The notes below the pieces were generated by a model that was not told where the DNA came from, searched no databases, and saw only the letters and a list, made by a program, of their open reading frames with translations. The position numbers were made by a program, and so were the translations under genes. Shown here piece after piece: positions 1 through 64,000 of a stretch of DNA of 64,000 nucleotides (positions within the stretch are counted from its first letter, which is position 1; each line of letters starts with the position of its first letter). The stretch comes from Candidatus Omnitrophota bacterium (GTDB taxonomy: Bacteria > Omnitrophota > Gorgyraeia > Zapsychrales > Fredricksoniimonadaceae). The stretch spans positions 34,189 to 98,188 of the forward strand of contig JAUSEK010000023.1 of assembly GCA_030650275.1 (NCBI GenBank), read 5' to 3'.

Positions 1-9200: not shown

Positions 9201-10778
9201 GTGATCAAAGTCAAGCGCGCCCTCATTTCCGTTTCTGACAAGGCCGGGTTGGCGCCATTCGCCCAGGGCCTTGACCGTTTGGGCGTTGAGATCATCTCCA
9301 CCGGCGGCACCGCCAAATTCCTGCGCGCCTTGAAAATCCCCGTCATTGAAGTTTCCGATTATACCGGATTTCCTGAAATGCTCGACGGCCGGGTCAAGAC
9401 CCTGCATCCGAAGATCCACGGCGGGCTTTTGGCCGTGCGCGACAATCCCGAACACCTCAAACAACTCAAAGAACAAAGCATCGGCCTCATTGACATGGTC
9501 GTTGTGAACCTGTACCCGTTCGAGAACGTCGTACAGAAAAAGAACGTCTCGCTGGACGATGCCGTGAAAAACATCGACGTGGGCGGACCGGCCATGCTGC
9601 GCTCGGCGGCGAAGAACTATAAAAGTGTTGCCGTCATCTGTAATCCCGCGCGCTATTCGGAAGTCCTGCAGGAATTGAAAAACAACAGCGGCATCCTGTC
9701 CGGCAAGGTCCTGGTCAATCTGGCCCTCGAAGTTTTTGAGCGCACCGGCACGTATGACGCCGCCATCCACGCGTTCTTGCACAGCCGTTTCAAAGGCGAC
9801 AATGCTTTTTCCGAGTTCCCCAAAGACATCCTTTTGCGTTTTTCCAAAATGCAGGACCTGCGTTACGGCGAGAACCCCCATCAGGCCGCGGCGTTTTATA
9901 CCGACCCCGCCGTCGGCGGGGCAGGCGGGGCCAGGCCGGGCCTGGCCGGCATGAAGCAATTGCACGGCAAAGAACTTTCCTTTAATAATATCCTCGACAT
10001 TCAGGCCGCCGCGGCGATCGTGCGCGATTGCGACGGGCCCGCGGCCGTCATCATCAAACACAGCAGTCCCTGCGGCGCGGCCCAGGCCGTGTCTTTGGAC
10101 AAAGCGTACCGCAAGGCCTTTGCCTGCGACCCTTTGTCCGCCTTCGGGGGTATCATCGGCCTCAATCGTTCCGTCGACGTCAAGACGGCCCGGGCCATCG
10201 TTCAAAGCGGGTTCATGGAATGCATCGTGGCCCCGCAATTTGAAAAAGCAGCGTTCGCGCTGTTGTCGCAAAAAAAGAATGTACGGCTTTTGGAACTGGA
10301 CATCTCCAGCCTGCCCGAGGAAAAATACGATTTCAAGAAGGTCATGGGAGGGCTGTTGCTTCAGGACAAAGACAATCGTATTTTGAAGGCCGAAGAATTG
10401 AAGGTTGTCACCAAAGTAAAACCCGACAAGGCCCTTCTTGAAGCCATGCTGTTCGGCTGGAAACTCATCAAACACGTCAGGTCCAATGCCATTGCCGTCA
10501 TCAAGGGCACGCAAGCCGTCGGCATCGGCGCGGGCCAGACCAGCCGTGTTGACAGCGCCATCCATGCCCTGCGCAAAGCAGGCAAAGCGGCCAAAGGCGC
10601 TGTTCTGGTTTCCGACGCTTTTCTGCCCAAGCCCGATACCGTCACCATCGCGGCCAAAGCCGGGATCAAGGTCATCGTCCAGACCGGCGGGTCCATCATG
10701 GACCTGGATGTCATCAAAGAAGCGGACAAACGCAAAGTCGCCATGGTGTTCACCGGCGTGCGCCACTTCAAACACTGA
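9201..10778 (+). CDS. purH: bifunctional AICAR transformylase / IMP cyclohydrolase
   Basis: GTG start; MGS-like N-domain (KRALISVSDKAGL) and AICARFT domain; 525 aa. Confidence 0.9.
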   Translation: MIKVKRALISVSDKAGLAPFAQGLDRLGVEIISTGGTAKFLRALKIPVIEVSDYTGFPEMLDGRVKTLHPKIHGGLLAVRDNPEHLKQLKEQSIGLIDMVVVNLYPFENVVQKKNVSLDDAVKNIDVGGPAMLRSAAKNYKSVAVICNPARYSEVLQELKNNSGILSGKVLVNLALEVFERTGTYDAAIHAFLHSRFKGDNAFSEFPKDILLRFSKMQDLRYGENPHQAAAFYTDPAVGGAGGARPGLAGMKQLHGKELSFNNILDIQAAAAIVRDCDGPAAVIIKHSSPCGAAQAVSLDKAYRKAFACDPLSAFGGIIGLNRSVDVKTARAIVQSGFMECIVAPQFEKAAFALLSQKKNVRLLELDISSLPEEKYDFKKVMGGLLLQDKDNRILKAEELKVVTKVKPDKALLEAMLFGWKLIKHVRSNAIAVIKGTQAVGIGAGQTSRVDSAIHALRKAGKAAKGAVLVSDAFLPKPDTVTIAAKAGIKVIVQTGGSIMDLDVIKEADKRKVAMVFTGVRHFKH

Positions 10779-12070
10779 TGGTTGCTTTTGATCCCCACCA
10801 ATACCTGAATTCCTTTACGAATTTTGAGAACACCCTGCATCAGCTTAAGGACAAGGATTTTAATCTGGCCCGTGTCGTCGAGTTATTGGATCTTCTGGGC
10901 CGGCCGGACAAAGATCTCAAGATCATCCACGTTGCCGGCACCAAGGGCAAGGGCTCAACGTGCGTATTTTTAAGTTATATTTTGGCGGCAGCGGGTTTTC
11001 GCGTCGGCCTTTACACTTCCCCGCATTTGCACCGGATCAATGAACGCATCCGCGTTCTGGACAAGGACAGCGTTGAGCGCCGCGAAGATTTTGCCGGGAT
11101 GATCACCGAGGAACAGCTGGCCCAGACCGTCAGCGTCCTGCGCGGGCACATCGCGGCCATGATGAACCGGGGTTCATTCCTGACTTATTTTGAGGTATTG
11201 ACCGCGGCGGCGCTATATTTTTTCAGTCAGCAGCGCCTGGATTGGGTCATTTTGGAGACCGGTTTGGGCGGGCGCCTGGACGCGACCAACGCGGTGGACG
11301 CGCTGGTGGCGGTCTTGACGCCGGTCAGTCTGGACCACACGCATATTTTAGGCAAGACGCTGGAGCTGATCACCGTCGAGAAATCAGGGATCATCAAAAG
11401 TTCCCGCCAAAGGGCCGTGATCGCGCCCCAGGACGAAAAAGTCATGGCCCTGATCTTGAACCGCTGCCGCGAATTCGGTATCCCGCCGATCGTGGTGGAC
11501 ACGGCCAGATATCAGGACCTGAAGGTTTCTTTAAAAGGAGAACATCAGAAGGTCAACGCGTCCACGGCCGTGCATGTGATCGAGTTATTGCGCCATTGGG
11601 GGTATAAGGTCCCCGATGAGGCGATCGCCAAGGGGTTAAAACGGGCCCGGTGGCCGGGGCGATTTGAGGTCTTGCAGAAAAAACCCGTGGTCATTGTTGA
11701 TAGCGCGCATAACGCGGCCTCGGCCAGGGTTTTGGCCAAAACAGTAGCGGATGGATATTCCGGACGGGCGGTGATCCTGGTCCTGGGCGTATCTTTGGAC
11801 AAAGATATTCAGGGGATGGCGAGGGAATTAAAGGCAATGGCCGCGCGCGTTATTCTGACCCGGGCCGACCACCCGCGCGCGTATACGTTTGGCCGCGACG
11901 AGGCCGGAACATTGTTTCAGGATAAAGAATGGTCCGTGACCCAAACAGTCAACGAAGCTCTGGACCTGGCATTGTCCGAAGCCAAGGACAATGATGTGAT
12001 CGTGGTGGCCGGTTCAGTATTCGTCATCGCTGAAACCAGGAGTATAATGGGGACATCCACCGTAACCTGA
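10778..12070 (+). CDS. folC: folylpolyglutamate synthase / dihydrofolate synthase
   Basis: Mur-ligase P-loop GTKGKGST; ATG overlaps purH stop (TGATG). Confidence 0.85.
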   Translation: MVAFDPHQYLNSFTNFENTLHQLKDKDFNLARVVELLDLLGRPDKDLKIIHVAGTKGKGSTCVFLSYILAAAGFRVGLYTSPHLHRINERIRVLDKDSVERREDFAGMITEEQLAQTVSVLRGHIAAMMNRGSFLTYFEVLTAAALYFFSQQRLDWVILETGLGGRLDATNAVDALVAVLTPVSLDHTHILGKTLELITVEKSGIIKSSRQRAVIAPQDEKVMALILNRCREFGIPPIVVDTARYQDLKVSLKGEHQKVNASTAVHVIELLRHWGYKVPDEAIAKGLKRARWPGRFEVLQKKPVVIVDSAHNAASARVLAKTVADGYSGRAVILVLGVSLDKDIQGMARELKAMAARVILTRADHPRAYTFGRDEAGTLFQDKEWSVTQTVNEALDLALSEAKDNDVIVVAGSVFVIAETRSIMGTSTVT

Positions 12071-12109
12071 ATTCCGTAGACTTGAATTCGGGTTACGGTG
12101 GGTGTCCCC
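12049..12109 (+). repeat. 19-bp-stem hairpin (one G:T) with 23-nt loop containing two GAATTC; spans folC stop, ends 10 nt before mnmE ATG
   Basis: GGGGACATCCACCGTAACC ... GGTTACGGTGGGTGTCCCC inverted repeat read directly; no U-tract. Confidence 0.5.
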
Positions 12110-12118
12110 GTAATTCAT

Positions 12119-13510
12119 ATGTATCAATACAAATCATTAGAAGACACGATCGTCGCCATCGCCACCCCGCCGGGCCAGGGGGGCATCGGCATTGTGCGTT
12201 TGAGCGGCACGCAGGCGCTGGCGGTTGCTGACCGTATTTTTCAGACAAAAAACGGCAGGAAGATCGCGCGCGCGTTGACGCACACGGTGCATTATGGCCG
12301 CATTGTCCATGGGGACAAGACCATCGACGAGGGATTGATCACCGTGATGCGCGCGCCTAAAAGTTACACGACCGAGGATGTGGCGGAGATCAATTGCCAC
12401 GGCGGTATGGCCGCGGTGCGCGCGGTCCTGGAAGCGGCGCTGGACGCCGGCGCGCGCCTGGCTGAACCCGGGGAATTCACCAAACGGGCGTTCATCCACG
12501 GCCGCATTGATCTGCCACAGGCCGAGGCCGTTCTGGATATTATCCAGGCAAAGACGCAGGCATTTTTGCGCGCCGGCCATGCGCATTTGCAGGGTGAATT
12601 GTCCGCCGCGCTGGGCGGGATCCGCGACGCGTTGATGGAAATTTATACGGTCATTGAGGCCCTCATCAATTTTCCCGAAGATGATATTGATGCTAAGGGC
12701 AGGAATGCTCTTGTCCAACAGATGCAGGCGCAGGAACAAGAAGTTGAACATTTGGTGAGGTCCGCGGACCAGGGGCGCCTTTTAAAAGAAGGCCTGCGCA
12801 TTGTCCTGTGCGGACGGCCCAACGTGGGCAAATCATCACTGCTGAACGTGCTTTTAAAACATGACCGCGCCATTGTCAGCCCCATGCCCGGGACCACCCG
12901 CGACCCGCTGGAAGAATACGCGCAAATTAAAGGTATTCCTTTTCAGATCATCGACACAGCCGGTATTTTGGAACCGCGCGATGTCGTGGAACAAGAGGCG
13001 GTCAAGCGCAGCCGGCGGCACATGGAGGACGCGGACATCGTTCTTTTGATCCTGGACGCCGGTGAGCCGCTTTCAAAAGAAGATACGCGTTTGGCCGGAC
13101 AGATCAAGGGCCGGAAGGTCATTGTTGTTTTAAATAAAAGCGATCTTCCCGCGCGGGTCACGGGTGAAGACATCAGGCGCTTGTTTCCCGACAGTCCCGC
13201 GGTGCGCGTCAGCGCGCTTAAAAAGACAGGCATTGAGGATCTTGGATCCGCTCTCATCACATGCGCGGGGCAGGCCAACCATTTTGACGGGCAGGGGATC
13301 CTGATCAGCAATATCCGCCACGTGCAGGCCCTTAAGTCCGCGCAAGAGCGCCTTGCCCACGCCGTCACCTTGACGGAACAGGGCACTTCCTGGGAATTCG
13401 TTTCCGAGGAGATCAAGGGCGCAATCAATCAGCTGGATGCCGTCACCGGCCGCAACATCGACGCCGATCTCCTGGACCGCATCTTTTCCTCATTCTGCAT
13501 CGGTAAATAG
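12119..13510 (+). CDS. mnmE: tRNA modification GTPase MnmE (TrmE)
   Basis: N-terminal IATPPGQGGIGIVRLSG, G-domain GRPNVGKSSLLN, C-terminal CIGK; ATG 12119 preferred over table GTG 12098, which lies inside the hairpin. Confidence 0.85.
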   Translation: MYQYKSLEDTIVAIATPPGQGGIGIVRLSGTQALAVADRIFQTKNGRKIARALTHTVHYGRIVHGDKTIDEGLITVMRAPKSYTTEDVAEINCHGGMAAVRAVLEAALDAGARLAEPGEFTKRAFIHGRIDLPQAEAVLDIIQAKTQAFLRAGHAHLQGELSAALGGIRDALMEIYTVIEALINFPEDDIDAKGRNALVQQMQAQEQEVEHLVRSADQGRLLKEGLRIVLCGRPNVGKSSLLNVLLKHDRAIVSPMPGTTRDPLEEYAQIKGIPFQIIDTAGILEPRDVVEQEAVKRSRRHMEDADIVLLILDAGEPLSKEDTRLAGQIKGRKVIVVLNKSDLPARVTGEDIRRLFPDSPAVRVSALKKTGIEDLGSALITCAGQANHFDGQGILISNIRHVQALKSAQERLAHAVTLTEQGTSWEFVSEEIKGAINQLDAVTGRNIDADLLDRIFSSFCIGK

Positions 13511-13534
13511 AGGCAGCTGCTGCCTTAATCCTAC

Positions 13535-14173
13535 TTAATCTTTCTGCTGGATCTGGGTGTAGGCGGACAGGAGTTTCTGGATGAACTGCGGGTCCTGGGC
13601 GGATTCCATGACCTTGGGATTGGACATGAGCGTGACATAATCCCTTCTTTGAAGGGCCCTGACAACGCCCGGGTCCTTGAGCAAGGCCTGCATGCGTTCG
13701 TCCTCATGCAGGTCCTTGACGGCATCAGTATGTCCGGCCGGTTGGGCAGGAATAAAAGGCGTCAGAAGAGAGTAGGAAAAGGACCGGTGGATGTCCTTAC
13801 GCAGGGCTGTTATGGATGGATGGATCGGCGGCAAAAATGCCAGGACAAAGACAATCGGCAGCGCCAGGACAGCAACCCACAAAGCCGTGATCATAGCTCC
13901 GGCCAACCGTGAAAAGAAGCCCGACTGGACCCTGCCGGAGGCATTGATCGATCCCAGGATCATTTTAAGGATCAAACTCAAGGCAATGGGGCCCAACAGC
14001 CCGATGGCAAGGCTGACAGCGATATCTTTTGTCACCCTATAATAGAGAAAAGCAACACCTGTACCGATGATCAGAGCACAGGGGCCGATCACTGAACGGG
14101 CAAACCCGCAGCTGGCGCCGCGCAACAGCGCCAACGCTTCGATTAAAAGCAGGCAAATGTCGGTAACAGCCAT
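13535..14173 (-). CDS. cvpA: CvpA-family membrane protein
   Basis: Four TM helices followed by soluble C-terminal tail, typical of CvpA. Confidence 0.5.
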   Translation of the reverse strand: MAVTDICLLLIEALALLRGASCGFARSVIGPCALIIGTGVAFLYYRVTKDIAVSLAIGLLGPIALSLILKMILGSINASGRVQSGFFSRLAGAMITALWVAVLALPIVFVLAFLPPIHPSITALRKDIHRSFSYSLLTPFIPAQPAGHTDAVKDLHEDERMQALLKDPGVVRALQRRDYVTLMSNPKVMESAQDPQFIQKLLSAYTQIQQKD

Positions 14174-14375
14174 GATTTGATTATATCAGAGAAAAATTGT
14201 TTAAAAAATATTATTTTTTCATTCAAGGATTGTGGTAACCTCAATCAGGCCAACTATTTTGGAATAAATAAAAAGTTGCGATTTTATTTGCACTTTTGCC
14301 GGGATGTTTTACAATACCATTAGTAAGAAAGCGTTTTCGCCGTCATCATTTTTTCATACCTTTGTAGGTGGAAGT

Positions 14376-14708
14376 ATGGCAGACGTCAAAAATAAGCGCA
14401 GCGAAGACCGCCTGGACTGTTTTGTGCCGGTGGAAGGCAAAGCCGGGTCCGCATTTGACCAGACACAGACCGTGGACATCAGCCGCAACGGCATCGGTTT
14501 TGTTTCCTCCCACCCCCATCAAGTCAACGAAAAAGTCGCCATCGAGATCCAATTGAAGCCCAATGCCGAGCCGGTTTTGGTGCTGGGGGTCGTTAAATGG
14601 GTGAGTAAACTTTCGGATTCCAAGAATTACCGGATAGGGCTTAATTTTGCCGAAGTCCTTTCCGGTTCCCCAACCCGCCTGGACAGGTATTTTGACGAGG
14701 CGGGATAG
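14376..14708 (+). CDS. PilZ-domain protein (c-di-GMP receptor-like)
   Basis: RxxxR (KRSEDR) and DxSxxG (DISRNGIGF) PilZ motifs; ATG 14376 with SD-like GGTGGAAG. Confidence 0.65.
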   Translation: MADVKNKRSEDRLDCFVPVEGKAGSAFDQTQTVDISRNGIGFVSSHPHQVNEKVAIEIQLKPNAEPVLVLGVVKWVSKLSDSKNYRIGLNFAEVLSGSPTRLDRYFDEAG

Positions 14709-14728
14709 TTTCGCGAAGGATCTCTTTC

Positions 14729-15052
14729 ATGCCCGAACGCCGCCTTTTTGAACGTTTTTGGGCGCGTTATCCCGCCAAATTTAAGGATTCACGCAATGAA
14801 TACGGGACCGATGTTTTTCTAAGGGATGCCTCTGCCGAGGGCGTGCGCATCAACACCCGCGAGCGGATGTTTTTGGATGATCCCGTTACTTTGGAAGTTG
14901 AAGTTCCCGATGGCACCTCGCCGATGGTCCTCTCCGGCAGGGTGAGGTGGACCAGGGCGGCCGGTTCGTCGGCGTGGGATGTCGGCGTGCAATTTCCCCA
15001 GGTGGATTTTATGAAGATGAGCCGCCTTTTTCAACTGACCCTCCAGCCCTAA
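14729..15052 (+). CDS. PilZ-domain protein (second tandem copy)
   Basis: ERRLFER and DASAEGVRI PilZ motifs. Confidence 0.6.
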   Translation: MPERRLFERFWARYPAKFKDSRNEYGTDVFLRDASAEGVRINTRERMFLDDPVTLEVEVPDGTSPMVLSGRVRWTRAAGSSAWDVGVQFPQVDFMKMSRLFQLTLQP

Positions 15053-15060
15053 AACCAATC

Positions 15061-17790
15061 ATGGACGAAAAAGCACTTTATACCTACGGCCCCGACGGGA
15101 TCACGTTTGTTTCCGCGGCCGCGGGGGCGATCAAGACCATTTACGCCCCCCTATGCGGGGCGGACGCCTCCTCTTTGAAATCCGCGATCACGCCCTCTTT
15201 GAGCGGGGACATCAAATTGGATAAATTGCATTATGTCACCAAACCCGCGTCCCGTGAGGACCTGCGCCGGCCGTCGCGCGAATTTTTTGTTTCCGTCAAG
15301 GGCAAAGGGACCTGTTCGCTGGCCAAAGACAGCGCTCCGGATACGGCCACCGTCGCAATCGGACAATTGTGGCACCAGGTGACCCGCCGTCATCCGTCCT
15401 GCGGGCTTAGCCTTGAGGCCGTTCATTTCATTCCCGTCACCGATGAGACGGTTGAGCTCATGCGCGTGACGGTCAAAAACATTTCGCGCAGGAACATCAC
15501 CTTGACCCCCACCGCGGCCATTCCCATTTTCGGCCGTTCTCTGGCCAATAAACACGACCACGAACACGTCACCGCGCTTTTACACCGCATCCAACAGAAC
15601 AAGGACGGGGTGCTGGTCGAGCCCACCATGGTTTTTAATGAAGAAGGCCACGGGCAGGCGCAGTGCGTGTATTTTGTCTACGGCGCCGATGGCGCCGGCG
15701 CGCCCCCATCGGGAACTTTTCCGACGGTAGATACGTTTTTGGGGGATGCCGGCAACCTGGACGCCCCGCAGGCGGTCATGGAAGGCCATCGACCCGTTCA
15801 ATGTTCTGATGAGGCCTTGCAGGGCAAGGAAGCCGTTGGTGCTTTGCGTTTCAAAGAGATCACATTGAAACCCGGAGGGACTAAAGAATATTTCATTGTT
15901 GTGGGACTGGCGCCTGACGCTGCCGGGGCCCGCGCGTTCTTCAAACGTTTCGCCTCTCCCCAAGCGTTCAAAGAGGCCTGGGCGCTCAACAGGAAATTCT
16001 GGGAGGACAAGACCGGCACGATCCGTTTTAAGACCGGCGACGAGGGTTTTAATGCCTGGATGCGCTGGGTCACCCTGCAGCCGATCCTGCGGCGTATTTT
16101 CGGCTGTTCATTTTTGCCTGACCACGATTACGGCAAGGGAGGCAAGGGCTGGCGCGACATCTGGCAGGACCTTTTGTCGCTCATCCTCATCGAGCCCTCC
16201 GCCGTGCGCGGGGCTTTGCTCAACAATTGCGCGGGGATCCGCATTGACGGCAGCAATGCCACCATCATCGGCGCCAAACCCGGGGAATTCATCGCGGACC
16301 GCAATGCCATCACCCGCGTCTGGATGGACCACGGCTGCTGGCCGCTGGTGACCCTGCTTTTGTATATCAACCAAAGCGGCGATTTTGATGTTCTTCTGGA
16401 AAAGGTCCCGTATTTCCGCGACCCGCAAATGTTCAGGACCTTTGAGAAAGACTTAGGCTGGCTGGCGCGCTACGGCCATAAACTGGTGGACAAAAAAGGC
16501 CATACGTACGAAGGCACCGTCCTCGAGCACATTTTGGTGCAGAACCTGACCCAGTTCTTTAACGTCGGGGAACACAATTGCATCCGCCTGGAAAGCGCGG
16601 ACTGGAATGACGGGCTGGACATGGCTTTCGCGCGCGGGGAAAGCGCGGCGTTCACGGCCTTTTACGGCGGCAACCTTTTGAAGATCGCCGACATCATCGA
16701 GGGCCTGGCCGGACATAAAGGCATTGCGGCCGTTGAAGTGGCCAAAGAAATCTTGCTTTTATTGGACACCCTTAGCGGCGATCCCATAAATTACGACCAT
16801 CCCAGGGACAAACATCAGCTGTTGTTCGACCGTTATTTCAGGGCCGTCCAGCCGGCATTGAGCGGGGAAAAAGTGTCCGTCAGCGTCCAGGGCCTTGTCA
16901 AAGACCTGCGCCACAAAGGCCGCTGGCTTTTTTCCCATTTGCGCCATCAGGAGAAAATTACTGTCGAGGATAAGGGCAAGAACTACACCTGGTTCAATGG
17001 GTATTATGACAATCAGGCCCAACGGGTGGAAGGTAAAAAAGACGGCACGGTGCGCATGACTTTGACGGCCCAGGTTTTCGCCATCATGAGCGGCATGGCC
17101 GAGACCAGGGAGATCGAGGACATTATGACAAGTGTTGATCGATTTCTGCGGGATAAGAATTTGGGCGGATACCGTTTGAATACCGATTTCGGCATCCGTC
17201 ATTATCCGGATCTGGGGCGGGCGTTCGCTTTTGCCTACGGCACCAAGGAGAACGGTGCCTTCTTCAGCCACATGACGGTGATGTACGCGTACGCGCTGTA
17301 TGAACGCGGCTTTGCCCGTCAGGGGCACGAAGTGCTGCGTTCGATCACCCGCATGGCCGTCGATGGCAGGCGCAGTAAGATCTATCCGGGCATCCCGGAA
17401 TATTTTGATCCCGAAGGCCGGGGGATGTACCATTATTTGACCGGGTCTGCCAGCTGGTTTGTCCTGACCCAATTGACGCAGGCATTCGGCGTGCGCGGTC
17501 TTCGCGGTGACCTGGCCCTATCTCCGCAATTAGTCAGGGAAGAATTTGACGCGAAGGGCAACGCGTCCGTGACCTGTCCTTTTGCCGGGCACACGATCAC
17601 GGTGCAATACCGTAATCCAAAGAAGCTGGATGCCGGGTCCTATACTATTAAAGAGATCAGCTTTCAGGGAAAGCCCTTAGGCCTTGAACGTTCCCCCCGG
17701 GGGGAGACGCTCATCAGGCGTTCCCGCCTGCGCGCCGACCTTGCATCGGCTAAGCCGCTTGTCCTGGATGTGATGTTGGGAACACGATAA
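15061..17790 (+). CDS. GH94-like (cellobiose/chitobiose phosphorylase-type) glycoside phosphorylase/hydrolase, (alpha/alpha)6 barrel
   Basis: About 909 aa; motif ESADWNDGLD and overall GT36/GH94-like architecture; ATG 15061 (table start 14947 overlaps the PilZ gene). Confidence 0.5.
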   Translation: MDEKALYTYGPDGITFVSAAAGAIKTIYAPLCGADASSLKSAITPSLSGDIKLDKLHYVTKPASREDLRRPSREFFVSVKGKGTCSLAKDSAPDTATVAIGQLWHQVTRRHPSCGLSLEAVHFIPVTDETVELMRVTVKNISRRNITLTPTAAIPIFGRSLANKHDHEHVTALLHRIQQNKDGVLVEPTMVFNEEGHGQAQCVYFVYGADGAGAPPSGTFPTVDTFLGDAGNLDAPQAVMEGHRPVQCSDEALQGKEAVGALRFKEITLKPGGTKEYFIVVGLAPDAAGARAFFKRFASPQAFKEAWALNRKFWEDKTGTIRFKTGDEGFNAWMRWVTLQPILRRIFGCSFLPDHDYGKGGKGWRDIWQDLLSLILIEPSAVRGALLNNCAGIRIDGSNATIIGAKPGEFIADRNAITRVWMDHGCWPLVTLLLYINQSGDFDVLLEKVPYFRDPQMFRTFEKDLGWLARYGHKLVDKKGHTYEGTVLEHILVQNLTQFFNVGEHNCIRLESADWNDGLDMAFARGESAAFTAFYGGNLLKIADIIEGLAGHKGIAAVEVAKEILLLLDTLSGDPINYDHPRDKHQLLFDRYFRAVQPALSGEKVSVSVQGLVKDLRHKGRWLFSHLRHQEKITVEDKGKNYTWFNGYYDNQAQRVEGKKDGTVRMTLTAQVFAIMSGMAETREIEDIMTSVDRFLRDKNLGGYRLNTDFGIRHYPDLGRAFAFAYGTKENGAFFSHMTVMYAYALYERGFARQGHEVLRSITRMAVDGRRSKIYPGIPEYFDPEGRGMYHYLTGSASWFVLTQLTQAFGVRGLRGDLALSPQLVREEFDAKGNASVTCPFAGHTITVQYRNPKKLDAGSYTIKEISFQGKPLGLERSPRGETLIRRSRLRADLASAKPLVLDVMLGTR

Positions 17791-17884
17791 GTATTAATTG
17801 CGTGATGCGCGTTTATTTGTTAAAATCCGTTTTCTTATTTTTAAACAGGCGTTGATCTCTCCATAAGCAGGATGAAGGAGTTTT

Positions 17885-19312
17885 ATGGGAAAAGTCCCGG
17901 CGCATTCTCACCACGTCACCGCCCCTGAAGACCGCATTCCATTTTTTCAACAAGCCGCGTACAGCATAGGAGCACTTGTCAACCAGATGCAGGCGGCGGC
18001 TTTGACCGCCATGGTCCTGGTCCTCAATCTTGGTTTGGGGATGGATCCCGCCAAGGTGGGGATCATCGGGACGGTCCCGCGCCTGATCGACGCCTTCACC
18101 GACCCCTTGATCGGTTACACGTCGGACAATACCCGCACGCGGTATGGACGCCGCCGGCCCTTCATGTTATTCGGGGCCGTGATCTCAGGCCTTTTATTCA
18201 TCCTGATGTTCCAGCTGCATAAAGAAAGCCCGGAAAGTTACAGTTTTTGGTATTTTCTGATCATCCAGTGCTTGTATGTGGTCGCCTTCGCCTTCTTCGC
18301 CATTCCCTTTATTGCCTTAGGGTTTGAAATGACCCCTGATTATCACGAACGCACGCGTCTGCAGGGGGCCTGCAACACCATCGGCCAGATCGCCTGGGTC
18401 ATTTCTCCCTGGCTGTTCGCATTCATGTATAGCAGCAAGGACCTCGTGCATGGCGTACGGGTGCTAGCGGTTATTTTTGGCGTCTTCATCATCGCCGGCG
18501 GGCTTTTCCCGGTATTTGTCAACAAAGAGCGTTCTACCCATCTGCCCAGTGTCAAGAAACGCAAGGCGATGGAGGTGATGAAGGATTTCTTCTCCGGCTG
18601 CAAGATCGCCTTCAAGAACCGGCCCTTCGTTCAGCTGTGCACCATTACGTTCCTGGTCTTCAACGGGTTCATGCTGGCTTCCTCGTTCACGGCCTATGTC
18701 ATTTTCTTTTACGTGTTCGGCGGCGATTACGGCAAGGGGGGGCAACTGCTTGGGTGGAACGGGACGGTGGCGGCGGTCGCGAGCTTCTTTGTCATCTTCC
18801 CTTTGATCACGTGGATCGCGACCAGGCTCGGCAAGCGCAACACCCTGCTCATTACTATTCCCTTGTCCATGGTCGGGTACGCCATGAAATGGTGGGGTTA
18901 TAACCCGCAGCATCCCTACCTGCTCTTGGTGGCGGCGCCATTGATCGCCTTCAGTTTGGGGTCGATCTTCACTGTTGTCACCTCCATGCTGGCCGATGTC
19001 TGCGATTTTGACGAACTTGAGAACGGTTCCCGCCGGGAGGGTATTTTCGGCGCCATTTATTGGTGGATGATCAAGCTCGGACAGGCGGCCGCCTCGTTGA
19101 TGTCCGGTTTTCTGCTCAACTGGACGGGCTTCAAGGAATCCTTGCACGGCGCCCAGACCGCGCATACCTTGTTATGGCTGCGGCTTTTTGATATCGGCAT
19201 CCCCATCGCGGCCTCATTGATCGCGATCTATTTTATCGCGACCTTCGAGATCTCCGAGGACAGGGCTTACGATATTCGCAAGCAGCTGGAACAAAGACGG
19301 GGGAAAACGTAG
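17885..19312 (+). CDS. glycoside-pentoside-hexuronide (GPH) family cation symporter (MFS)
   Basis: 12 TM; GPH signature region DPLIGYTSDNTRTRYGRRRPF. Confidence 0.75.
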   Translation: MGKVPAHSHHVTAPEDRIPFFQQAAYSIGALVNQMQAAALTAMVLVLNLGLGMDPAKVGIIGTVPRLIDAFTDPLIGYTSDNTRTRYGRRRPFMLFGAVISGLLFILMFQLHKESPESYSFWYFLIIQCLYVVAFAFFAIPFIALGFEMTPDYHERTRLQGACNTIGQIAWVISPWLFAFMYSSKDLVHGVRVLAVIFGVFIIAGGLFPVFVNKERSTHLPSVKKRKAMEVMKDFFSGCKIAFKNRPFVQLCTITFLVFNGFMLASSFTAYVIFFYVFGGDYGKGGQLLGWNGTVAAVASFFVIFPLITWIATRLGKRNTLLITIPLSMVGYAMKWWGYNPQHPYLLLVAAPLIAFSLGSIFTVVTSMLADVCDFDELENGSRREGIFGAIYWWMIKLGQAAASLMSGFLLNWTGFKESLHGAQTAHTLLWLRLFDIGIPIAASLIAIYFIATFEISEDRAYDIRKQLEQRRGKT

Positions 19313-19313
19313 T

Positions 19314-20606
19314 ATGCCAAGAGGCGCGCCGCTTGCCCTTTGTTGCGCGTGGATATTGATGGCCCTGACCGGGTGCTCCCCGTCCCCCTCTAAAAGCAAT
19401 ACCATCCTCCTGTGGCACTGGATGACGGACCGTCACGACACCCTCGAGCAGTTAGCGGAAAAATACAAACAAGAGACAGGCATCGAAGTCACGGTCCAGT
19501 TGTTCGCCCCTTCCGAAGCGTATTCGCAGAAAGTGATCGCCGCGGCGCAGGGCAATGTCCTGCCGGACATTTACGGCGTTCTGGACAAGAAATCCATCGT
19601 GGCTGATTTCATCCAGGCGGGACTTATCGCCGATCTGACGAACGCAATGGAAGCGGACGGGGGGAGGTGGAAGAACAGCCTGTTTGACAAGGCCCTGGCC
19701 GACAGGCGCTTTGACGCCGGCAACATCTATGGGGTAAAGCCCGGGATCTACGGGGTCCCCATCGACGTGACCAGTCAGCAGATGCTCTACAACAGGAAAC
19801 TCCTAGCCAAGGCGGGCATCACGGCGCCGCCTAAGACCTGGGACGAATGGATCAGGGACTGCCAGGCGCTGCGGCGTGTGGGGATCACACCGTTCGTGTC
19901 CGGCTGGGGCGAGCTCTGGTTGCTGGATTGTTTCGCCTCCAATTATGCGTTCAATATCATGGGGGAAGCGAAGGTTTTCGCCACCTACCGGGGAGAAGTC
20001 AAGTACACTGACCCTGACTGGATCAGGGTCTTGGGGCTCTTCGAAGAATTACGCGGCAAGAATGCCCTCATGGAAGGCATCGTGACCAAGGGCAATAAAT
20101 ACGCCGAGCAGGATTTCGCCCTGGAGCGCGCCGCTTTCACCTTCAACGGGTCCTGGTGCGTCAATGTTTATAAGGACATGAATCCGAAACTGGACTACGG
20201 GGTCATGCTCCCGCCGCCATTGGACACGGCGTTCCCGCTTAAGATCTGGGGAGGGGCCGGCTCCTCTTTTGTGGTCAATAGCACCTCTCCTCATAAGGAC
20301 AAGGCCACGGCGTTCTTGAAGTGGTTGACCGCCAAGGAACAGCAAGCGGTGCTGTCCAAGAATACCAACAATTTGCCCGCAAACCGCGAGGCCATGGCGT
20401 TGATCCCACCCATCCTCGAGGAGTTTGCCAAGGGCATGGAAAATTCAACGCACCCGAACACCTGGCCGGTCCATGAAGATCCGCTGGTTGCGGAAACTCT
20501 TGACAAGGGCATCCAGAACATCATCATCGGCGAGAAAACCCCTGGGCAGGTGGCCGCTGATGTGCAACGGGTCAAGGACCGTCAAATGTCCAAAGGGAGC
20601 CGTTAG
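19314..20606 (+). CDS. ABC sugar transporter substrate-binding lipoprotein
   Basis: Lipobox LTGCSP; family-1 solute-binding protein features. Confidence 0.75.
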   Translation: MPRGAPLALCCAWILMALTGCSPSPSKSNTILLWHWMTDRHDTLEQLAEKYKQETGIEVTVQLFAPSEAYSQKVIAAAQGNVLPDIYGVLDKKSIVADFIQAGLIADLTNAMEADGGRWKNSLFDKALADRRFDAGNIYGVKPGIYGVPIDVTSQQMLYNRKLLAKAGITAPPKTWDEWIRDCQALRRVGITPFVSGWGELWLLDCFASNYAFNIMGEAKVFATYRGEVKYTDPDWIRVLGLFEELRGKNALMEGIVTKGNKYAEQDFALERAAFTFNGSWCVNVYKDMNPKLDYGVMLPPPLDTAFPLKIWGGAGSSFVVNSTSPHKDKATAFLKWLTAKEQQAVLSKNTNNLPANREAMALIPPILEEFAKGMENSTHPNTWPVHEDPLVAETLDKGIQNIIIGEKTPGQVAADVQRVKDRQMSKGSR

Positions 20607-20607
20607 C

Positions 20608-21522
20608 ATGGACCGGAAGTTCAGGAATGCCGCCGTTGCCAGGGACCATTTGGAGAATTTCCTGTTCGTTGTTCCCGCCGTCGCTATTTTCTGCATTTTT
20701 TACATTTACCCGTTTTACAAGATGATCAACCTTTCCTTGTTCGAATGGAAAGGGATCGGCCCCATGCATTTCGTGGGATTGGCCAATTACAAAGAGCTGA
20801 TGGGAGACCATCTCTGGTGGGATTCCATCGGCCACGCCGGATACATCACCCTCATCGCCTTGATCTTCCAGAATCTCCTGGCGTTCGCGCTGGCCTTGGC
20901 CTGCGACCGGGAGATCCGCTTGAAGGGCTTCTACCGCGCGGTCTTCTTCATCCCGCCGGTGCTTTCGGAAGTCGTTGTCGGTCTCATCTGGAACTGGATC
21001 CTCAACCCTCAAATGCAGAACAACCAGCCCGTGGGACTGCTGAATCATTTCCTGTATGCCACGGGTTTCCCCCAGTTGGTGCATAACTGGTTGGGGGACC
21101 CCAAGACGGCCCTGACCACCATCGCCGTCGTCAATGCCTGGAAAGGGTTTGGCTGGGGCTTCATCATGTTCCTGGCCGGCCTGCAGACCATCGACAAACA
21201 GCTCTATGAAGCGGCCAGGGTCGACGGGGCAGGGGCATGGAAAACCTTCACCAACGTGACCGTCCCCATGATGCTGCCGGTGATCCTGGTGGTCGTCATC
21301 CTGACGGTGTTGGGGTGCATGCAGGTCTTTGTCCTTATCCTGGCCTTGGTCAGCGAGGGGCTGGTCAATCACACGGACGTGCCCGTGACGCGCATTTTCT
21401 CGGCGATGCAAAGCACCAACCGCTTTGGCTATGCCTGTGCCGAGGCGGTCATTTTCGGGGCCACCCTCATCTGCATCTCTTTCATCCTGAAAAAACTGGC
21501 GGACAGGACGAGGCAATTGTAG
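20608..21522 (+). CDS. ABC sugar transporter permease (MalF/UgpA-like)
   Basis: ATG 20608 right after SBP stop; EAA-loop region EAARVDGAGAWKTFTNVTVP. Confidence 0.75.
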   Translation: MDRKFRNAAVARDHLENFLFVVPAVAIFCIFYIYPFYKMINLSLFEWKGIGPMHFVGLANYKELMGDHLWWDSIGHAGYITLIALIFQNLLAFALALACDREIRLKGFYRAVFFIPPVLSEVVVGLIWNWILNPQMQNNQPVGLLNHFLYATGFPQLVHNWLGDPKTALTTIAVVNAWKGFGWGFIMFLAGLQTIDKQLYEAARVDGAGAWKTFTNVTVPMMLPVILVVVILTVLGCMQVFVLILALVSEGLVNHTDVPVTRIFSAMQSTNRFGYACAEAVIFGATLICISFILKKLADRTRQL

Positions 21523-21524
21523 AT

Positions 21525-22370
21525 ATGCGCGTGAACAGATACATCCTCTGGAGAATGACCAAATCGACGTTCATCCACCTTTTCCTGGGCACAGTGACGC
21601 TGGTGTGCCTGTTCCCCCTCTTTTGGATGATACGCTGCTCGCTGATGAGCAATGAGACCATCTTCGTTGACACGGGGCTGCTGCCGCATCACATCAACTT
21701 CGGTAATTTCGCCATCGCGTGGACCAAGGGCCATCTGGCCGGGTTTTTCTTCAACAGCGTCATTTATACGGCCTGCGTCGTCAGTGGCATCGTGCTCATT
21801 TCTTCGCTCGCGGCTTTTGCCTTTTCGCGGCTGGAATTCCCGGGCAAGAACGTCCTGTTCTACCTGTTCGTTGCGGCCATGATGATCCCTTTGCCGGGAA
21901 GCTTCGTGGCGTTGTTCGTGCTGATGGCCAAACTGCACCTGGTCAATACCCGTATCGGCTATATCCTGTGCATGATCAACGTCGGGCTGTCCATGAGCAT
22001 TCTTTTATTGAAAACATTTTTTGACAAGATGCCCCGTGACCTGGAAGACGCAGCCCGCATCGACGGCTGCTCCAAACTGGGGATCTGGTGGAACGTGGCC
22101 CTGCCCCTGGCCCGGCCGGCCATTGCGGTCATTGTGATCTTCAATTCACTGACCGTCTGGAATGAATATATCCTGGCAACCCTGCTGTTGGGGGACACCA
22201 GCCTCATGCCCTTGCAACGGGGGCTGATGGTTTTTCAGGGAGCCAACAGCGTTGATTACCCGGTCTTGATGGCCGGCCTCACCATGGCGGCAGTGCCTAT
22301 TGTTATGGTATACTTGGCCATGCAGAAACATATTATCAAAGGCCTGTCTTCGGGAGCTGTGGTCGGTTAG
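21525..22370 (+). CDS. ABC sugar transporter permease (MalG/UgpE-like)
   Basis: ATG 21525; EAA motif EDAARIDGCSKLGIWWNVALP. Confidence 0.75.
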   Translation: MRVNRYILWRMTKSTFIHLFLGTVTLVCLFPLFWMIRCSLMSNETIFVDTGLLPHHINFGNFAIAWTKGHLAGFFFNSVIYTACVVSGIVLISSLAAFAFSRLEFPGKNVLFYLFVAAMMIPLPGSFVALFVLMAKLHLVNTRIGYILCMINVGLSMSILLLKTFFDKMPRDLEDAARIDGCSKLGIWWNVALPLARPAIAVIVIFNSLTVWNEYILATLLLGDTSLMPLQRGLMVFQGANSVDYPVLMAGLTMAAVPIVMVYLAMQKHIIKGLSSGAVVG

Positions 22371-22374
22371 AATT

Positions 22375-24705
22375 ATGGGGACACAATACTTAATTCAACA
22401 CAACACTTCATCAGGAATTAAGCATTATGTCCCCATAATTTTGCTGTCTGTTTTTCTTGCATCATGGGGTTTTTGTGCCTTTGCCGAGGACGTTCCTGCC
22501 GCCACATCCTCTGAAGAGCTCGTCCGCCTGTCCTGGAAGGCCTCCAACGAGGGGAATATCGACGCCCTCAACAAACTTTACGACGTAATGATCGCCGCCT
22601 ACGATGCCGAGGCCCGCCTGCAGGCGGGCCGTTTGACCGGTTTCCCCCCACGGGACCAGGCTGAAAGTTATCGCATCATGGACGATGTGGCCACCGTCAT
22701 GTTCATCAAGGCCGAGACCTTGATGCACCAAGGCAAGAATGACGAGGCCAAGGTCCTCTTTGAGCAGGTCAGCGCGCAATACCCGTGGGCCCAGAGTTGG
22801 GACCCCAGCCGCGGTTCATTCTGGTCGGTCAAAGAAAAAGCCCAGGCGAGCATCAAGACCATGTCCGGCCAGGCCCCGGACCAGGAAGCGGCTGTTGAGC
22901 GCAAAGTCCCGCGCACGGTCCCTCATCTTGCTTTCCCGGGCAAACGGGTCGTGGATTATCTGAAGTACGGCCGTTTCCTTAATGCCGGCACAAAAGGTTA
23001 TCATTATCAGGTCACGGACCCAAAAGGGCTTAAGGCCGCCGCCGGAGAAGCTATTTATCCCAACCTCACGGACATGTATCGGGACCCCGCGTACAAAAAG
23101 GCCTTGCAGGAAGGCCGGCTGGAGGGCAGCCACTGGGATTTCGTCAATACCGATGACATGCAAGCCGCTATTTTCAAATGGGCCACGGCCCCGGAACCCT
23201 GGGGCACGCGGCTTTTTTATATGGGCGTCATTTTTGAAAAGGCCAAAATGTATCATGAGGCCATCAAGGCCTACCACGCCGTTGTCGTGTTCTTTCCAGA
23301 GACGGTTGCATGGACATATTGGCAAACTCCCTGGTATCCGGGCCAGGCCGCCGTCGCCAAGATCCAGTATATTATCCGCACGCATCCGGAATTAAAACTG
23401 GAATTCAAGGGGGCGAAAATTCAGATCCTGAATTCTTTTGACAATGACCCGAAAAACGACGTGACCATGACCAGTCCCGGGACCGTCACCAGGGCCAGCA
23501 CGAAATTACGCGTGGAACAGATGCAAGTCCCGTTGGGCGAACCGGTCAAGACCGTTGGCACAGGCCTGGTGCAGCTGGTCAAATATTCAAGCGGTCCCTG
23601 GCAGATGACCGTTGACGGCAAGCCGTTCTTGATCAAAGGCATGAGCTATATGCCCAACAAGGTCGGCCAGAGCCCGGACAAGGGCACCCTGACCAATTGG
23701 ATGGAACAGGACGAGAATGCCAACGGGCTCATCGACGCCCCTGATGAGGCGTGGGTGGACAAGAACCACAACGATCAGCAGGACCCTGATGAGCCGTCCG
23801 TCGGTGATTTTGCTTTGATGAAAGACGTGGGCGTCAATACCATCCGCTTGTACCATCACCCCATGAAACCCAACAAAGCGCTCCTGGAAAAAATGTTCAA
23901 GGACCACGGGTTGATGGTCGTCCTGGGGGATTTCATCGGCAAATACGCCATCGGGTCCGGAGCATCCTGGTCGGAGGGGACCGATTATGAAAATCCAGAG
24001 CATCTCAAGGCCATGATGGACAGCGTCCGGCAGATGGTCATGGAATACAAGGACGAGCCGTACATTTTGATGTGGATCTTAGGCAATGAGAACAATTACG
24101 GGGTCGCGTCCAATGCCGACAAAAAACCGGACGCGTATTACAAATTCGTCAATGAACTCGCGCTTATGATCAAGTCCATGGACCCCGATCATCCGGTTGC
24201 CCTGTGCAACGGGGACACTCTGTATCTGGATAAGTTCGCCCAATTCGCGCCGGACGTGGACATTTATGCCGGCAACGTGTATCGGGGCGATTACGGGTTT
24301 GGGTCATTCTGGCAGCAGGTGGCCGAGGTCGCGGACAAGCCGGCGTTCATTTCCGAATACGGTGCCCCGGCCTTTGCTCCGCCCATGTCTTATGAAGAGG
24401 CCCAGCAGGCCCAGGCCGATTATCACCGCGGCAACTGGTTAGACATCCAATACAACAGCGCCGGTTACGGGGACGGAGCAGGTAATGCCATCGGCGGCAT
24501 TGCCTTTGAGTGGCTGGATGAATGGTGGAAGAATTATGAACCATCCATCCACGACACCAAGGCCGATGTGGTGGGGCCTTTCGCGGGCGGGTATTATTAT
24601 GAGGAATGGTTCGGTATTTTCGGCCAGGGGGACGGCAAAAGCAGCCCTTTTCTGCGCGAACCCAGAAAGGTTCACAATACTTATAAGGAACTTTGGAAAA
24701 ACTGA
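22375..24705 (+). CDS. secreted clan GH-A TIM-barrel glycoside hydrolase (GH2/GH5-like) with N-terminal WDPxGxFW helical domain
   Basis: Signal peptide IILLSVFLASWGFCAFA; catalytic-looking ILGNENNY (acid/base) and ISEYGAP (nucleophile) motifs; N-terminal domain homologous to repeats of 28447..29310. Confidence 0.6.
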   Translation: MGTQYLIQHNTSSGIKHYVPIILLSVFLASWGFCAFAEDVPAATSSEELVRLSWKASNEGNIDALNKLYDVMIAAYDAEARLQAGRLTGFPPRDQAESYRIMDDVATVMFIKAETLMHQGKNDEAKVLFEQVSAQYPWAQSWDPSRGSFWSVKEKAQASIKTMSGQAPDQEAAVERKVPRTVPHLAFPGKRVVDYLKYGRFLNAGTKGYHYQVTDPKGLKAAAGEAIYPNLTDMYRDPAYKKALQEGRLEGSHWDFVNTDDMQAAIFKWATAPEPWGTRLFYMGVIFEKAKMYHEAIKAYHAVVVFFPETVAWTYWQTPWYPGQAAVAKIQYIIRTHPELKLEFKGAKIQILNSFDNDPKNDVTMTSPGTVTRASTKLRVEQMQVPLGEPVKTVGTGLVQLVKYSSGPWQMTVDGKPFLIKGMSYMPNKVGQSPDKGTLTNWMEQDENANGLIDAPDEAWVDKNHNDQQDPDEPSVGDFALMKDVGVNTIRLYHHPMKPNKALLEKMFKDHGLMVVLGDFIGKYAIGSGASWSEGTDYENPEHLKAMMDSVRQMVMEYKDEPYILMWILGNENNYGVASNADKKPDAYYKFVNELALMIKSMDPDHPVALCNGDTLYLDKFAQFAPDVDIYAGNVYRGDYGFGSFWQQVAEVADKPAFISEYGAPAFAPPMSYEEAQQAQADYHRGNWLDIQYNSAGYGDGAGNAIGGIAFEWLDEWWKNYEPSIHDTKADVVGPFAGGYYYEEWFGIFGQGDGKSSPFLREPRKVHNTYKELWKN

Positions 24706-24845
24706 ATACCCCGCATTTTTGACCTTCCATAGGAATAATTTCAGAAATATTTTTTAATTTAGTCGTAACTAATTGATATTAATATTGTTACGTCATTTCC
24801 TTTTATTTGCACATTCCCCAAAAGCATGTTATCTTTGAACGTTAT

Positions 24846-24863
24846 CCGGGAAACGTTTCCCGG
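24846..24863 (+). promoter_or_regulatory. perfect 18-bp palindrome CCGGGAAACGTTTCCCGG (LacI/PurR-type operator-like, central AAACGTTT)
   Basis: Read directly; lies between AT-rich promoter region and ATG 24919. Confidence 0.45.
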
Positions 24864-24870
24864 CCCAAAG

Positions 24871-24900
24871 GATGTCATTCCCGCGTAGGCGGGAATCCAG
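24871..24900 (+). repeat. hairpin repeat family copy 1 (GATGTCATTCCCGC-GTAG-GCGGGAATCCAG)
   Basis: 8-bp stem ATTCCCGC/GCGGGAAT with conserved flanks; recurs at 25884 and 52266. Confidence 0.7.
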
Positions 24901-24918
24901 AACATAGAGATTAAATCA

Positions 24919-27900
24919 ATGTTTAAAAAATCCCTGAGCATTGCCCTCATTGTTGCTTTTTTCCTGACCTCCCTGGGGCCTATTCCCAAAGCTCATGCCG
25001 ACGTCCTTAATCTTCCCATCCCCGGCACCATGGTCAACTTAAGTCCTGCCTATGAGCCGGTGATGATCAAGGGCTTGACCGTCCACAAAGACAATCCCTT
25101 TTTGTTTGACTTTATCGTGGATGTGGGTGATTCAGGATTGTCCGTAGGGAACGCAGATCTGCGTTCCCTACAAGATGAATCAACCAAATTAATCAAATAT
25201 TTCCTTGCTTCTTTAGCCATTCCTGAAAAAGACCTTTGGGTCAACTTATCTCCATATGAGAAAGACCGCACCATCCCCGAAGAACTCTCCAAGACCGACA
25301 TGGGCCGTGACCTATTAGCCCAGGACTATATCCTCAAACAGATCACCGCCTCACTCATTTATCCTGAAAAGGCCTTAGGAAAAACATTCTGGGACAAGGT
25401 CTATACCAAAGCCCAACAACTCTACGGCACCACAGAAGTTCCCGTCAACACCTTCAACAAGGTCTGGATCATGGCAGACAAGGCAGAGGTGTTTGAACGC
25501 AACAACACCGCATTCGTTACCGACAGCCATCTTAAAGTAATGTTGGAAGAGGATTACCTGGCCCTTGAGCATCAAGGGCGGGTCCTGCAAAGCCACGATG
25601 GAACCCGGCCTGCTCACCAGCTCGCAGGCGCGCTAAGCGGTCCGGCTTATTCGCCGGACCAGCGCCCCGCACCACGCATGGATGCCCACACTCTGGCAAG
25701 CGACATCGTGCGTCAAATAATCCTCCCCGAACTAGAAAAAGAAGTCAACACCGGCAAGAACTTCGCTAATCTTCGTCAAATATTCAACTCCCTCATCCTT
25801 GCCTCCTGGTACAAGAAAAACCTCAAAGAAGCCCTCCTTAACCAGGTTTATTCCAATCAATCAAAGGTCAAAGGCATAGAAAGGGATGTCATTCCCGCGA
25901 AAGCGGGAATCCAATCCAAGGACGATGTGGAAGCCATCTACAACCAGTACCTTGCCGCCTACAAGAAGGGCGTGTTCAATTACATCAAAGAGGACATAGA
26001 CAAAGCCAAAGGCACGACGATACCGAGGAAGTATTTTTCGGGTGGGATGCAGATAGCTCCGCATGATGTGGCCATGACAACCGATCCGCAGAAACTGGCC
26101 AACGCCTTGCCAAAAGACAGGGCCCTGGTGTCTTTTCAAACAGGGATGATGGACCATGTTGTGGCTGTGACGCCGACACCAGACCGGGCGATGATAAACG
26201 AGATGCCGGAGAAGTTACGGGGAATATTTTTTTTCACGGACAAGGGGGCGGTCTTAAGATTGCCCCATTGGGAAAGGTTCGTCAGGGATGTTCCTGTCAA
26301 AGAAATTGATGAAATCATTGATTTTTTGGCCCCCATAATGAGGGAAAATGATTCTTACGCTTCCATAATGAGGAAAAGGCTCTCATCATCGGTGGAAGAA
26401 AGACCCAAAAGACCTTCCGGATCTCAGGAGGCTACTATTAAGAGAGTCATACTTTTATTGGCTGCGCAAGGATATTACTTCCCTGTTGGGAGCGAAAACA
26501 GTAAAGAGCCTTTTTCTGTTATGGAGATAACTTTCGACTCCGGGGCACGTAACTATTATTTGACGCTTAATGATGCGGACGGAAAACCCAGGGAAGATTT
26601 AACAGCGCAGGAGAGGTCAAGATTGATAGGGAATGTACGAACCGCGTTAAGGCTCTTTAAAAGAGATCTTGGTGAAGCAACGTCGCTTCAGGGTAAGGAA
26701 GCGTCACGCCGATCCGATGCCCCGGACCGGGCGATGACGGCGAGGCCGGCCGCATTGGTTCAGATACCGGTAGAAATACAATTATGGATCAATGTATCGG
26801 CTGGCAGCGCCAGGCCTGAAAAATGGATTCCATCGGAAACGGTTGTGGCGGAAATGACCGACATGATTGAAGGCGTTTCACCCCAAAGGTCCGAATCAGG
26901 AAGGATCCGTGCCTGGGTGGACCGTACAAAAGAAAAACTCAGTCAAGAAAAACGCGATCCATTAATAGGGTTGAGAGAAGCGATTTCCATGACTGGATCT
27001 TCGCCGGACCAGCCCATATCCAGCAAATTGAGATCCACGGTCAAAAGACGAGTTTTTCTTCATGTCTCGTCCATTCCCGGGGATGAGCGGACTTCGCCTG
27101 AAACCGTTATTGCCGTCATCAATGAGATGATCAGCAAACAGGTTCCTCTTATGGATGAAACGTCAGATTCGATTCGGCAGTGGGTGAGGTCGCAACAACA
27201 AAGATATCCCGGTGATCAAGAAGAACAACTTGTGCAATTGCGGGAAGGTATTACCCGTGCTGTCGCAGCCGCCGCCCCGGACCGGGCGATGGTGGGCAAG
27301 CCACGGACATTGGATGGAATGATGGATCTTGAAGTTGCACGCATGGTGGTACGAATCAAGCGGTCTATGGAGCTCGTAGAAAGAACAATGGAGAGCGCAG
27401 GCAGGATTGTGCGGTGGTATTCCACAAATAAAAGCGGGTTGACCCCGCAAAGCATAGGAAGCCTTCAGGAGGCGCACACAATATTAGAGTATTATTTGGC
27501 TATATGGAAAATAGATTTAGAAAAATTGGAAACTGTTTTTACGGGTTCTTCCCCGGAAGATTATCAGACCATTGCACCGGCCCTACGCGCCGATATCCGG
27601 CAGGCGAGATCATTAATAGAGAGAATAGCATCCTTACTTCCCAGAGAAAGCGCTGTAGCACCGGACCAGGCGATGATGGGACCGAACCAGCCCAGGTCGC
27701 AGAGCGAAGCCTTGAACATGGCCCTTCAAATCCTGGATCATATTACTGGCACGGATTATCAAAATGCCAAGAGGATTCTTTTTGAAAAGATCCTTGAATT
27801 AAAATTTGGGGCGTTCGGTGAGGCAGTGGTTATCAAGGACCCGCAGCACATCCTTCCTTTATTTGAACTGACCAGAATAGATCCGCCCAGGGCCGAGATC

Positions 27901-28359
27901 ATGGAGGGGCTGGCGGACCTGATCAGTGATGGCATCCTTGATCCCGAGGCTGTGCGTGACATTGTGACCATGGAGGATATCAGGCACTACCGGCGGATAA
28001 ACGCCATGCAAATAGAAACAATAGGGGCAGGGTCACCGGCGGGAGATCTTATACATGCGTTGGAGATATTTGTCGGCGTGGTCACAGATGACAGCGTGTC
28101 CGGCGCCAAAGGCCCGGACCAGGCGATGGCGGCCAAGGGTGGTATTGACCTGAACGCCGGAAACATGAAGTGGAGCGTCCGTAAGGATGGGAGCGGTGTT
28201 GAGATGAAGGTTGACCCGGCCCTGATCGAGCGCATCAAACGCGAAGGCATTGACAGTTTGACGCCGGTGATCTTTCGCGTCACGCCGGTGGTGAGTATTT
28301 GGCCTTTGGTTGGTTTAGATCCGCCCAAAAAGGAAGAAGAGCGTTTGGTCGGGGTGTAA
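24919..28359 (+). CDS. 1146-aa secreted protein with seven reiterated [AP]PD[RQ]AM motifs; no recognised catalytic domain
   Basis: Signal peptide then long ORF with strong coding periodicity; repeated DNA core CCGGACCGGGCGATG / CCGGACCAGGCGATG at 25641, 26175, 26716, 27001, 27285, 27661, 28117. Confidence 0.6.
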   Translation: MFKKSLSIALIVAFFLTSLGPIPKAHADVLNLPIPGTMVNLSPAYEPVMIKGLTVHKDNPFLFDFIVDVGDSGLSVGNADLRSLQDESTKLIKYFLASLAIPEKDLWVNLSPYEKDRTIPEELSKTDMGRDLLAQDYILKQITASLIYPEKALGKTFWDKVYTKAQQLYGTTEVPVNTFNKVWIMADKAEVFERNNTAFVTDSHLKVMLEEDYLALEHQGRVLQSHDGTRPAHQLAGALSGPAYSPDQRPAPRMDAHTLASDIVRQIILPELEKEVNTGKNFANLRQIFNSLILASWYKKNLKEALLNQVYSNQSKVKGIERDVIPAKAGIQSKDDVEAIYNQYLAAYKKGVFNYIKEDIDKAKGTTIPRKYFSGGMQIAPHDVAMTTDPQKLANALPKDRALVSFQTGMMDHVVAVTPTPDRAMINEMPEKLRGIFFFTDKGAVLRLPHWERFVRDVPVKEIDEIIDFLAPIMRENDSYASIMRKRLSSSVEERPKRPSGSQEATIKRVILLLAAQGYYFPVGSENSKEPFSVMEITFDSGARNYYLTLNDADGKPREDLTAQERSRLIGNVRTALRLFKRDLGEATSLQGKEASRRSDAPDRAMTARPAALVQIPVEIQLWINVSAGSARPEKWIPSETVVAEMTDMIEGVSPQRSESGRIRAWVDRTKEKLSQEKRDPLIGLREAISMTGSSPDQPISSKLRSTVKRRVFLHVSSIPGDERTSPETVIAVINEMISKQVPLMDETSDSIRQWVRSQQQRYPGDQEEQLVQLREGITRAVAAAAPDRAMVGKPRTLDGMMDLEVARMVVRIKRSMELVERTMESAGRIVRWYSTNKSGLTPQSIGSLQEAHTILEYYLAIWKIDLEKLETVFTGSSPEDYQTIAPALRADIRQARSLIERIASLLPRESAVAPDQAMMGPNQPRSQSEALNMALQILDHITGTDYQNAKRILFEKILELKFGAFGEAVVIKDPQHILPLFELTRIDPPRAEIMEGLADLISDGILDPEAVRDIVTMEDIRHYRRINAMQIETIGAGSPAGDLIHALEIFVGVVTDDSVSGAKGPDQAMAAKGGIDLNAGNMKWSVRKDGSGVEMKVDPALIERIKREGIDSLTPVIFRVTPVVSIWPLVGLDPPKKEEERLVGV
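25884..25913 (+). repeat. hairpin repeat family copy 2, in-frame inside the 1146-aa gene (encodes ...RDVIPAKAGIQ...)
   Basis: GGATGTCATTCCCGC-GAAA-GCGGGAATCCA, near-identical to copy 1 except loop. Confidence 0.7.
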
Positions 28360-28446
28360 CGCGTCGGGCTTGCCGAATCCGGAAAGATGTATTATACTTC
28401 TAGGGTGTAAGTTCAGTTTGAATAACAATCAAGATGGAGGTTGGAT

Positions 28447-29310
28447 ATGAAGAAGTTAGGTTTAACGGTTTTATTGTTGAGTGCTGTTTGTGCCGGCGCC
28501 TTGCCGGTTTGGTCAGCAGAGGCCTATAATTTCGGTGATTACCGTTCGGTCACCCTGATCTCCAAAGCGTGGCCGGCGCTGGAAAAAGGCGACATTGAGG
28601 CGGTGTTGGCCTACACCAACAAATGCATTGAGCTGTACGCACAGCAGGCCCGCCAGATGCAAGCCGGGCTGAAAGATTATGTCACGGGGCCCACCAAGGA
28701 CGACACTTTCAATTTGTGGGCGCTCAATGACGTGGCCGCCGCTTATTACATCCAGGGCGAGGCCTACCGCAGGGCCAACATGAAAGCCGAATCCAAAGAG
28801 GCCTTCAGCAAATTGATCAATGAATATTCTTTCGGGCAGGTCTGGGACCCCAAGGGTTGGTTCTGGAAACCCGCCGAGGCCGCCAAGGAAAAGATCGCCA
28901 TGGCCGAGGCCGGCGTGAACGTGGATTTCGGTGATTATACGTCCGCCCAGTTGACGTTAAAAGCATGGACCGCTCTGGCCGCCAATGACCTCAACGCGGT
29001 CGTGATCTATACGAACAAGGTCCTGGAACTTTATGCGCCCAAGGCCAAGGAGATGCAGGCCTCTTTGAAAGAATATGCCTGGGAAAGCAAAGAGAGCACC
29101 TTCAGTTATTGGGCGCTTAATGACGTCGGGACCGCTTTGTTCATCCAGGGCGAGGCCTACCGTAGCGCCGGCAAGAAAAAGGAAGCCGCCGAGGCCTACA
29201 AGAAGGTCATCAACGAGTATTTTTACGCCCAGTGCTGGGACCCGGCTGGCTGGTTCTGGAAACCCGCCGAAGTTGCCCAACAGAAGTTAAGTGAATTGGA
29301 TAATGTTTAG
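28447..29310 (+). CDS. secreted protein made of two tandem ~125-aa WDPxGWFWKPAE-domain repeats
   Basis: SD GGAGG 8 nt upstream of ATG 28447; signal peptide; internal duplication (NFGDYRSVTL...WDPKGWFWKPAEAA and DFGDYTSAQL...WDPAGWFWKPAEVA). Confidence 0.65.
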   Translation: MKKLGLTVLLLSAVCAGALPVWSAEAYNFGDYRSVTLISKAWPALEKGDIEAVLAYTNKCIELYAQQARQMQAGLKDYVTGPTKDDTFNLWALNDVAAAYYIQGEAYRRANMKAESKEAFSKLINEYSFGQVWDPKGWFWKPAEAAKEKIAMAEAGVNVDFGDYTSAQLTLKAWTALAANDLNAVVIYTNKVLELYAPKAKEMQASLKEYAWESKESTFSYWALNDVGTALFIQGEAYRSAGKKKEAAEAYKKVINEYFYAQCWDPAGWFWKPAEVAQQKLSELDNV

Positions 29311-29905
29311 GATTTTTGTTCTGGTTTTATTGACCGGCGTTCCCCTTTTGGCTTTGGCCAAAGATCAGGGGGACGCCGTTGCTTTTGTCCCTTTCATCGT
29401 CTACCGCGACAATGCTTCGCCCAACCGCTATATTTCGTCTGGTTACATGCCGACCGGCGAATGCATCAAGCAGGATAATGCGTATACCCAAAATTGCGCC
29501 GAGGGCAAGAGCTGCATCAAGGTCGTTTACGACACGGCCTGTTCGGCCAAAAGCCGGCGCTGGGCCGGGGTGTACTGGCTCAACCCGGCCGACAATTGGG
29601 GCGAGCGCAAAGGCGGGTATGATCTCAACGGGGCCAGGAAACTCGTGTTCTGGGCCAAAGGGGAAAAGGGCGGGGAAGAGATCGCCGAGTTCAAGATCGG
29701 CGGTGTCGGCTCCAGCCGCGAATTCCCCGACACCGATGCCGCCTCCATCGGCCCGGTCATCCTCTCCAAGGACTGGCGGGAGTATTCTATCGATTTGCGC
29801 GGCAAGGACTTATCCTCTATCATCGGCGGTTTCGCGTGGATCGCCAGTGTCGACGCCAACCCCGGACCCTGCACCTTCTTTCTCGACAACATCCGTTTTG
29901 AATAA
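29303..29905 (+). CDS. secreted beta-sandwich protein, carbohydrate-binding-module-like
   Basis: ATG 29303 overlaps upstream stop; signal peptide; CBM-like segments (AGVYWLNPADNWGERKGGYDLNGARKLVFWAKG, DWREYSIDLRG, TFFLDNIRFE). Confidence 0.45.
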   Translation: MFRIFVLVLLTGVPLLALAKDQGDAVAFVPFIVYRDNASPNRYISSGYMPTGECIKQDNAYTQNCAEGKSCIKVVYDTACSAKSRRWAGVYWLNPADNWGERKGGYDLNGARKLVFWAKGEKGGEEIAEFKIGGVGSSREFPDTDAASIGPVILSKDWREYSIDLRGKDLSSIIGGFAWIASVDANPGPCTFFLDNIRFE

Positions 29906-29990
29906 TTTTTAAAAAAACGTAAAATCCCTTGTCTTGGGCTTGGGCATTTGTTATATTCTTTAGTGTCTGTATAACTTTTAAGGAGAATTT

Positions 29991-31238
29991 ATGTCCCAGG
30001 CCGTCCGCCGTGGCATTATTTTACTTGCCGCTTTGTTGCTTGTCCTCGCCGTGATCTCCGTCGCTATTTTTACCCAGAAAAGGTCCCTGGAAGAGCAGAA
30101 CCGGAACCTGCAGGCCCAGCTGACCGAATACCAGAATAAAGAAAGCCAGCTGCTGGCCAAAACCAAGAAATTGCAGGACGACAGCAAGGCCATGAACGAC
30201 CGCGTCGCGCAGAAGGACAAGGAGAAGGCCGAAGTCCAGGGCATATATGACGAGCTCAAGTCCAAGTATGACGCCGTCGACGGGCAGATGGCGCAGGTCG
30301 CCCGCGAGCGCGACGATTGGAAAAGCCGTCTGGAGACCACCCGCCGCGAGCGCGACGAGTTGATGAAAAAACTGCGCAACCAGCCCGAAAAGATCGTCTA
30401 TAAAGAACGCGAGCCGGCCGCGGTTGCCGCGCCGCAGGGGGAAGGTTACTGGGCCCAGGTCCTTAAGGAAAAGGCCGTGCTGCAGCTGGAACTGGAGAAG
30501 GTCAAGTCCGACCTCGACCAGAGCGTCCTGGAGATCGTGGACTTAAAGAAGAAGAATTCCGACATGCAGTTGGAGATCAAGACCATTCAAAACGAAAAAG
30601 AAGAGATCGTCCGCAAGATCAAATACGGCGAGGACCTCGCCAACAACCTTTCCGTTGAGGTGGCCCGCGCCCGCAATGACCAGAAGATGACCAATGAGCG
30701 CGCCGATAAATTAAAAGATCAGAATCAGCAATTGCAGGACCAGATCAAACAATTGACCACGACCAAGGTGGCTTTGGAAAGAAGCCTCACGCGCCTGAGC
30801 GAAGACAAAGACAAAATGGGTAAGAAGCTCACCCAGACGGAAAGCGTCATCCAGGGCCGCATCGACGAGATCTGGCAGATCAAGCAGAACCTTGACCAGA
30901 AGATCACCGACCTTCCCATAAAACCTTCACCGACTGAAGTGGAATTGTCTCCGATCATTGTCAATGCCGTTCCGGTGGGCCCTGCCCCCGCTGTTGGTCC
31001 CGCGGCGGCCGCCCCTAGGGAAAAACAGCACACCGTCATCAGCATCAATGAGACCAATAATTTTGTCATTGTTGACCTTGGTGAGGCCGACGGCAGCCGG
31101 GTCGGACAGGCATTGAAGGTGTATCGCGGCGGCAATGACATCGCCTCCCTGGAAGTCATTCAGGTCCGCAAAGATATTTCCGCCGCAGACATCAAGAACA
31201 AGTCCGTGCAGCTGAAGGTCGGAGACATTGTCCGCTAA
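29991..31238 (+). CDS. membrane-anchored long coiled-coil protein with C-terminal beta domain
   Basis: N-terminal TM helix, about 270 aa of heptad-rich coiled coil, then a Pro/Ala linker. Confidence 0.5.
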   Translation: MSQAVRRGIILLAALLLVLAVISVAIFTQKRSLEEQNRNLQAQLTEYQNKESQLLAKTKKLQDDSKAMNDRVAQKDKEKAEVQGIYDELKSKYDAVDGQMAQVARERDDWKSRLETTRRERDELMKKLRNQPEKIVYKEREPAAVAAPQGEGYWAQVLKEKAVLQLELEKVKSDLDQSVLEIVDLKKKNSDMQLEIKTIQNEKEEIVRKIKYGEDLANNLSVEVARARNDQKMTNERADKLKDQNQQLQDQIKQLTTTKVALERSLTRLSEDKDKMGKKLTQTESVIQGRIDEIWQIKQNLDQKITDLPIKPSPTEVELSPIIVNAVPVGPAPAVGPAAAAPREKQHTVISINETNNFVIVDLGEADGSRVGQALKVYRGGNDIASLEVIQVRKDISAADIKNKSVQLKVGDIVR

Positions 31239-31249
31239 TGCTTCGACTC

Positions 31250-31284
31250 GCCCCTTCGGGGCTCGCTCAGCACAAGTAGCGAGC
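31250..31284 (+). promoter_or_regulatory. two adjacent short hairpins (GCCCC-TTC-GGGGC and GCTCGCT-n11-AGCGAGC) in the 48-nt gap before lacI-family gene
   Basis: Read directly; no U-tract, so terminator function is doubtful. Confidence 0.3.
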
Positions 31285-31289
31285 AATTG

Positions 31290-32300
31290 ATGAACACTCC
31301 AAAAAAGATCAGCATTGTGGACGTGGCCCGCCGCGCGAAGGTTTCCATCACCACGGTTTCGCGCGTCCTGAATAAATTTCCCACCGTCAACAAAGACATC
31401 GCCGCGCGCGTCCAGGAAGCCATCGGTTTCCTGAAATTCAAACCGAATCCGACGGCCCAGCGTTTGGCCAAGGGCGGGGCCAACACCGCGGTGGGGTTTG
31501 TCATCCCGGGATTTCCCGGCATTTTCCATTCCTTTTACGCGGTGGAACTCATGCGCGGCATCGGCCACGGCTGTGAGACCCTGCGCCTCGACCTCATCTT
31601 TCACATCACCGACGGACACAATCCCTTAAAATCCAATTATGCCGGCGGGCTTATTTTCGCCGACATCATCGAGAACCGTTCCCAGGTCGAGGAGGCCCTC
31701 TCCCAGGGGGTCCCGTGCCTGGTCATCAATCACATGGTCAAGGACCTGGAGGTCAGTTACATCGCGGTGGACAACGTCAAGGGCGGGGCCATGGCCGCGG
31801 AATACCTTATCAATCTGGGACATAAGCGCATCGCGACCGTGACGGGCAATATCCAGACCCAGGCGGGCATTGACCGTTTGGAGGGTTTCCAGAAGGCCCT
31901 GATGAAAAAAGACATCGCGCTTGATCCGAAATATGTTTTTAAAGGCGATTATTCCCGCCGCTCGGCCCGCACGGCCGGCGAACGTTTTTTTGCCCTGGAT
32001 GATCCTCCCACGGCCGTTTTCGCCGCCAGCGACGATATGGCCCTTGAGATCATCTCCGTGGCCATGGAACACGGCATCAAGGTCCCCGAAGACATTTCCG
32101 TCGTCGGTTTTGATGACAACCCCGCGGGTCTTTTCGGCCCGGTTTCGCTGACGACCATCAAACAGCCGCTGTTTGCCATGGGGGAAGAAGCGGTTAAAGT
32201 CCTCTACGACATCATGCAGGGCAGGCAGGAAGGCCTTGTCCGCAAGGTCCTGATCCCCGAACTCATCGTGCGCGAATCCTGCGGCGCCCCCTCGTCATAA
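31290..32300 (+). CDS. LacI-family transcriptional regulator
   Basis: N-terminal HTH VSITTVSRVLN; periplasmic-binding-like effector domain. Confidence 0.8.
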   Translation: MNTPKKISIVDVARRAKVSITTVSRVLNKFPTVNKDIAARVQEAIGFLKFKPNPTAQRLAKGGANTAVGFVIPGFPGIFHSFYAVELMRGIGHGCETLRLDLIFHITDGHNPLKSNYAGGLIFADIIENRSQVEEALSQGVPCLVINHMVKDLEVSYIAVDNVKGGAMAAEYLINLGHKRIATVTGNIQTQAGIDRLEGFQKALMKKDIALDPKYVFKGDYSRRSARTAGERFFALDDPPTAVFAASDDMALEIISVAMEHGIKVPEDISVVGFDDNPAGLFGPVSLTTIKQPLFAMGEEAVKVLYDIMQGRQEGLVRKVLIPELIVRESCGAPSS

Positions 32301-32348
32301 TCAGTTGACAGTTCCCCCATTTTCCTGTAAATTTCTAATCACCAAATT

Positions 32349-34184
32349 ATGTCTAATCAATATGACTGTATCGTGATCGGCGGCGGACACGCCGGTATTG
32401 AGGCGGCCCTGGCCTCCAGCCGCATGGGGACCAAAACCCTCATGGTGACGTTTTCTTTTTCCACCATCGGCCAGATGAGCTGCAACCCCGCCGTCGGCGG
32501 GGTGGGCAAAGGCCAGCTGGTCAAGGAGATCGATGCTTTGGGCGGGGAAATGGGCCTGGCCGCTGACCGCACCGGCATCCAGTTCCGTCAATTGAACGCG
32601 TCCAAGGGACAGGCCGTGCGTTCTTCCCGTTGCCAGTCGGACCGCAAGCAATACCGGCTTTACATGCAAAATGCGGTGGCCCGCGCGCCCAACCTCTCCG
32701 TTAAAGAAGATAAGGTCCAAGAATTGATCGTGCGCCACGGGAGGATCACGGGCATCAAGACCGCGGACGGCAGTGTCATTGAAACCAAGACCCTGGTCAT
32801 CACGACCGGGACTTTTCTCAACGGCCGCATCCACCTCGGCTCCCGGATCACACCCGGCGGGCGCGTCGGGGAAGATGCGTCCAACCGGCTGGCGGACTCC
32901 ATCCGGGACCTGGGATTTGAGGTCATGATGTTCAAGACCGGAACACCGCCGCGTCTTGACGGGCGCACCATCAATTTTGAAAATTTGGTCCGCCAGGATT
33001 CCGATGAGCCGCCGGTGCCGTTCTCGTTCCGCACGCCGGAAATTCCCAAGACGCAGAAACTTTTGCCGTGCCATATCACGCGCACGACATCGCAGACGCA
33101 CGACATCATCCGCGCGAATTTCCATTTGTCGCCCATGTATTCCGGCCAGATCCAGGCCACGGGCGTGCGTTATTGCCCGTCCATCGAGGACAAGTTAAAG
33201 AAATTCGCCGACAAGGACAGTCATCACGTTTTTTTGGAACCCGAGGGCCTGGACACGTCCGAGTATTATCCCAACGGCATCTCGACGGGCTTGCCTGCCG
33301 GTGTGCAGGAACAGATGGTGCATTCCATTCCCGGTTTGGAGAGGGCGGTCATGGTCCGTCCCGGATATTCCATTGAGCACGGCGTTATCCCGGCGACGGA
33401 ATTGAAAGCGACGCTGGAGACCAAGAGGGTGAAGGGTTTATTCCTGGCCGGGCAGATCAACGGCACCACGGGTTATGAGGAAGCCGGCGCCCAGGGGCTC
33501 GTGGCCGGCATCAACGCTGCCTTGCAGGTTCAGGGCAAAGAGCCGTTCGTCCTCGGCCGTCATGAATCTTATATCGGTGTTCTCATCGACGATCTGGTGA
33601 CCAAGGGCACCGAGGAGCCATACCGCATGTTCACCTCGCGCGTGGAGTACCGGCTCATCGTGCGCGAGGACAATGCGGACATCCGTCTGGCCAAATACGG
33701 GCATGCCTTCGGGCTTTTGTCCGACGGGGAATACAGACAGGTCATTGATAAATACGAGACCGTTGAACGCCATATCGAACATTTGCGGCATGTCAAACGG
33801 GACGGGAAAAGCCTTTATGATCTGCTCAAAAGGCCGGAAGTCACCTACGACACGATCAGGGCCTATGATGACAGTTTCAAGGATTGCGGCGCCTCAACCG
33901 CGTCCCAGGTCGAGTATGCCATTAAATACGAAGGGTTCATTTCCCGTCAGATGAAGGAAATTGAGAAGTTCCGCCACATTGAATACATCCGCATTCCCGA
34001 CGGGTTTGATTTTGAAGCGGTGCCGGGCCTGTCCAAAGAGGTCCGTGAGAAATTCAAACGTTTTACCCCGGCGACGCTGGGCCAGGCCAACCGCATTTCG
34101 GGCGTTACCCCGGCTTCGATCACGCTGATGATGGTTTATTTGAAAAAATACAAACAAGGAGAACGGAATGAAAATCGCAAATGA
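32349..34184 (+). CDS. mnmG: tRNA uridine 5-carboxymethylaminomethyl modification enzyme MnmG (GidA)
   Basis: FAD motif [18 protein letters not shown]; 611 aa. Confidence 0.9.
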
Positions 34185-35100
34185 CATTATGGAACTGATC
34201 GGCAATACGCCCCTGGTGCGCCTCAACAAGGTCACCCAGGGCTGCCAGGCCACGGTCGTGGCAAAACTGGAATTTTACAACCCTTTAAGTTCCGTCAAGG
34301 ACCGCATCGGGTTCAACATGATCCGCGATGCCGAGAAAAAGGGAAAGATCAAAAAGGACACGGTGATCATTGAGCCGACCTCCGGCAATACCGGTATAGC
34401 CCTGGCGTTCGTTTGCGCGGTCAAAGGGTATAAACTCGTTTTGACCATGCCCGAGACCATGAGTTTGGAACGCCGCGCGCTGTTAAAGGCGATGGGCGCT
34501 GAACTCATTTTGACGCCGGGCGCGGAAGGCATGAAAGGGGCGATCAGGAAGGCCAAGGAGATCCATGATTCGGACCCGAAGTATTTCATGCCCCAGCAGT
34601 TTGACAATCCGGCCAACGTGGAGATCCACCGCCTGACCACCGCCGAGGAGATCTGGCGCGATACCGACGGGAAAGCGGATTTCCTGGTCGCGGGTGTGGG
34701 CACCGGCGGCACCATCACCGGTGTCGCGCAGGTCATCAAACCCCGCAAGCCGTCTTTTAAGGCGATCGCTGTAGAGCCGGTCACGTCCCCGGTCCTTTCC
34801 GGCGGCCAGCCCGGCCCCCATAAAATTCAGGGGATCGGCGCGGGATTCATTCCCAGCATTCTGGACATGAAGCTCGTGGATGAGGTTATCCAGGTGACCA
34901 ATGAAGAGTCCTTTGCCATGGCCAAACGCCTGATCCGCGAAGAGGGAATATTATGCGGTATATCTTCCGGCGCCAATGTGGTCGCGGCCATCAAGGTGGC
35001 GAGTCGCCCGGAGAATAAAGGCAAGCTCATCGTGACCGTTGTTCCGTCCACCGGCGAGCGTTATTTGAGCACTGATCTGTTCGCCGAATTCCGTAGCTGA
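34168..35100 (+). CDS. cysK: cysteine synthase A (O-acetylserine sulfhydrylase)
   Basis: PLP-lysine motif SVKDRIG, GTGGT loop; overlaps mnmG stop. Confidence 0.85.
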
Positions 35101-35105
35101 CGGGC

Positions 35106-36239
35106 ATGAAATTTAACCGCAATGAATGGGCCGGCGCCTTTGGGGACATAGGCACGGACTTCCCGCTTTTGGTCGGCATGATCCTGGCCTCCGGCCTTGA
35201 CCCGGCCTGTGTGCTGACCGTCTATGGCGTCATGCAGGTGATGACCGGCATCATTTACCGCCGGCCCATGCCTGTCCAGCCCCTGAAAGCCGTTGCCCTC
35301 CTTGTCATCACCCAGAAAATACCGGCAGACACGATTTATGGCGGAGGCCTGGCCATTGCCCTCATCATGCTGGCCCTGACCGTCAGCGGGTCTTTGTCGC
35401 GGCTGGCCCGTCATATCCCAAAGTCCGTCGTGCGCGGCATTCAACTGGGGCTTGGGATCAGTTTGGCCCTTTTGGCCCTGAAGGATTATCTGCCCCGCGA
35501 CGGCGTTATCGGATACGTTTGGGGCGGATGCATTTTCGTTCTCATCCTGGTGCTTTTAAAGAACAGGCGGTTTCCGGCGGCGCTCGCCGCCATTCTTTTG
35601 GGGTTGGTGTATGCGTTTGTATTTAAGATCAATCCTGCGGGTTTTTCCGGCGCTGTCGGATTTCATTTACCCGTTGCGCGCATGCCGGGGTGGGGCGCGG
35701 TGGGAACAGGTTTTATTCTTTTGGCCTTGCCGCAAATTCCTCTGTCTTTGGGCAATTCCATTTTAGCCACGCGTCAGCTCAACGAAGACCTTTTCCCCGA
35801 GCGGCCGCTGACCGTTAATAAGATCGGATGGACCTATACGCTCATGAACATCGTGAGCCCTTTGTTCGGCGGCGTGCCTGTCTGCCACGGTTCAGGAGGG
35901 ATGATGGGGCATTACACGTTCGGCGCGCGCACCGGCGGGTCGCTTCTCATCTACGGCGGGATGTATCTGCTGTTGGGGCTGTTGTTCAGCCAGACCTTCG
36001 CGCAGGTGATCCAGATATTCCCCATGCCTGTCCTGGCGGCGATCCTGTTCGTCGAGGCCTTATCGTTGATGGCGCTGGTGCGGGATCTCTCGTCGGACAG
36101 GGCCGGCTTGTGGGTCGCTTGTATGGTGGGGCTGATGGCCTGCGCTTTGCCTTACGGCTTTATCGTGGGCATGGCTGCCGGTGTCGTCGTTGAGCTGTTC
36201 TTTCGGAAGAATTTAACTTCCAGGGCCAGGGACGCTTAA
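35106..36239 (+). CDS. MOT1-family (MFS_MOT1) putative molybdate transporter
   Basis: Both MOT1 signature motifs: PMPVQPLKAVALLVI and FGGVPVCHGSGGMMGHYTFGARTGGS. Confidence 0.6.
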   Translation: MKFNRNEWAGAFGDIGTDFPLLVGMILASGLDPACVLTVYGVMQVMTGIIYRRPMPVQPLKAVALLVITQKIPADTIYGGGLAIALIMLALTVSGSLSRLARHIPKSVVRGIQLGLGISLALLALKDYLPRDGVIGYVWGGCIFVLILVLLKNRRFPAALAAILLGLVYAFVFKINPAGFSGAVGFHLPVARMPGWGAVGTGFILLALPQIPLSLGNSILATRQLNEDLFPERPLTVNKIGWTYTLMNIVSPLFGGVPVCHGSGGMMGHYTFGARTGGSLLIYGGMYLLLGLLFSQTFAQVIQIFPMPVLAAILFVEALSLMALVRDLSSDRAGLWVACMVGLMACALPYGFIVGMAAGVVVELFFRKNLTSRARDA

Positions 36240-36419
36240 AGCGCCGGGGTCAACGATGCGTTCGTTGTGGGAGTCCTGGATCTCTTCGTCCCATATTTTG
36301 AAATGGGCGTTGATGGAGCGAAGGACATACGGGCCCATGACCACGATCCCCAGGATGACCAAAAGGACGATGAGGGAATATTCGATCAAGGATTGGCCGT
36401 GCCGATGATGTGCGCGCAT
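36213..36419 (-). CDS. Flp-family (type IVb) pilin-like small protein
   Basis: 68 aa from ATG 36419; Flp motif GQSLIEYSLIVLLVILGIVVMG; overlaps 3' end of MOT1 gene; no tad locus nearby. Confidence 0.35.
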   Translation of the reverse strand: MRAHHRHGQSLIEYSLIVLLVILGIVVMGPYVLRSINAHFKIWDEEIQDSHNERIVDPGALSVPGPGS

Positions 36420-36666
36420 GGTGAAAGTATATACCACATGTCCGCTCCCGGCAAGCGCGATCCTTGACACCCGAATACCGTATCGTTTTATTTCCATTTC
36501 AAAGAAAACTACCCATAGGGCATAAATGTAAAAATAGAAATATACCCCCATATGGGGCTTTCGCTATATTGGGTGAGCTGCGGCTTATTTTCTATTGACA
36601 AAGGGAGAAGATGTGATAAATTGGTCATGTAAAAAAAGTGTATGAGAGTTATTCTAAAGATAACCT

Positions 36667-37467
36667 ATGATACCTGAAAATACATCAAAGACCTTAGGCC
36701 CGATCGAGACCAATATCGTCGCCCGCTTAACATACGAGAAAAAGTTGATCGTCACTGTAGAGGATCTCGATCAATTATTTAAACTCGCCCCAGAGGATAG
36801 AAAACAGGTTGTTTTCAGGCTCAAAAGGAAAAAAATACTGGACCCTATAAAGCGCGGCGTCTATGCCTTTTCCCCGCTTGAAGCCGGCCCGGAAGGGACA
36901 GGGATCGATGAACTGCTCATTCCTCCGCTTTTTTTCCCAAAAAAGAATTACTACGTCGGTTACTCAACCATGTTTAATTACTACGGTTTTTCGGAACAAC
37001 TTTTTCAGACCGTATATGTTCTTAATACAACCTTACGTATGGAAAGGATCATTTGCGGTATTTCCTATAAGTTCATAAGAATTCCGGAAAGCCGCATCTA
37101 TGGCCGGGAAATCATTAAAGTGAAAAATACGGATGCCCTCGTCAGCTCTAAAGAGAGGACGCTCATCGACCTTCTTTATTTTAACAAGCCGGTCGGCGGC
37201 ATTAATAACGCCGTCCAGATCTTCAAACAAGTTGTTGAAGAAAAGAAATGTGATATCAAGAAGCTCATTCAATACGCCGCACGTTTTCCAAATATCACGA
37301 CCAGAAAACGCGTCGGCCTGATCCTTGATGATTTAGGCATTACCGAAACCACCCTTAGCCCGCTTATCAAAAGCGTGGCAAAAACCGCGCTGAGTTCGCT
37401 GACTGGATCGCGCAAAGGAACGCTCAACAAAAAATGGAGAGTCATTGTTAATGATCCACAAAAATAA
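36667..37467 (+). CDS. abiEi: AbiEi-family antitoxin / transcriptional regulator (type IV TA, abortive infection)
   Basis: AbiEi_4-like architecture; overlaps downstream AbiEii gene by 23 nt; AT-rich context. Confidence 0.6.
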   Translation: MIPENTSKTLGPIETNIVARLTYEKKLIVTVEDLDQLFKLAPEDRKQVVFRLKRKKILDPIKRGVYAFSPLEAGPEGTGIDELLIPPLFFPKKNYYVGYSTMFNYYGFSEQLFQTVYVLNTTLRMERIICGISYKFIRIPESRIYGREIIKVKNTDALVSSKERTLIDLLYFNKPVGGINNAVQIFKQVVEEKKCDIKKLIQYAARFPNITTRKRVGLILDDLGITETTLSPLIKSVAKTALSSLTGSRKGTLNKKWRVIVNDPQK

Positions 37468-38329
37468 AGAAGAATTTATAAAAACCCTTGAAAGAGCGTC
37501 CAGGAAGAAAGAGTTTTTATTGCCTCTATTGGAAAAAGATTACTATTTAACGTTGGTCCTTTCCCGGGTGCACGAGCTTTCAGAAGACCTCATTTTTAAA
37601 GGAGGGACATGCTTAAATAAGATTTATTACGCATATTATCGTTTGAGCGAAGATCTTGATTTTAGTATGAAGCTCCCACAGTACGAAGCGACGCGCGGCG
37701 AAAGACGCAAGTGTATCCAGTCGGTGAAGGACCATATAAAGAAGTTTGTGGAGCCATTAGATATAAAGATCGATGGATCGGACAATCCTGGGCGCAACGA
37801 ATCCAAGCAGTATGTATATTATTTTGTTTATCAATCAGCTCTACGCCAGGTCGAAGCAAAAATTAAATTTGAGATCGGCCTTAGGTATAATCCGATCCAC
37901 GCGACAGAGAAACGCCAAGTCCAACATAATTTTTTGCATCCCTTTACCGGAGAACCGTTATTTGATGGAGGCAAGGTCAATTGTTTGTCCTTAAAAGAGA
38001 TCGTGAGTGAAAAGCTCCGGGCCGCGGCCTTAAGGAAGACCATCGCGCCGCGCGATTTCTATGACCTCGATTTTATTTTGCGTAATCAATTCAACCTTGC
38101 GGACCAGGAAGTGATAGATCTTTTTGAGAAAAAGATTAAGGAAGATGGCGGAGATCCGGATTTAGCAAAGTATCGCACCAATCTCGGGCGATCCAATGAT
38201 GAAATCAAGGACATGCGTTCACGGATTGAAAATGAATTATTTGACGTATTAACGCCGGGCGAACGTGAGCATTTTGATCTCGACAAGGCGCTGATGAGGA
38301 TAAATGAGGCTTTAAAAGGGCTGAAATAA
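37445..38329 (+). CDS. abiEii: AbiEii/AbiGii-family nucleotidyltransferase toxin (DUF1814)
   Basis: Motif GGTCLNKIYYAYYRLSEDLDF (GGTxL...R.SxDxDF nucleotidyltransferase signature). Confidence 0.7.
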   Translation: MLMIHKNKEEFIKTLERASRKKEFLLPLLEKDYYLTLVLSRVHELSEDLIFKGGTCLNKIYYAYYRLSEDLDFSMKLPQYEATRGERRKCIQSVKDHIKKFVEPLDIKIDGSDNPGRNESKQYVYYFVYQSALRQVEAKIKFEIGLRYNPIHATEKRQVQHNFLHPFTGEPLFDGGKVNCLSLKEIVSEKLRAAALRKTIAPRDFYDLDFILRNQFNLADQEVIDLFEKKIKEDGGDPDLAKYRTNLGRSNDEIKDMRSRIENELFDVLTPGEREHFDLDKALMRINEALKGLK

Positions 38330-39285
38330 TGATGCCGGTTATCCGCGCGGATGAGAAAGTGACCTCTCTCGCGCTTCCCCAACCGTTCCTGGAACGCTTG
38401 CGTTCCATCATTCCAGTTCCCCTCTTGCCGCAGGTCGAGGGTTCTTTTTCTGCAAAGACCCACGCGGGACTTCGCGTCAATACCCTTAAGACCACGGTGC
38501 CGGAAGCGAAAGCATTCCTTAAAGGTATGGACATCTCCTGGCAGGAGGTGCCGTGGTGCTCCTACGCTTTGTGGGTGCCGGTACCATCGCTTAAGGAAAT
38601 TTTAGCGTCGTCGTGGGCTTCGGAAGGAAAATTGTACAGCCAGGGTGTTGAAAGCCAGATCCCGGTTTTGGTTTTGGATCCCAGGCCCGGGGAAACGGTT
38701 TTGGACTTATGCGCCGCGCCGGGCAGTAAGACGACACAGATCGCCGCTCATATGAACAATGAAGGCACGCTGGTGGCCAACGAACCGGTGCGGGACAGGT
38801 TTTTCCGGCTAAGATCCGTCGTGGACTTGATGGGCGCGCGGGTCACTCTCAAGATGGTGGACGGACAGCGTTTTGACGGCCGCGGGACCCTGTTCAACCG
38901 TATTTTGGTGGATGCCCCGTGCAGTTCGGAGGGCCGTTTTAACGTCCATGAACCCAAGACCACCCGGTATTGGAGTGTGCGAAAGGTCCATGAAATGGCG
39001 CACAAGCAAAAAGGCCTGCTCCTGAACGCCAGCCGTCTTTTAAAACCCGGCGGGATTTTGGTCTACGCCACGTGCACGTTCGCCGTGGAAGAAAATGAAG
39101 CGGTGGTGGACTGGTTATTGCGCAAGACACAAGGCCTCCTGTCTTTGGAGCCGGTCGCTTTGGACGGCGTGCCGTCTTATCTGGCCCAAACACCCGTCGC
39201 CCCTCAAGCGGCGCGCTGTTTAAGGGTATTGCCGGATGGGCGCATGGAAGGTTTTTTTACGGCCAAATTTGTTTTAACAGGTTAA
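38329..39285 (+). CDS. RsmB/RsmF (NOP2/Sun) family rRNA cytosine-C5 methyltransferase
   Basis: SAM motif LDLCAAPGSKT, catalytic region DAPCSSEG and TCT/ATCTF. Confidence 0.8.
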   Translation: MMPVIRADEKVTSLALPQPFLERLRSIIPVPLLPQVEGSFSAKTHAGLRVNTLKTTVPEAKAFLKGMDISWQEVPWCSYALWVPVPSLKEILASSWASEGKLYSQGVESQIPVLVLDPRPGETVLDLCAAPGSKTTQIAAHMNNEGTLVANEPVRDRFFRLRSVVDLMGARVTLKMVDGQRFDGRGTLFNRILVDAPCSSEGRFNVHEPKTTRYWSVRKVHEMAHKQKGLLLNASRLLKPGGILVYATCTFAVEENEAVVDWLLRKTQGLLSLEPVALDGVPSYLAQTPVAPQAARCLRVLPDGRMEGFFTAKFVLTG

Positions 39286-39323
39286 ATTCTTGACCATCCC
39301 GTGAATTTGTACGAAAATGACAC

Positions 39324-40088
39324 ATGATTTGCTTTCGGATATCCACTATGCGCCGCATGTTGTTTCTTTTATTTTTTGTCGTTTTTTATTCCCCTGCTAT
39401 TTTTGCCCAGCAAGGACCGTCAGAGAGCCTGACGCTGGACATTAACGTCGTCCAGATCGTGCTCAATGATGAACACCGCGACGGGGTGGACTGGGAGGCC
39501 ATTGTTTCGGATTTTCACGTACTCCCCTTAAAAAAAGAGGACAATTCTTTCTGGATGGATAAAAGATACCGTTTAAGCGCCGGCACCGTTTCCGCCGAGG
39601 ATTACGCGGTTTTGCTGGACGCTTTGGACACCGTCGGAAAGATGTCGCAGATCCCGCAGGAAAGCGTGCGCTTGACGATGGATGAACCCCTGGCTTCTAC
39701 TTTAAGTTTAGGCGAAGGCAAGGAGCAGACGGTACGGCTTGGACTGCGTTTTGCCTCTTCGGTCCATGCGGGCCCGTCCATCGTCATCGAGCCGGCCATC
39801 GGGGTGATCTTCAAAGACGGGGGCAAGCCGCCGGTGGCCCTGACCTTAAAGACCCAGACCCAGGCCGCGATCAAGGAAAACACGATCATTATCCTGGGCG
39901 GACTTACGGAGGAAACCGAGATCACCAAAATGCATAAATTCCCCATTTTGGGCAACCTGCCTTTGGTCGGTCTGGTTTTTCGTAACCAGGGCCGCTGGAT
40001 GCAAAAGACCGAGACCGTGATCTTTCTGATCCCGCGCGCGCAGGCCGTTGACGCAGAACAACCACAGCAGCCCCCTCAAACCCAATGA
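39324..40088 (+). CDS. short periplasmic protein carrying only a C-terminal secretin domain
   Basis: Signal peptide; C-terminal secretin motif IIILGGLTEETEITKMHKFPILGNLPLVGLVFRNQGRWMQKTETVIFLIPR. Confidence 0.5.
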   Translation: MICFRISTMRRMLFLLFFVVFYSPAIFAQQGPSESLTLDINVVQIVLNDEHRDGVDWEAIVSDFHVLPLKKEDNSFWMDKRYRLSAGTVSAEDYAVLLDALDTVGKMSQIPQESVRLTMDEPLASTLSLGEGKEQTVRLGLRFASSVHAGPSIVIEPAIGVIFKDGGKPPVALTLKTQTQAAIKENTIIILGGLTEETEITKMHKFPILGNLPLVGLVFRNQGRWMQKTETVIFLIPRAQAVDAEQPQQPPQTQ

Positions 40089-41128
40089 CAGTCCGTCTTT
40101 TAAAGGCGATGGCATGTTCATGTCTTTTGTTTTTCGTCAGCGGTTGTGCCACTGTGCCCCTGCCCGTGAGCGCGCCGTTGCCGGGAGTGTCATTGAACAG
40201 CGTGTGCGACCGTTATGGCGTGGCCTGGGAATTTGACGGTGTAACACAGGTGGTCCTGTTGGAATACAAAGGGGCCATGGCCAAAGCGCTCGTCGGAAGT
40301 CCGGTGGTCTTAGTCGGCAAGGAAAAGGTCATCTTAAGCGCGCCCTTGCGCCGCCGGCAGAGCGTTATTTACGTACCGGAGGATTTTGAGTCCAGGGTCC
40401 TGGCGCCTTTTGGAGTGGTGCTGGGACGCAGGGGGCTGGTCGCCGACATGTCGATGTCTAAGGTCCGCACCATTGTGGTCGATGCGGGCCACGGCGGCAG
40501 AGATCCGGGTGCCACCGGAACGACCGGCACTAAAGAAAAGAACGTGGTCCTGGACATCGCCAAACGATTGAGGGGCCTGCTGGAAGGGGCCGGTTTCAAG
40601 GTCATCATGACGCGCACCCGTGATGAATTTATACCGCTCGCCGATCGCACCGTGATCGCGTCCCGGCCGGACATTGATCTTTTCGTCAGCATTCATGCCA
40701 ACTCCAATCCGTCGGCCAAGACCAGGGGGGTGGAGACCTATTACGTCAAGACCGTTGACCAGAAAGACCTGGACGAGGACCAGCGTCAGAGGAATGAAAA
40801 GGTCTTTGCCAGAAGTTTGAACATGGAATATTCGCCGCTGTTGGCCGGCATCGTCGCGCAGATGATGTACGACCACAAGATCGGCGAATCCCGCAAACTC
40901 GCCGAAGAGATAGCCCGCGGCGTTTCCCGCGATGTGAGCGTTCCCAACCGCGGGGCAAGGGCCTCCCGGTTTTTTGTCGTGCGCAACACCATCACTCCGG
41001 CCGTCCTGGTTGAAACGGGGTTTTTGACCAATGCCCGGGAAGAAGAAAAACTTAATTCCGGCGGATACCGTCAGCGCATGGCCGAAGCCATCACCCGCAG
41101 CATCATTGATTATGCCACAGCCCTTTAG
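40085..41128 (+). CDS. N-acetylmuramoyl-L-alanine amidase (AmiC-like, AMIN plus Amidase_3)
   Basis: Lipoprotein-like signal; Amidase_3 motifs VVDAGHGGRDPGA and SIHANS. Confidence 0.8.
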   Translation: MTVRLLKAMACSCLLFFVSGCATVPLPVSAPLPGVSLNSVCDRYGVAWEFDGVTQVVLLEYKGAMAKALVGSPVVLVGKEKVILSAPLRRRQSVIYVPEDFESRVLAPFGVVLGRRGLVADMSMSKVRTIVVDAGHGGRDPGATGTTGTKEKNVVLDIAKRLRGLLEGAGFKVIMTRTRDEFIPLADRTVIASRPDIDLFVSIHANSNPSAKTRGVETYYVKTVDQKDLDEDQRQRNEKVFARSLNMEYSPLLAGIVAQMMYDHKIGESRKLAEEIARGVSRDVSVPNRGARASRFFVVRNTITPAVLVETGFLTNAREEEKLNSGGYRQRMAEAITRSIIDYATAL

Positions 41129-41927
41129 TTCCGACGCTCCCATTGGTGTCTTTGATTCCGGTCTCGGCGGCCTGACCGTGGTCAAGGAGATCACCCATGC
41201 CCTGCCCAATGAGCGGGTGGTGTATTTCGGGGACACCGCGCATGTGCCTTACGGCAACAAGTCCAAAGAAACCATCATCCGTTTTGCGACCCGGATCGTC
41301 ACCATCCTTTTGAAATACAAGGTCAAGATGGTGGTGGTGGCCTGCAATACCGCCTCCAGTTTGGCCCTGGAGACCCTTCAAAGGAAATTTTCCGTGCCCA
41401 TCGTCGGGGTCATCGAGCCCGGCGCCCGCAAAGCGGCCGTATCAACAAGGAACAAAAAAGTCGGTATCATTGCTACCCAGAGCACGATCAAAAGCGGACG
41501 CTATGTCCGCAAGATCCTCGAGCTTGACGGGCGCATCATGGTCACCAGCAAGGCCTGCCCGCTGTTCGTGCCTTTGGTTGAGGAGGGGTGGTTTGACCAC
41601 CCGGTGACCGTTTCGGTCGCGCAAGAATATTTAAAGGACATGAAGAGGGCCAAGGTGGACACTCTTATTTTGGGCTGTACCCATTACCCGCTGTTAAAAG
41701 GGGTGCTGGGCCGTGTCGTCGGGCCCAAGGTCAACCTGGTGGATTCCGCCACGGAAGTGGCGGGTGCCGTGAAAGACATCCTCGTTCGCAAAGGACTGCT
41801 GCGCATGGCCCTTAAGCCCGCCCGCCACACCTATCTGGTCAGCGACGAGCCGGAATTGTTCAAACGCCTGGCCGTCCGATTTTTAGGCAACAGCGTCAAG
41901 AATGTCCAAAGGTACCGCGATGTTTGA
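41112..41927 (+). CDS. murI: glutamate racemase
   Basis: VFDSGLGGLTV and LGCTHYPLL active-site cysteine regions; ATG 41112 (table start 41031 overlaps amidase). Confidence 0.85.
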   Translation: MPQPFSSDAPIGVFDSGLGGLTVVKEITHALPNERVVYFGDTAHVPYGNKSKETIIRFATRIVTILLKYKVKMVVVACNTASSLALETLQRKFSVPIVGVIEPGARKAAVSTRNKKVGIIATQSTIKSGRYVRKILELDGRIMVTSKACPLFVPLVEEGWFDHPVTVSVAQEYLKDMKRAKVDTLILGCTHYPLLKGVLGRVVGPKVNLVDSATEVAGAVKDILVRKGLLRMALKPARHTYLVSDEPELFKRLAVRFLGNSVKNVQRYRDV

Positions 41928-42282
41928 AGTGACGGTCAAAGACCATGTCGCCTCCGCCCACCGGCTGGCAGGGTATGAAGGTCCCTGCAAGGACCTGCAC
42001 GGCCACACCTGGCATGTGGAGATTGCCGTCGTCGGGGACCAATTGGATGCGGTGGGCCTGCTTGCGGATTTTAAGGTCCTGAAGAAAAAATTGAAGGATG
42101 TCCTGGATCCTCTGGACCACGCGTATTTGAACGATCTGCCCGCTTTCAAGGGCGTTAATCCCACCACCGAGAACCTGGCCCGCCACGTTTATCGTGCCTT
42201 GGCCCCGGCTGTCAGGCCGCTGAAACTCAAGCACGTGCGCGTATGGGAAAGCGAAACCGCCAGCGTGATTTATTATGAATAA
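41920..42282 (+). CDS. queD: 6-carboxy-5,6,7,8-tetrahydropterin synthase
   Basis: PTPS fold motifs (HRLAGYEGPCKDLHGHTWHVE); overlaps murI stop. Confidence 0.8.
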   Translation: MFEVTVKDHVASAHRLAGYEGPCKDLHGHTWHVEIAVVGDQLDAVGLLADFKVLKKKLKDVLDPLDHAYLNDLPAFKGVNPTTENLARHVYRALAPAVRPLKLKHVRVWESETASVIYYE

Positions 42283-42991
42283 AGCAGTTGTCTTATTGTC
42301 CGGGGGGCTTGATTCCTCGACGACGTTATATCATGCCCTTCAAAAAGGGTATGCCTGTCATTGCCTGGTCTTTGATTACGGCCAGAGGCATAAGAAGGAA
42401 ATACGTTCTGCTGTTGCCGTAGCCAAGGCCGCCGGTTGTCCCTATGAGATCGTCCGCATCGGCTTACCGTGGAAAGGCTCCGCCTTGCTGGACAAAAAAG
42501 TCAAGGTCCCCGAGGGCCGGCGTCTGGATGCCAAAGATATCCCCGTGACCTATGTTCCTGGCCGGAACATCATTTTTTTAAGTTTCGCCGCTTCTTTTGC
42601 CGAGGCCGTGGGGGCCGGGGTCATTTTCATCGGGGCCAATGCCGTGGATTACTCGGGCTATCCTGATTGCCGTCCGGAGTTTTTCAAGGCCTATGCCGGA
42701 GTGCTGGCGCGCGGGCTTAAGGCCTGTGTTGAGGGACGGACGATCAAGGTTGAGACGCCGCTCATTCATTTGAGCAAATCACAGATCGTGCGCCTGGCCC
42801 AACGGCTGAAGGTGCCCACCCATCTGACATGGTCGTGTTATCAAGGCGGACAAAAACCCTGCGGCGTATGCGATAGCTGCCGTTTACGAGCCAAGGGTTT
42901 TGCAGGGTCGGGATTGCAAGATTCATGCGTGGTGCGGGTGACTTCGGTGGGGGCCCCCCGGCGCGCGCAGGAACGAGCACGACGGGGGTGA
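42275..42991 (+). CDS. queC: 7-cyano-7-deazaguanine synthase
   Basis: PP-loop LLSGGLDSST and zinc-cysteine cluster CGVCDSCRLR; C-terminal ~30 aa read into the inverted-repeat element. Confidence 0.85.
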   Translation: MNKAVVLLSGGLDSSTTLYHALQKGYACHCLVFDYGQRHKKEIRSAVAVAKAAGCPYEIVRIGLPWKGSALLDKKVKVPEGRRLDAKDIPVTYVPGRNIIFLSFAASFAEAVGAGVIFIGANAVDYSGYPDCRPEFFKAYAGVLARGLKACVEGRTIKVETPLIHLSKSQIVRLAQRLKVPTHLTWSCYQGGQKPCGVCDSCRLRAKGFAGSGLQDSCVVRVTSVGAPRRAQERARRG

Positions 42992-43016
42992 CCGAAGACA
43001 GGACCCGCCCTTAGTG
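42938..43016 (+). repeat. left copy of ~80-bp inverted repeat flanking queE
   Basis: GTGACTTCGGTGGGGGCCCCCCGGC...GGGGGTGACCGAAGACAGGACCCGCCCTT; reverse complement matches 43721..43800 at about 90% identity. Confidence 0.75.
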
Positions 43017-43017
43017 A

Positions 43018-43716
43018 TTGGACAAAATGAACGCAAAAATCATGGAAATATTCCCGTCGGTGCAGGGAGAAGGTACATATGCCGGAGTACGGCAAGTATT
43101 TGTCCGTTTCTTCGAATGTAATATGCACTGCACGTGGTGTGATACGCCCAATTCCATCGGCGACACCGTGCGCAATTATCAGGAGATGGGGCCGGATGAA
43201 GTTGAGGCCAAGGTCCGCGCCTGCGCGTCCGGATGCCACTCGGCGAGTTTGACCGGAGGCGAACCGCTGCTGCACAAGGACTTTATCCGGGCGTTCGCGC
43301 CCCGTTTAAAAGCCATGGGCCTGAAAAATTATCTGGAAACCAATGGCACCCTTCCTGATGCTTTGGCCGAAGTGATCGATGTCATGGACATCATCGCCAT
43401 GGACATCAAACTGCCCAGTTCAACGAAAGAAAAGCCGTTCTGGCAGGAACATAAGGATTTTTTGCGCATCGCCCGGCGCAAAGAGGTGTTCATCAAGACG
43501 GTCATCACCAATGATACGGAGGCCTCCGACGTGCGGCAAGCCGCCCTGCTCGTGGCCGGCGTTGACGCGTGCATCCCGTTCATCCTTCAGCCCAATTATT
43601 TTGAAATGAAGCAGGGCGTCGTGGCCAAATGCGGGGACCTGGCAAAAGAGTGTGCAAAAATTTTGAGCGATGTTAGAATACTGCCCCAGATCCACAAATT
43701 CATGAAATTAAGATAA
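43018..43716 (+). CDS. queE: 7-carboxy-7-deazaguanine synthase (radical SAM)
   Basis: CNMHCTWCDT radical-SAM cluster motif; 232 aa. Confidence 0.85.
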   Translation: MDKMNAKIMEIFPSVQGEGTYAGVRQVFVRFFECNMHCTWCDTPNSIGDTVRNYQEMGPDEVEAKVRACASGCHSASLTGGEPLLHKDFIRAFAPRLKAMGLKNYLETNGTLPDALAEVIDVMDIIAMDIKLPSSTKEKPFWQEHKDFLRIARRKEVFIKTVITNDTEASDVRQAALLVAGVDACIPFILQPNYFEMKQGVVAKCGDLAKECAKILSDVRILPQIHKFMKLR

Positions 43717-43720
43717 TGGC

Positions 43721-43800
43721 AAGGGCGGGTCCTGTCTTCGGTCACCCCCGTCGGTGCTCGCACCAGCTGCGCGCCGCCGGGGGGCCCCCACCGAAGCCAC
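43721..43800 (+). repeat. right copy (inverted) of ~80-bp repeat flanking queE
   Basis: AAGGGCGGGTCCTGTCTTCGGTCACCCCCG...CCGGGGGGCCCCCACCGAAGCCAC. Confidence 0.75.
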
Positions 43801-43826
43801 CCGCACCACGCCATAGGAAGGAAGGA

Positions 43827-44216
43827 ATGAAAAGCTCCTACGAAGGCCTGCAAAAGAACATCCGCAAATTGAAGACCCCGGCCATCGAGGTGTGGGACAA
43901 TCAATATCCCGACCGCGATTATACGGTGGACATTGCCATCCCGGAATTCACCTGCATCTGTCCCAAGACAGGTCTGCCGGATTTCGCCACCATCAACATC
44001 AGTTACAAGCCCGCCAAGACCTGCCTGGAATTAAAATCTTTGAAGATGCATTGCGTGTCCTACCGTAGCGTGGGCATCTTCCACGAACATCTGGCCAATA
44101 AATTTTTGGATGATTGTGTCAGGGCCTGCCATCCGCGCTGGATGAAAATAGAGGTCGTGATGAACCCGCGCGGCGGCATCGCTACGACCGTGACCGCGGA
44201 GTATGCATACACGTAG
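43827..44216 (+). CDS. queF: NADPH-dependent 7-cyano-7-deazaguanine reductase (type I, single-domain)
   Basis: ATG 43827 with SD AGGAAGGA; QueF motif EFTCICPKTGLPDFA; table start 43716 is read-through of the repeat. Confidence 0.85.
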   Translation: MKSSYEGLQKNIRKLKTPAIEVWDNQYPDRDYTVDIAIPEFTCICPKTGLPDFATINISYKPAKTCLELKSLKMHCVSYRSVGIFHEHLANKFLDDCVRACHPRWMKIEVVMNPRGGIATTVTAEYAYT

Positions 44217-44820
44217 AGGTGCCGTGAAAGAATTGATCGTCGCGTCCCGCAACAAAGGCAAGGTCAATGAGATCAAGGAATTGTTGGCCGACCTGCCCGT
44301 CAAAGTCACATCTCTCCTGGATTATCCTAAGATTTCCGACGTGGTCGAGGACGGAAAGACCTACAAGGCCAATGCGTTAAAGAAAGCCGTGGCCGTCGCC
44401 AAAGCCACCGGCAAGATGGCCTTGGCCGACGATTCCGGCATAGAAGTTGCGGCGCTGGGGAATGCGCCGGGGATCTACTCCTCGCGTTTTGCGGGCAAGG
44501 GGGCCGGTGAGAAAGACAAAAACCGAAAATTATTTGAAATGCTTCAAGGCATGCCGATGTCCAAACGCCGGGCGCGTTACCGTTGCGTTGTTGCCCTGGT
44601 GGATGGCAAGGCCAAAGAGATCAGCGTTGCGCAGGGGACATGCGGCGGGTATATCACTACAGAAGAGCGCGGTACCAATGGTTTCGGTTTTGACCCGGTT
44701 TTTCTTTTAAAACGTTACGGCAGGACCTTTGGGGAATTATCACCGTCTTTAAAAGCAAAGATATCCCACCGCGCGCGGGCGCTCAAAAAGATCAAGGACG
44801 TCATTCAAAGATCGATTTGA
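44203..44820 (+). CDS. rdgB: non-canonical purine NTP pyrophosphatase (RdgB/HAM1)
   Basis: Ham1 motifs (ASRNKGKVNE, FGFDPVF). Confidence 0.8.
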   Translation: MHTRRGAVKELIVASRNKGKVNEIKELLADLPVKVTSLLDYPKISDVVEDGKTYKANALKKAVAVAKATGKMALADDSGIEVAALGNAPGIYSSRFAGKGAGEKDKNRKLFEMLQGMPMSKRRARYRCVVALVDGKAKEISVAQGTCGGYITTEERGTNGFGFDPVFLLKRYGRTFGELSPSLKAKISHRARALKKIKDVIQRSI

Positions 44821-47482
44821 GGATGGTGTTGATGACCCTGGGGACGGAGATCTTTCTGTCAAACTTCGGGTTGGTGATCTTATCGTAGATATGCACGGTT
44901 AAGGTCTGAAGCACGTCCTGGGCGATGGGCGGCACTATTCCGCTGGTCATGTCCACCACGATCGTCAGATCGCAGATCTGGTCAAAATCCACCCACCCCT
45001 GGCCCAGCAGGACGATGGTCGGGCTTTTCATGCGCAGATTGTCCGTCATGATCTTCCGGTCCTTGACCGTAAAATTGCCCTCCACGTCGGTGATCATCAA
45101 CTGGCCCAGGCGCAGGGCTTCGTTGAGAACATCCAAAAGCCCTTTGAATATTTTGAATTCCGTTAAGAAGCCCTCCCGAATGGCCAAAGACCCTTTGGCC
45201 TCCAGACCTTTGATATCAGACAGCATCCCCTTGGACAACATGGTCATGTAAAACTTGCCGTTGATCTCTTCCGCCTTGAGGTTGGGGATGTCATTTTTAA
45301 GTTTATGCAGGTCCAGCCCGTCAATGTTCAAGGCCAGATCAAAGGGGATACCCGCGCCGTTCAGGTCGCCTGAACCCACGGCATGGAGCTTTCCATCATA
45401 GACATTGGCGTCCGCCGTCAGGTTGCTGATCGTTCCTTCGCGCTGGCCGACGGTGATGTGAAGGTCATTGGCCGTGTACCCCAAAATGGAAACGGACGCG
45501 CTTTGGAGGGTGGCATCGGTGGTCCAACGTTTCCAGTCCGGTACCGGGCCTTTGATGGCCGCGTTGACATTGAGGGTGCCGGACGGTTTAAGCGCCTCAA
45601 AGGCCTTTTTTTGTTCTTCGGGCAAAAGAACGGCAACGTCTTCCAGACGAAAAGTCATTGTGGTGTTAATGTTCAGGACCGGCGGATCGGCTGGCGACAG
45701 GACGGCATTGCCGCTGGCGCCAAAGGCGATGTTCAAATATTTTCCGGTCAATTCATTGATGGTCAGGGTGTCCCCGTTTTTGCGGATATCAACTTTTAAC
45801 TGCACGTCTGCTCCGTCCAGCGTGGTTTTGATGACGGGATCCTTGAAATCATTAAGGCCTCCGGTCAACGTGTAGGCCTTGCCCAGATAAGTCCCGGTAA
45901 AATTGTTCCATGTCAGCGCGTCGGGGGCGCCATCCAGGTGTCCGGAGATGCCCGTGACGCTCTGGTTGAATGTTTTGCTGGCCACGTTCACGCCGGCAAG
46001 TTCGGCCGTGGCTTTGATCTTCGCGCTTGAGGGGTCCCCGGCAAGACCCTCGAATTGCACCTGGAACGATGCTGTTCCGCTGACTTCAAGCCCGTACTGA
46101 TCCATGATCTGAGGGAACGCATCTTTGAGTTTGGCAAGGTTGATCCTGTCCGCTCCTGCCCGGATGTTCAGGACAGGCGTCTTGAAATTCAATACTGTTC
46201 CCGTTGCTTTGATGTCGGTGTCCAATACCTGAAGGACAAGGCTTTTGATGGTCAGTTCATCGGTTTTGAACGCGGCGTCGAGGCTGATGTTCTTGAATGG
46301 CGCGAAGGGGAAACCGTTGGCCTGGCCATCAGCCACGCTCACGTGCCCGGTATAGGTCAAGGCCTGCGGGTCTTTCAGGGGATAAGAGGCCTCGACGTTC
46401 ATGGTGATGTTGCCGGTCAAGGACTGTTGTGCGTCAAGGACAACGGCGGCATTGTCCGCCTTGATGTCCGTCAGCATTTCAATGCTGCGCTCATTTTTCA
46501 TTTGGATGATCAGCGGCTTCAGGGTGAAGTTCCCGCGGACTGTTTGAGCGTCCATCCGGATATCCGTATTCTTTGTCGTCATGGTCGCGGTGATCTGAAG
46601 ACCGTTTTTGTCCTGACGGGCCTTAATGTCTTCTAAAGCGACGTCGCTTTTGATGCTTTGGTCTTTAAAGGAAACATCCAGGCCTTTGAGGGCCGCGTTG
46701 GCGCGCACGGTGAGGGTGTTCCCGCCATGGTCAATGCTCAATTGGACTTTCTCGACGGTGCCGGCCTTCCATGACAGCCCCTCAACGGGAGGCAGGAAGC
46801 GCAGGTATTCGGCGGGGCGGATGTTCTTGAGATCAACGTCCGCGTGCAGGTCCTGGTTGAGCGGCTGATAATACCCACGGGTGGTGACCAGGCCCTGTGT
46901 CCGGGGTAAAGAGGCCGACACATCAAAAGCAATGCCTTTGTAAGACAGGGATATTTTCAGGTTGAGGTTGCCTAGAATTTCCGTCCAGTTACGGCCGTTG
47001 GAAACATCATTGATGCGGACCTGTCCATTGCTGATATTGATCCCGGTCACGGTCACGGCCACAGGCGGCCCCCCAGCCGGCGGCGCAAGGAGGTCGCTGA
47101 AATTCCATTCATCCACCCCTCGACGTATGATATGCACAAAGGGATGTTCCAGGTTGATAAACGGGATGGTGACCTTGTATTGTTTGGCCCCGGGGATGAC
47201 AATGAGGCCGAAGGACAGGCGATCGGCTTGCAGGAAGACCTGATCTTGCGAGCCCTTTTGGTAAACCTTGAGTTTTTCGACGATAAATCCTTTGACCCAG
47301 TTGAAATGCAGGGCTTCGAATTCAACTTTGCGTTTGAGGAACGCCTCGGCCTGGGAGGTGACGAATTTCTTGGCCTGGACCGGGAGGATGACGCGGTTCA
47401 CGTAGACCGTCAGCGCGGTCAGGAAAAAGACGACGGCGGCAATGATGATCAGGGGCTTTTGCCACTTCATAAGCACCGGCAT
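44801..47482 (-). CDS. AsmA-family outer-membrane biogenesis protein (about 890 aa)
   Basis: N-terminal TM anchor (KPLIIIAAVVFFLTALTVYV) then long beta-rich AsmA/TamB-like body; table start 47551 runs through the tRNA-Pro gene, real start at 47482 or 47470. Confidence 0.6.
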   Translation of the reverse strand: MPVLMKWQKPLIIIAAVVFFLTALTVYVNRVILPVQAKKFVTSQAEAFLKRKVEFEALHFNWVKGFIVEKLKVYQKGSQDQVFLQADRLSFGLIVIPGAKQYKVTIPFINLEHPFVHIIRRGVDEWNFSDLLAPPAGGPPVAVTVTGINISNGQVRINDVSNGRNWTEILGNLNLKISLSYKGIAFDVSASLPRTQGLVTTRGYYQPLNQDLHADVDLKNIRPAEYLRFLPPVEGLSWKAGTVEKVQLSIDHGGNTLTVRANAALKGLDVSFKDQSIKSDVALEDIKARQDKNGLQITATMTTKNTDIRMDAQTVRGNFTLKPLIIQMKNERSIEMLTDIKADNAAVVLDAQQSLTGNITMNVEASYPLKDPQALTYTGHVSVADGQANGFPFAPFKNISLDAAFKTDELTIKSLVLQVLDTDIKATGTVLNFKTPVLNIRAGADRINLAKLKDAFPQIMDQYGLEVSGTASFQVQFEGLAGDPSSAKIKATAELAGVNVASKTFNQSVTGISGHLDGAPDALTWNNFTGTYLGKAYTLTGGLNDFKDPVIKTTLDGADVQLKVDIRKNGDTLTINELTGKYLNIAFGASGNAVLSPADPPVLNINTTMTFRLEDVAVLLPEEQKKAFEALKPSGTLNVNAAIKGPVPDWKRWTTDATLQSASVSILGYTANDLHITVGQREGTISNLTADANVYDGKLHAVGSGDLNGAGIPFDLALNIDGLDLHKLKNDIPNLKAEEINGKFYMTMLSKGMLSDIKGLEAKGSLAIREGFLTEFKIFKGLLDVLNEALRLGQLMITDVEGNFTVKDRKIMTDNLRMKSPTIVLLGQGWVDFDQICDLTIVVDMTSGIVPPIAQDVLQTLTVHIYDKITNPKFDRKISVPRVINTILKSIFE

Positions 47483-47492
47483 TCTGTTAAGA

Positions 47493-47566
47493 TCGGGGGA
47501 CAGGGATTCGAACCCTGGACCTCTTGCTCCCAAAGCAAGCGCGCTAGCCAACTGCGCTATCCCCCG
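47493..47566 (-). tRNA. tRNA-Pro (anticodon UGG)
   Basis: Manual fold of reverse complement: 7-bp acceptor CGGGGGA/UCCCCCG, D stem GCGC, anticodon stem CUUGC/GCAAG, loop UUUGGGA, T stem CAGGG/CCCUG, discriminator A; CCA not encoded. Confidence 0.85.
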
Positions 47567-47650
47567 TCGTGAAGCAGATAAATCAGTATTTTTTAGTATA
47601 CCATGTTAAAACATTGAAATCAAAACGAAGGTCTATATAATAGAGGCATC

Positions 47651-49900
47651 ATGAAACGCGACCACGCCAAACTCATCTGCGATGTCGGTGAACTGACCGG
47701 GCTTTTCCATGACGCGCCGGGCATGGAGGATTTTCTTAGGAAAATAACCGCCATGATCACCCGGCACATGGCCTGCGAGGTCTGTTCCATCTACCTTTAT
47801 TATCAGGACAGCCGCGAGCTTGTCCTGAAAGCCACCACCGGATTGAACCCGTCTTGCGTCGGGCATGTGAGAATGCGCCTGGGGGAAGGATTGACGGGTC
47901 AGGCCCTCAAGGAGCGCCGGCCCATCTGCGAAGGCCGGGCCAAAGATAACCCGCATTTCCGTTATTTCCCCGGGATCGGCGAGGAGAAGTTTGAATCGTT
48001 CCTGGCCGTGCCCATTTTGCGCGGCACCGTTGAAATAGGGGTCATGGTCATCCAGAGCGAGAAGAAAAATTATTTCACGCCCGAGGACATCCAGATCTTC
48101 CGCGCCGTGACCTCCCAATTGGCCGCCACCATTGAGACCGCCCGGCTTCTCATCACCCTCAACGACAAGGAACGTCAAAAGCGCGCCCCCGCCGTTGCCG
48201 CGGACCTGAAATTCGTCAAAGGCCGTTCGGGGGCCGAAGGCGTGGCCCTGGGCAATGCCGTTGTCGTGGATGAGGCCATGACAGACCTGCAGCGGTTCAC
48301 CCAGACCTCCCACACGCACACCGAAGATGATTTTCACAAAGCCGTGCAAGCGACCGAGGCACAATTGGAGGACCTTCAGGAGCAGGTCGAGACAACACTG
48401 TTTGACGTGGCCGCGCTCATCTTTACGGCGCAGATCCTTATGCTTAAGGACAAAGGATTTTCAGATGTCATCGCCGCTCAGATCCGCCATGGCGTCGATC
48501 CGCCGCAGGCGGTCGTGTCCGTGGTGCAGGAATATGTCCGCAAATTCGCGTCCATCAACGACAGTTATTTGAGGGAAAAAATTTACGACGTCAAGGACAT
48601 GGGCCGGCGCGTCCTGGAGAACATGACTGGTTTAAAAGACCCTCACGCGGATTTCGAGGGCCGCATCGTCATTGCCCGTGAACTTTTTCCGTCGGATGTG
48701 CTGAAACTTTTTTCGCAAAAAGTCAAAGGCATCATCCTGCTCAACGGCGGGGTGACCTCGCACGTGGCGATCCTGTCGCGTTCATTGAACATTCCTCTGG
48801 TCATCGCCGATGAACCCGGGCTTTTAGCTGTGCCCGGCGGCACCCGGGTCCTTTTGGACGCGGTCATGGGCACCATCCATATCAATCCTGATGAGGACAC
48901 GGTCCGCAAGGTCCTGGACCGTGAGGACCTCAACAAAGACCTGGACCGCCTCAAACGCCTGATCCGGGAACATCCGAAGACGAAAGACGGCGTTGCCGTC
49001 AAACTCATGGCCAACATCAATCTGTTGGGGGACCTGAAGGCCGCCAACGAATTCAAGGCCGACGGCATCGGGCTTTACCGCACGGAATTCCCGTTTTTGA
49101 TCCGCAGCAATTTTCCGTTGGAAGAAGAACAGTATCTGATCTACCGCCGTCTTGTGCAAGGCATGCCAGGCAAAGAGATCACGTTTCGCACGCTCGATAT
49201 CGGCGGGGACAAGATCCTGCTGCATTACAATTACGGCAGGGAAGAGAACCCGTTTTTGGGTCTGCGGTCCATCCGTTTTTCCTTAAAACACAAGGATGTG
49301 TTCATCCAGCAGATACGGGCGATCCTGCGCGCGGGCCACGGCCACGACATGCGTGTTTTGTTCCCCATGATCTCTTCGGTGGACGAATTTTTGGAAGCCA
49401 AAGGCATTGTGCAGGAATGCGCCCATGACCTGGCCAAAGAAGGCATAAAATATATTAAAGACCCGCCCATAGGGACCATGATCGAATTGCCTTCGGTCAT
49501 TGAGATCATTGACGAATTGGCCCAGGAAGCGGACTTTTTGAGCATCGGCACCAATGACCTCATCCAGTATCTGCTCGCCGTGGACCGCAACAATGAAAAG
49601 GTGGCGGACTTGTATATGCCTTATCATCCGGCGGTGTTAAGGGCGCTCAAGAAAGTGGCGGATGCCGGACTCAAATACGGCAAGGACGTGTCCGTTTGCG
49701 GGGACATGGCCCATTCCGTCCAATTCCTGCCGTTTTTATTAGGGATCGGTTTGCGGCGTTTCAGTATGGACGCGCGGTATTTACCCAGTGTGCATGAAAA
49801 GTTAAGCACCATTGTTCTGGCCGAGGCCGAAATCAAAACGCGGGAGATCCTTCAACAGAGCAAGGCTGTCCGCACCGCCCAATTGCTGGACGATTTCTAA
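47651..49900 (+). CDS. ptsP: phosphoenolpyruvate-protein phosphotransferase with N-terminal GAF domain (EI-Ntr)
   Basis: GAF domain then PEP-utilising enzyme domains; 749 aa. Confidence 0.85.
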   Translation: MKRDHAKLICDVGELTGLFHDAPGMEDFLRKITAMITRHMACEVCSIYLYYQDSRELVLKATTGLNPSCVGHVRMRLGEGLTGQALKERRPICEGRAKDNPHFRYFPGIGEEKFESFLAVPILRGTVEIGVMVIQSEKKNYFTPEDIQIFRAVTSQLAATIETARLLITLNDKERQKRAPAVAADLKFVKGRSGAEGVALGNAVVVDEAMTDLQRFTQTSHTHTEDDFHKAVQATEAQLEDLQEQVETTLFDVAALIFTAQILMLKDKGFSDVIAAQIRHGVDPPQAVVSVVQEYVRKFASINDSYLREKIYDVKDMGRRVLENMTGLKDPHADFEGRIVIARELFPSDVLKLFSQKVKGIILLNGGVTSHVAILSRSLNIPLVIADEPGLLAVPGGTRVLLDAVMGTIHINPDEDTVRKVLDREDLNKDLDRLKRLIREHPKTKDGVAVKLMANINLLGDLKAANEFKADGIGLYRTEFPFLIRSNFPLEEEQYLIYRRLVQGMPGKEITFRTLDIGGDKILLHYNYGREENPFLGLRSIRFSLKHKDVFIQQIRAILRAGHGHDMRVLFPMISSVDEFLEAKGIVQECAHDLAKEGIKYIKDPPIGTMIELPSVIEIIDELAQEADFLSIGTNDLIQYLLAVDRNNEKVADLYMPYHPAVLRALKKVADAGLKYGKDVSVCGDMAHSVQFLPFLLGIGLRRFSMDARYLPSVHEKLSTIVLAEAEIKTREILQQSKAVRTAQLLDDF

Positions 49901-51453
49901 TGCGCGACCGTGTCCTGACGATCCTCCTGCTTGTTTTTCTGTTCGGCCTGTTCGCCGCGGACCTGGCCCGGCCCATCAATTTGACGGCGGTGGACATCGG
50001 CCGTCACGTCAAGAACGGGGAACTTCTCCTGCAGGGGCAATGGGACCTCCTGCACAGGAATTTTTATTCCTTCACGCATCCCGATCATCCGTTCATCAAC
50101 CATCACTGGCTGTTCGGTGTCCTGTCCTACGGCGTGCATCAATGCGCCGGGTTCACGGGCCTGTCCATCGTTTATATCGGGGTATTGCTGGGGGCTTTGT
50201 TCTTTTTTTTGCGCGCGGCCGCTTTGCGCGGACATTTCGCGCTGGCCATCTTTTTCGCGTTTTTGTCCCTGCCCATTCTGGCCGACCGACGGGAGATACG
50301 CCCCGAGGGGTTAAGCCTTTTATTCATGGGGCTGTATTTTTATCTGTTGACCAAACTGTCTTTGGGGCAGGTCCGGCAACGGACGGTCTTGATCATTTTG
50401 GGAATAACGCAGGTCATTTGGGTCAATACCCATATTTTCTTTTTTATGGGGCCGTTGCTGACGGCGATATTCTTGTGGGAAGGGTATGCGCGCAAATGCA
50501 GTGTATGTGTGCGCGCCCTGTGGCCTTTGCTGATCCTGCTGTCGGCGGTCGATCTCATTAACCCCTCGGGATTGGCCGGCGCCTTGACGCCGTTGAACAT
50601 TTTTAAGGAATTCGGATACCGTCTTGCGGAAAATCAGACGGTGTTTTTTATGATGGACCGTTTCCCGGGCCAGAAGGAATACGCGTATTATCTGGGGCTG
50701 GTCCTCGTTGCCGTCGTCGGGATCATTTTGGCCGTGCGCGCGCGGGGATGGAAGGCCAACGCGCCGTTCATTCTGCTGGCCGTGTTCGCGGCCTGCGCCG
50801 GCCTTAAAGCCGTGCGCCTGATGACGCCCTTCGCGTTTTTTCTGGTCCCGCTGGGGTCTTTTTTTTACGGCCAGGCCGAGGGGAAGTTACCGCCAAAAAT
50901 ACAGAAAACCATCCGCGTATTTTTGCTCGCCGCCGCCCTCGTCCTGGGCGTTATCCAGGCGTCGGGTTTGCGCAACAGCCCCATCGGTGTGGGTCTGGCC
51001 CCCGGGGTGAATGTGTCAGCGGAGTTTTTCAAGCAAACCGGCATCCAAGGGCCGGTGTTCAGCAATTACGATATCGGCGGATATTTGATCTATCATTTGT
51101 ACGGCCGGGAGCCGGTGTTCGTGGACAATCGGCAGGAGGCCTTCCCGCCGGAATTTTTTAAGGGAACGTATGTCCCGATGCAGGAGGACAAAGAGGTCTG
51201 GAAAAAAGCGGACGGCCGCTGGGGGTTTAACGCGGTGTATTTTTACCGGCATGACCTGACCCCGTGGGGACAGGCCTTCCTTGTCCGGCTGGTGGACGAC
51301 CCGGACTGGGCCCCGGTGTTCGTGGATGGATATACGATCATTTTTTTAAAACGCAACGGCCCCAACCAGCGCGTCATTGACCGTTTCCAACTGCCGCGGT
51401 CCATGTTTTCGGCGTCCGGCCCCGCCGTTGGCGGGGCTGGACAGGCCGGATGA
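49900..51453 (+). CDS. polytopic membrane protein, possible GT-C-fold glycosyltransferase
   Basis: About 11 TM helices plus periplasmic C-terminal domain; ATG overlaps ptsP stop (TAATG); family uncertain. Confidence 0.4.
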   Translation: MRDRVLTILLLVFLFGLFAADLARPINLTAVDIGRHVKNGELLLQGQWDLLHRNFYSFTHPDHPFINHHWLFGVLSYGVHQCAGFTGLSIVYIGVLLGALFFFLRAAALRGHFALAIFFAFLSLPILADRREIRPEGLSLLFMGLYFYLLTKLSLGQVRQRTVLIILGITQVIWVNTHIFFFMGPLLTAIFLWEGYARKCSVCVRALWPLLILLSAVDLINPSGLAGALTPLNIFKEFGYRLAENQTVFFMMDRFPGQKEYAYYLGLVLVAVVGIILAVRARGWKANAPFILLAVFAACAGLKAVRLMTPFAFFLVPLGSFFYGQAEGKLPPKIQKTIRVFLLAAALVLGVIQASGLRNSPIGVGLAPGVNVSAEFFKQTGIQGPVFSNYDIGGYLIYHLYGREPVFVDNRQEAFPPEFFKGTYVPMQEDKEVWKKADGRWGFNAVYFYRHDLTPWGQAFLVRLVDDPDWAPVFVDGYTIIFLKRNGPNQRVIDRFQLPRSMFSASGPAVGGAGQAG

Positions 51454-51489
51454 ATTTTGTTAGGATTGAGGCCTGATTATTCAACATAT

Positions 51490-51760
51490 GCGCCTGTAGC
51501 TCAGTTGGATAGAGCAACAGCCTTCAACAGGAGCCTTCATGGGGAAAAAGAACCCATGAAGTGGACGTCGCTAAGTCGGTAGATACCCTTTAGGGGGCAA
51601 TACCGAGCTACCCAAGTGGGGAGTGTAGAGACTTTACACGGCGGGGCTGAGATGCCCAAGAGAAAGTCCGGCCAGCAACTCCCGCTTTTGCGGGACGGTT
51701 AAGGCAACTTAATGCTGGAAGCTAAGCTGTAGGTCGCACGTTCGATCCGTGCCAGGCGCG
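51490..51760 (+). tRNA. tRNA-Arg (anticodon UCU) interrupted by a group I intron between U34 and C35
   Basis: Exons 51490..51524 and 51722..51760 join to a 74-nt tRNA nearly identical to E. coli argU (AGCTCAGTTGGATAGAGCAAC...CCTTCTAAG); acceptor GCGCCTG/CAGGCGC, anticodon stem ACAGC/GCTGT, T-arm GCACG-TTCGATC-CGTGC. Confidence 0.8.
51525..51721 (+). ncRNA. 197-nt group I intron (IC3-like, similar to Azoarcus tRNA-Ile intron) without internal ORF
   Basis: Conserved core strings GUGUAGAGACU and UUAAGGCAAC, and GGCAAUACCGAGC...AAG, match the Azoarcus ribozyme; 5' exon ends in U, intron ends in G (omega-G 51721). Confidence 0.7.
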
Positions 51761-51776
51761 TTTTTTATTTAACTCG

Positions 51777-52190
51777 ATGCATCATACAAAAGATAAAGCA
51801 GATATAGGTTTTTGTAAGGTCATTACGGATCTTACGATGAAGGGGTATGTGCCATGCATACCTTTTTCAGAACATCAAGCGTTTGATCTTGTTGTGGTTG
51901 GGCGGGACGGCACCACTTTCAGGATCCAGATTAAATACTCAACATTAAGGAAGAATGGGTCTGTGGATGTCCGGTATAGGAGAAACTGGGCGGATAAGCA
52001 CGGCGTACACACCAGAATTTATTCAAAAGACGAATTCGATTATTACGCGATTTATTGTCCAGAGAAAGATGCAGTGCTTTATGTCCGTAATACTCCGGAT
52101 TGCCCGAAGTCGATCCGTTTTGATAAGCCAGCCAACAATCAGATGCGGCATATTAAATGGGCAAATGACTATTTGAAAATCAAGAAATGA
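51777..52190 (+). CDS. PD-(D/E)xK nuclease-fold protein, 16 nt downstream of the intron-containing tRNA (candidate free-standing homing-endonuclease-like gene)
   Basis: Motif order E(SEHQ)...D(FDLVVVGRDG)...IQIK consistent with PD-(D/E)xK; AT-rich, low-GC context. Confidence 0.4.
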   Translation: MHHTKDKADIGFCKVITDLTMKGYVPCIPFSEHQAFDLVVVGRDGTTFRIQIKYSTLRKNGSVDVRYRRNWADKHGVHTRIYSKDEFDYYAIYCPEKDAVLYVRNTPDCPKSIRFDKPANNQMRHIKWANDYLKIKK

Positions 52191-52265
52191 TATCAGTTGG
52201 GCGGCGTTATTCTTGTTGAGTGTTTTTGGGTTTTTTGGTAATGTATTGCCCTTTTCAGTACTGTT

Positions 52266-52297
52266 GTCATTCCCGAATGTTTCTGTCGGGAATCCAG
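52266..52297 (+). repeat. hairpin repeat family copy 3 (GTCATTCCCGA-ATGTTTCTG-TCGGGAATCCAG)
   Basis: Same conserved flanks as 24871 and 25884 copies with a different loop. Confidence 0.6.
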
Positions 52298-52402
52298 ACA
52301 CGGCTTTATCGTACAATGGTGGGTGCCCCGCATGTCTGGAATAAACATTATGGAATGCGGGACGACCAACCACTTTTTCTGGGACAAAAAAACGTAGTAA
52401 GT

Positions 52403-52480
52403 GGTGGGTGTAGCTCAGTTGGTTAGAGCGGAAGATTGTGGATCTTCAGGTCGCGGGTTCAAATCCCGTCACTCACCCCA
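52403..52480 (+). tRNA. tRNA-His (anticodon GUG), with encoded G-1 and 3' CCA
   Basis: Manual fold: G-1, acceptor GTGGGTG/CACTCAC (one G:U), D stem GCTC/GAGC, anticodon stem GAAGA/TCTTC, loop UUGUGGA, discriminator C73. Confidence 0.85.
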
Positions 52481-52558
52481 TTTTGACCCTTAATCTGTTA
52501 TAAGGAGCATTGAATTTTGCCTTGACATATGTCAGGATGTAACATAAGATGTTAAATT

Positions 52559-53776
52559 ATGACAATCTATCAACCGCGTGAAATTACGAAAACATTAATT
52601 GAGTCGCTTGAAAACATGCCAGTGGTGGTGCTTTCCGGAATGCGCCAGACGGGTAAAAGCACCCTTCTTTTAAACCAGCCGCAATTAAAGAAAAGAAGGT
52701 ATGTCAGCTTCGATGATTTTAACACTCTCGAATTAGCCCGCAGTAATCCGGAGGAGCTCCTGTCCGGTAAAGAACCCATTACTATTGATGAAGCGCAAAA
52801 GTATCCTGAGATCTTAAATGTTATCAAGAAAGAAGTGGATAGAAATCGCAAGCCCGGGAGATTTCTCTTAAGCGGATCGGCTAATTTCTTGCTCCTTAAA
52901 AAAGTCGCCGAAAGCCTGGCTGGCAGGGCAGTCTATATGACTCTTCATCCATTTACTCGAAGGGAAATGTTAGGGGTTATTAAAGAAAAACCGGCCCTCG
53001 CGTGTTTTATTGATACCGGCGCGTTTCCTAAACGTGAAATCAATCCTGTTTCGTTAAAGGAAATCTTAAAAGGCGGTATGCCTTCCGTATGCCTTGGCCA
53101 GGTAAAAAAGCCAGAGGTGTGGTTTCGCGGCTATGAACAAACATATCTGGAGCGTGATATACGCTCCTTAGCTCAAGTGGCGGATTTGGTATCATTTCGA
53201 AATCTTTTGCATCTGGTGGCTCTTCGGAATACAAAGATCTTAAACATAAGTGAGCTTGCTCGTGACGCGAAACTAAACGTTGTCACTGCCTCGCGCTATC
53301 TTTCGCTTATGGAAGCTTCATTTATTTTAAGCCGAGTTCAGCCCCATTTTAAAAATAAAACAACCCGGCTTATTAAATCTCCTAAAGTATATTTATCCGA
53401 TACAGGGCTGTCCGCTTACCTTGAGGAGATCAAAGATTCAAATGTAAACGAGATGGCAAGAGGGGCGTTGTTGGAAAGTTACGTGGCGCAGAATTTAGAG
53501 GGAATATTTTCCGCTTATTATCCCGACGCGAAGATTACCTATTGGAATATTCAAGGCAGATACGAGGTCGATTTTATTATAGAGGTGGGTGGCAAAACGC
53601 TCGCGATTGAAGTAAAAAGCGGCAGCCGGTGGAAAGAAAGCGATCTGGCAGGCATAAAAGCGTATTTAGCCAGCAATAAAGAATGCCTTGGCGGATTATT
53701 GGCTTACAATGGCCGCGATGTTTTAAGGCTTGGCAAAAACATATGGGCTGTTCCGGTTAATTTATTGTTAAGTTAG
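52559..53776 (+). CDS. AAA+ ATPase with C-terminal DUF4143-type domain
   Basis: Walker A GMRQTGKST; architecture typical of the AAA_14 plus DUF4143 family; lower-GC gene. Confidence 0.65.
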   Translation: MTIYQPREITKTLIESLENMPVVVLSGMRQTGKSTLLLNQPQLKKRRYVSFDDFNTLELARSNPEELLSGKEPITIDEAQKYPEILNVIKKEVDRNRKPGRFLLSGSANFLLLKKVAESLAGRAVYMTLHPFTRREMLGVIKEKPALACFIDTGAFPKREINPVSLKEILKGGMPSVCLGQVKKPEVWFRGYEQTYLERDIRSLAQVADLVSFRNLLHLVALRNTKILNISELARDAKLNVVTASRYLSLMEASFILSRVQPHFKNKTTRLIKSPKVYLSDTGLSAYLEEIKDSNVNEMARGALLESYVAQNLEGIFSAYYPDAKITYWNIQGRYEVDFIIEVGGKTLAIEVKSGSRWKESDLAGIKAYLASNKECLGGLLAYNGRDVLRLGKNIWAVPVNLLLS

Positions 53777-53888
53777 CCCAATGTTAAGAGGCCATTAAAC
53801 AGGCCTGCCTGCCGTCAGGCAGGTTCTGACCTGTTTGAGCCAGCGACCCCCCAGTAATTTTCAGCAAAGAGGAATGGAGTTTTAAAAA

Positions 53889-54470
53889 ATGGATCTACTT
53901 ATTTTCGCCGGCTCTCTGCGGGCCGACTCTTGTAATAAAAAATTTGCCCGGGAAGCGCTGCGTTTAGCCAAAGAAGCCGGGGTTGAGGGCGAATTCCTGG
54001 ATCTAAAGGATTACCCCATGCCACCCTATGATGGAGACATTGAAGCCGCCTCCGGCATTCCCGAAACAACGATCCGTCTTGGAAAGAAAATTGCCTCTGC
54101 GGATGCCCTGCTGATCTCCACCCCGGAATATAACGGCAGTATTCCGGGAGTTCTTAAGAATGTTGTGGATTGGCTTTCCCGCGAAAAGCCGGTATCTTTA
54201 AGCGGCAAGCATTTGCTGCTTTTGGCGGCCTCTCCGGGCGCTTTGGGTGGTGTTCGCAGTTTGTGGCATTCACGTCAACCGTTCGAAGTGCTCGGCGTAC
54301 ACGTGTTTCCCGCGATGGTGGGTTTACCTAATGCTTACAGCGCGTTTGATGAACAAGGTCAATTAAAAGAGGAAAAAACCCTGCAGAATTTGCGGAAAAT
54401 ATTGGACCAATTTATTAAACATGCAAGCACAAACCTGGGAAAAAGTCTATCTGATCCGCCCCACACTTGA
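53889..54470 (+). CDS. NAD(P)H-dependent FMN reductase-family flavoprotein
   Basis: FMN_red fold motifs (LLIFAGSLR, STPEYNGSIPGVLKN). Confidence 0.7.
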   Translation: MDLLIFAGSLRADSCNKKFAREALRLAKEAGVEGEFLDLKDYPMPPYDGDIEAASGIPETTIRLGKKIASADALLISTPEYNGSIPGVLKNVVDWLSREKPVSLSGKHLLLLAASPGALGGVRSLWHSRQPFEVLGVHVFPAMVGLPNAYSAFDEQGQLKEEKTLQNLRKILDQFIKHASTNLGKSLSDPPHT

Positions 54471-54705
54471 CCCCGCACTTGTTGCCAATGCGAAACCGAA
54501 AGGCGGAGAGATTACCATGAAATAATAAATTGATATTTTCATTTTTCATGGTATGGAATGTCGCGCCTTTCACAACTTCATTGGGGGTAGCGGTACTTCA
54601 TGGAAAAGCTATTCATAAAAAGATCGATGTCGTACCGTTTGAAACTATTACAGGCGGGATGAAGGCGATGTTCTAGCAGGACAACAAAGAAAGTAATTAA
54701 AAGTA

Positions 54706-55527
54706 ATGATAATACCTGCCAAGCCGGTTACCAGAAGCATTGCCAACATCGACCGTTTTCAAATTCCTTACCGGATATACGGGCGAGGAGCCGAAGTCCT
54801 CGTTTGTATTAACGGGATCCAGCAGTCCATGGCGATTTGGATTGACTTTGTCCGCCGGTTCTCTCATAAATATAAAATCCTGCTTTTTGATTTTCCCCAT
54901 CAGGGTAAAGGCCTGGTTAACGCGGGTTCTGCGGATGTTACTCTGTCCGAGCAGGTTGAGATCTTAAATGAATTGCTTATGACCGCCGGGATCCAAGAGA
55001 AGCTCACGTTATGTTCGGCCTCGTGGGGAGGCGTAGTTGCGGCGAGTTTCACCATTCGTTACCCCCACCGGACCAAAAAACTTATTTTGGCCGGGATCGG
55101 CACCAAACCAAATCAAACAATGATCGATACGATCACGCGGGGATCGCGACTTCCCATGGAAAACCGCCTGGAAATAGCCGAAACATTGATCAGTAGTTTT
55201 GGCCAAGACCTGCCTTTAAAAGTAAAAGCCGCCATTATCAGCCAATTTGAACGTATGGACCAAAAAGCGTTAGCTTCCTTTTACCAGCACGGCTCGTTTA
55301 TTCTTGCCTGCGGGGCCCTGCATAAAGTGATCGATCTAAAGAGCATCACCTGCAAAACCATCCTGTTAAGGGGCGAAAATGATACGATCATTGACCCGGA
55401 AGATCTTATTTTATTGGCCTCTGAGATCCCCGGCTCACAGATCAGGACGATCAAGGGGGCGGGCCACTTCCTTCACCTGGAAAATGATAAACTTCTGGAC
55501 GCCTACGCAGATATCCTGGGCTCGTAA
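54706..55527 (+). CDS. alpha/beta-hydrolase fold esterase/hydrolase
   Basis: Nucleophile elbow region LCSASWGGV and HGxP-like N-terminal region. Confidence 0.6.
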   Translation: MIIPAKPVTRSIANIDRFQIPYRIYGRGAEVLVCINGIQQSMAIWIDFVRRFSHKYKILLFDFPHQGKGLVNAGSADVTLSEQVEILNELLMTAGIQEKLTLCSASWGGVVAASFTIRYPHRTKKLILAGIGTKPNQTMIDTITRGSRLPMENRLEIAETLISSFGQDLPLKVKAAIISQFERMDQKALASFYQHGSFILACGALHKVIDLKSITCKTILLRGENDTIIDPEDLILLASEIPGSQIRTIKGAGHFLHLENDKLLDAYADILGS

Positions 55528-55536
55528 GAGACCACC

Positions 55537-56655
55537 ATGAACATAGTCCATTTTATTATCAAAGATATTTTCCGGAAAAAGATACGCGTGTTTTTAACGA
55601 TCCTTGGGATCAGCGTCGGTATTTGCGTGTGCATCATGATGCTGGGGGTGGGAGAAAGCATTAAGAGTTCATTTCAGGACACCTACAGCAAGCGTCAGAT
55701 CGATCTGATCATTCAAGAGAAGGACCAGCTGAGTATTTTGTTAAGCAGGGTCGATGCCGGTATCGCCAAGCAAATAAAAAACAATCCAGCGGTCGAAGAT
55801 TCCTCCGCGACGCTTCTTTACATCCATAAACTTAAGGATTCAGCGGTGCCGGTCTTTGGCTGGGAACCGGACAGCTTTTTATTTGATGCGGTCAAGATCA
55901 CGGCGGGGCGGCGTCCGGTCCTTGATCAGAAAGAAGCCATCGCCGGACAAGCGCTCATGCGCAGCCTTAAGAAAGAAAATACCCGGCAGATAAAGATCAA
56001 GGGCGTGTCTTTTGATGTTGTCGGTGAGTACAAAAGCACGAGCCCTTTTGAACAGTATGCGGCCGTGCTCCCGCTGGCGGATCTTCAAACAGCCATCCAC
56101 GAACAGGGCAAAGCGAGTTTTATTAATATCAAACTGAAGCCCGCTGATCGTACCGACGCGGCCATGGAGAATATAACCAGGGAAATAGAAAACAGCGCGC
56201 CGCTGGTTTCGGTCATGCGTTCCGATGTCTTTATCGCCGAAAAAACAAAGTTTATCGTCGTGGGCGAGAAATTCTCGTTCCTGATCAGCATCATTACCAT
56301 TATCGCGGTGGCCTTAGGATTGGCCAATACGATGGTGACCTCTATGTTTGAAAAAAGGAAATTCCTGGCCATTTTGCTTGCGTTGGGCTGGCAGAAGATC
56401 GAGATCGCCGCACTATTTGTGTGTGAATCTCTGGTCGTGTCCTTGATCGGAGGCATGATAGGGATCTTTTTGGGCTTTAAAGGGATCACGTATGTCTTTG
56501 GCCTGACCAGCATCCAGGCCTTTGTCCCTGTACTGGATCTTGTTTTAATAAGTAAAATAGTGGTGATGATCCTGGTCAGCGCCATATTTGCCGCGATCGT
56601 TCCCATATGGATAACGTTAAATTCTAACCCCATTGAGGTCATCCGTGGCGAATAG
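55537..56655 (+). CDS. ABC transporter permease, FtsX/MacB/LolE-like
   Basis: N-terminal TM, large periplasmic domain, three C-terminal TMs. Confidence 0.7.
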   Translation: MNIVHFIIKDIFRKKIRVFLTILGISVGICVCIMMLGVGESIKSSFQDTYSKRQIDLIIQEKDQLSILLSRVDAGIAKQIKNNPAVEDSSATLLYIHKLKDSAVPVFGWEPDSFLFDAVKITAGRRPVLDQKEAIAGQALMRSLKKENTRQIKIKGVSFDVVGEYKSTSPFEQYAAVLPLADLQTAIHEQGKASFINIKLKPADRTDAAMENITREIENSAPLVSVMRSDVFIAEKTKFIVVGEKFSFLISIITIIAVALGLANTMVTSMFEKRKFLAILLALGWQKIEIAALFVCESLVVSLIGGMIGIFLGFKGITYVFGLTSIQAFVPVLDLVLISKIVVMILVSAIFAAIVPIWITLNSNPIEVIRGE

Positions 56656-57346
56656 AGATGCCGTCCGGAAAGAAATTTTTCGCACGGTCCATTTGCGCAA
56701 ATATTATCCGCAAACCCAATCGTCGGCCCTGCATGACGTTAGCTTAACGATCATGAAGGGGGAATTCGTCGGGATCAAAGGGCCCAGCGGCAGCGGCAAG
56801 AGCACCCTGCTTTATATTTTAGGAGGCCTAATTCCTCCGACTTCCGGTGAGGTTTATTTTTATGATCAGCCGCTTCACGGCATAAAGAACAAGGCCATAT
56901 ACCGCCGGGAAAATTTGGGTTTTATATTCCAGGATTTTTATCTGTATCCGCATTTCACGGTATTGGAGAACATGCTTTTCCCACTTCTGCACCATCTGAT
57001 CATTCCCAAGAACATCATCAAAAAAGCGGAAATGCATCTGGAATATTTAGGCCTGGGCGCAAAGAAGACAATGCCGGTGGAAGTTCTTTCAGCCGGAGAG
57101 CGCCAGCGGGTTTGCATCGCACGGGCATTACTGCATGATCCCCAATGTATTTTGGCCGATGAGCCCACCGGAAATTTAGACAGTCAGAACGCTAAGAATA
57201 TCCTCGATCTCCTGCAAAAGATCAACAGGGAGTACGGGACCACCATCCTCATGGTGACCCACGATGATCAGGTGTCCCATTACGCCCATCGCCTGGTCCA
57301 CATGGTGGATGGGAAATTAAATATTTGTGGCATATTAAACTTTTAG
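56633..57346 (+). CDS. ABC transporter ATP-binding protein (LolD/MacB-type)
   Basis: Walker A GPSGSGKST, signature LSAGERQR, Walker B ILADEPT. Confidence 0.85.
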   Translation: MRSSVANRDAVRKEIFRTVHLRKYYPQTQSSALHDVSLTIMKGEFVGIKGPSGSGKSTLLYILGGLIPPTSGEVYFYDQPLHGIKNKAIYRRENLGFIFQDFYLYPHFTVLENMLFPLLHHLIIPKNIIKKAEMHLEYLGLGAKKTMPVEVLSAGERQRVCIARALLHDPQCILADEPTGNLDSQNAKNILDLLQKINREYGTTILMVTHDDQVSHYAHRLVHMVDGKLNICGILNF

Positions 57347-57362
57347 ATGGTTTTAATTATCT

Positions 57363-58268
57363 ATGTTACGGTTTTCTAAAAAGCGTCAGAACCAATTGAT
57401 CAACGGGTCTCTGCGGTCGGTCAAGTGGGCCATGAAGGTCCTGCCCAGGGGACTGATCGAGTTTTTTGTGAAAGGCCTGTTTTCCGTCGCCTCTTTAGGG
57501 ACCAAAAGATTGAAGGAGATCTGCGTCAGGAATTTACAATTGGTCTATGGGAACTCCAAGAACGAGGCGCAATATAAAGCAATAGCCGAAAAATACCTTA
57601 GGTCCATCGGCTATTCCATGATGGACCTTCTTTACTATGTTGACCGGCCCAAAGAGTTGTCAAAGATCGTGCATTTTGAACATGAAGACCATTTGAAGAA
57701 GGCCCTTGAGTCAGGTCAGGGCGTTATTGCCGTATCCGCCCACATGAGCAATTTCCCTTTGATGTTCGTTTCTCTGGTCCAAAAAGGGTATAAGGTCAAT
57801 GTGATCATCCGCACCATGCGCGACGAGAACTTCAGTCAATTTATGTATCATTTGTGCGGTCAATGGGACATCCATATGATCCAGACCTCCCCAAGAAAGG
57901 AATTTTTAAGAGACAGTTTGGGGGCTTTACAGCGCAATGAGCTGTTGTTCATCCTCCTGGACGAAGTGGTTGCCAAAGAAAACGGTATTCAGGTAAAATT
58001 TCTCGGCCGTGAGGTCACGAGGGCAACGGGGCCGGTCTTATTTCTTCAGCGGACGGGCTCGCCCATCCTGCCGATGTTCATCGCGCAAGACGAGCAAAAA
58101 CATTTTAAGATTTTCATTGAACAGCCGTTTAAGGTCCACGGGGAAGGCGGCAAACAGGAAAATATGCTCAAGAACATTACGGGGCTGACAAATATCATTG
58201 AGGGTTTTGTTAAACAATATCCTCTGCAGTGGGGCGGTTGGCTTAATAAAAGATGGGCTTTGGAATAG
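57363..58268 (+). CDS. LpxL/HtrB-family lysophospholipid (lipid A) acyltransferase
   Basis: Lip_A_acyltrans-like layout with HxxxxD-type box SAHMSNFP. Confidence 0.55.
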   Translation: MLRFSKKRQNQLINGSLRSVKWAMKVLPRGLIEFFVKGLFSVASLGTKRLKEICVRNLQLVYGNSKNEAQYKAIAEKYLRSIGYSMMDLLYYVDRPKELSKIVHFEHEDHLKKALESGQGVIAVSAHMSNFPLMFVSLVQKGYKVNVIIRTMRDENFSQFMYHLCGQWDIHMIQTSPRKEFLRDSLGALQRNELLFILLDEVVAKENGIQVKFLGREVTRATGPVLFLQRTGSPILPMFIAQDEQKHFKIFIEQPFKVHGEGGKQENMLKNITGLTNIIEGFVKQYPLQWGGWLNKRWALE

Positions 58269-58285
58269 CACTCAAGGGGGGACCG

Positions 58286-58966
58286 ATGCGAAGGATCGTA
58301 TTATATTTTTTGTTTTATTTTTGTATTCCCGGCTTGAGTTACGCGGCGCCGTGTTATGGCCCCAAAATGCCCGAACAGAAACAATTTTTTCTGGGGCTTC
58401 AAACATATTCGGTTTTTAACCGGTCTTTGGGAACGGACTATGGAAAAGTGAGCAGCCTTCAGGAATTCTTTCTGATCTCATACGGGGTCTTTGATTGGCT
58501 TTCTCTGGACATGAAAGGCGGGGCGGGAAACATAAAACAGCGTTCCGGGGTGGGCGGTGATATGAATTACCCCGCTTTTTTAGGGGGCGGGTATGGTTTT
58601 CGCCTCAAGCTTTATGACCGTGAAGCGTCAAAAATGGTTTTCGGGTTCCAGCACATCAGCATCCACCCGCAGACGGTATCCGTGGGCGCTTCAAAGAACA
58701 AGGCCGTATTGGATGACTGGCAATTTTCTTTCTTAGTGTCCCATGACGTTTTCAACGTCACGCCTTATGTGGGGACGCGGTGGTCCTGGATGAATAAGAT
58801 CCACTGGACCGATGGTGAGAGAAAGCTGGAAAAGTCGGACCTGAATAAAAGCGTGGGGTTGATCGCCGGAGTTGATATTCCCTTGAGCAAAAAGACATGG
58901 CTTAATGTGGAAGGTCAATTTTTTGACGCGACAGCCCTGGCCGGAAGCATCAATGTCGCTTTTTGA
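58286..58966 (+). CDS. outer-membrane beta-barrel protein
   Basis: Signal peptide (ATG 58286); alternating amphipathic beta strands; C-terminal aromatic ...INVAF. Confidence 0.5.
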   Translation: MRRIVLYFLFYFCIPGLSYAAPCYGPKMPEQKQFFLGLQTYSVFNRSLGTDYGKVSSLQEFFLISYGVFDWLSLDMKGGAGNIKQRSGVGGDMNYPAFLGGGYGFRLKLYDREASKMVFGFQHISIHPQTVSVGASKNKAVLDDWQFSFLVSHDVFNVTPYVGTRWSWMNKIHWTDGERKLEKSDLNKSVGLIAGVDIPLSKKTWLNVEGQFFDATALAGSINVAF

Positions 58967-59078
58967 CATCGCAAAGGGTTTTCTTGTTTTAACGGGGAAG
59001 ATGTGTTACAGTAGCTTTGGAAGTAGGATCAACAATGGGTACCTCTTTTAAAGGGGGTATCACTAAAACGGAGGCAAC

Positions 59079-59240
59079 ATGGCTTTTCAAGGTGGTGGGT
59101 ACGACAGAGGTCCAAGAGAGATGCACAAGGCAGTTTGCGCGGATTGCAAAAAAGAGTGTGAAGTTCCTTTCAAGCCCAGAGAAGACCGTCCGGTCTATTG
59201 CAAGGAATGTTTCTCAAAGCACAAGGACAGCGGTCGTTAA
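59079..59240 (+). CDS. small zinc-ribbon protein (CxxC-x17-CxxC, zf-trcl-like), 53 aa
   Basis: SD GGAGG 4 nt before ATG 59079; MAFQGGGYDRGPREMHKAVCADCKKECEVPFKPREDRPVYCKECFSKHKDSGR; followed by a terminator; conflicts with the +1-frame table ORF 59017..59247. Confidence 0.5.
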   Translation: MAFQGGGYDRGPREMHKAVCADCKKECEVPFKPREDRPVYCKECFSKHKDSGR

Positions 59241-59263
59241 AAGATAGCAAAGTTTCTTGATCT

Positions 59264-59306
59264 AAACCCCCTTGCAGTTAAAAAACTGCGGGGGGTTTTT
59301 GTTTTT
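59264..59306 (+). terminator. rho-independent terminator (CCCCCTTGCAG-loop-CTGCGGGGGG then TTTTTGTTTTT)
   Basis: GC stem with one internal mismatch followed by a U-tract, read directly. Confidence 0.65.
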
Positions 59307-59322
59307 CGGGGTATAATGCGGC

Positions 59323-60840
59323 ATGAATAAAACAGAAATACAGGCATGCATCGCATTGCTTGAAGATCTGGTCGCTCACAGCATTGAGCTGGCCCATTTA
59401 TCTGATGAACAAAGGATCGCCCTTCTGAAGGCGGCGGGGCAGATCTCCCGTCCGGACCGGGAGGAAATTCGAAAAAGAATAAGGGACAGGGCCCGGCTTA
59501 AACGCCAGAAGATCGATCACCATGAACGGACTGCCCGGGCCCGCACCGGCATCCGCTCTGCCCGTAAGGACGCTGTATTCACGGCCCCTGAACAGATCAC
59601 GCATGCCCGCGCCCAAGAGGTATCCAAGGCCCTTGAACTGATCAATCCGCGCGCCTGCTATATCTGCAAGAGTGAGTTTACGCGGCTGCATTTCTTTTAT
59701 GACGCGCTGTGTCCGGGCTGCGCGCAGTTGAACTACTCCAAACGCTTTCAGACGGCTTCTCTTAAAGGCCAGGTCGCGTTGATCACGGGGTCGCGCTTGA
59801 AGATCGGCTATCAGGCGGCGCTGATGATGTTGCGCGCCGGGGCCCACGTGATCGCCACCACGCGATTCCCGGTGGATGCAGCACTTCGCTATTGCCGTGA
59901 AAAAGATTTCCACCAGTGGGGCGGGCGCCTGCATATTTATGGATTAGACCTGCGGCATACGCCCAGCGTGGAACTTTTCTGTAACTATGTGGAACAAAAA
60001 TATGCCCGCCTGGACCTGCTGATCAATAACGCGGCGCAAACGGTCCGCAGGCCGCCGGGTTTTTACGCGCATCTCATGGCGAATGAAACCCTCCATTTTG
60101 AAGAATTGCCCCCGGACGTTCAGCCGCTGCTTCGTCCTTTTGAGGAATGTAAAGTCAGGTTGATACCGAGCGTCCGATCCACAGGATCATCGGTGCCCAC
60201 ACTCGCCTGGAATGGAACAATGCCCGGCATCGGGCTAAGCGCGTCAGCCAAGCTTTCCCAGGTCCCGTATACGCACGACCATGCCCTGCCGCTGGAAAAA
60301 GTTTTTCCTAAAGGACGGTTGGACGCGGACCTGCAGCAGGTGGACCTGCGGCAAACCAACAGCTGGCGGCTGGGACTGGGGGAGATCCCCACCGCGGAGA
60401 TGATCGAACTCCAGCTGGTCAATGCCATAGCGCCTTTTGTTTTGTGCAATAAATTGTCAACCATGATGAAGCGCGAGAATACCGGGCAAAAACATATTGT
60501 GAACGTATCCGCCATGGAAGGAAAGTTCCACCGCTATACAAAAACAGACCGTCATCCGCACACCAATATGGCTAAAGCGGCTTTGAATATGCTGACCCAT
60601 ACGTCGGCCAGCGATCTGGTCAAATACGGGATCTACATGAATGCCGTGGACACCGGATGGGTCACTGACGAAGACCCCATGGCTTTAGCCATGCGCAAAC
60701 AGGAGAACCATGATTTTCAGCCCCCTTTGGACATCGTGGATGGAGCGGCCCGGGTCTGCGACCCGTTCTTTCACGGCATTCTGACGGGGACGCATTGGTG
60801 CGGCAGGTTTCTCAAGGATTATTATCCGGTTGACTGGTGA
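59323..60840 (+). CDS. short-chain dehydrogenase/reductase with ~170-aa N-terminal extension containing a CxxC...CxxC zinc-finger-like motif
   Basis: SDR Rossmann motif [13 protein letters not shown]; catalytic [14 protein letters not shown] (YxxxK); N-terminal CYICKSEF...CPGCAQ. Confidence 0.6.
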
Positions 60841-60914
60841 GCAAGAAAGTTTACTAATAAGCCGCAAATAGAGTTATAATGATTGTCAATGATCGCAAGG
60901 GCACAAGGAGCACT

Positions 60915-61205
60915 ATGAGCGTTGAAAAAGAGATCGATATCCGCATCCACAGGAGCGGCACGGGCTATCCCGGATGGTATGTGGGGATTGCGGCCAATCC
61001 GCGCAAACGGTTATTTGAAGGCCATAATGTCAGTGAGCGCAGCGGGGCATGGCTTCACCGGGATGCCGGTTCAGAATTGATGGCCAAGGCCATTGAGACC
61101 ATTTTTATGAAGAAGGGCTGTAAAGGCGGGCCCGGCGGTGGAAATAGTCCGCACCATGTCTATGCTTATAGAATGACGCGAACAACACGGGGGAGTCAGG
61201 GTTAA
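60915..61205 (+). CDS. hypothetical conserved small protein
   Basis: ORF 60879..61205; GYPGWYVGIAANPRKRLFEGHNVSE region looks like a conserved core; no family assignable. Confidence 0.3.
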   Translation: MSVEKEIDIRIHRSGTGYPGWYVGIAANPRKRLFEGHNVSERSGAWLHRDAGSELMAKAIETIFMKKGCKGGPGGGNSPHHVYAYRMTRTTRGSQG

Positions 61206-61219
61206 AGGGAGGTATTGAG

Positions 61220-61498
61220 ATGGCAAAATTTTTGATGTTGGGCAAGTATTCCGTGCAAGGGGTCCAAGGGATTGCGGCAGAACGCACGAAGAAAGTGGTG
61301 GATATCATTCAAAAGTCCGGCGGCAAAGTCAACGCGATGTACGCGTTATTGGGCTGCCATGACGCGGCCCTGGTCGTTGATTTTCCAGGCAATACCGATG
61401 CCATGAAGGCCTCCATTGCCATAACGAAATTGACCGCCATTGGGTTCACCACTTACCCGGCACTACCCATTGAGGAATTTGACAAGATCTTAGGATAA
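61220..61498 (+). CDS. GYD-domain protein
   Basis: 92 aa with GYD-family beta-alpha-beta layout (MAKFLMLGKYS...). Confidence 0.6.
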   Translation: MAKFLMLGKYSVQGVQGIAAERTKKVVDIIQKSGGKVNAMYALLGCHDAALVVDFPGNTDAMKASIAITKLTAIGFTTYPALPIEEFDKILG

Positions 61499-61527
61499 AG
61501 CAGGGCCGGTCACGCTGCAAAAACTTA

Positions 61528-61597
61528 GTGACAATTGTTTTGCGCGCGGTAGAATACAGACGCAGGAGAACCAGAGATACATTCTCTGGTTTTTTTA
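61528..61597 (+). promoter_or_regulatory. candidate promoter (GTGACA-16nt-TAGAAT) then a leader hairpin CCAGAGA-TACATT-CTCTGG plus U8 run ending 12 nt before the permease ATG
   Basis: Read directly; terminator-like structure inside a 5' leader. Confidence 0.4.
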
Positions 61598-61609
61598 TTG
61601 GAGCCCAAT

Positions 61610-63565
61610 ATGTTTAGCGCGTTAAGGAACTTGATCATCGGCAGGCCGAAAAACCCGCAGGACCGGCGCGTATTCCATAGCCTGTCCCTGATCGCTTTCT
61701 TTGCCTGGGTGGGCTTGGGCGCGGACGGTTTGTCTTCCTCGTCTTATGGTCCGGAAGAAGCGTTTTTGGCTTTAGGCGAGCACAGGTATCTGGGTATTTT
61801 CGTGGCCTTTTTGACCGCCGCCACCGTCTTTTTGATCAGCGCCGGCTATTCACAGATCATCGAGCTTTTTCCAGGCGGCGGGGGCGGGTATCTGGTGGCC
61901 AGCAAATTGCTTAACCCAACGCTGGGCATGATCTCCGGATGCGCGCTTTTGATCGATTATGTTCTGACCATTTCCATTTCCATCGCCAGCGGAACGGACG
62001 CGCTGTTCAGCTTTTTGCCTGCAGGACTTCACGAGCCGAAACTCATTGTCGCCACGGCCGGCGTTATTCTGCTGATGGTCATGAACATGCGCGGGGTCAA
62101 AGAATCTGTTGTCCTCTTGACACCCATTTTCCTCATTTTTATTTTTACCCATTTTTTTGCCGTTGTCCATGCCTTCATGACCCACAGCGGACAAATTCCC
62201 TCCATGATGACGGCCGGGAACGCGGACATTGCCAATCTGCATGGTCAGGTCGGCACGTTCGGCATCCTGTTTTTGATCCTGCGCGCCTACAGCTTGGGCG
62301 CGGGAACGTTCACCGGGATTGAGTCGGTCAGCAACGGCATGCCTCTTTTAAGGGAACCCAAGGTTGCCACCGGCAAAAGGACCATGCTGTACATGTCTTT
62401 CTCGCTGGCATTCACCGTCTTCGGGTTGATGGTCGCCTATTTGCTTCTGGACGTGCACAAAGACCCGCACAAGACATTGAACGCCACGCTTTTCGAAGGA
62501 TTGACCGGTTCATGGCCCCAGCCGTGGGGGCACGCGTTTGTCCTGCTGACCCTGGTATCGGAAGCTGCGCTGCTCTTCGTGGCCGCGCAAGCCGGGTTCT
62601 TAAGCGGGCCGCGGGTTTTAGCCAACATGGCCATGGACCGCTGGATGCCGACGAGTTTTGCGGCTTTGAGCGACCGGCTGGTCACCCAGAACGGGGTGAT
62701 CCTGATGGGCGCCATGGCCCTGGCGACCCTGATATTGACCAAGGGATCGGTCAAGACCCTGGTCATCCTTTACAGTATCAATGTTTTTATCACTTTTTGT
62801 TTGTCGCAGGCGGGGATGGTGCGCCATTGGTGGCAGGTCCGGCGCGAGCAAAGGAACTGGTGGAAAAAAATGCTCATCAACGGCCCGGGTTTCGTGGCCA
62901 CGACGTTCATCCTTTGCGCCGTCGTTATTTTGAAATTCCATGAGGGCGGATGGGTGACGCTGTTGATCACGGGCATTTTGGCGGTATTTGCCGGCATCAT
63001 CAAGAGTCATTATCGGGACACGATCAGGATGCTCAAACGTTTGGACCCGCTGGTGGAGATCGCCGCGGGCATTCCCCAAGGCCAGGGTTCGTCGGCGCAG
63101 CCGGATCCCACGGGCAAGACCGCGGTGATCCTGGTCAACGGTTTTAACGGACTGGGGCTTCACACCATGATGGCGGTGGCCAGGTATTTCGGCACCTCTT
63201 TCAAGAATTACGTTTTCATCCAGGTGGGGGTGGTTGACGCCGGTAATTTCAAAGGGGCCCAGGAGATGGAGAGGCTTGAGGCCTCGGTCCGCAACGACCT
63301 CGGCCGCTATGTCCAGTTCATGCGCCATAACGGCTATTATTCGCAAAGTTATTATGCCACGGGTACGGACGTTACGCTGGAAGTGGAGGGCCTGGCCAAG
63401 GAGGTTATGGCCAAGTATCCGGACTGCGTGTTTTTCGGCGGGCAACTGGTTTTCCCGCACGAAACGTTCATGACCCGGCTTTTGCACAACCACACGGTTT
63501 TTACCATCCAGAAACGGCTGTATCCTCAAGGCATCCCGTTCATGGTCCTGCCCGTGCGGGTGTAG
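61610..63565 (+). CDS. APC-superfamily amino-acid permease with ~200-aa cytoplasmic C-terminal domain
   Basis: 12 TM helices; ATG 61610 (table start 61598 is TTG inside the U-run). Confidence 0.75.
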   Translation: MFSALRNLIIGRPKNPQDRRVFHSLSLIAFFAWVGLGADGLSSSSYGPEEAFLALGEHRYLGIFVAFLTAATVFLISAGYSQIIELFPGGGGGYLVASKLLNPTLGMISGCALLIDYVLTISISIASGTDALFSFLPAGLHEPKLIVATAGVILLMVMNMRGVKESVVLLTPIFLIFIFTHFFAVVHAFMTHSGQIPSMMTAGNADIANLHGQVGTFGILFLILRAYSLGAGTFTGIESVSNGMPLLREPKVATGKRTMLYMSFSLAFTVFGLMVAYLLLDVHKDPHKTLNATLFEGLTGSWPQPWGHAFVLLTLVSEAALLFVAAQAGFLSGPRVLANMAMDRWMPTSFAALSDRLVTQNGVILMGAMALATLILTKGSVKTLVILYSINVFITFCLSQAGMVRHWWQVRREQRNWWKKMLINGPGFVATTFILCAVVILKFHEGGWVTLLITGILAVFAGIIKSHYRDTIRMLKRLDPLVEIAAGIPQGQGSSAQPDPTGKTAVILVNGFNGLGLHTMMAVARYFGTSFKNYVFIQVGVVDAGNFKGAQEMERLEASVRNDLGRYVQFMRHNGYYSQSYYATGTDVTLEVEGLAKEVMAKYPDCVFFGGQLVFPHETFMTRLLHNHTVFTIQKRLYPQGIPFMVLPVRV

Positions 63566-63628
63566 GTTTTAGGGAACCAGCGCCCCCCTTGCGTTGACAA
63601 ATCTTGGTAACTATGTTAGATTTACCCG

Positions 63629-64000
63629 ATGATATTCCGGCGCCAGGTTGCTCTGCTCCTGTTATTTTTCTTTGCTTTTTCCCCCTTCAGCCATGCCGTC
63701 TGGATCTGGACGCCCGAAACAGGCAAGTTCATCAATCCCAAAATGTCGGTCAAGTCCACTCCGAAGGAGCAGTTGGAATTTTCCCGTTCTTTGATGGAGA
63801 GCAAGAAATATCCCGAGGCGCTCTCTGAATTCAAGAAACTCATCCGTCATTATCCCCGCGCCAAGGAAGCCCCCGAGGCCCAGTATTACATCGGCCAGAT
63901 CCACGAAGAATTGAATAAGCCCTATGAGGCCTATAGGGCCTATCAGGTCGTCATTGATAAATACCCTTTCAGCGAGCGCGCCGGCGAGATCGTCCAACTG
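63629..64000 (+). CDS. TPR/YbgF-like secreted or lipoprotein, 3'-truncated at window edge (absent from ORF track)
   Basis: ATG 63629; signal peptide MIFRRQVALLLLFFFAFSPFSHA then TPR-like helices; open to window end. Confidence 0.5.
   Translation, partial: MIFRRQVALLLLFFFAFSPFSHAVWIWTPETGKFINPKMSVKSTPKEQLEFSRSLMESKKYPEALSEFKKLIRHYPRAKEAPEAQYYIGQIHEELNKPYEAYRAYQVVIDKYPFSERAGEIVQL

Follow-up and report, generated by a model that had tools for sequence, protein, structure and literature searches.

A conserved pair of stand-alone PilZ proteins at the head of a candidate beta-1,3-glucan utilisation locus in Omnitrophota

As a second messenger, c-di-GMP is known chiefly for the control of motility, adhesion and polysaccharide synthesis, and the presence of two PilZ genes at the head of a sugar catabolic gene cluster raises the question of what such a pair of predicted c-di-GMP receptors could be doing there. 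The cluster lies in a 64,000-nucleotide stretch (the window, analysed in full) of a MAG from Candidatus Omnitrophota, an abundant, ultra-small and uncultured phylum whose members are thought to be host-dependent or predatory. Flanked by mnmE and mnmG, its genes are closely spaced and all on the same strand, running from PilZ1 and PilZ2 through a laminaribiose-phosphorylase homologue (LBP), a GPH symporter, a binding protein, two permeases and a GH158-like gene to a LacI-family gene in last position. Genes and lengths match an independent public gene call, with the exception of the binding protein (415 residues there, 430 here). As a tentative proposal, in which our confidence falls a little short of even, we read the region as a LacI-controlled beta-1,3-glucan (laminari-oligosaccharide) utilisation locus in which the PilZ pair would serve as c-di-GMP sensors that tune the operon machinery. 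Its structural genes and their left-hand neighbour are the following.

13535-14173, minus strand: CvpA-like membrane protein, divergent; conserved left-hand neighbour of the operon
14376-14708, plus strand: PilZ1, stand-alone PilZ-domain protein, 110 residues (Pfam PF07238, 47.7 bits, 2e-12)
14729-15052, plus strand: PilZ2, stand-alone PilZ-domain protein, 107 residues (Pfam PF07238, 50.8 bits, 2e-13)
15061-17790, plus strand: LBP, GH94 laminaribiose-phosphorylase homologue, 909 residues (Pfam GH94 catalytic and supersandwich domains)
17885-19312, plus strand: GPH-family (MFS_2) cation symporter (Pfam MFS_2, 238 bits)
19314-20606, plus strand: CUT1-type sugar ABC solute-binding lipoprotein (Pfam SBP_bac_1, SBP_bac_8)
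20608-21522, plus strand: ABC permease 1 (Pfam BPD_transp_1; NCBIfam UgpA/GlcT-like)
21525-22370, plus strand: ABC permease 2 (Pfam BPD_transp_1; NCBIfam UgpE/MalG-like)
22375-24705, plus strand: exported TPR and clan GH-A TIM-barrel protein, GH158-like (Pfam Glyco_hydro_2_C plus TPR)
24919-28359, plus strand: 1146-residue protein of a very large Omnitrophota family (no Pfam or NCBIfam match)
28441-29310, plus strand: exported TPR protein (Pfam TPR; synteny)
29291-29905, plus strand: exported 204-residue protein, conserved locus member (synteny)
29991-31238, plus strand: membrane-anchored coiled-coil protein, conserved locus member

Both small open reading frames exceed the PF07238 gathering cut-off of 22.5 bits, as expected from the preliminary description of two stand-alone PilZ genes, and the start codon of PilZ1 is backed by orthologue alignment as well as by the public gene call. 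That description had also placed RxxxR and DxSxxG motifs in both proteins, and alignment as a check for motif degeneracy finds RxxxR and [D/N]xSxxG invariant or nearly so in about 30 orthologues of each protein, at identities down to about 40%. In PilZ1 the motifs read R8-SED-R12 and D34-IS-RN-G39, with R8, R12, D34, S36 and G39 invariant in 22 orthologues. In PilZ2 they read R5-LFE-R9 and D33-AS-AE-G38: neither of the two orthologue sets (22 and 51) shows any variation at R5, R9 or G38, S35 is unchanged throughout the 22 and at least 90% conserved in the 51, and D33 does not vary among the 51 closer homologues and is replaced by N in part of the wider set. Profile-profile comparison of the two proteins with hhalign (97.6% probability, 19% identity) indicates that PilZ2 is a distant paralogue of PilZ1. 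The AlphaFold2 model of PilZ2 (pLDDT 83) has six strands and a helix at residues 94-104, the predicted six-stranded beta-barrel with C-terminal helix; PilZ1 is linked to this fold by the hhalign comparison with PilZ2. All top Foldseek matches of this model are PilZ domains, the best being the c-di-GMP-binding ones of BcsA, VCA0042, PA4608, Alg44, MotI and YcgR. On sequence grounds, PilZ1 and PilZ2 are genuine PilZ domains with intact predicted c-di-GMP-binding motifs.

In size and architecture the two proteins resemble known stand-alone PilZ adaptors (MapZ/PA4608-CheR1, DgrA/MotI, Xanthomonas PilZ-FimX-PilB), which share a length of about 100-120 residues, a single PilZ barrel with a C-terminal helix and canonical RxxxR and [D/N]xSxxG motifs. 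Like them, PilZ1 and PilZ2 are single-domain proteins without an output domain, so that action by protein-protein contact would be expected; neither PilZ-PilZ nor PilZ-enzyme fusions occur among the 120 best PilZ2 matches or the 120 best LBP matches. They differ from these adaptors in forming an ordered pair of distant paralogues that always occur together, and in being embedded in a repressor-controlled catabolic sugar operon. No GGDEF, EAL or HD-GYP gene lies within the 64-kb window, and that this genome makes c-di-GMP is an assumption drawn from published work on the phylum.

The gene downstream of the pair starts 8 nt after the PilZ2 stop codon by recount, not the 9 nt given previously, and its product, described there as GH94-like, belongs to GH94 both by Pfam (PF17167, 88 bits, (alpha/alpha)6 catalytic domain; PF06165, 39 bits, N-terminal supersandwich domain; both above their cut-offs) and by its match to the laminaribiose phosphorylase of Paenibacillus sp. 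YM-1 (PDB 6GGY), which spans residues 27-892 at 917 bits (E 1e-274). Cellobiose and chitobiose phosphorylases reach 43-73 bits (E 1e-19 to 1e-13) and cellodextrin phosphorylases 13-14 bits. Of the two kinds of substrate suggested earlier, the beta-glucan, in laminaribiose form, is the one favoured over the chito-oligosaccharide; a cellobiose or chitobiose phosphorylase identity is all but excluded by matches so much weaker than that to 6GGY. The active-site motifs GWRDIWQD, ADWNDGLD and KENGAFFSHMT align with the same motifs of the Paenibacillus enzyme (PsLBP, PDB 6GGY/6GH2; GH94, EC 2.4.1.31), a close homologue in which the WND catalytic aspartate, the RD sugar-phosphate motif and the phosphate-site histidine have been defined (PMC6771811) and are conserved here. 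Judged from these alignments, the substrate is almost certainly laminaribiose or a beta-1,3-gluco-oligosaccharide. Paenibacillus LBP loci likewise contain a binding protein, two permeases and a LacI-family regulator. They differ in that the transporter precedes the phosphorylase and that GH158-like, TPR and 204-residue exported proteins are missing, and none of the Firmicutes LBP loci examined has PilZ genes.

A symporter and a complete ABC importer had been described downstream, of which the symporter, binding protein and two permeases hold up; completeness does not, as no MalK-type ABC ATPase gene is present in the cluster or elsewhere in the 64-kb window. A MacB/FtsX-type permease gene (55537-56655) immediately precedes the window's sole Walker A site (about 56780), and an ABC ATPase is absent from related loci too. 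Sugar ABC importers without an ATPase of their own are usually explained by a shared ATPase encoded elsewhere. The solute-binding protein has a lipobox (LTGC) near its N-terminus, and its nearest PDB relatives, at E-values of only 1e-24 to 1e-19, bind maltose or chitin oligosaccharides. The GPH symporter (TIGR00792, 187 bits, below cut-off) is an accessory gene found in only some orthologous loci.

The TIM-barrel protein that follows finds its best PDB matches in GH158 (9oro, 1.4e-13; 6pal, 3e-8), and a profile of its orthologues does so as well (1.6e-15 and 2.4e-13, with GH2 TIM barrels next at 5e-10), although no more than about 135 of the 776 residues, those surrounding the catalytic strands, are covered by the match. 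Its GNE and SEYG motif regions align with 9oro and the clan GH-A catalytic pair is present, N571-E572 and E661 being invariant in 21 orthologues; by this alignment it is a putative endo-beta-1,3-glucanase. Both of its candidate catalytic glutamates are invariant; compared with the GH158 enzyme of the Bacteroides beta(1,3)-glucan loci (BuGH158, PDB 6PAL), one of the GH158 structures matched, it is set apart by the short extent of the similarity and by a long TPR-containing N-terminal part. The Omnitrophota locus, by gene content, combines ABC import with phosphorolytic breakdown. Bacteroides beta-glucan loci, in contrast, rely on SusC/D import and hydrolysis. Further downstream, the exported TPR gene is found directly 3' of the GH158-like gene in most orthologous loci, and the exported 204-residue protein has no match in Pfam or the PDB. 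The 1146-residue gene lies inside the operon in this genome; members of its family share N- and C-terminal domains around variable middle segments separated by D-x-A-M motifs, and have in common the N-terminal third alone across more than 4370 homologue clusters.

Two stretches of the window carry the cis-elements through which the locus is probably transcribed, and the candidate regulator is encoded at its end:

14282-14293, plus strand: 12-mer TTTTATTTGCAC, AT-rich UP-like stretch and -35 hexamer of the operon promoter (exact match)
14287-14315, plus strand: predicted sigma-70-like promoter TTTGCA, 17 nt, TACAAT (consensus scan)
14327-14338, unstranded: predicted LacI-type palindromic operator GAAAGCGTTTTC, 12 nt after the -10 hexamer
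24801-24812, plus strand: second copy of the 12-mer TTTTATTTGCAC, upstream of the 1146-residue gene (sequence match)
24846-24863, unstranded: second predicted LacI-type operator, an 18-bp perfect palindrome CCGGGAAACGTTTCCCGG with core GGAAACGTTTCC at 24849-24860
31287-32300, plus strand: LacI-family transcription regulator (Pfam LacI HTH PF00356 and Peripla_BP_3 PF13377)

The recurrence of the 12-mer upstream of PilZ1 and of the 1146-residue gene had been noticed in the preliminary description and is real, at positions 1-3 nt from those given there. Taken alone it is weak evidence, since 8 of 100 shuffles gave at least two matches at no more than one mismatch; the pair is nevertheless credible because both copies precede a LacI-type palindrome that is conserved across related loci, at much the same offset from the 12-mer in both cases (45 nt for the first copy, 48 nt for the second). 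The 12-mer overlaps the -35-like TTTGCA of the operon promoter, and when 92 orthologous upstream regions are aligned, its position shows the consensus atttT.a.TTGctttT, with a -35 TTGC and a -10 TA.AcT conserved across orthologous loci. A reading of the 12-mer as a c-di-GMP-related site was rejected: two sigma-70-type promoters resemble each other here, and the 12-mer supplies the AT-rich/-35 part of each. The palindrome, with family consensus GRAARCGYTTYC and dyad symmetry about a central CG (AANCGNTT core), is placed at the promoter and occurs in 49 of the 92 distinct PilZ1-upstream regions (about 0.01 expected per region, an approximately 50-fold enrichment), and only 4 of those occurrences fall outside the interval 41-67 nt ahead of the ATG. 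Across 1.84 Mb of related loci, 62 of 67 occurrences lie upstream of PilZ1, and the same GAAAGCGTTTTC palindrome stands upstream of the binding-protein gene in a Paenibacillus LBP locus (L066), which has a LacI gene as well. The LacI-family protein has LacI-family regulators and CcpA as nearest PDB relatives (1e-43 to 1e-39), and in related genomes its orthologues form the last gene of the locus, with mnmG next. With these cis-elements established, we infer that the protein binds them and is, on sequence and position, the probable repressor acting at both palindromes. Two promoters, each with a LacI-type operator, and a LacI gene in the same locus mean that ordinary repressor control can account for transcription.

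How tightly the PilZ pair is bound to this pathway can be read from its neighbourhood in other genomes. Of 80 species-level LBP loci, 30 have the pair directly upstream, and these 30 belong to a single LBP clade; both genes are present in 29, and the remaining locus (L006), ended by a contig edge, has PilZ2 only. In metagenome loci anchored on PilZ1, PilZ2 comes next in 71 of 73 cases and 47 of 55 have a GH94 gene, so that the linkage is reciprocal and extends over more than 100 distinct loci, with a median intergenic gap of about 28 nt. Conservation reaches through the whole locus to LacI, and the order PilZ1-PilZ2-phosphorylase-transporter is strongly conserved in one ultra-small Omnitrophota clade. 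On the other side of the promoter, a CvpA orthologue (whose Pfam Colicin_V match here is weak and below cut-off) is divergently placed upstream of PilZ1 in most related loci and, among metagenome loci, in 41 of the 49 that could be assessed. The pair is absent from about ten LBP loci within the same LBP clade, and these appear rearranged, with a transposase remnant in one and unrelated neighbours in the others. In L157 the same operon, again headed by the pair, has a GH94 phosphorylase of the cellobiose/chitobiose type; with the enzyme type swapped there, it is the pathway, not one particular enzyme, to which the pair appears tied. It is also kept in loci without transporter genes (L102, L136) or without LBP (L154, L160), which indicates that no single operon-encoded protein is its obligatory partner. 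The PilZ2-LBP residual distance correlation (0.51) is the highest of any pair in the operon and a weak co-evolution signal; with mnmE distance as sole control, CvpA-LBP (0.545) is as strong as the PilZ proteins (0.47-0.56).

We envisage that the exported GH158-like enzyme would cut beta-1,3-glucan, that the fragments would be imported by the binding-protein-dependent ABC system with an ATPase from elsewhere in the genome, the GPH symporter acting as an accessory importer, and that cytoplasmic LBP would convert laminaribiose and phosphate to glucose and glucose-1-phosphate. Transcription would start from the sigma-70-type promoter upstream of PilZ1 and would most likely be repressed by the LacI-family protein bound at the GRAARCGYTTYC palindrome just past the -10 element, the 1146-residue gene being driven by the second promoter and operator copy. 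PilZ1 and PilZ2 would thus be made only on induction of the operon. From the established gene identities, motif conservation and synteny we infer c-di-GMP binding by the pair and the nature of its target: acting jointly as sensors, the two proteins may tune the phosphorylase or the importer, possibly including the separately encoded ATPase, by protein-protein contact, such that glucan uptake and phosphorolysis would track the cell's c-di-GMP (attached versus free) state.

A sharper version of this model, in which PilZ1 and PilZ2 form a c-di-GMP-sensing heterodimer that directly switches the GH94 disaccharide phosphorylase or the importer on and off, we rate as rather unlikely. Bacterial cellulose synthase, BcsA, is the known case of c-di-GMP gating an enzyme that acts on beta-glucan, and the PilZ2 model finds its best structural match in the PilZ domain of this enzyme (5ej1, 4hg6, 4p00); that domain differs in being fused to a polymer-making membrane glycosyltransferase, whereas here separate PilZ proteins adjoin a soluble catabolic phosphorylase. 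Information could also flow the other way, from food to behaviour, with the pair made when beta-glucan is sensed and acting as a c-di-GMP effector for pilus-dependent attachment, motility or a Che-like pathway, a possibility that we take seriously while placing it on the unlikely side. Among solved structures, sequence comparison relates PilZ2 only to the type IV pilus PilZ proteins of Xanthomonas, and paralogous PilZ1-PilZ2 pairs adjoin response-regulator and CheB/CheR genes (L095, L120), which fits a more general signalling role. The retention of the pair where LBP or transporter genes are missing also speaks for an effector of behaviour. Such a role is harder to square with the promoter-proximal position of the pair, close to the phosphorylase in nearly all loci, with its persistence beside a transporter and a GH94 phosphorylase even where the latter has been exchanged for another type, and with the absence of any pilus or motility gene conserved at the locus. 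The behavioural account also draws on a subclade in which the locus lies downstream of giant genes: seven related loci have an upstream ORF of more than 2200 residues (cut by the flank limit). Giant genes of Omnitrophota adjoined by pilZ and carbohydrate-transport genes have been described in a 2023 preprint (West-Roberts et al., bioRxiv 10.1101/2023.11.21.568195), and the arrangement given there, with small pilZ genes ahead of solute-binding proteins, permeases and glycoside hydrolases in the same phylum, resembles ours. The preprint proposes the giant proteins' GGDEF domains as interaction partners of the PilZ proteins; its text makes no mention of a phosphorylase, and the sections consulted do not name a LacI regulator, an operator or a fixed PilZ1-PilZ2 pairing. 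The giant gene itself sets that locus apart, there being none in our 64-kb window and mnmE lying upstream in most related loci, and the proposed interaction cannot be the general rule.

Two barrels encoded at the head of an operon that they might control also recall MrkH, which consists of two PilZ-type barrels and is among the Foldseek matches of PilZ2 (E about 1e-2). That PilZ1 and PilZ2 are an MrkH-like c-di-GMP-dependent transcription factor activating or autoregulating the operon nevertheless seems improbable: the LacI-family regulator and its strongly conserved operator already explain transcriptional control, the PilZ1-upstream regions hold no second conserved motif besides promoter elements, orthologue pI values lie between 5.2 and 10.3 and a basic character is not conserved, and the 120 best PilZ2 matches include no fused two-domain form. 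We are equally sceptical that the linkage has no functional meaning or that c-di-GMP binding has been lost, the proteins being small passengers or nucleotide-independent adaptors like Xanthomonas PilZ. To our knowledge, that non-binding Xanthomonas type lacks the N-terminal RxxxR, whereas both motifs persist here in distant orthologues; the reciprocal linkage and the rearranged appearance of the PilZ-less loci likewise speak against it. In favour of such a reading are the same-clade loci without the pair and the existence of PilZ-fold proteins that do not bind c-di-GMP (PDB 3dsg title).

Correcting the public label "cellobiose phosphorylase" to laminaribiose-phosphorylase homologues suggests beta-1,3-glucan as a carbon source of this clade. 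We know of no genetic system for Omnitrophota, and the locus offers a compact module for recombinant work, with two proteins of about 110 residues, a phosphorylase with a solved homologue and a LacI repressor with a defined operator. A c-di-GMP-receptor pair in a clade-wide catabolic beta-glucan operon suggests an output of the dinucleotide other than its familiar ones, be it the control of diet or a report of feeding to behaviour, and points to a possible coupling of sugar feeding to a second messenger of lifestyle. Should the heterodimer switch prove true, we know of no earlier example in which catabolic glycan phosphorolysis or uptake is controlled by a nucleotide second messenger by way of free-standing PilZ adaptors, and feeding on beta-1,3-glucan, be its source algae, fungi or prey, would be tied to the state, attached or predatory, of these ultra-small Omnitrophota.

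Two stand-alone PilZ-domain genes, PilZ1 and PilZ2, head an operon whose third gene encodes a 909-aa homologue of the GH94 laminaribiose phosphorylases (LBP).

12098-13510: mnmE, just upstream of the locus
14376-14708, + strand: PilZ1, 110 aa; Pfam PilZ 47.7 bits against a cut-off of 22.5
14729-15052, + strand: PilZ2, 107 aa; Pfam PilZ 50.8 bits against a cut-off of 22.5
15061-17790, + strand: LBP homologue, 909 aa
22375-24705, + strand: GH158-like protein, 776 aa; signal sequence, TPR repeats and a clan GH-A TIM barrel
31287-32300: LacI-family regulator, closing the locus
32349-34184: mnmG, just downstream of the locus

Both PilZ proteins, which the preliminary description had credited with RxxxR and DxSxxG motifs, score above the family cut-off and carry these motifs intact, as R8-SED-R12 and D34-IS-RN-G39 in PilZ1 and as R5-LFE-R9 and D33-AS-AE-G38 in PilZ2. 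PilZ1 residues R8, R12, D34, S36 and G39 are invariant among 22 orthologues with identities down to ~37%. In PilZ2, R5, R9 and G38 do not vary in either orthologue set (22 and 51 sequences), S35 is invariant in the former and at least 90% conserved in the latter, and position 33 is an aspartate in the 51 closer homologues and an aspartate or asparagine in the wider set. The AlphaFold2 model of PilZ2 (pLDDT 83) features a six-stranded barrel followed by a C-terminal helix, and Foldseek ranks c-di-GMP-binding PilZ domains, those of BcsA, VCA0042, PA4608/MapZ, Alg44, MotI, YcgR and MrkH, as its top matches. By sequence comparison the two proteins are distant paralogues (hhalign probability 97.6%, 19% identity), and no fusion was found among the 120 best PilZ2 matches, all of 101-132 aa. 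We consider it likely that PilZ1 and PilZ2 are true c-di-GMP receptors.

The phosphorylase gene directly follows PilZ2, as previously noted, with a gap of 8 nt from the PilZ2 stop codon rather than 9. Its product had been called GH94-like, an assignment secured by the Pfam GH94 catalytic and supersandwich domains and by a search against all PDB sequences, where the match to 6GGY, the laminaribiose phosphorylase of Paenibacillus sp. YM-1 (PsLBP), reaches 917 bits (E 1e-274, residues 27-892), with 43-82 bits to cellobiose and chitobiose phosphorylases and a cyclic beta-1,2-glucan synthase domain, and 13-14 bits to cellodextrin phosphorylases. The GH94/GH-Q active site is defined by a WND catalytic loop, an RD sugar-phosphate motif and a phosphate-site histidine (PMC6771811), and the segments ADWNDGLD, GWRDIWQD and KENGAFFSHMT of the 909-aa enzyme line up with the corresponding PsLBP motifs. 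Only two LBPs have been characterised so far (PMC8140972), and the ~50% identity points to LBP activity in the present enzyme. Public records of these proteins read 'cellobiose phosphorylase', a label that is probably wrong. As for the substrate, proposed earlier to be a beta-glucan or a chito-oligosaccharide, the former part stands, in that a beta-1,3-glucan-derived sugar is indicated, and the latter loses ground, as chitobiose phosphorylases match far lower than 6GGY. The enzyme is 100% identical to a Candidatus Omnitrophota MAG protein encoded on a 325-kb contig, and no fusion was found among the 120 best LBP matches (731-924 aa). In one relative's locus, L016, a single 1642-aa ORF (3205-8130) spans both an LBP homologue and a complete Tex-like protein (Tex_N, YqgF, HHH and S1 domains); loss of a stop codon or misassembly is a more probable cause than a genuine fusion, and the ORF was set aside as fusion evidence.

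Between 14376 and 22370, seven + strand ORFs follow one another with gaps of 1 to 94 nt, and an eighth, the GH158-like gene, lies 4 nt beyond. LBP is followed by the anticipated GPH symporter (GPH/MFS_2), a lipoprotein-type solute-binding protein and two ABC permeases, and an independent public gene call on an identical contig agrees in genes and lengths, except for a binding protein of 415 aa there against 430 aa here. The importer had been described as complete, which is incorrect because the cluster has no ABC ATPase gene; the window contains a single Walker A site, at ~56780, just downstream of a MacB/FtsX-type permease gene. The best solved relatives of the 776-aa protein are the GH158 structures 9oro (1.4e-13) and BuGH158 (6pal; 3e-8), and a profile of 21 orthologues places GH158 (1.6e-15 and 2.4e-13) ahead of GH2 barrels, with an alignment to GH158 that spans only ~135 residues. 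An N-E acid/base pair and a nucleophile glutamate are invariant, and we regard the protein as a putative GH158-like endo-beta-1,3-glucanase, with the GH158-like domain at residues ~400-776. Further downstream lie genes for a 1146-aa protein, two exported proteins (one with TPR repeats, the other of 204 aa) and a membrane-anchored coiled-coil protein, followed by the LacI-family gene, whose product has LacI-family regulators and CcpA as its nearest solved relatives. Taken alone, the operon's identity is in our judgement highly probable.

mnmE and mnmG are often neighbours. Here they flank the ~19-kb glucan-utilisation locus, as they do in many related Omnitrophota loci, and the locus thus behaves like a conserved insert between two tRNA-modification genes. 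Elsewhere in the window, 47651-49900 encodes a GAF domain fused with a PtsP/EI-Ntr-type PEP-utilising enzyme, sugar uptake being otherwise of the ABC and GPH types; no other PTS components were seen among the scanned window ORFs of at least 250 aa. An AbiEi/AbiEii toxin-antitoxin pair occupies a low-GC stretch at 36667-38329 (GC 0.45 versus ~0.56 around it), which suggests a small horizontally acquired island.

To place the arrangement in a broader context, six-frame ORFs of 80 species-level genome loci anchored on LBP were searched with the window proteins. PilZ1 and PilZ2 lie directly upstream of the phosphorylase gene in 29 of the 80, and a 30th locus, cut at a contig end, retains PilZ2. 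All 30 belong to Omnitrophota-type MAGs, some mislabelled as Planctomycetales or Elusimicrobia, and fall into one clade of a neighbour-joining phosphorylase tree; PilZ genes are absent from the other Omnitrophota clades and from all Firmicutes LBP loci (Paenibacillus, Clostridium, Caloramator). About ten loci within the PilZ clade are without PilZ genes. These have unrelated neighbours, among them a transposase remnant, a sodium-solute symporter and a HAD hydrolase, and look like relocations of the enzyme gene. The recurrent order, supported by matches at orthologue-level E-values, is a CvpA-like gene on the opposite strand, PilZ1, PilZ2, LBP, in some cases GPH, the binding protein, the two permeases, the GH158-like, TPR, 204-aa and coiled-coil genes, LacI and mnmG. 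In a reciprocal set of metagenome contigs anchored on a PilZ1 alignment, PilZ2 is the next gene in 71 of 73 assessable loci, a GH94 gene lies within 1.2 kb downstream in 47 of 55, and a divergent CvpA-like gene lies upstream in 41 of 49, with median gaps of ~28 nt at the PilZ1/PilZ2 and PilZ2/GH94 junctions. Groundwater and peat are among the sample types that yielded such contigs. The linkage between the PilZ pair and the phosphorylase is real and far beyond chance.

Several loci depart from this order. In L157, the pair heads the same transporter and GH158-like operon with an 807-aa cellobiose/chitobiose-type GH94 enzyme (469 bits to 8ho7 versus 136 bits to 6GGY); in L154, the enzyme is replaced by a 717-aa protein that matches CBM_4_9 only weakly and below threshold; in L160, no gene separates the pair from that for the binding protein; and L102 and L136 are without transporter genes, keeping the pair, LBP and the GH158-like gene. 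Furthermore, L095 (2544-3218 and 6563-7080), L120 (5319-6005) and L125 contain paralogous PilZ1-PilZ2 pairs outside sugar operons and without a phosphorylase; those of L095 and L120 adjoin response-regulator genes, and in L120 a CheB/CheR fusion-type gene is a further neighbour. These exceptions suggest that the pair is a signalling module of two genes that can be reused, linked to the pathway as a whole rather than to one invariant partner gene.

The preliminary description had also pointed to a 12-mer, TTTTATTTGCAC, shared by the regions upstream of PilZ1 and of the 1146-aa gene; it occurs exactly twice in the window, at 14282-14293 and 24801-24812, which upholds the sharing and shifts the positions by 1-3 nt. 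The first copy overlaps a sigma-70-like promoter whose hexamers, TTTGCA and TACAAT, are 17 nt apart and whose last base is 14315. An alignment of 92 distinct PilZ1-upstream regions reveals a conserved AT-rich stretch, a -35 TTGC, a -10 TA.ACT and, downstream of the latter, a palindrome whose commonest form is GAAAGCGCTTTC. The degenerate pattern GRAARCGYTTYC is present in 49 of the 92, located 41-67 nt before the PilZ1 ATG in all but 4 occurrences, against an expectation of ~0.01 per region from its frequency in 1.84 Mb of related loci, where 62 of 67 occurrences lie at the PilZ1-upstream position. The window holds exactly two such sites, at 14327-14338 and at 24849-24860, the latter within an 18-bp perfect palindrome, and both lie 45-48 nt after a 12-mer copy. 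LacI-family operators are characterised by a dyad with a central CG and an AANCGNTT core, the CcpA cre site being an example, and the Paenibacillus solani LBP operon, which also contains a LacI gene, carries the same palindrome upstream of its binding-protein gene. From these sequence features we conclude that the 12-mer is part of two similar promoters, most likely under one LacI-type repressor, with the PilZ genes in that regulon. A c-di-GMP riboswitch upstream of PilZ1 was rejected: Rfam at gathering thresholds returned only two tRNAs in the whole window, and a permissive scan of 14100-14450 for known RNA elements gave chance-level matches only.

The 1146-aa protein (24919-28359) belongs to a very large Omnitrophota family of more than 4370 clusters (90% identity, E <= 1e-5), a second member of which, P0321 (1039 aa), is encoded on the same 325-kb contig. 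Members have a common signal-peptide-bearing N-terminal domain of ~375 aa, and six compared in full also have a common C-terminal domain of ~70 aa; of the 120 best matches, 116 carry the GGIDL motif of this domain. The middle segments differ wholly from member to member and are often whole housekeeping enzymes (adenylate kinase, enolase, malate synthase with isocitrate lyase, phosphoglycerate kinase, hexokinase, glutamate dehydrogenase, transaldolase, ACP and REC domains). Between segments lies a short D-x-A-M motif, averaging 3.8 per protein across the family versus 0.14 in shuffled sequences; the 1146-aa protein has five PDRAM/PDQAM copies and one DVAM. This looks like a carrier-plus-cargo or polyprotein architecture, and the family may merit a separate study. 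A REP-like palindrome, ATTCCCGC-N4-GCGGGAAT, occurs in the gene's 5' untranslated region (24877-24896) and in its coding sequence (25891-25910), where it encodes VIPAKAGIQ, a peptide also found in the homologue P0242; no window shuffle yielded two matches.

Alongside the gene identities, conserved order, intact motifs and cis-elements documented here, family knowledge suggests a route in which the exported GH158-like enzyme would release laminari-oligosaccharides, an ABC system with an ATPase encoded elsewhere and an accessory GPH symporter would import them, and LBP would yield glucose and glucose-1-phosphate, the operon being repressed by LacI until an inducer appears. The PilZ pair, with binding motifs and no output domain, would be made only when the operon is on, and in our preferred reading PilZ1 and PilZ2 would jointly sense c-di-GMP and, through direct contact with the phosphorylase or the importer, modulate its activity. 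We put forward the complete model, a glucan operon with a c-di-GMP-sensing PilZ pair tuning phosphorylase or importer, only tentatively. Neither a Pfam scan of 30 window ORFs (at least 250 aa, not part of the core operon) nor a GG[DE]EF/EAL regular-expression search of the window and 160 loci revealed c-di-GMP turnover genes linked to the operon. In a distance-matrix co-evolution analysis, all locus proteins correlate after control for mnmE, and PilZ2-LBP is highest (0.51) when the other operon proteins serve as background. We count this test as weak because, under the mnmE-only control, the divergent neighbour CvpA correlates with LBP (0.545) as strongly as the PilZ proteins do, and it was set aside as too weak to decide.

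In the main rival reading, the pair would signal 'feeding' to the cell's behaviour, for example through pili or a Che-like pathway. This reading draws on the paralogous pairs beside response-regulator and Che genes and on the loci that keep the pair while lacking LBP or the transporter; we hold it to be rather unlikely. A transcriptional role akin to that of MrkH is less likely: transcription is already accounted for by LacI and its operator, and conserved basic charge, sought as a sign of DNA binding, is absent from the pair.

A preprint by West-Roberts et al. described pilZ and carbohydrate-transport genes beside Omnitrophota giant genes and suggested that PilZ proteins could interact with GGDEF domains of the giant proteins during predation (10.1101/2023.11.21.568195). 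In seven of our loci (L017, L020, L021, L024, L028, L045 and L135), a + strand ORF stops immediately ahead of the CvpA-like gene; its length, more than 2200-2660 aa, is a lower bound because the fetched flank cuts off the 5' part. These giant ORFs are probably the giant genes of West-Roberts et al., and the preprint's PilZ-carbohydrate module is the same module as in these seven loci; no GG[DE]EF motif is found in the fetched C-terminal parts. Whereas the preprint's loci have a giant gene upstream, a feature restricted to a subclade, the window and most related loci have mnmE there and no giant gene. The window locus also has a phosphorylase, which goes unmentioned in the preprint text (10.1101/2023.11.21.568195). 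Within the literature collection searched, no paper tied PilZ proteins either to glycoside phosphorylases or to sugar importers. The components are ordinary members of their families; a fixed PilZ pair heading a catabolic phosphorylase operon, already glimpsed in the preprint, represents a way of wiring c-di-GMP effectors that is an uncharacterised variant.

Follow-up and report, generated by a model that had tools for sequence, protein, structure and literature searches.

A helical module of about 125-130 residues, in which one tetratricopeptide repeat (TPR) is closed by a tryptophan-rich WDPxGWFW hairpin, is a real and specifically conserved domain. We call it the WDP module. It is found at the N-terminus of a secreted glycosidase and twice in a secreted partner protein encoded by the same locus of a Candidatus Omnitrophota bacterium, and in other bacteria it recurs fused to, or encoded next to, GH158-type glucanases. 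That the WDP module forms a domain family of its own, with a functional link to GH158-type beta-glucan systems, appears highly probable to us. The complete statement, that it is an extracytoplasmic, TPR-derived accessory module of these systems which binds or holds beta-glucan, has roughly even chances once the mechanism is included.

Sequence, fold and specificity of the WDP module

The window analysed here is a stretch of 64,000 nucleotides from contig JAUSEK010000023.1 (Table 1). A preliminary description of its sequence had proposed three copies of an unnamed domain in two proteins, and all three were recovered where it had placed them, as were the sequence strings that it quoted. A six-frame HMM scan of the entire window detected no full copies beyond these three. 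The number becomes four when a degenerate half-copy in the glycosidase is counted; the latter consists of one TPR pair, a hairpin (WTYWQTPWYP, strands 312-313 and 319-320 in the AlphaFold2 model) and a cap helix, contains the Pfam TPR_2/TPR_1 match at residues 280-308, and aligns with the domain profile in hhalign with probability 91% and E 9e-7.

Table 1. Features of the locus (nucleotide positions in the window).
Feature	Position	Strand	Evidence or details
Pair of small PilZ-domain proteins, first in the operon	14304-14708 and 14729-15052 (14304..15052)	+	ORFs, related contig
GH94 laminaribiose phosphorylase orthologue, cytoplasmic	15061..17790	+	Pfam GH94, phmmer
MFS_2 (GPH-type) sugar transporter	17885..19312	+	Pfam MFS_2 1.4e-70
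Sugar ABC importer	19314..22370	+	Pfam SBP_bac_1, permease ORFs
Lipoprotein solute-binding protein	19314-20606	+	Pfam SBP_bac_1
Two ABC permeases	~20608-21522 and ~21525-22370	+	ORFs
Secreted glycosidase, 776 aa	22375..24705	+	Pfam, PDB sequence search, AF2, Foldseek
WDP domain copy 1, glycosidase aa ~45-165	22507..22869	+	HMM score 156 bits
Copy 1 hairpin motif WDPSRGSFW	22798-22824	+	W142-W150 of glycosidase
Degenerate half-copy, glycosidase aa ~249-334	23119..23376	+	hhalign, TPR_2/TPR_1, model
Beta-sandwich before barrel, aa 342-424	23398..23646	+	AF2 model secondary structure
Clan GH-A (beta/alpha)8 catalytic domain, GH158-like, aa ~478-776	23806..24702	+	Pfam, PDB, Foldseek, invariant residues
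1146-aa secreted protein, between glycosidase and partner	24919..28359	+	ORF
Secreted partner, 287 aa, two WDP domains	28447..29310	+	HMM, BLASTP, AF2
WDP domain copy 2 (partner repeat 1, aa 27-155)	28525..28911	+	HMM 170 bits
Copy 2 hairpin	28843-28866	+	
WDP domain copy 3 (partner repeat 2, aa 158-287)	28918..29307	+	HMM 173 bits
Copy 3 hairpin	29236-29259	+	
204-aa exported protein, family unassigned by Pfam/PDB	29291..29905	+	synteny
415-aa protein, N-terminal membrane anchor and long coiled coil	29991..31238	+	
LacI-family regulator	31287..32300	+	Pfam LacI and Peripla_BP_3

The two partner repeats are 56% identical (E 5e-51), and the N-terminus of the glycosidase matches them at 31% and 27% identity (BLASTP with compositional adjustment, E 2e-13 and 3e-13), as expected from the earlier proposal of a domain common to the enzyme and its partner. 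Twenty-three columns are invariant in the three-way alignment, including W..A, Y, A, DV and Q.WDP..G.FW. Two further motifs that had been listed as shared, NDV and QGEAY, are present in both partner repeats, whereas in the window glycosidase DDV and KAETL take their place; most orthologues of this glycosidase do have NDV. Aromatic residues make up 15% of the partner repeats. The partner gene itself had been delimited correctly, but its product is 287 residues long when read from ATG, and the earlier figure of 289 corresponds to an upstream TTG at 28441.

The AlphaFold2 model of the partner (pLDDT 90, pTM 0.79) has in each unit two helix pairs, a beta-hairpin and a cap helix. In repeat 1, helices are modelled at residues 34-46, 50-73, 84-88, 91-109 and 113-126, followed by the hairpin 132-134/138-140 and the cap helix 142-154; repeat 2 has the same topology. 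In copy 1, taken from the glycosidase model, helices span residues 46-58, 62-85, 93-118 and 122-135, and the hairpin 140-143/148-151 is again followed by a cap helix, 152-163. In the predicted fold, two N-terminal helices specific to the family precede one canonical TPR motif, which is followed by the Q-x-W-D-P-x-G-W-F-W beta-hairpin and a cap helix.

Relationship to TPRs is evident from Pfam TPR_6 scores of 32.0 bits for the glycosidase and 40.8 bits for the partner (cut-off 26.3), from the alignment of profile positions 68-101 with consensus TPR, and from superposition of the modelled fold on solved TPR domains, the closest being the periplasmic TPRs of YbgF/CpoB and BamD. By sequence each unit contains one canonical motif, not an array of at least three canonical TPRs forming a superhelix, and no Pfam Sel1 model matches at E<=1. 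The domain is TPR-derived, and is therefore a variant and not a new fold. It is previously unnamed in the sense that it has no dedicated Pfam or NCBIfam model, the generic TPR_6 alone matching it, and all named homologues are labelled 'tetratricopeptide repeat protein' or 'hypothetical'.

We built a profile from 52 copies and searched 1.84 billion representative proteins, clustered at 50% identity. The search returned 1,448 clusters at E<=1e-3 and 953 at E<=1e-10, with one to seven WDP copies per protein. In 267 copies from representatives of at most 50% identity, the W-D-P-x-G-W-F-W hairpin and the L-N-D-V motif are 73-93% conserved (N67 93%, A44 92%, W113 85%, D107 82%, G110 81%, W106 73%). 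Likeness to ordinary TPRs among PDB sequences is confined to profile positions ~68-101, about 34 of 129, and neither the WDPxGWFW hairpin nor the N-terminal FGDY...KAW helices have a counterpart in any solved sequence in the PDB search. The preliminary description had named such an HMM search as the decisive check, with an ordinary TPR or Sel1 stretch devoid of motif conservation speaking against a distinct domain; the hairpin turned out to be conserved and limited to only ~1,450 clusters, and the domain survives as distinct from just any TPR. The module is a mobile unit with sharp boundaries and several architectures. In one protein (P0298), a GH158-like domain is followed by four WDP copies, and another (P0289) joins a BcsA-like glucan synthase to two copies.

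A GH158-like glycosidase in a conserved Omnitrophota operon

The glycosidase consists of a signal peptide, the WDP domain, a conserved insert with the half-copy, a beta-sandwich and a clan GH-A TIM barrel. Pfam Glyco_hydro_2_C matches it with E 7.7e-16, and the best match in a PDB sequence search is GH158 structure 9oro (E 1.4e-13, about 130 residues covered). The AlphaFold2 model (pLDDT 82) retrieves in Foldseek GH158 structures 9p26 (E 5.8e-12) and BuGH158 6pal (E 1.4e-9) at 18-21% identity; in this model the beta-sandwich comes first and the barrel last, and the C-terminal Ig-like domain of GH158 is absent. The catalytic pair of clan GH-A is made of an Asn-Glu acid/base on strand 4 and, as nucleophile, a Glu on strand 7. 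All of 55 orthologues of the glycosidase compared have N571-E572 and E661, and the motifs of these residues, GNEN (E572) and SEYG (E661), align with the GNE and TEFG motifs of GH158, i.e., with this pair. The nearest solved relatives by both sequence and fold are thus GH158 endo-beta-1,3-glucanases (BuGH158, 6pal; GH158(Pro), 9oro, PMC13195107). Both catalytic glutamates of these are kept in the window enzyme; however, identity is about 20%, the sequence match extends over ~130 residues, and their Ig-like C-terminus has no counterpart. From such similarity the protein is predicted to be a GH158-like retaining enzyme, at ~20% identity to GH158. Its orthologues form a tight group of their own (56-86% identity), and all 120 of 120 carry the WDP domain.

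The operon runs from laminaribiose phosphorylase through the ABC importer, glycosidase, two-repeat partner, 204-aa protein, coiled-coil protein and LacI regulator to mnmG. It is near-universal in Omnitrophota, at a fixed site between mnmE and mnmG; of 80 species-level genomes, about 60-78 share the gene order. The glycosidase is followed directly by a two- or three-repeat partner in 68 of the 80 loci, and the partner by the 204-aa protein in 76; importer genes are kept in 58-63 loci, the 415-aa protein in 66 and the LacI regulator in 61. Other members vary. The MFS_2 transporter is present in 17 of 80 loci, and PilZ proteins were seen in 7, a count limited by the 8-kb flank; a related 145-kb contig has the PilZ pair at the equivalent place, with Pfam PilZ recorded. 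The 1146-aa protein, which has no Pfam or NCBIfam matches, is lineage-specific, with relatives at just 2 of the 80 loci, and lies outside the conserved module; the GC content of its gene is 0.495, compared to ~0.55 in the flanks.

The phosphorylase aligns over its full length with PDB 6ggy (phmmer E 1.1e-274, residues 27-892 against 28-895), and the nearest solved relatives of the solute-binding protein bind maltose, chitin oligosaccharides or beta-1,2-oligosaccharides. The 204-aa gene overlaps the partner stop codon. Its product has four conserved cysteines and, in over half of its orthologues, a lipobox. It was described earlier as CBM-like; Pfam and PDB searches produced no match and lend no support to that label. 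For the 415-aa protein, Pfam and NCBIfam matches are of the coiled-coil type only. The coherent glycan module suggested at the outset is well borne out by the synteny over 80 related genomes, and, since it includes a laminaribiose phosphorylase orthologue and an enzyme whose nearest structures are GH158, it can be sharpened to a probable beta-1,3-glucan utilisation operon. Gene order suggests control by the LacI regulator; a search for a canonical LacI operator did not find one. The secreted proteins are likely to be extracytoplasmic, either extracellular or periplasmic.

WDP proteins in other bacteria and comparison with known systems

Contigs of Victivallales encode a true GH158 (full-length match to 9oro, E 9.5e-81) and, directly after it, a single-domain WDP protein; the same locus encodes a GH149 beta-1,3-oligoglucan phosphorylase (E 3e-297) and GH81. 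Two 65%-GC contigs have the reverse order, WDP protein first and GH158 second. A further single-domain gene immediately precedes that of a 764-aa orthologue of the fused glycosidase, and in another case a single gene separates the WDP gene from a GH30. Altogether, five of nine independent single-domain contexts adjoin beta-glucan enzymes; the other four have no relation to glycans, with neighbours from a Pst/Pho region, HipAB, a VWA protein with an ECF sigma factor, and a VirB T4SS. Some paralogous two-repeat genes have no glycosidase nearby. Such recurrence beside, or in fusion with, GH158-type glucanases makes it probable that the module is an unnamed accessory domain for the handling of glucan.

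Among beta-1,3-glucanase families, GH158 was founded recently, and its characterisation is still sparse. We know of no accessory domain tied to it, and a full-text literature search found no paper naming GH158 together with tetratricopeptide repeats.

YbgF/CpoB (PDB 2xev; Pfam TPR_6; TIGR02795) is close in fold. WDP proteins nevertheless score 20.4 and 18.4 bits with TIGR02795 (cut-off 90.1), lack the N-terminal trimerising coiled coil, and are surrounded by sugar-utilisation genes, with no Tol-Pal context. Beta-1,3-glucan-binding CBMs are likewise modular, often repeated, aromatic-rich, and appended to or encoded beside glucanases, though binding by the WDP module is putative. Almost all CBMs have beta-sandwich or other beta-rich folds, whereas the WDP module is helical, and no CBM model in Pfam matches it. 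Another point of reference is SusD, the scaffold of which is also built of TPR units. In Bacteroidota, beta(1,3)-glucan utilisation loci encode SusD-like proteins and surface glycan-binding proteins (SGBPs) (Dejean et al. 2020, PMC7157763), and there, too, the gene of a non-catalytic protein adjoins that of a GH158 endo-beta-1,3-glucanase, together with a transporter and a regulator. The Omnitrophota locus differs in having an ABC importer and no TonB-dependent SusC; its proteins match no SusD or SGBP models in Pfam, and the WDP protein is a good deal smaller and built of repeated modules, with glycan binding again putative.

Candidate roles of the WDP module

The most likely role of the WDP module, in our opinion, is that of a non-catalytic beta-glucan-binding or glucan-holding module. 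Aromatic-rich modules would bind or hold beta-glucan chains, and would thereby keep the enzyme, the multivalent partner and the 204-aa (lipo)protein on one polymer at the cell envelope. Released beta-1,3-oligosaccharides could then enter via the ABC importer, to be cleaved in the cytoplasm by laminaribiose phosphorylase, presumably under LacI control. If the module does bind glucan, a helical, TPR-based type would be added to carbohydrate-binding modules, and about 1,450 clusters labelled only 'TPR repeat protein' would gain an annotation handle.

Omnitrophota are uncultured, and their metabolism is debated, with free-living fermenters on one side and predators or parasites on the other. A phylum-wide operon comprising laminaribiose phosphorylase, an ABC importer, a GH158-like enzyme and three uncharacterised exported proteins makes the hypothesis of beta-1,3-glucan feeding directly testable. 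We only tentatively suggest a bolder version, in which the WDP module is an all-helical TPR-based carbohydrate-binding family specific for beta-1,3-glucans, the secreted multi-copy WDP proteins and the 204-aa lipoprotein are the Omnitrophota/PVC counterpart of SusD/SGBP, and glucan scavenging is a core trait throughout this phylum of ultra-small, supposedly host-dependent bacteria.

TPR domains usually mediate protein-protein contacts. The module might accordingly be a scaffold that leaves glycan untouched, either assembling an envelope complex of the glycosidase, 204-aa and coiled-coil proteins or docking enzyme to partner by contacts between their WDP domains. This is a rather unlikely reading, though one with several points in its favor: YbgF/CpoB, among the closest folds, mediates protein contacts, Pfam TPR_6 is matched, the partner, 204-aa and coiled-coil proteins co-occur in 66-76 of 80 loci even without the glycosidase, the partner and 204-aa genes overlap, and single-domain genes are also seen in non-glycan contexts. 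On the other hand, true GH158 without a WDP domain is still adjoined by a WDP protein, in either gene order, so that homotypic docking is not a general rule; and fusions at the N-terminus, at the C-terminus and to a glucan synthase are a pattern typical of substrate-binding modules.

The operon might instead process the cell's own periplasmic or coat glucan, with WDP-TPRs guiding the polymer and modulating the hydrolase in the manner of PgaA, PelB, BcsC and AlgK. The near-universal presence and fixed site of the operon, the two PilZ (c-di-GMP-type) proteins at its head and the family member fused to a BcsA-like synthase all agree with such a role, and there is a precedent in PgaA, the TPR domain of which is reported to bind PNAG and to modulate the hydrolase PgaB (PMC9384988). 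TPR modules of those systems are periplasmic and work with a glycoside hydrolase, but form long superhelical arrays on an outer-membrane porin, in contrast to discrete ~125-residue hairpin units in a catabolic operon with no synthase or porin. The locus encodes no exporter either, its importer, disaccharide phosphorylase and LacI repressor make a classical catabolic layout, and the counterpart in Victivallales, with its GH158, GH81 and GH149, is plainly devoted to degradation; use of the cell's own glucan is, in view of this, quite improbable.

TPR chaperones exist in secretion systems, and free WDP proteins, tightly adjacent to GH158 genes in either order, could by this analogy be inhibitors, chaperones or secretion pilots of GH158-type enzymes; permanent N-terminal fusion in all 120 orthologues and arrays of up to seven copies fit this poorly, and we give it very little credence. 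Least credible of all is an ordinary TPR stretch duplicated by chance, with a motif that has no meaning of its own, as this is contradicted by the high selectivity of the profile, by conservation of hairpin and LNDV over 267 diverged copies, by TPR likeness limited to about a quarter of the profile (~34/129 positions), and by the mobility of a sharply bounded module found in one to seven copies and several architectures.

The WDP domain and its relation to tetratricopeptide repeats

The secreted 776-aa glycosidase and the secreted 287-aa protein encoded downstream of it (the partner) share a repeated domain of about 125 residues, as the preliminary description had proposed. The two halves of the partner are 56% identical to each other (E 5e-51), and residues ~45-165 of the glycosidase align with these halves at 31% and 27% identity (E 2e-13 and 3e-13, respectively, composition-adjusted). 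The motif strings quoted in that description are present, and 23 columns are invariant when all three copies are aligned, Q-x-W-D-P-x-x-G-x-F-W among them. Two additional strings thought to be shared more widely, NDV and QGEAY, are indeed common to both partner repeats, and within the window are confined to those two. Three copies had been counted, and all three stand; the total rises to four with a degenerate half-unit in the glycosidase (aa ~249-334), made of a TPR pair, a hairpin (WTYWQTPWYP) and a cap helix. This half-unit is recovered by profile-profile comparison with the domain profile (91% probability, E 9e-7), and the region is significant with a plain HMM in three glycosidase orthologues. 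A six-frame HMM scan of the 64-kb window found no further full copy.

AlphaFold2 models the partner with confidence (pLDDT 90, pTM 0.79). Each unit has, in order, three helices (the second long, the third short), the TPR helix pair, a hairpin whose two strands are VWD and WFW, and a cap helix, and the model of the glycosidase N-domain has the same topology. One TPR_6 motif per unit scores above the Pfam threshold and NCBIfam gives only a sub-threshold match to YbgF; there is no dedicated model for the domain in Pfam-A (2025) or NCBIfam (2026). When a profile of 52 diverse copies was compared with all PDB sequences, known TPRs were matched only at positions ~68-101, and the N-terminal 65 profile positions, the hairpin and the cap had no match. 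The partner sequence matches no PDB sequence at E<=1, and Foldseek with the whole two-domain partner model returned weak generic TPR matches only (best E 6e-3). With the TPR similarity limited to that segment, and the hairpin and cap unmatched, the WDP unit falls within a fold class that is already known, yet is a distinct elaboration of it. The TPRs of the YbgF/CpoB/BamD kind are alike in fold; the WDP module, however, fails the equivalog test for YbgF and has an additional hairpin.

The same profile, searched against 1.84 billion cluster representatives, retrieved 1,448 proteins with a cut-off of E<=1e-3, of which 953 remain at <=1e-10 and 208 at <=1e-30; an ordinary TPR profile would be expected to be far less selective. 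The best 150 of the 1,448 proteins contain 267 copies, from 1 to 7 each. Conservation over these copies is high at A44 (92%), N67 (93%), A89 (90%) and W18 (84%), in the L-N-D-V-x-T block (81-93%) and in the hairpin (Q104 73%, W106 73%, D107 82%, G110 81%, W113 85%; profile numbering throughout). The objection anticipated in the preliminary description, that the motif might have no specific conservation, fails because of the conserved hairpin and LNDV block. WDP is a distinct unnamed TPR-derived domain family, and no earlier description of its specific association was found; the fold is not new, and glucan binding is a proposed function.

Nearly all named members are called 'tetratricopeptide repeat protein' or 'hypothetical protein' and come from Candidatus Omnitrophota; the few from elsewhere are from a Victivallales MAG or, in the case of a giant protein, from a genome binned as Parcubacteria. 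Giant or very long proteins that include the module are P0328 (5953 aa), P0298, P0381 and P0327, and one of these, in the MAG binned as Parcubacteria, is annotated as UTP-glucose-1-phosphate uridylyltransferase. Such proteins may bear on the discussion of giant surface proteins in Omnitrophota.

A conserved operon of Omnitrophota, probably for beta-glucan use

From about 14.3 to 32.3 kb of the window all genes are on the + strand and either overlap or lie close together, and mnmE lies upstream of them. The entire sugar operon is thus enclosed by the tRNA-modification genes mnmE and mnmG (12098-34184), a placement that recurs across Omnitrophota genomes.

Genes of the sugar operon in the window
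Feature	Position	Strand	Remark
Two small tandem PilZ proteins	14304-15052	+	putative c-di-GMP receptors
GH94 enzyme	15061-17790	+	
MFS_2 sugar transporter	17885-19312	+	
Lipoprotein sugar-binding protein and two ABC permeases	19314-22370	+	
Glycosidase	22375-24705	+	776 aa
Secreted 1146-aa protein	24919-28359	+	without family match
Secreted 287-aa protein (partner)	28447-29310	+	
Exported 204-aa protein	29291-29905	+	start overlaps partner stop codon
Coiled-coil protein	29991-31238	+	415 aa, membrane-anchored
LacI-family regulator	31287-32300	+	
mnmG			after LacI-family regulator

Over its full length the GH94 protein is orthologous to a characterised laminaribiose phosphorylase (PDB 6ggy, E 1.1e-274). 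The catalytic domain of the glycosidase is a clan GH-A barrel, and its nearest solved relatives are GH158 endo-beta-1,3-glucanases (GH158(Pro), PDB 9oro, E 1.4e-13 by sequence; 9p26, E 5.8e-12 by Foldseek; also BuGH158, 6pal), followed by GH2 glucuronidases and GH72 beta-1,3-glucanosyltransferases. Its catalytic glutamates (N571-E572, E661) are invariant in 55 orthologues. Because identity is ~20% and the domain order differs, the enzyme is classified as GH158-like and is not filed as a GH158 member. The N-terminal WDP module is found in all 120 of its closest orthologues (56-86% identity).

Related loci were collected with the partner alignment as query, one genome per species. From 269 relatives of the partner 80 loci were retained, all from Omnitrophota MAGs, some of them deposited as 'uncultured Planctomycetales', and gene order is conserved across them. 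The partner is present in 80/80 by construction; the glycosidase is found in 78, the 204-aa protein in 76 (after the two-repeat protein, loci without the glycosidase included), the coiled-coil protein in 66, the permeases in 61-63, LacI in 61, mnmG after LacI in 60, the solute-binding protein in 58, and the phosphorylase in 32, a count limited by the 8-kb flank. A one-copy WDP ORF is followed directly by a two- or three-copy ORF in 68 of the 80, and a 145-kb JGI contig has the gene order of the window from mnmE to mnmG. Variable insertions comprise an MFS gene (17/80) and the 1146-aa gene (2/80, L019 and L030); four paralogous partner genes have no glycosidase within 8 kb. The operon is conserved throughout the phylum Omnitrophota and probably serves beta-glucan utilisation. 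No published description of it was found, nor a paper linking Omnitrophota to laminaribiose phosphorylase, and the overview papers on the phylum do not discuss the locus.

In one variant locus (L062, 7974-16860) the two-repeat and 204-aa proteins are followed by proteins of 718, 917 and 412 aa and a coiled-coil protein, a set that replaces the GH158-like enzyme and LacI of the usual layout; the 718-aa protein has an N-terminus that looks GH116-like by eye, and the 412-aa protein is possibly a ROK-type regulator.

Association with glucanases elsewhere and possible role

Victivallales contigs (33% GC) encode a true GH158 (GH158(Pro), E 9.5e-81; BuGH158, E 1.2e-62) that has no WDP domain. The very next gene encodes a secreted WDP protein of one domain, 55% identical to partner repeat 2, which suggests transfer between phyla. 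Further genes of the locus encode GH81, a sugar-sensing regulator and a beta-1,3-oligoglucan phosphorylase of GH149 (6hq6, E 2.9e-297); L084 (4405-13294) and L085 comprise GH158, WDP, two prepilin-like (N_methyl) proteins, GntR/PBP regulator, GH149 and GH81. Two 65%-GC contigs have the order reversed, with the WDP gene, then GH158 (60-64% identical to the Victivallales enzyme), then ExbB/ExbD genes. Their full block (L088, 4308-11644; L090, 2421-10422) reads 516-570-aa secreted protein, WDP, GH158, ExbB, ExbD, ExbD and 625-652-aa protein; in L090 an oppositely oriented esterase gene separates the first two. The block may indicate TonB-energised uptake linked to the WDP and GH158 pair.

Another single-domain WDP gene is upstream of the gene for a 764-aa glycosidase orthologous to the fused one; that locus also has a paralogue without the N-domain. 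Yet another single-domain gene is one gene away from GH30. Altogether, beta-glucan enzymes adjoin five of nine independent single-domain neighbourhoods; the remaining four are not beta-glucan (Pst/Pho, HipAB, ECF sigma with VWA, VirB). Among multidomain proteins, P0298 has a GH158-like domain and then four WDP copies. In P0289 two copies are followed by a BcsA-like processive glucan synthase, the four copies of P0264 are accompanied by chitobiase-type and Fn3-associated domains, and P0327 has RHS repeats besides its two copies. The link of the WDP locus to beta-1,3-glucan is specific, with fusion/fission evidence from other phyla; no paper connecting GH158 with TPR modules was found in the literature.

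This gene association is the strongest evidence on the function of the module. Found before or after the catalytic domain, in up to seven repeats, and as a separate gene beside domain-less enzymes, it behaves like a substrate-binding accessory module. The association pattern, the aromatic content of the partner repeats (15%) and the Trp-rich hairpin, which is the most conserved segment, favour a non-catalytic role in binding or holding beta-glucan, although the hairpin tryptophans may equally be structural. A serious rival is the classical TPR role, in which the domain would be a protein-protein scaffold for the glycosidase, the 204-aa protein and the coiled-coil protein. A lesser one is processing of endogenous glucan, by analogy with PgaA/PelB/BcsC. 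The WDP module also resembles TPR domains of exopolysaccharide systems, which bind polymer and modulate hydrolases (PMC9384988). Homotypic WDP-WDP docking of enzyme and partner is rejected as a general mechanism, since WDP proteins also neighbour true GH158 enzymes without the domain.

From glucan binding onwards, we infer the following steps. Through its own WDP copy the glycosidase would be targeted to the polymer, which the partner (bivalent or trivalent) and the 204-aa protein would together retain at the envelope, and oligosaccharides would pass to the lipoprotein solute-binding protein and ABC importer and then to laminaribiose phosphorylase. The closest systems in proposed role are SusD and the surface glycan-binding proteins encoded with BuGH158 in the beta(1,3)-glucan loci of Bacteroides (PMC7157763); the WDP module, however, is of another sequence family and has no SusC partner.

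Other products and surroundings of the locus

The 204-aa protein had been labelled 'CBM-like', which is unsupported, as its profile has no PDB match at E<=10 and Pfam gives no consistent match over 48 orthologues. The family is highly conserved, with a ~165-residue domain, four conserved cysteines and motifs including AGIYW, NWG, GGFNL and CTFYLDxIxYE; more than half of the orthologues have a lipobox. The 1146-aa protein, encoded between the glycosidase and the partner where GC is lower (0.495), has five spaced (A/G)PD(R/Q)AM motifs (aa 421, 602, 787, 915 and 1066), around which no internal repeat is detectable.

The PilZ pair heads the sugar operon in related contigs also, unusual company for a catabolic locus. 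The canonical LacI operator TGNNANCGNTNNCA has a single match in the window, at 40933, outside the locus and at chance level; promoter and terminator scans of the window were uninformative. GC content is 0.44-0.48 at 36001-38000 and 52001-58000, against ~0.55 elsewhere, and these stretches may be acquired islands.

Follow-up and report, generated by a model that had tools for sequence, protein, structure and literature searches.

A conserved junction motif at cassette boundaries, and candidate processing signal, in modular exported proteins of Omnitrophota

In the MARTX toxins of Vibrio and its relatives, conserved ends flank a variable array of recombining, unrelated effector modules, the short linkers between these modules provide a simple determinant for cleavage, and once the precursor has been delivered it is cleaved at the module boundaries. 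These toxins are secreted by the type I route without a Sec signal, contain glycine-rich repeats and possess an internal cysteine protease of the C80 family, which cleaves after Leu. Flagellins with enzymatic hypervariable domains (flagellinolysins), which are exported by a type III route, also combine conserved termini with a variable centre that holds enzyme domains, and at the Borrelia antigenic-variation locus vlsE, short direct repeats flank the cassette region. A short cleavage determinant is also known from the S41 protease CtpA, a periplasmic or lumenal enzyme that processes the precursor of the photosystem II protein D1 at ...D-L-A↓A.... Polymorphic toxins join a conserved trafficking part to diverse recombining cassettes, occur as dispersed paralogues and diversify very fast; their variable domain stands at the C-terminus, with an immunity gene downstream, and releasing peptidase domains are often present (Zhang et al. 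2012, PMC3482391). Type IX cargo proteins are unrelated, dispersed proteins that share a Sec signal and a conserved C-terminal domain of ~70-100 aa, a seven-strand Ig-like sandwich restricted to Bacteroidota, which is removed by a dedicated peptidase (PMC11285876).

The gene described here occupies positions 24919-28359 on the plus strand of the window, the 64-kb stretch of DNA that was analysed, and encodes a protein of 1146 aa plus stop (MDO8675675.1, Q7K71_06145); the sequence comes from a Candidatus Omnitrophota MAG, in which the product is annotated as hypothetical. The protein and its Omnitrophota homologues resemble MARTX in having conserved termini and a variable module array with short inter-module linkers. 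However, identity with MARTX was rejected because the protein lacks C80 and RTX or glycine-rich repeats (Pfam, E ≤ 1), and MARTX-like type I export was rejected because the family has a conserved N-terminal Sec-type signal (AHA↓D); furthermore, the motif [DN]xAM and the housekeeping-enzyme cargo are Omnitrophota features, whereas MARTX carries toxins. Like polymorphic toxins, the family joins a conserved part to recombining cassettes and has dispersed paralogues, but membership in that class was rejected given the conserved tail at the C-terminus and the central position of the variable, multi-module part; no toxin domain was recognised, and no conserved downstream gene was found at 80 loci. 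As in flagellins, the termini are conserved, presumably for common assembly or export, and the centre can hold whole enzymes; a flagellin-like scaffold was nevertheless rejected in view of the absence of a Pfam or fold match, the Sec signal and the multi-module arrays with a junction motif. The pairing of a Sec signal with a short conserved C-terminal domain recalls type IX cargo (Por_Secre_tail / TIGR04183), which was rejected because the tail is predicted to be alpha/beta, has no Pfam or NCBIfam match and is always paired with the head. An autotransporter (type V), which has an outer-membrane beta-barrel translocator domain at one end, was rejected as well, the head being predicted as mixed alpha/beta and mostly helical and the tail only 72 aa long, with no Pfam match. 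The likeness to vlsE consists in short conserved in-frame sequences that flank exchangeable segments, but the Omnitrophota cassettes are unrelated whole domains rather than variants of one sequence, and no silent cassette archive was found. The D-x-A determinant of CtpA resembles [DN]xAM and is taken as a lead only; in D1, it serves to trim the C-terminus at a single site and does not separate modules.

Architecture of the protein and its family

We identified more than 4,370 clusters of homologues and more than 586 family loci in species-representative genomes, all of them in Omnitrophota MAGs; within a MAG there are several paralogues, and tandem arrays also occur. Homologues share the first ~390 residues (signal peptide and head) at 55-69% identity, and family members are built from a Sec-type signal peptide, a head of ~355 aa, a middle part that is hypervariable and a tail of ~72 aa. 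We found no paper that describes this family and no Pfam or NCBIfam model for it; no Pfam family recurs among 46 members. The family genes have no conserved gene neighbourhood that we could find, and no protease gene was found as a conserved neighbour. For the 1146-aa protein, Pfam and NCBIfam yielded 0 matches at E ≤ 1, the PDB sequence search gave a best E of 0.088, with three chance-level matches to the head and none to the remaining protein, and PDB fold searches returned nothing meaningful. Head and tail are without a relative in Pfam, NCBIfam or the PDB, Pfam detected no protease domain in the protein, and the Pfam, NCBIfam and fold searches revealed no link to any S-layer, SLH, flagellin or pilin family. 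The preliminary description, which was made from the sequence without database searches, was thus right that no known catalytic domain is recognisable.

The protein starts with a Sec-type signal peptide (aa 1-27; 24919-24999, plus strand, as are all parts of the gene given below), in which, by inspection, a basic n-region (MFKK) is followed by a hydrophobic h-region (SLSIALIVAFFLTSLG) and an A-x-A end (PIPKAHA↓D); residues 2-18 are helical in the AF2 prediction. The Sec signal is also present in the family consensus, and this textbook signal, kept family-wide, supports the earlier suggestion that the protein is secreted. The conserved head (aa 28-382, ~355 aa; 25000-26064), which ends in KYFSGG, is predicted to be mixed alpha/beta and mostly helical, with no known fold, and aromatic and polar side chains are frequent among its invariant residues (W107, Y113, W158, W183, W297 and others). 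Loop 1 of the head (aa 218-256; 25570-25686) is variable in length among homologues, in which it carries translated palindromic-repeat insertions, and residues 224-254 have pLDDT <50. The conserved tail (aa 1074-1146, ~72 aa; 28138-28356) extends from GGIDLN to TPVVSIWPLVGL and is predicted by AF2 to be a small alpha/beta domain, strand-strand-helix-strand-helix, with pLDDT 75-90; within it, a conserved DPAM stands at a predicted helix start. Among the homologues listed, 117/120 carry the tail, which is C-terminal in every case and never occurs without the head in 82 loci. The tail has a dN/dS of 0.11 (head and tail range, 0.09-0.11), indicative of strong constraint.

Between head and tail, the protein carries the array M1-M2-M2b-M3-M4. 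M1 (aa 426-601; 26194-26721) is an orphan, unrelated to the other modules and without a homologue among 1.84 billion representative proteins; in the same search, M2 (aa 607-695; 26737-27003) had no outside homologue, and its sole relative is M2b (aa 701-786; 27019-27276), an old duplicate with 35% identity. M3 (aa 792-914; 27292-27660) is predicted to be helical and is an orphan in sequence. M4 (aa 920-1065; 27676-28113) is common to protein P0002, where it takes another array position; it shares 76-77% amino acid and 84% nucleotide identity with the relative's copy. In module-versus-module comparison, M2/M2b was the only related pair, and the modules are not, as had been considered, repeats of one another. 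The AF2 model of the cargo modules has a mean pLDDT of 58.8, that is, low confidence, so that disorder of the linkers is only weakly suggested.

In homologues, the cargo includes near-complete ADK (profile positions 1-149 of 151) and PGK (3-379 of 379) domains, as well as enolase and IMPase, which are matched across part of their profiles, and isocitrate lyase and malate synthase were matched together within single proteins. The native N-termini of the ADK, PGK, enolase and IMPase domains are preceded, 3-10 residues upstream, by the motif or by a degenerate xxAM, and the next motif follows 6 residues after ADK. Given that relatives carry such cytoplasmic-type enzymes and regulators in near-complete or recognisable form, the family most likely serves to deliver or display proteins that act outside the producer's cytoplasm.

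The junction motif and cassette exchange

The Pro-Asp-Arg/Gln-Ala-Met punctuation first noticed in this protein is real, with five exact PD[RQ]AM sites in the ORF 24919-28359 (aa 421, 602, 787, 915 and 1066) and no other in all six frames of the window. Seven motifs had originally been listed, of which these five are true sites. SPDQRPAPRM (aa 246) was rejected as a junction because it belongs to loop 1, a variable part of the conserved head; SPDQPIS (aa 696), between M2 and M2b, represents a junction that has decayed, and DVAM at aa 383 had been overlooked. DVAM (aa 383-386; 26065-26076) marks the end of the head, and its equivalent in homologues is [DN]PAMTTDP. It is followed by PDRAM at aa 421-425 (26179-26193; CCAGACCGGGCGATG), in a predicted coil with pLDDT <50 over residues 412-458, by PDRAM at aa 602-606 (26722-26736), whose likeness to the aa-787 junction spans ~45 nt, and by the decayed SPDQP-I at aa 696-700 (27004-27018; CCGGACCAG CCC ATA). 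PDRAM at aa 787-791 (27277-27291) matches both the motif and the DNA core and is coil in AF2, PDQAM at aa 915-919 (27661-27675) forms the left limit of the M4 homology with the orthologous locus described below, and PDQAM at aa 1066-1070 (28114-28128) ends 3 residues ahead of GGIDLN in the tail, with its Asp 8 residues upstream of the first Gly. AF2 predicts all five PD[RQ]AM sites as coil with pLDDT <50, located between predicted modules.

The near-identical DNA core reported for these sites was also recovered: CCGGACCRGGCGATG is found 5 times (once with 1 mismatch), compared with an expectation of 0.06 from shuffles, and 6/8 copies of CCGGACCRG in the 64-kb window sit in this 3.4-kb gene. 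All five sites use GAC for Asp (5/5) and GCG for Ala (5/5 vs a background of 0.20), and the PDRAM sites use CGG for Arg (3/3 vs a background of 0.16); thus, recent DNA-level copying contributes to the local regularity. Self-comparison of the gene detected direct DNA repeats at the junctions only (15-45 nt) and no tandem repeat.

Across the family, the motif is [D>N]-x-A-M-[T/A/S]. In cargo regions, D.AM occurs 488 times vs 17.6 expected (27.7-fold), N.AM is enriched 9.9-fold and S.AM 3.8-fold, and neither the A nor the M has any enriched substitute residue; the other ORFs of the window show no such excess (4 observed vs 2.5 expected). P, S, T, A and Q are over-represented in the flanks, the spacing has a median of 186 aa, which is domain size, and the last motif usually lies at most about 25 residues upstream of GGIDLN (median 24, commonest distances 7-9). 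The short motif is found at module boundaries, in predicted linkers, and certain junctions of homologues are degenerate, with HRAM, NGAM or nothing between PGK and the tail. At the codon level, Asp wobble matches the background across the family, all four Ala codons are in use, the x codon is variable, and information content is limited to codon positions 1-2. These free wobble positions indicate that selection acts on the protein. We conclude with high confidence that PD[RQ]AM is the local form of a [D>N]-x-A-M junction signal that marks exchanged cassettes and is selected at the protein level. Absence from orthologues had been named as an argument against functional punctuation; the motif is conserved family-wide.

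Cassette exchange is evident at L083, the orthologous locus in a related organism, where both flanks, head and tail have 77-82% nucleotide identity, whereas the array is X1-M4-ADK-X2 instead of M1-M2-M2b-M3-M4. The M4 homology begins at one motif and stops at the next, and a stretch of 24 nt (27271-27294) recurs with 100% identity at an L083 junction between unrelated modules. With a dS of 0.35 for M4 (dN/dS 0.40) vs 1.07 for the head, M4 must have been exchanged later than the flanks diverged. Family-wide, 40% of the starts of internal similarity fall at the motif (random positions, 7.5%), most often exactly at Asp, and so do 32% of the ends (vs 8.5%), most often at Met. Together with the different array at the orthologous locus, these breakpoints substantiate the module shuffling suspected earlier, and the suggested search of relatives for module variation recovered M4 in another position. 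Rapid cassette turnover is thereby documented at an orthologous locus. The junction in this gene and its orthologue is homogenised at the DNA level, with 15-24 identical nt, which offers microhomology for further shuffling.

Possible functions of the junction motif

On balance, we slightly favour the interpretation that the motif is a junction and probable processing signal in a modular, polyprotein-like exported protein with cassettes shuffled at the junctions. In this protein, the signal peptide, head and tail flank a hypervariable array of independent cargo modules, with the motif in short linkers, predicted to be unstructured, at the head-cargo, cargo-cargo and cargo-tail boundaries. After export, an endopeptidase recognising the motif would cleave the precursor so that the head, each cargo protein and the tail are separated from one another, most simply as D-x-A↓M or directly after Asp/Asn; this protease could be encoded elsewhere or could be the head itself. 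Taken alone, proteolytic processing at the motif is a plausible but tentative proposal; between the two roles first suggested, processing site and linker of a surface protein, the observations point somewhat more to a site that is recognised within an exposed linker.

Alternatively, though in our view rather unlikely, the motif might be a structural or docking linker of an uncleaved scaffold, from which the cargo, still attached, is displayed on the cell. Head and tail would then anchor the protein to the envelope, or would assemble into a filament or a surface layer much as the conserved flagellin termini assemble while the variable middle is displayed, and [DN]xAM would be a conserved hinge, a helix-start element or a docking peptide at module starts. 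Such a scaffold would fit the constant co-occurrence of head and tail, their dN/dS of 0.09-0.11, and the 55-69% identity of paralogue heads despite unrelated cargo, as expected if one assembly or receptor fits all; the invariant aromatic and polar head residues are as in glycan-binding anchors. D, N, S and T are classic helix N-cap residues, matching the first-position preference D>N>S>T, and the DPAM of the tail begins a predicted helix, so that a structural role, for example as a helix N-cap, is possible. However, a hinge or N-cap would accept Leu, Ile or Val in place of Met, and Ala could be replaced by Gly or Ser; none of these substitutes is enriched, and the five sites are predicted as coil, not as helix starts. 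ATP-dependent cytoplasmic enzymes (ADK, PGK, hexokinase) would have no obvious use on the surface, and the searches described above found no S-layer, SLH, flagellin or pilin likeness.

That the junction is a site-specific or microhomology-driven recombination site, with the amino acid motif merely its translation, is improbable, even though the five copies share codons beyond amino acid need, the 24-nt junction is identical between unrelated junctions of this gene and L083, and similarity breakpoints concentrate at the motif. The Ala codon GCG is also overused family-wide (42% vs 23%), and first-position Ser is mostly AGY (11/15), one transition from AAY, which suggests common descent of the junctions. 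Nonetheless, wobble is free in the family (GAT/GAC at background, all four GCN seen), the x codon varies, there is no nucleotide information outside codon positions 1-2, the same-genome paralogue P0081 has varied junctions at the protein level, RecA-type recombination would need more than twelve specified nucleotides, and no recombinase was found among conserved neighbours. The DNA identity therefore seems to result from recent exchange, and to facilitate it locally, rather than to be the conserved function. The strict requirement for Met, with its single codon, the frequent T, A or S after it, as in native N-termini, and the opening of enzyme cargo 3-10 residues past it could alternatively mean that junction ATGs are internal translation starts, from which each module is also made as a separate cytoplasmic protein. 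This is very improbable, as 194 sites showed no Shine-Dalgarno-like, purine-rich or A/T-rich initiation signal upstream of the ATG, the strict Asp/Asn and Ala with free wobble reflect an amino acid constraint, and the motif Met does not match the enzymes' own start position.

Omnitrophota are thought to be episymbionts or predators of other microbes. A far-reaching extension of the processing interpretation, which we regard as unlikely, is a phylum-specific protein delivery system, in which dozens of exported paralogous precursors per genome would be routed to or into the partner cell by head and tail, and cleavage at [DN]-x-A-M would free cargo that reprograms the metabolism of the partner. 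This cargo would include adenylate kinase, enzymes of glycolysis and the glyoxylate shunt, domains for transcription and signalling, and many orphans, released as whole, native-length, cytoplasmic proteins, a cellular equivalent of phage auxiliary metabolic genes, and cassette exchange at the junctions would keep renewing this repertoire. The family has thousands of members in one poorly understood, mostly uncultured phylum, and these members set whole cytoplasmic enzymes and orphan modules behind a secretion signal, bracketed by two domains of no known fold and separated by an unusually strict four-residue signal. If the motif is a processing site, it would represent a new protease specificity and a new export route for multi-protein payloads, and would provide a ready list of candidate effectors as a handle on Omnitrophota-host interaction. 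Even if nothing is cleaved, the junction rule makes it possible to divide thousands of 'hypothetical proteins' automatically into their head, their cargo units and their tail.

Upstream elements and neighbouring genes

A perfect 18-nt palindrome (CCGGGAAACGTTTCCCGG, 24846-24863) with 100% complementary overlapping arms lies in the 5' region and is a candidate LacI-type operator; its 12-nt core (GGAAACGTTTCC) has a single exact copy in the window, and a LacI-family gene is located 3 kb downstream (31287-32300). The palindrome noted earlier is indeed present, but it is conserved only in part at L083, which makes LacI control no more than putative. A hairpin, TTCCCGC-GTAG-GCGGGAA, occupies 24878-24895 (plus strand) of the 5' untranslated region and has only 2 copies in the window. 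The second copy (25892-25909, plus strand) lies in frame in variable loop 2 of the head, where it is translated as VIPAKAGIQ (aa 325-333); at L083, the element is absent upstream of the gene and is present in loop 1 rather than loop 2. The neighbours, which had been described as a cluster of secreted glycan proteins, instead form a sugar-utilisation cluster, with GH94, MFS, an ABC binding protein and permease, and a GH2-like protein.

A conserved head and tail around unrelated cargo

The ORF at 24919-28359 on the forward strand encodes a 1146-aa protein identical to MDO8675675.1 (Q7K71_06145), annotated as “hypothetical protein” on a 325-kb contig of a Candidatus Omnitrophota MAG. A database search retrieved more than 4,370 homologues, and those among the matches listed share its architecture: an N-terminal Sec-type signal common to the family (consensus MFKK...AHA|D), a head of ~355 aa, a variable cargo region and, at the extreme C-terminus, a tail of ~72 aa (GGIDLN...DPAMIERI...TPVxSIWPLVGL). 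The head is 55-69% identical between homologues and contains ~57 invariant residues, including WVNLSPYE, TFNKVW, HLKVMLEEDY and KYFSGG. The sequence between head and tail is unrelated among members, with cargo similarity in only 58 of the 11,628 protein pairs.

More than 586 family loci were found in the species-representative genomes scanned, all in Omnitrophota MAGs, with several paralogues per MAG and frequent tandem arrays. Among the loci that we numbered L033, L044, L005, L052, L049, L030, L051 and L040, there are tandem genes, up to three of them consecutive in L033, and members longer than 2,350 aa that extend past the ends of several loci. Many of the family-bearing MAGs among L007-L082 bear the label “uncultured Planctomycetales bacterium” (TPA assemblies), which is probably mistaken, because the family is otherwise confined to Omnitrophota.

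Head and tail were never found apart in 82 loci, the seeming exceptions being truncated loci or frameshift-split genes. This strict pairing, together with the strong constraint on both parts, suggests a shared export, anchoring or assembly step. At ~7 of ~70 loci (L064, L041, L035, L026, L066, L054 and L004), head and tail lie in two consecutive frames, overlapping or adjacent, which could be frameshifted pseudogenes, assembly errors in the variable region or phase variation.

The preliminary description recognized no known catalytic domain in this protein, and the searches agree: neither head nor tail of the query matched Pfam or NCBIfam at E<=1, a PDB sequence search found no relative of either, and Foldseek of the full-length model against PDB and viral models returned nothing informative. 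Likewise, 46 members scanned singly against Pfam at E<=1 gave no informative match for head or tail. Full-text literature searches found no description of the family; the subject of a 2026 preprint on Omnitrophota genomes is giant proteins and hypervariable loci rather than these proteins. Head, tail and junction motif all appear to lack a published description, and we place the family within the modular, polymorphic exported-protein theme.

The junction motif delimits recombination units

Within the query, PD[RQ]AM occurs at aa 421, 602, 787, 915 and 1066; all other reading frames of the window are free of it. The preliminary description had listed seven such motifs, of which these five are exact; the other two are not true sites, SPDQRPAPRM (aa 246) being part of a variable loop in the N-terminal domain and SPDQPIS (aa 696) a decayed junction. 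DVAM at aa 383, absent from that list, is an additional true junction. The near-identical DNA core reported at the motifs was recovered as CCGGACCRGGCGATG, with five matches against 0.06 expected, and CCGGACCRG occurs eight times in the 64-kb window, six of them within the query gene. The codons are identical across the five copies (GAC 5/5, GCG 5/5, CGG 3/3), GCG accounting for 20% of the remaining Ala codons. The direct DNA repeats of the gene are its junctions only, one pair of which reaches ~45 nt, and no tandem repeats were found in it. An origin of the modules from tandem or internal repeats is ruled out by these observations and by the modules themselves, which are mutually unrelated save for M2 and M2b (35% identity). 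Accordingly, of the module shuffling or duplication proposed earlier, shuffling holds, as the cargo array differs at the orthologous locus (see below), and duplication does not, that one pair apart.

The uniform PD[RQ]AM with identical codons is peculiar to the query gene and its orthologue; P0081, a paralogue on the same contig, has GDLAM, ADGAM, PDEAM and other junctions. The motif itself is kept in relatives in the form [D>N]-x-A-M, as evident from the cargo regions of 153 members. Here, D.AM was observed 488 times against 17.6 expected (27.7-fold), N.AM was enriched 9.9-fold and S.AM 3.8-fold, and E, H and G showed no enrichment at the first position. Neither Ala nor Met has a substitute (G and S at 0.6-0.8-fold; L, I and V at 0.7-0.9-fold, respectively). 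After the Met, T/A/S are preferred at the first position and S/A/T at the next; P, S, T, A and Q are over-represented in the flanks, and no motif enrichment was detected in other ORFs of the window. The median protein has ~3 motifs, spaced 186 aa apart (median); one follows closely on KYFSGG and the last is usually within ~25 residues upstream of GGIDLN (median 24; commonest distances 7-9).

In the family nucleotide sequences, the Asp wobble position is at background, the x codon is free, and no nucleotide information was found outside codon positions 1-2 of the motif; therefore, the conserved requirement acts on the amino-acid sequence. All four Ala codons occur at the motif, with GCG over-represented (42% vs 23%). 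In the full-length model of the query, head and tail are predicted with confidence and the cargo weakly (mean pLDDT 58.8). All five PD[RQ]AM sites are in coil with pLDDT <50, between predicted modules, which fits a placement in exposed linkers but is soft evidence because model confidence is low.

The exchange of modules could be followed at L083, the locus carrying the gene of the member protein P0002. Both flanks, the head and the tail match the window at 77-82% nucleotide identity, and on this basis L083 is the orthologous locus of the query gene. Its cargo array is X1-M4-ADK-X2, where ADK is adenylate kinase, as against M1-M2-M2b-M3-M4 in the window. The homology of M4 (84% nucleotide identity) runs in both genes from the Asp of one motif to the Met of the next, and a 24-nt junction sequence, GCCGCCCCGGACCGGGCGATGGTG, recurs with 100% identity at junctions whose adjoining modules are unrelated. 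For this gene pair, dS is 1.07 in the head (dN/dS 0.09-0.10), 0.62 in the tail (dN/dS 0.11) and 0.35 in M4 (dN/dS 0.40; window 27676-28113 vs L083 1899-2339). The synonymous divergence of M4 is thus about three-fold below that of the head; the cassette was therefore transferred across lineages or between paralogues once the loci had split, and its exchange is more recent than the divergence of the flanks. M4 is also under weaker purifying selection. Family-wide, 40% of similarity starts inside cargo lie between -5 and +12 residues relative to a motif (7.5% at random), with the mode exactly at the Asp, and 32% of similarity ends lie near a motif (8.5% at random), with the mode at the Met. The motif is therefore a protein-level signal of high specificity that sits at module boundaries and delimits recombination units. 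The local DNA identity of junctions is best read as left behind by recent recombination between junctions and as favoring further events of this kind.

Cargo enzymes and the possible role of the motif

An exhaustive representative search with the cargo region of the query (aa 426-1065) returned P0002 as the only relative, through M4; no relative of M1, M2, M2b or M3 could be detected in 1.84 billion representative proteins. In homologues, the cargo includes recognizable domains of cytoplasmic type, among them adenylate kinase, phosphoglycerate kinase (PGK), enolase, hexokinase and transaldolase, as well as glutamate dehydrogenase and inositol monophosphatase (IMPase). Precomputed Pfam annotation places malate synthase and isocitrate lyase, the two enzymes of the glyoxylate shunt, together in each of two single proteins, P0034 and P0044. 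Further cargo comprises acyl carrier protein, the RNA polymerase alpha C-terminal domain, XRE-type HTH, receiver and HD domains and a SMODS-associated NUDIX domain. Some of the enzymes are near complete (ADK, profile positions 1-149 of 151; PGK, 3-379 of 379), and enolase and IMPase gave partial profile matches only. In each case checked, the native N-terminus of the enzyme comes 3-10 residues after the motif or a degenerate form of it (HRAM or NGAM), and the next motif follows 6 residues past the end of ADK. P0002 carries an ADK of the ordinary short type; stand-alone bacterial ADKs share at most 52% identity with it, and none could be identified as the donor.

We tentatively favor the possibility that [D>N]-x-A-M is a polyprotein processing site, which would be cut by an endoprotease after export, because a strict three-residue determinant in apparently exposed linkers marks every boundary, including those of head to cargo and cargo to tail, and brackets whole proteins of native length. 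Family genes showed no conserved neighborhood, and no dedicated protease or recombinase was found. Against cleavage stand the negative protease search, the degeneracy of some junctions, the DPAM that starts a helix within the folded tail, and the preference for D, N and S, which is that of helix N-caps. For these same reasons, a motif that serves as a non-cleaved hinge or docking element of a display scaffold stays a serious rival, if a rather unlikely one.

The codon data bear on two further readings. They fit poorly with a purely DNA-level recombination signal, which we regard as improbable and which, as a conserved function, is ruled out by the wobble positions that are free family-wide. 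The fit is equally poor for junction ATGs acting as internal translation starts; with no nucleotide signal upstream of the ATG and no Shine-Dalgarno-like signal near the motif, this reading is very improbable. Among the closest functional analogues of the family are the MARTX toxins, in which conserved ends surround a variable effector array that is cut at linkers. The family likewise combines conserved ends with a variable middle, but lacks the C80 protease and the RTX repeat and has a Sec signal in place of type I export. Similarly close are scaffold proteins whose termini are conserved and whose variable centers carry enzymes, although the flagellin domain of flagellin-type scaffolds is missing from the family. 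So are polymorphic toxin systems (PMC3482391), from which the family differs in its conserved C-terminus and in having no immunity gene downstream, and the cargo proteins of type IX secretion, whose conserved C-terminal domain (PMC11285876) is an Ig-like CTD that the family lacks. No beta-barrel of the autotransporter (type V) kind was found in the family protein.

Regulatory region and genomic neighborhood

The palindrome noted earlier upstream of the gene is present as a perfect 18-nt sequence, CCGGGAAACGTTTCCCGG, at 24846-24863, ~55 nt upstream of the start codon, and a LacI-family regulator is encoded at 31287-32300. Control of the query gene by LacI through this candidate operator is plausible but short of proven, because the palindrome is only partly conserved at L083, in degenerate form, and occurs just once in the window. 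At L083, good conservation is seen in the promoter-like region that precedes the palindrome. The genes upstream of the query form a sugar-utilization cluster (GH94, MFS, ABC binding protein and permease, and a GH2-like TPR protein), and the query is followed by genes for a TPR protein, an unknown protein and a coiled-coil protein.

A hairpin element, GTCATTCCCGCG-nnn-GCGGGAATCCAG, has two copies in the 64-kb window, both at the query gene: one in the 5' UTR (24878-24895) and one in frame inside the head (25892-25909), where it is read as VIPAKAGIQ. The orthologue at L083 has no UTR hairpin and carries the element in another head loop (L083 1019-1052). Many translated palindromic-repeat insertions of this kind (VIPAKAGIQ/H, VIASEAKQSQQ, VILSEAKDLNK and TRGHVP..VSPSTLPS) occur in the same two head loops of homologues.

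At one locus only, the gene of the member P0054 is convergent to a complete secretin/PilMNO/pseudopilin/T2SS-F cluster (L001 11812-19753), which, judged from this gene neighborhood, is a possible export route. Elsewhere in the window, an AbiEi antitoxin/AbiEii nucleotidyltransferase toxin pair (36667-38329) occupies a low-GC island (0.45 vs ~0.56), and a second low-GC stretch (52001-58000; GC 0.44-0.48) encodes a DUF4143 AAA ATPase, an alpha/beta hydrolase, a MacB-type ABC transporter pair and a lipid A acyltransferase.

Follow-up and report, generated by a model that had tools for sequence, protein, structure and literature searches.

An intact AbiEi/AbiEii cassette inserted beside a native pilin-like gene in an Omnitrophota genome

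AbiE systems are toxin-antitoxin modules that confer phage resistance (PMC3985639), and the abstract of the same paper also credits them with the stabilization of plasmids. AbiEii toxins are recognized by four motifs, whose published definitions we adopted: motifs I and II, hG[G/S]-x15-DhD with a family-specific arginine; motif III, KLxAaxxR; and motif IV, +DxxD (PMC3985639). In the AbiEii protein of Streptococcus agalactiae, the phosphoacceptor is T65, two residues before the first catalytic aspartate (bioRxiv 10.64898/2026.01.19.700257). Here we analyzed an AbiE pair and an adjoining small pilin-like gene in a 64-kb stretch of DNA from an uncultivated Candidatus Omnitrophota bacterium (64,000 nt, hereafter the window). 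The features discussed below, with the basis for each in brackets, are:

36213-36419, minus strand: small pilin-like gene, 68 aa from the ATG at 36419 (homologues, selection, GC3)
36426-36454, minus strand: promoter of the small gene, -35 TTGCCG (36454-36449), 17-nt spacer, -10 TATACT (36431-36426) (consensus scan)
36442-36449, no strand assigned: 8-nt patch CCGCTCCC in the spacer of that promoter (junction comparison)
36459-36582, no strand assigned: left tail of the inserted DNA (absent from most other cassette copies)
36583-38358, plus strand: AbiE cassette proper, from its promoter to a point some 30 nt beyond the abiEii stop (stretch common to copies in unrelated contexts)
36595-36622, plus strand: abiE promoter, -35 TTGACA, 16-nt spacer, extended -10 TGTGATAAATT (10/12 consensus match with TG)
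36647-36666, plus strand: inverted repeat AGTTATT-N-AGATAACCT around the abiEi ribosome-binding site (column conservation of at least 0.9 over 53 promoters)
36667-37467, plus strand: abiEi, antitoxin and autoregulator, 266 aa (PADLOC, Pfam)
37451-38329, plus strand: abiEii, DUF1814 nucleotidyltransferase toxin, 292 aa from the conserved ATG (Pfam, PADLOC)
38329-38372, plus strand: new 5' end of the rsmF reading frame (cassette tail and filler)
38373-39285, plus strand: native RsmB/F-family RNA m5C methyltransferase gene, rsmF (Pfam Methyltr_RsmB-F, 4.2e-42)

The AbiE cassette and its copies

A preliminary description of this DNA had reported a sharp fall in GC between MOT1 and the rsmB-type gene, and this fall was evident at every scale. 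GC drops from about 0.56 to 0.43 over approximately 36442-38372, the lowest stretch of the window. In 300-bp windows, values of 0.54-0.62 give way to 0.39-0.44 from about 36450 to 38250, beyond which they are back at 0.53-0.58. Across all 64 kb, 1931-bp windows have a mean of 0.537 (sd 0.035); the lowest of them, at 0.427, begins at 36401, and comparably low values occur in one other region only, at about 51500-52100. A codon-usage comparison, proposed in the same description, agreed: GC3 is 0.50 in abiEi and 0.47 in abiEii, as against 0.66-0.74 in eight neighboring genes. The limits given there (36213-38329) enclose the AbiE pair correctly but also take in the small pilin-like ORF, which lies outside the foreign DNA; we place the foreign DNA from about 36442 (or 36459) to 38368-38372. 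The resulting 1.9-kb islet holds two genes only, abiEi and abiEii.

The identification of these genes as an overlapping AbiEi/AbiEii pair was upheld by family models and gene order. As in the PADLOC/DefenseFinder-type rule for AbiE systems, abiEi lies directly upstream of abiEii on the same strand, with an overlap of 17 nt; from an alternative start at 37445, abiEii would encode 294 aa and overlap by 23 nt. The start at 37451, MIHKNK, is common to all homologues, and the gene ends in TAA followed by an in-frame TGA. PADLOC models, another check that had been proposed, matched AbiEi at about 1e-45 (154 bits, 9.7e-46, residues 11-262 of 266) and AbiEii at about 5e-38 (129.5 bits, 4.9e-38). Pfam PF08843 matched residues 39-265 of AbiEii (110.5 bits, cut-off 22.5; 1.7e-31), and PF09407 (AbiEi_1) matched the C-terminal domain of AbiEi (36.6 bits, cut-off 22.2; 6.5e-9). 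The N-terminal wHTH model AbiEi_4 (PF13338) reached 20.0 bits against a cut-off of 25, in a region that the PADLOC match covers. The NCBIfam AbiEi equivalog (TAA_AbiEi) scored far below its cut-off (12.9 bits versus 150), which marks the window's proteins, by sequence, as a distant AbiE subfamily.

The catalytic motifs of AbiEii are intact, and their residues are invariant in 8 homologues. Motifs I and II, quoted in the preliminary description as GGTxL...SxDLDF and read here as KGGTCL...SEDLDF, comprise KG53G54, 15 residues, and D70-L-D72, with R66 as the motif II arginine. Motif III is K190-L-R-A-A-A-L-R197, with alanine at the aromatic position, and motif IV is R203-D-F-Y-D207. S68, in R66-L-S68-E-D70, is invariant in the alignment and is a putative phosphoacceptor; because a phmmer search against solved chains returned no PDB relative of AbiEi or AbiEii by sequence, its equivalence to T65 is one of motif spacing rather than structure. 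Values of dN/dS were 0.10-0.14 for abiEi against its four closest copies (L007, L013, L021, and L022) and 0.07-0.10 for abiEii against its two closest (L013 and L021), as judged from which both genes are under purifying selection. Together, these results make the islet an ordinary AbiE toxin-antitoxin (abortive-infection) cassette with both genes intact, and the comparisons below show that it was inserted between two native genes.

Copies of the cassette were found at 80 metagenome loci, none of which carried the window's flanks; their own flanks fell into at least 46 left and at least 35 right sequence clusters. Homology to the window always began at 36552-36690 (36581-36595 where it reached furthest upstream) and, where abiEii was complete, ended at 38250-38358. 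Nucleotide identity was 88.9% to L013/L016/L023 over 36583-38358 and 73.5% to L017 over 36594-38330; the 89% copy is located in an LPS glycosyltransferase cluster, and the 74% copy adjoins RadC and a type I R-M system. Part of the left tail (36552-36582) is common to the window and its closest relative, L021, and the tail contains two hairpin and T-run sites on the minus strand (36558-36544 and 36522-36510). Over 53 distinct cassette promoters, TTGACA and TGTGaTAAA.T were the most conserved non-coding blocks, and the inverted repeat at 36647-36666 is a candidate AbiEi operator or mRNA hairpin. The GC of the cassette lies within 0.34-0.44 in all hosts, that of its flanks within 0.30-0.57 (median 0.38), and the host contigs are mostly low in GC. 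The subfamily comprises more than 120 clusters at 73% identity or above and 2044 at E<1e-10, all from environmental assemblies and many labelled Omnitrophota. Its best plasmid match was 34.5% identical, and no copy was found on viral contigs.

A self-mobile element (IS, transposon, integron cassette, or integrative island) was considered and rejected, since the islet has no recombinase gene, no terminal repeats were found at its ends, and neither an attC/att site nor a clear target-site duplication is present. No tRNA gene lies next to the islet, and the cassette copies share no end motif, their flanks diverging directly outside the promoter and stop codon. The junctions show only GCGC/GTGC microhomology.

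From what is known of the family, AbiEii would add nucleotides to tRNA 3' ends and thereby stop translation, and AbiEi would bind AbiEii, induce its inactivating auto-phosphorylation on the serine equivalent to T65, and repress the operon via a putative wHTH domain. Toxin freed on phage infection or on loss of the module would then lead to abortive infection or addiction. The module might instead be mainly a selfish addiction or stabilization element, or a stress-responsive growth regulator, that gives its host no protection from phage. Plasmid stabilization by AbiE systems, the spread of the unit as a minimal self-contained cassette, and the loss of the toxin core with retention of abiEi in several of the copies elsewhere (a decay pattern expected of addiction modules) are all consistent with such a role. 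Against it stand the phage resistance given by homologous systems and the copy adjoining a type I R-M system and RadC, and we regard it as possible but doubtful.

A pilin-like gene beside the cassette

The small gene overlaps the 3' end of MOT1 (35106-36239), as had been described; the overlap is 27 nt, and GQSLIEYSLIVLLVILGIVVMG, the motif quoted earlier as a Flp-pilin signature, is read in it. An alternative GTG start at 36437 would give 74 aa. The protein begins with MRAHHRHG/QSLIEY (the slash marks the processing site), followed by a 20-residue hydrophobic stretch and the conserved MGPYVLRSINAHFKIWD..QDSHNER. With HRHG/QSLIEYSLIVLLVILGIVVMG and a length of 68 aa, it has the G/xxxxEY processing motif, about 20 hydrophobic residues, and a pre-protein length within 50-90 aa; the motif is invariant in its family. 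That family comprises 617 representative clusters with a G/QSxIEY N-terminus and the specific conserved segment MGPYVLRSxNAHFKxWD. Most members are long (mostly 300-800 aa), with large Cys-rich domains, the window's protein being a short form, and three of them (L008, L009, and L011) are encoded head-to-head with pilMNO(P)Q. An AlphaFold model of the small protein is one helix, residues 17-61, with a core pLDDT of 82-93. The mature protein would be a helix of about 60 residues with a G/QSLIEY class III signal; the processing enzyme is probably a prepilin peptidase whose gene lies in another part of the genome.

The closest Pfam family is Flp_Fap (PF04964), at E 0.07-0.18 for the window's protein and 0.0024-0.04 for its relatives; scores of 12.1-13.4 bits (14-18 in the relatives) lie below the gathering score of 32.2. 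An hhalign comparison with Caulobacter-type Flp gave a probability of 75.8% in the right register, against 1.2% for a reversed control. The type IVa motif G/F(T/S)LIE is absent, position +1 being glutamine, and no N_methyl or TIGR02532 match appeared even at E up to 10. In a Pfam scan of about 45 ORFs, the window contained no tad genes (TadV/CpaA, CpaF/TadA, TadB/C), in agreement with the preliminary description, and no type IV pilus machinery apart from a short secretin-domain protein at 39324-40088. Thus, the earlier Flp-pilin call holds in part: the sequence supports a type IV pilin-like N-terminus closest to Flp, but the protein fails the PF04964 cut-off, and its assignment to the Flp pilins of a Tad system is at most tentative.

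Could the protein nevertheless be a bona fide Flp pilin, polymerized by a Tad system encoded elsewhere in the genome? Its G/xxxxEY motif, hydrophobic helix, and Flp-like size, together with the Pfam and hhalign comparisons, agree with this, and Tad systems occur in many Omnitrophota (PMC10066038). Besides the sub-threshold Pfam score and the window without tad genes, the leader is short and basic as in type IVa pilins, the homologues L008, L009, and L011 adjoin pilMNO(P)Q rather than tad, and large Cys-rich domains, absent from Flp pilins, are present in most of the family. We therefore consider it unlikely and retain the reading of a pilin-like protein closest to Flp.

The preliminary description had treated the ORF as part of the islet and as perhaps an orphan or a pseudo-start. 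Neither its place in the islet nor the pseudo-start withstood comparison: the gene is present at the empty sites L002-L006, has a GC3 of 0.68 like its neighbors, and is conserved under purifying selection. Nine homologues share 21 invariant columns. Synonymous and non-synonymous changes numbered 7 and 0 against L002 and 8 and 1 against L006, and dN/dS was 0-0.14 against every locus except L007 (2 and 2 changes; 0.28); in control frames (antisense and +1), pS was about equal to pN. Homologues as distant as 66% identity still have the short form, and the short forms have a C-terminal motif of their own, DSHNER. The -10 box ends 6 nt before the ATG, and a leaderless mRNA is therefore predicted. 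TTGCxx-17-TATACT also precedes six of seven other homologue groups (L002/L006, L007, L008, L009, L011, and L012), the exception being L010 (TTGAGG, 11-nt spacer). A stop codon follows the block in L010, so the conservation is of DNA rather than of protein.

That the ORF is no gene, but a chance ORF antisense to an intergenic region or the decaying stump of a long gene, is very improbable. In favor of that reading, nearly all genes of the window are on the other strand, the ORF passes none of the curated family models, short members like it are few in a mostly 300-800 aa family, and inserted DNA encodes part of the 112-aa version proposed by the gene caller; the substitution pattern set against its control frames, the persistence of short forms with their own C-terminal motif, and the conserved promoter all speak against such an origin. 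By these sequence comparisons, the small Flp-like gene is a real, native gene of an unannotated pilin-like protein family.

Insertion and its consequences

Five contigs (L002-L006) with flanks about 90% identical in nucleotide sequence keep MOT1, the small gene, and rsmF without AbiE and have 15 nt in place of the window's 1931 bp; the difference is therefore an insertion. The P0004 contig likewise keeps all three genes without AbiE (small gene 67% identical), and AbiE is also absent at L010 and L012 (53% and 38%). The MAG contig JACPXN010000125.1 (L007) carries the same insertion with the same left junction. Window, L007, and L002 are nearly equidistant in the flanks (88-91.5%). Between the window and L007, the cassette has diverged by 6% and the flanks by 8.5%, so homologous recombination, and not simple descent, may account for the spread of the filled allele. 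At the left junction, the 8-nt patch 36442-36449 differs from the empty-site GAAAGCGA, yet both sides of it are conserved. Horizontal acquisition, presumed in the preliminary description, is borne out by these relatives with empty sites and by the occurrence of the cassette in unrelated contexts.

We hold with considerable confidence that an intact AbiE module (promoter, abiEi antitoxin/repressor, abiEii toxin) was recently acquired from low-GC relatives. In the lineage of this Omnitrophota genome it entered, probably by illegitimate recombination, a head-to-head gap of about 20 bp between the pilin-like gene and rsmF, and both promoter boxes (-35 and -10) of the pilin-like gene were left intact. 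The closest cassette copy and an empty-site contig occur together in a single JGI metagenome. An ancestral pair cleanly deleted from the relatives, which the bare presence/absence pattern and the near-equidistance of window, L007, and L002 would allow, is most improbable given a GC and GC3 foreign to the genome and typical of the cassette everywhere, the lack of AbiE in more distant relatives too, empty sites with an intact rsmF start and promoter overlap and no scar, and the same unit in dozens of unrelated flanks.

The insertion bears directly on rsmF. At the empty sites, rsmF begins at a GTG within the promoter spacer of the small gene. In the window, positions 38329-38358 are the cassette 3' tail (ATG ATG CCG GTT ATC CGC GCG GAT GAG AAA), common to L013/L023 and L025 in other contexts, and the next 14 nt (38359-38372) are filler. 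From 38373 on, the sequence is native rsmF, and in tblastn the window's RsmF matches the empty-site loci only from residue 16. The insertion cut rsmF after about six codons, and the frame was regained by fusion to the cassette tail. The reading frame now opens on the cassette stop codon, at an ATG overlapping the abiEii stop (TAATG), and rsmF may be translationally coupled to abiEii, or may start at GTG 38359. Probably, rsmF and the genes after it are co-transcribed with the module, and the toxin-antitoxin promoter may now control the downstream genes from rsmF to murI.

The AbiE module itself is conceptually nothing new. The locus offers a well-documented natural case of a defense/toxin-antitoxin cassette moving as a bare promoter-to-stop unit: the empty site, both junctions, filler DNA, and the repaired reading frame of the host can all be seen, and the same habitat holds a likely donor pool. 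Perhaps of more use is a by-product, an uncharacterized pilin-like family linked by gene neighborhood to the genes for type IV pilus assembly; the lifestyle of this phylum is thought to rely on pili. Tentatively, the small gene could be the minimal member of an unannotated, apparently Omnitrophota-wide family (G/QSxIEY signal, MGPYVLRSxNAHFKxWD, usually a large Cys-rich ectodomain), ancestrally head-to-head with pilMNOPQ, whose proteins would be fibre subunits or tip adhesins of the pili by which these bacteria, ultra-small and probably dependent on hosts, would attach; its form of about 60 residues on a leaderless mRNA would be a lineage-specific reduction to a bare pilin. The possible control of rsmF to murI by the AbiE promoter is a separate part of this tentative reading.

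Comparison with known systems

The closest described modules are those of Lactococcus lactis pNP40 and S. agalactiae (Dy et al. 2014, PMC3985639; Arrowsmith et al. 2026 preprint). Like the window's cassette, they are bicistronic, with overlapping antitoxin and then toxin genes, a COG5340-type antitoxin, a DUF1814 NTase toxin, a sigma-70-type promoter close upstream, and a conserved inverted repeat; their toxins also have hG[GS]-x15-DhD, the motif II arginine, KLxAxxxR, +DxxD, and a Ser/Thr two residues before the first Asp. The window's cassette differs in its overlap (17 nt versus 4 nt), in being too distant for a phmmer link to solved chains and failing the NCBIfam AbiEi equivalog, and in belonging to a metagenome-only subfamily, here chromosomal and abutting a housekeeping operon. 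MenAT of Mycobacterium tuberculosis (MenT1-4/MenA) shares the DUF1814 toxin superfamily and, for the MenA3 type, the COG5340 antitoxin logic; no sequence-level match to the window's proteins was obtained, and a similar mechanism would be expected, tRNA 3'-end nucleotidylation neutralized by antitoxin-induced toxin phosphorylation.

The small protein resembles Flp/Fap type IVc (Tad) pilins such as Caulobacter PilA (P0278) in its G/xxxIEY register, hydrophobic helix of about 20 residues, mature length of about 60 aa, and predicted single long helix. It differs from them in failing the PF04964 cut-off, in its 8-aa leader and MGPYVLRSxNAHFKxWD segment, and in having relatives that are mostly long Cys-rich proteins beside pilMNOPQ. 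From type IVa pilins and minor pilins (G/FTLIE class III signal), it differs in having Gln rather than Phe at +1 and Tyr at +6 and in matching neither N_methyl nor TIGR02532, whereas it shares with them a short basic leader ending in Gly and a Glu at +5, and its family shares with them the placement of homologues beside pilM-pilN-pilO-pilQ.

An AT-rich islet inserted between a small gene and rsmF

The GC content of 300-bp windows was 0.54-0.62 up to about 36300, fell to 0.39-0.44 at 36450-38250 and returned to 0.53-0.58 after 38400. Across the 64 kb, 1931-bp windows averaged 0.537 (sd 0.035); the lowest of them, 0.427, started at 36401, and only the region at about 51500-52100 was comparably low. 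The islet genes abiEi and abiEii had GC3 values of 0.50 and 0.47, versus 0.66-0.74 in eight neighbours. The GC drop that the preliminary description placed between the MOT1 gene and the methyltransferase gene was therefore confirmed, and ORF calling returned the same reading frames that it had described.

ORFs across the islet and its borders
35106-36239, plus strand: MOT1-type transporter
36213-36551, minus strand: small-gene ORF, the last 68 codons of which begin at ATG 36419
36667-37467, plus strand: abiEi, 266 aa
37445-38329, plus strand: abiEii, 294-aa ORF overlapping the abiEi ORF
38329-39285, plus strand: RsmB/F-type methyltransferase ORF (rsmF)

The second AT-rich spot (51500-52480, GC about 0.43) holds a 137-aa ORF with no family assigned (51777-52190, plus strand), directly 5' of tRNA-His (52404-52480) and a DUF4143/AAA_14 ATPase (52559-53776), and may be another small acquired islet, here beside a tRNA gene. 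ORFs without a Pfam match at 1e-6 were found at 24919-28359 (1146 aa), 29991-31238 (415 aa), 13535-14173 (minus strand, 212 aa) and 49900-51453 (517 aa), the last being multi-spanning in appearance.

A Logan contig from SRR13727527 is identical in sequence to the window. Using homologues of the small protein, we reached five contigs (L002-L006) on which mnmG-cysK-MOT1 and rsmF-secretin-amidase-murI show about 90% identity to the window. The AbiE pair was missing from all of them, as it was from a sixth contig bearing a 67%-identical small-protein homologue (P0004). In blastn comparisons, homology to these empty sites ends at 36441 and restarts at 38373, and the empty sites have 15 nt (GAAAGCGAGGCAAGT) in place of the window's 1931 bp. 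More distant relatives (L010 and L012) also lack the pair, so the empty state of the site is probably ancestral. A Candidatus Omnitrophota MAG that is a GTDB representative (L007, JACPXN010000125.1) carries this insertion too and shares its left junction; its cassette is 94% and its flank 91.5% identical to the window, a match that additionally identifies the phylum. Together, the empty-site relatives, this MAG and copies of the cassette in other contexts directly show the horizontal acquisition that had previously been presumed.

Because GGCAAG(C/T)GC recurs at 36450-36458 in the window, the real left junction lies at about 36458/36459. The similarity from junction to junction is restricted to a GCGC/GTGC microhomology. 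A 17-nt target duplication was rejected, since each copy would retain only half the sequence, and microhomology plus filler is favoured over it. Neither a recombinase, a terminal repeat, an att-like site nor an adjacent tRNA was found at the window cassette; Rfam and tRNA scans gave no match in or beside the islet, and a repeat search across it, which revealed no terminal repeats or duplication, gave short, chance-level repeats only. Within the promoter spacer of the small gene, a patch of 8 nt (36442-36449) with conserved sequence on both sides is wholly unlike the empty-site sequence; 5 of its 8 positions match the empty-site patch when reverse-complemented, and the difference may reflect a small inversion, a conversion tract or chance.

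Where the site is empty, the small gene lies head to head with rsmF in a functional overlap, the first in-frame rsmF start (GTG in ACATGTG) being located between the -10 and the -35 of the small-gene promoter. The insertion point falls after about 6 rsmF codons, and the window RsmF matches the empty-site loci from residue 16 only (tblastn). The new rsmF codons 1-10 (ATG ATG CCG GTT ATC CGC GCG GAT GAG AAA, 38329-38358) are the 3' tail of the cassette, which is also present 3' of abiEii in copies elsewhere (L013/L023 and L025), and are followed by a 14-nt filler (38359-38372). Candidate rsmF starts in the window are the ATG at the abiEii stop, which overlaps that stop by one base (TAATG), and GTG 38359; we infer that rsmF is co-transcribed with the AbiE module. 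The small gene, for its part, retained both promoter boxes (-35 TTGCCG, 36454-36449; -10 TATACT, 36431-36426).

The small gene and its pilin-like family

The small ORF had initially been described as part of the islet, and as a possible orphan Flp pilin or pseudo-start. Its GC3 of 0.68 is native-like and it is present at the empty sites; it is conserved and under purifying selection when compared with control frames. The small gene is thus real and lies outside the islet. Across nine homologues, 21 columns are invariant (G|QSxIEY, a hydrophobic stretch and MGPYVLRSINAHFKIWD..QDSHNER) and the tails vary. In a 47-codon core, synonymous/non-synonymous changes numbered 7/0 between the window and L002 and 8/1 between the window and L006, and dN/dS was 0.09-0.14 against the loci with unsaturated dS (L008, L009 and L011), compared with pS ~ pN in the antisense and +1 control frames.

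A TTGCxx-17-TATACT promoter is found 5' of 6 of the 7 other homologue groups, L010 having TTGAGG and an 11-nt spacer; in L010 a stop codon lies downstream of the promoter block, whose conservation is therefore at the DNA level. In the window, 6 nt separate the end of the -10 from ATG 36419, so the predicted mRNA is leaderless and its predicted product has 68 aa. A 112-aa gene call on the public Logan contig adds 44 codons (36420-36551, minus strand) that run into inserted DNA, and is an annotation artefact because the extension is absent from the empty-site relatives and upstream of the conserved promoter.

The best Pfam family for the small protein was Flp_Fap, at 12-13 bits versus a cut-off of 32.2 (relatives, E 0.0024-0.04). 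When 156 N-termini of the family were compared as a profile with 120 Caulobacter-type Flp pilins, G|ATAIEY aligned with G|QSLIEY in the correct register (probability 75.8%, P 2.3e-5; reversed-sequence control, 1.2%). The earlier Flp-pilin call therefore holds as an in-register likeness to the Flp profile, but not as membership by the Flp_Fap cut-off, and we read the small protein as type IV pilin-like, with a signal closest to that of Flp and with T4aP or Tad as candidate machineries. Tad and type IVa systems are reported to be common in Omnitrophota (PMC10066038). As previously noted, the 64-kb window contains no tad locus, and we found no tad or type IV machinery genes in it apart from a short secretin-domain protein; a motif scan of all six frames detected no second pilin-like N-terminus. 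AlphaFold models the small protein as one long helix (residues 17-61, core pLDDT 82-93), for which Foldseek returned no PDB matches, as expected for a lone helix, and a PDB search with the small-protein profile gave transmembrane-helix noise only.

An exhaustive profile search placed 617 representative clusters in the family at E <=0.001 and 241 at <=1e-10. The domain stands at the N-terminus of cysteine-rich proteins of mostly 300-800 aa, the long members having no Pfam domain or Gly_rich_2/DUF642 only, and no source gave an informative name (9 of 10 looked up were unnamed and 1 was a 'hypothetical protein'). On three Omnitrophota/'Planctomycetales' MAG contigs, a long homologue (350-450 aa, cysteine-rich) lies head to head with pilM-pilN-pilO, followed in L009 and L011 by a 114-aa ORF and pilQ.

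Long homologue with pil genes
L008, 3-1841
L009, 5887-9885
L011, 5875-9879

In the window group, L010 and L012, rsmF takes the place of the pil genes; its downstream neighbour, both in the window group and in L010, is a short protein (about 250 aa) that keeps only the C-terminal secretin domain. The window protein (39324-40088, 254 aa, signal-peptide-like N-terminus, secretin Pfam 2e-14) matches only the last ~60 residues of PilQ from L011 (tblastn), and L002 and, at 50% identity, L010 keep the order rsmF-secretin-amidase-murI. The 254-aa protein is possibly a shortened PilQ, the remnant of a pilMNOPQ operon. The small gene opens onto an undescribed pilin-like family, a more novel lead that is peripheral to the AbiE finding.

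Copies of the cassette in other contexts

Searches with AbiEii returned 2044 relatives at E<1e-10 and more than 120 clusters at >=73% identity, nearly all of 289-296 aa; Omnitrophota/Omnitrophica is the label of many, and a few carry Methanoperedens or Proteobacteria MAG labels. A 92%-identical copy (L013-L016) is located within an LPS glycosyltransferase cluster and a 78%-identical copy (L017-L020) adjoins RadC and a type I restriction-modification system, with DNA similarity to the window over 36583-38358 (88.9%) and 36594-38330 (73.5%), respectively. We further selected 80 metagenome loci by AbiEi identity of >=72%. The window flanks were found in none of the 80, whose own flanks form at least 46 (left) and at least 35 (right) sequence clusters. 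Homology always begins at 36552-36690, at 36581-36595 where it reaches furthest upstream, and ends at 38250-38358 where abiEii is complete.

The left edge of the cassette is the promoter itself. Across 53 distinct copies, the most conserved non-coding columns are TTGACA (36595), an extended -10 (TGTGATAAAtT), the block ATGTAAAAAAAG and, at 36647-36666 around the abiEi ribosome-binding site, the inverted repeat AGTTATT..AGATAACCT. The right edge is a TAA stop, usually followed by an in-frame TGA. At about 15 of 63 loci, several being duplicates, a co-directional ORF starts <=3 nt from the abiEii stop (L027, L035-L037, L060/L061/L063, L065-L075 and L092; in L060 it has a sugar-transferase-like N-terminus, MIKRIFDFILS...), so the cassette often lies directly before a host gene, as with rsmF. 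Translational coupling to the downstream gene as a general rule was rejected, since only those ~15 of 63 loci show it and TAATGA is more simply a tandem stop. Among a further set of copies (L065-L067, L071, L072, L075, L057, L068, L088, L091, L099; L030, L033, L034), several have an internal deletion of the abiEii NTase core (e.g. window-equivalent 37529-37940) and others are homologous through abiEi only. In these copies, the toxin has decayed and the antitoxin been retained.

In every host the cassette has a GC of 0.34-0.44, and the flanks have a median of 0.38; by composition the unit therefore fits low-GC genomes and is conspicuous only in the few high-GC hosts, the window genome among them. 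In one JGI metagenome (Ga0209515), an empty-site contig (L005) of the window's lineage occurs alongside the closest cassette copy (L021, 92% nt), which lies in a different, 38% GC genome, so recipient type and likely donor pool coexist there. No relative of the cassette was found in IMG/VR viral contigs; GenBank phages gave 26-27% identical fragments only, and sequenced plasmids reached <=34.5% identity.

Identity of the AbiEi/AbiEii pair

The 266-aa protein matched Pfam AbiEi_1 (36.6 bits versus a cut-off of 22.2) and, end to end, the PADLOC AbiEi model (9.7e-46). The second protein matched AbiEii/PF08843 (1.7e-31, 110.5 bits versus a cut-off of 22.5) and PADLOC AbiEii (4.9e-38). Pfam and the PADLOC check thus agree with the original call. 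Alignment with homologues sets the true abiEii start at ATG 37451 (MIHKNK..., 292 aa), and the abiEi/abiEii overlap is therefore 17 nt. Exact look-ups found neither the 294-aa AbiEii nor the 68-aa small ORF on record, because gene callers chose other starts, and PDB sequence searches with AbiEii and AbiEi gave nothing meaningful, with no solved structure reachable.

AbiEii proteins are defined by hG[G/S]-x15-DhD with a family-specific Arg, KLxAaxxR and +DxxD, and toxicity needs each motif (Dy et al. 2014, PMC3985639). The window AbiEii has KG53G54, exactly 15 residues and D70-L-D72, together with R66, K190LRAAALR197 and R203DFYD207, all invariant in an alignment of eight homologues. A 2026 preprint (bioRxiv 10.64898/2026.01.19.700257) describes tRNA modification with pyrimidines by AbiEii, and binding by AbiEi that leads to inactivating auto-phosphorylation at T65, 2 residues before the first Asp; S68 would be the window equivalent of T65. 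Both islet genes are under purifying selection, with dN/dS of 0.07-0.14 against the closest copies (L007, L013, L021 and L022), and no stop codons interrupt abiEi or abiEii in any copy examined.

The spread of the cassette as a bare unit, with illegitimate junctions and host-frame repair, is an interesting natural history and no new kind of system. By every criterion that can be tested, the pair belongs to the AbiE/DUF1814-COG5340 family and would work as that family does, within which it is a distant, metagenome-only AbiE subfamily.
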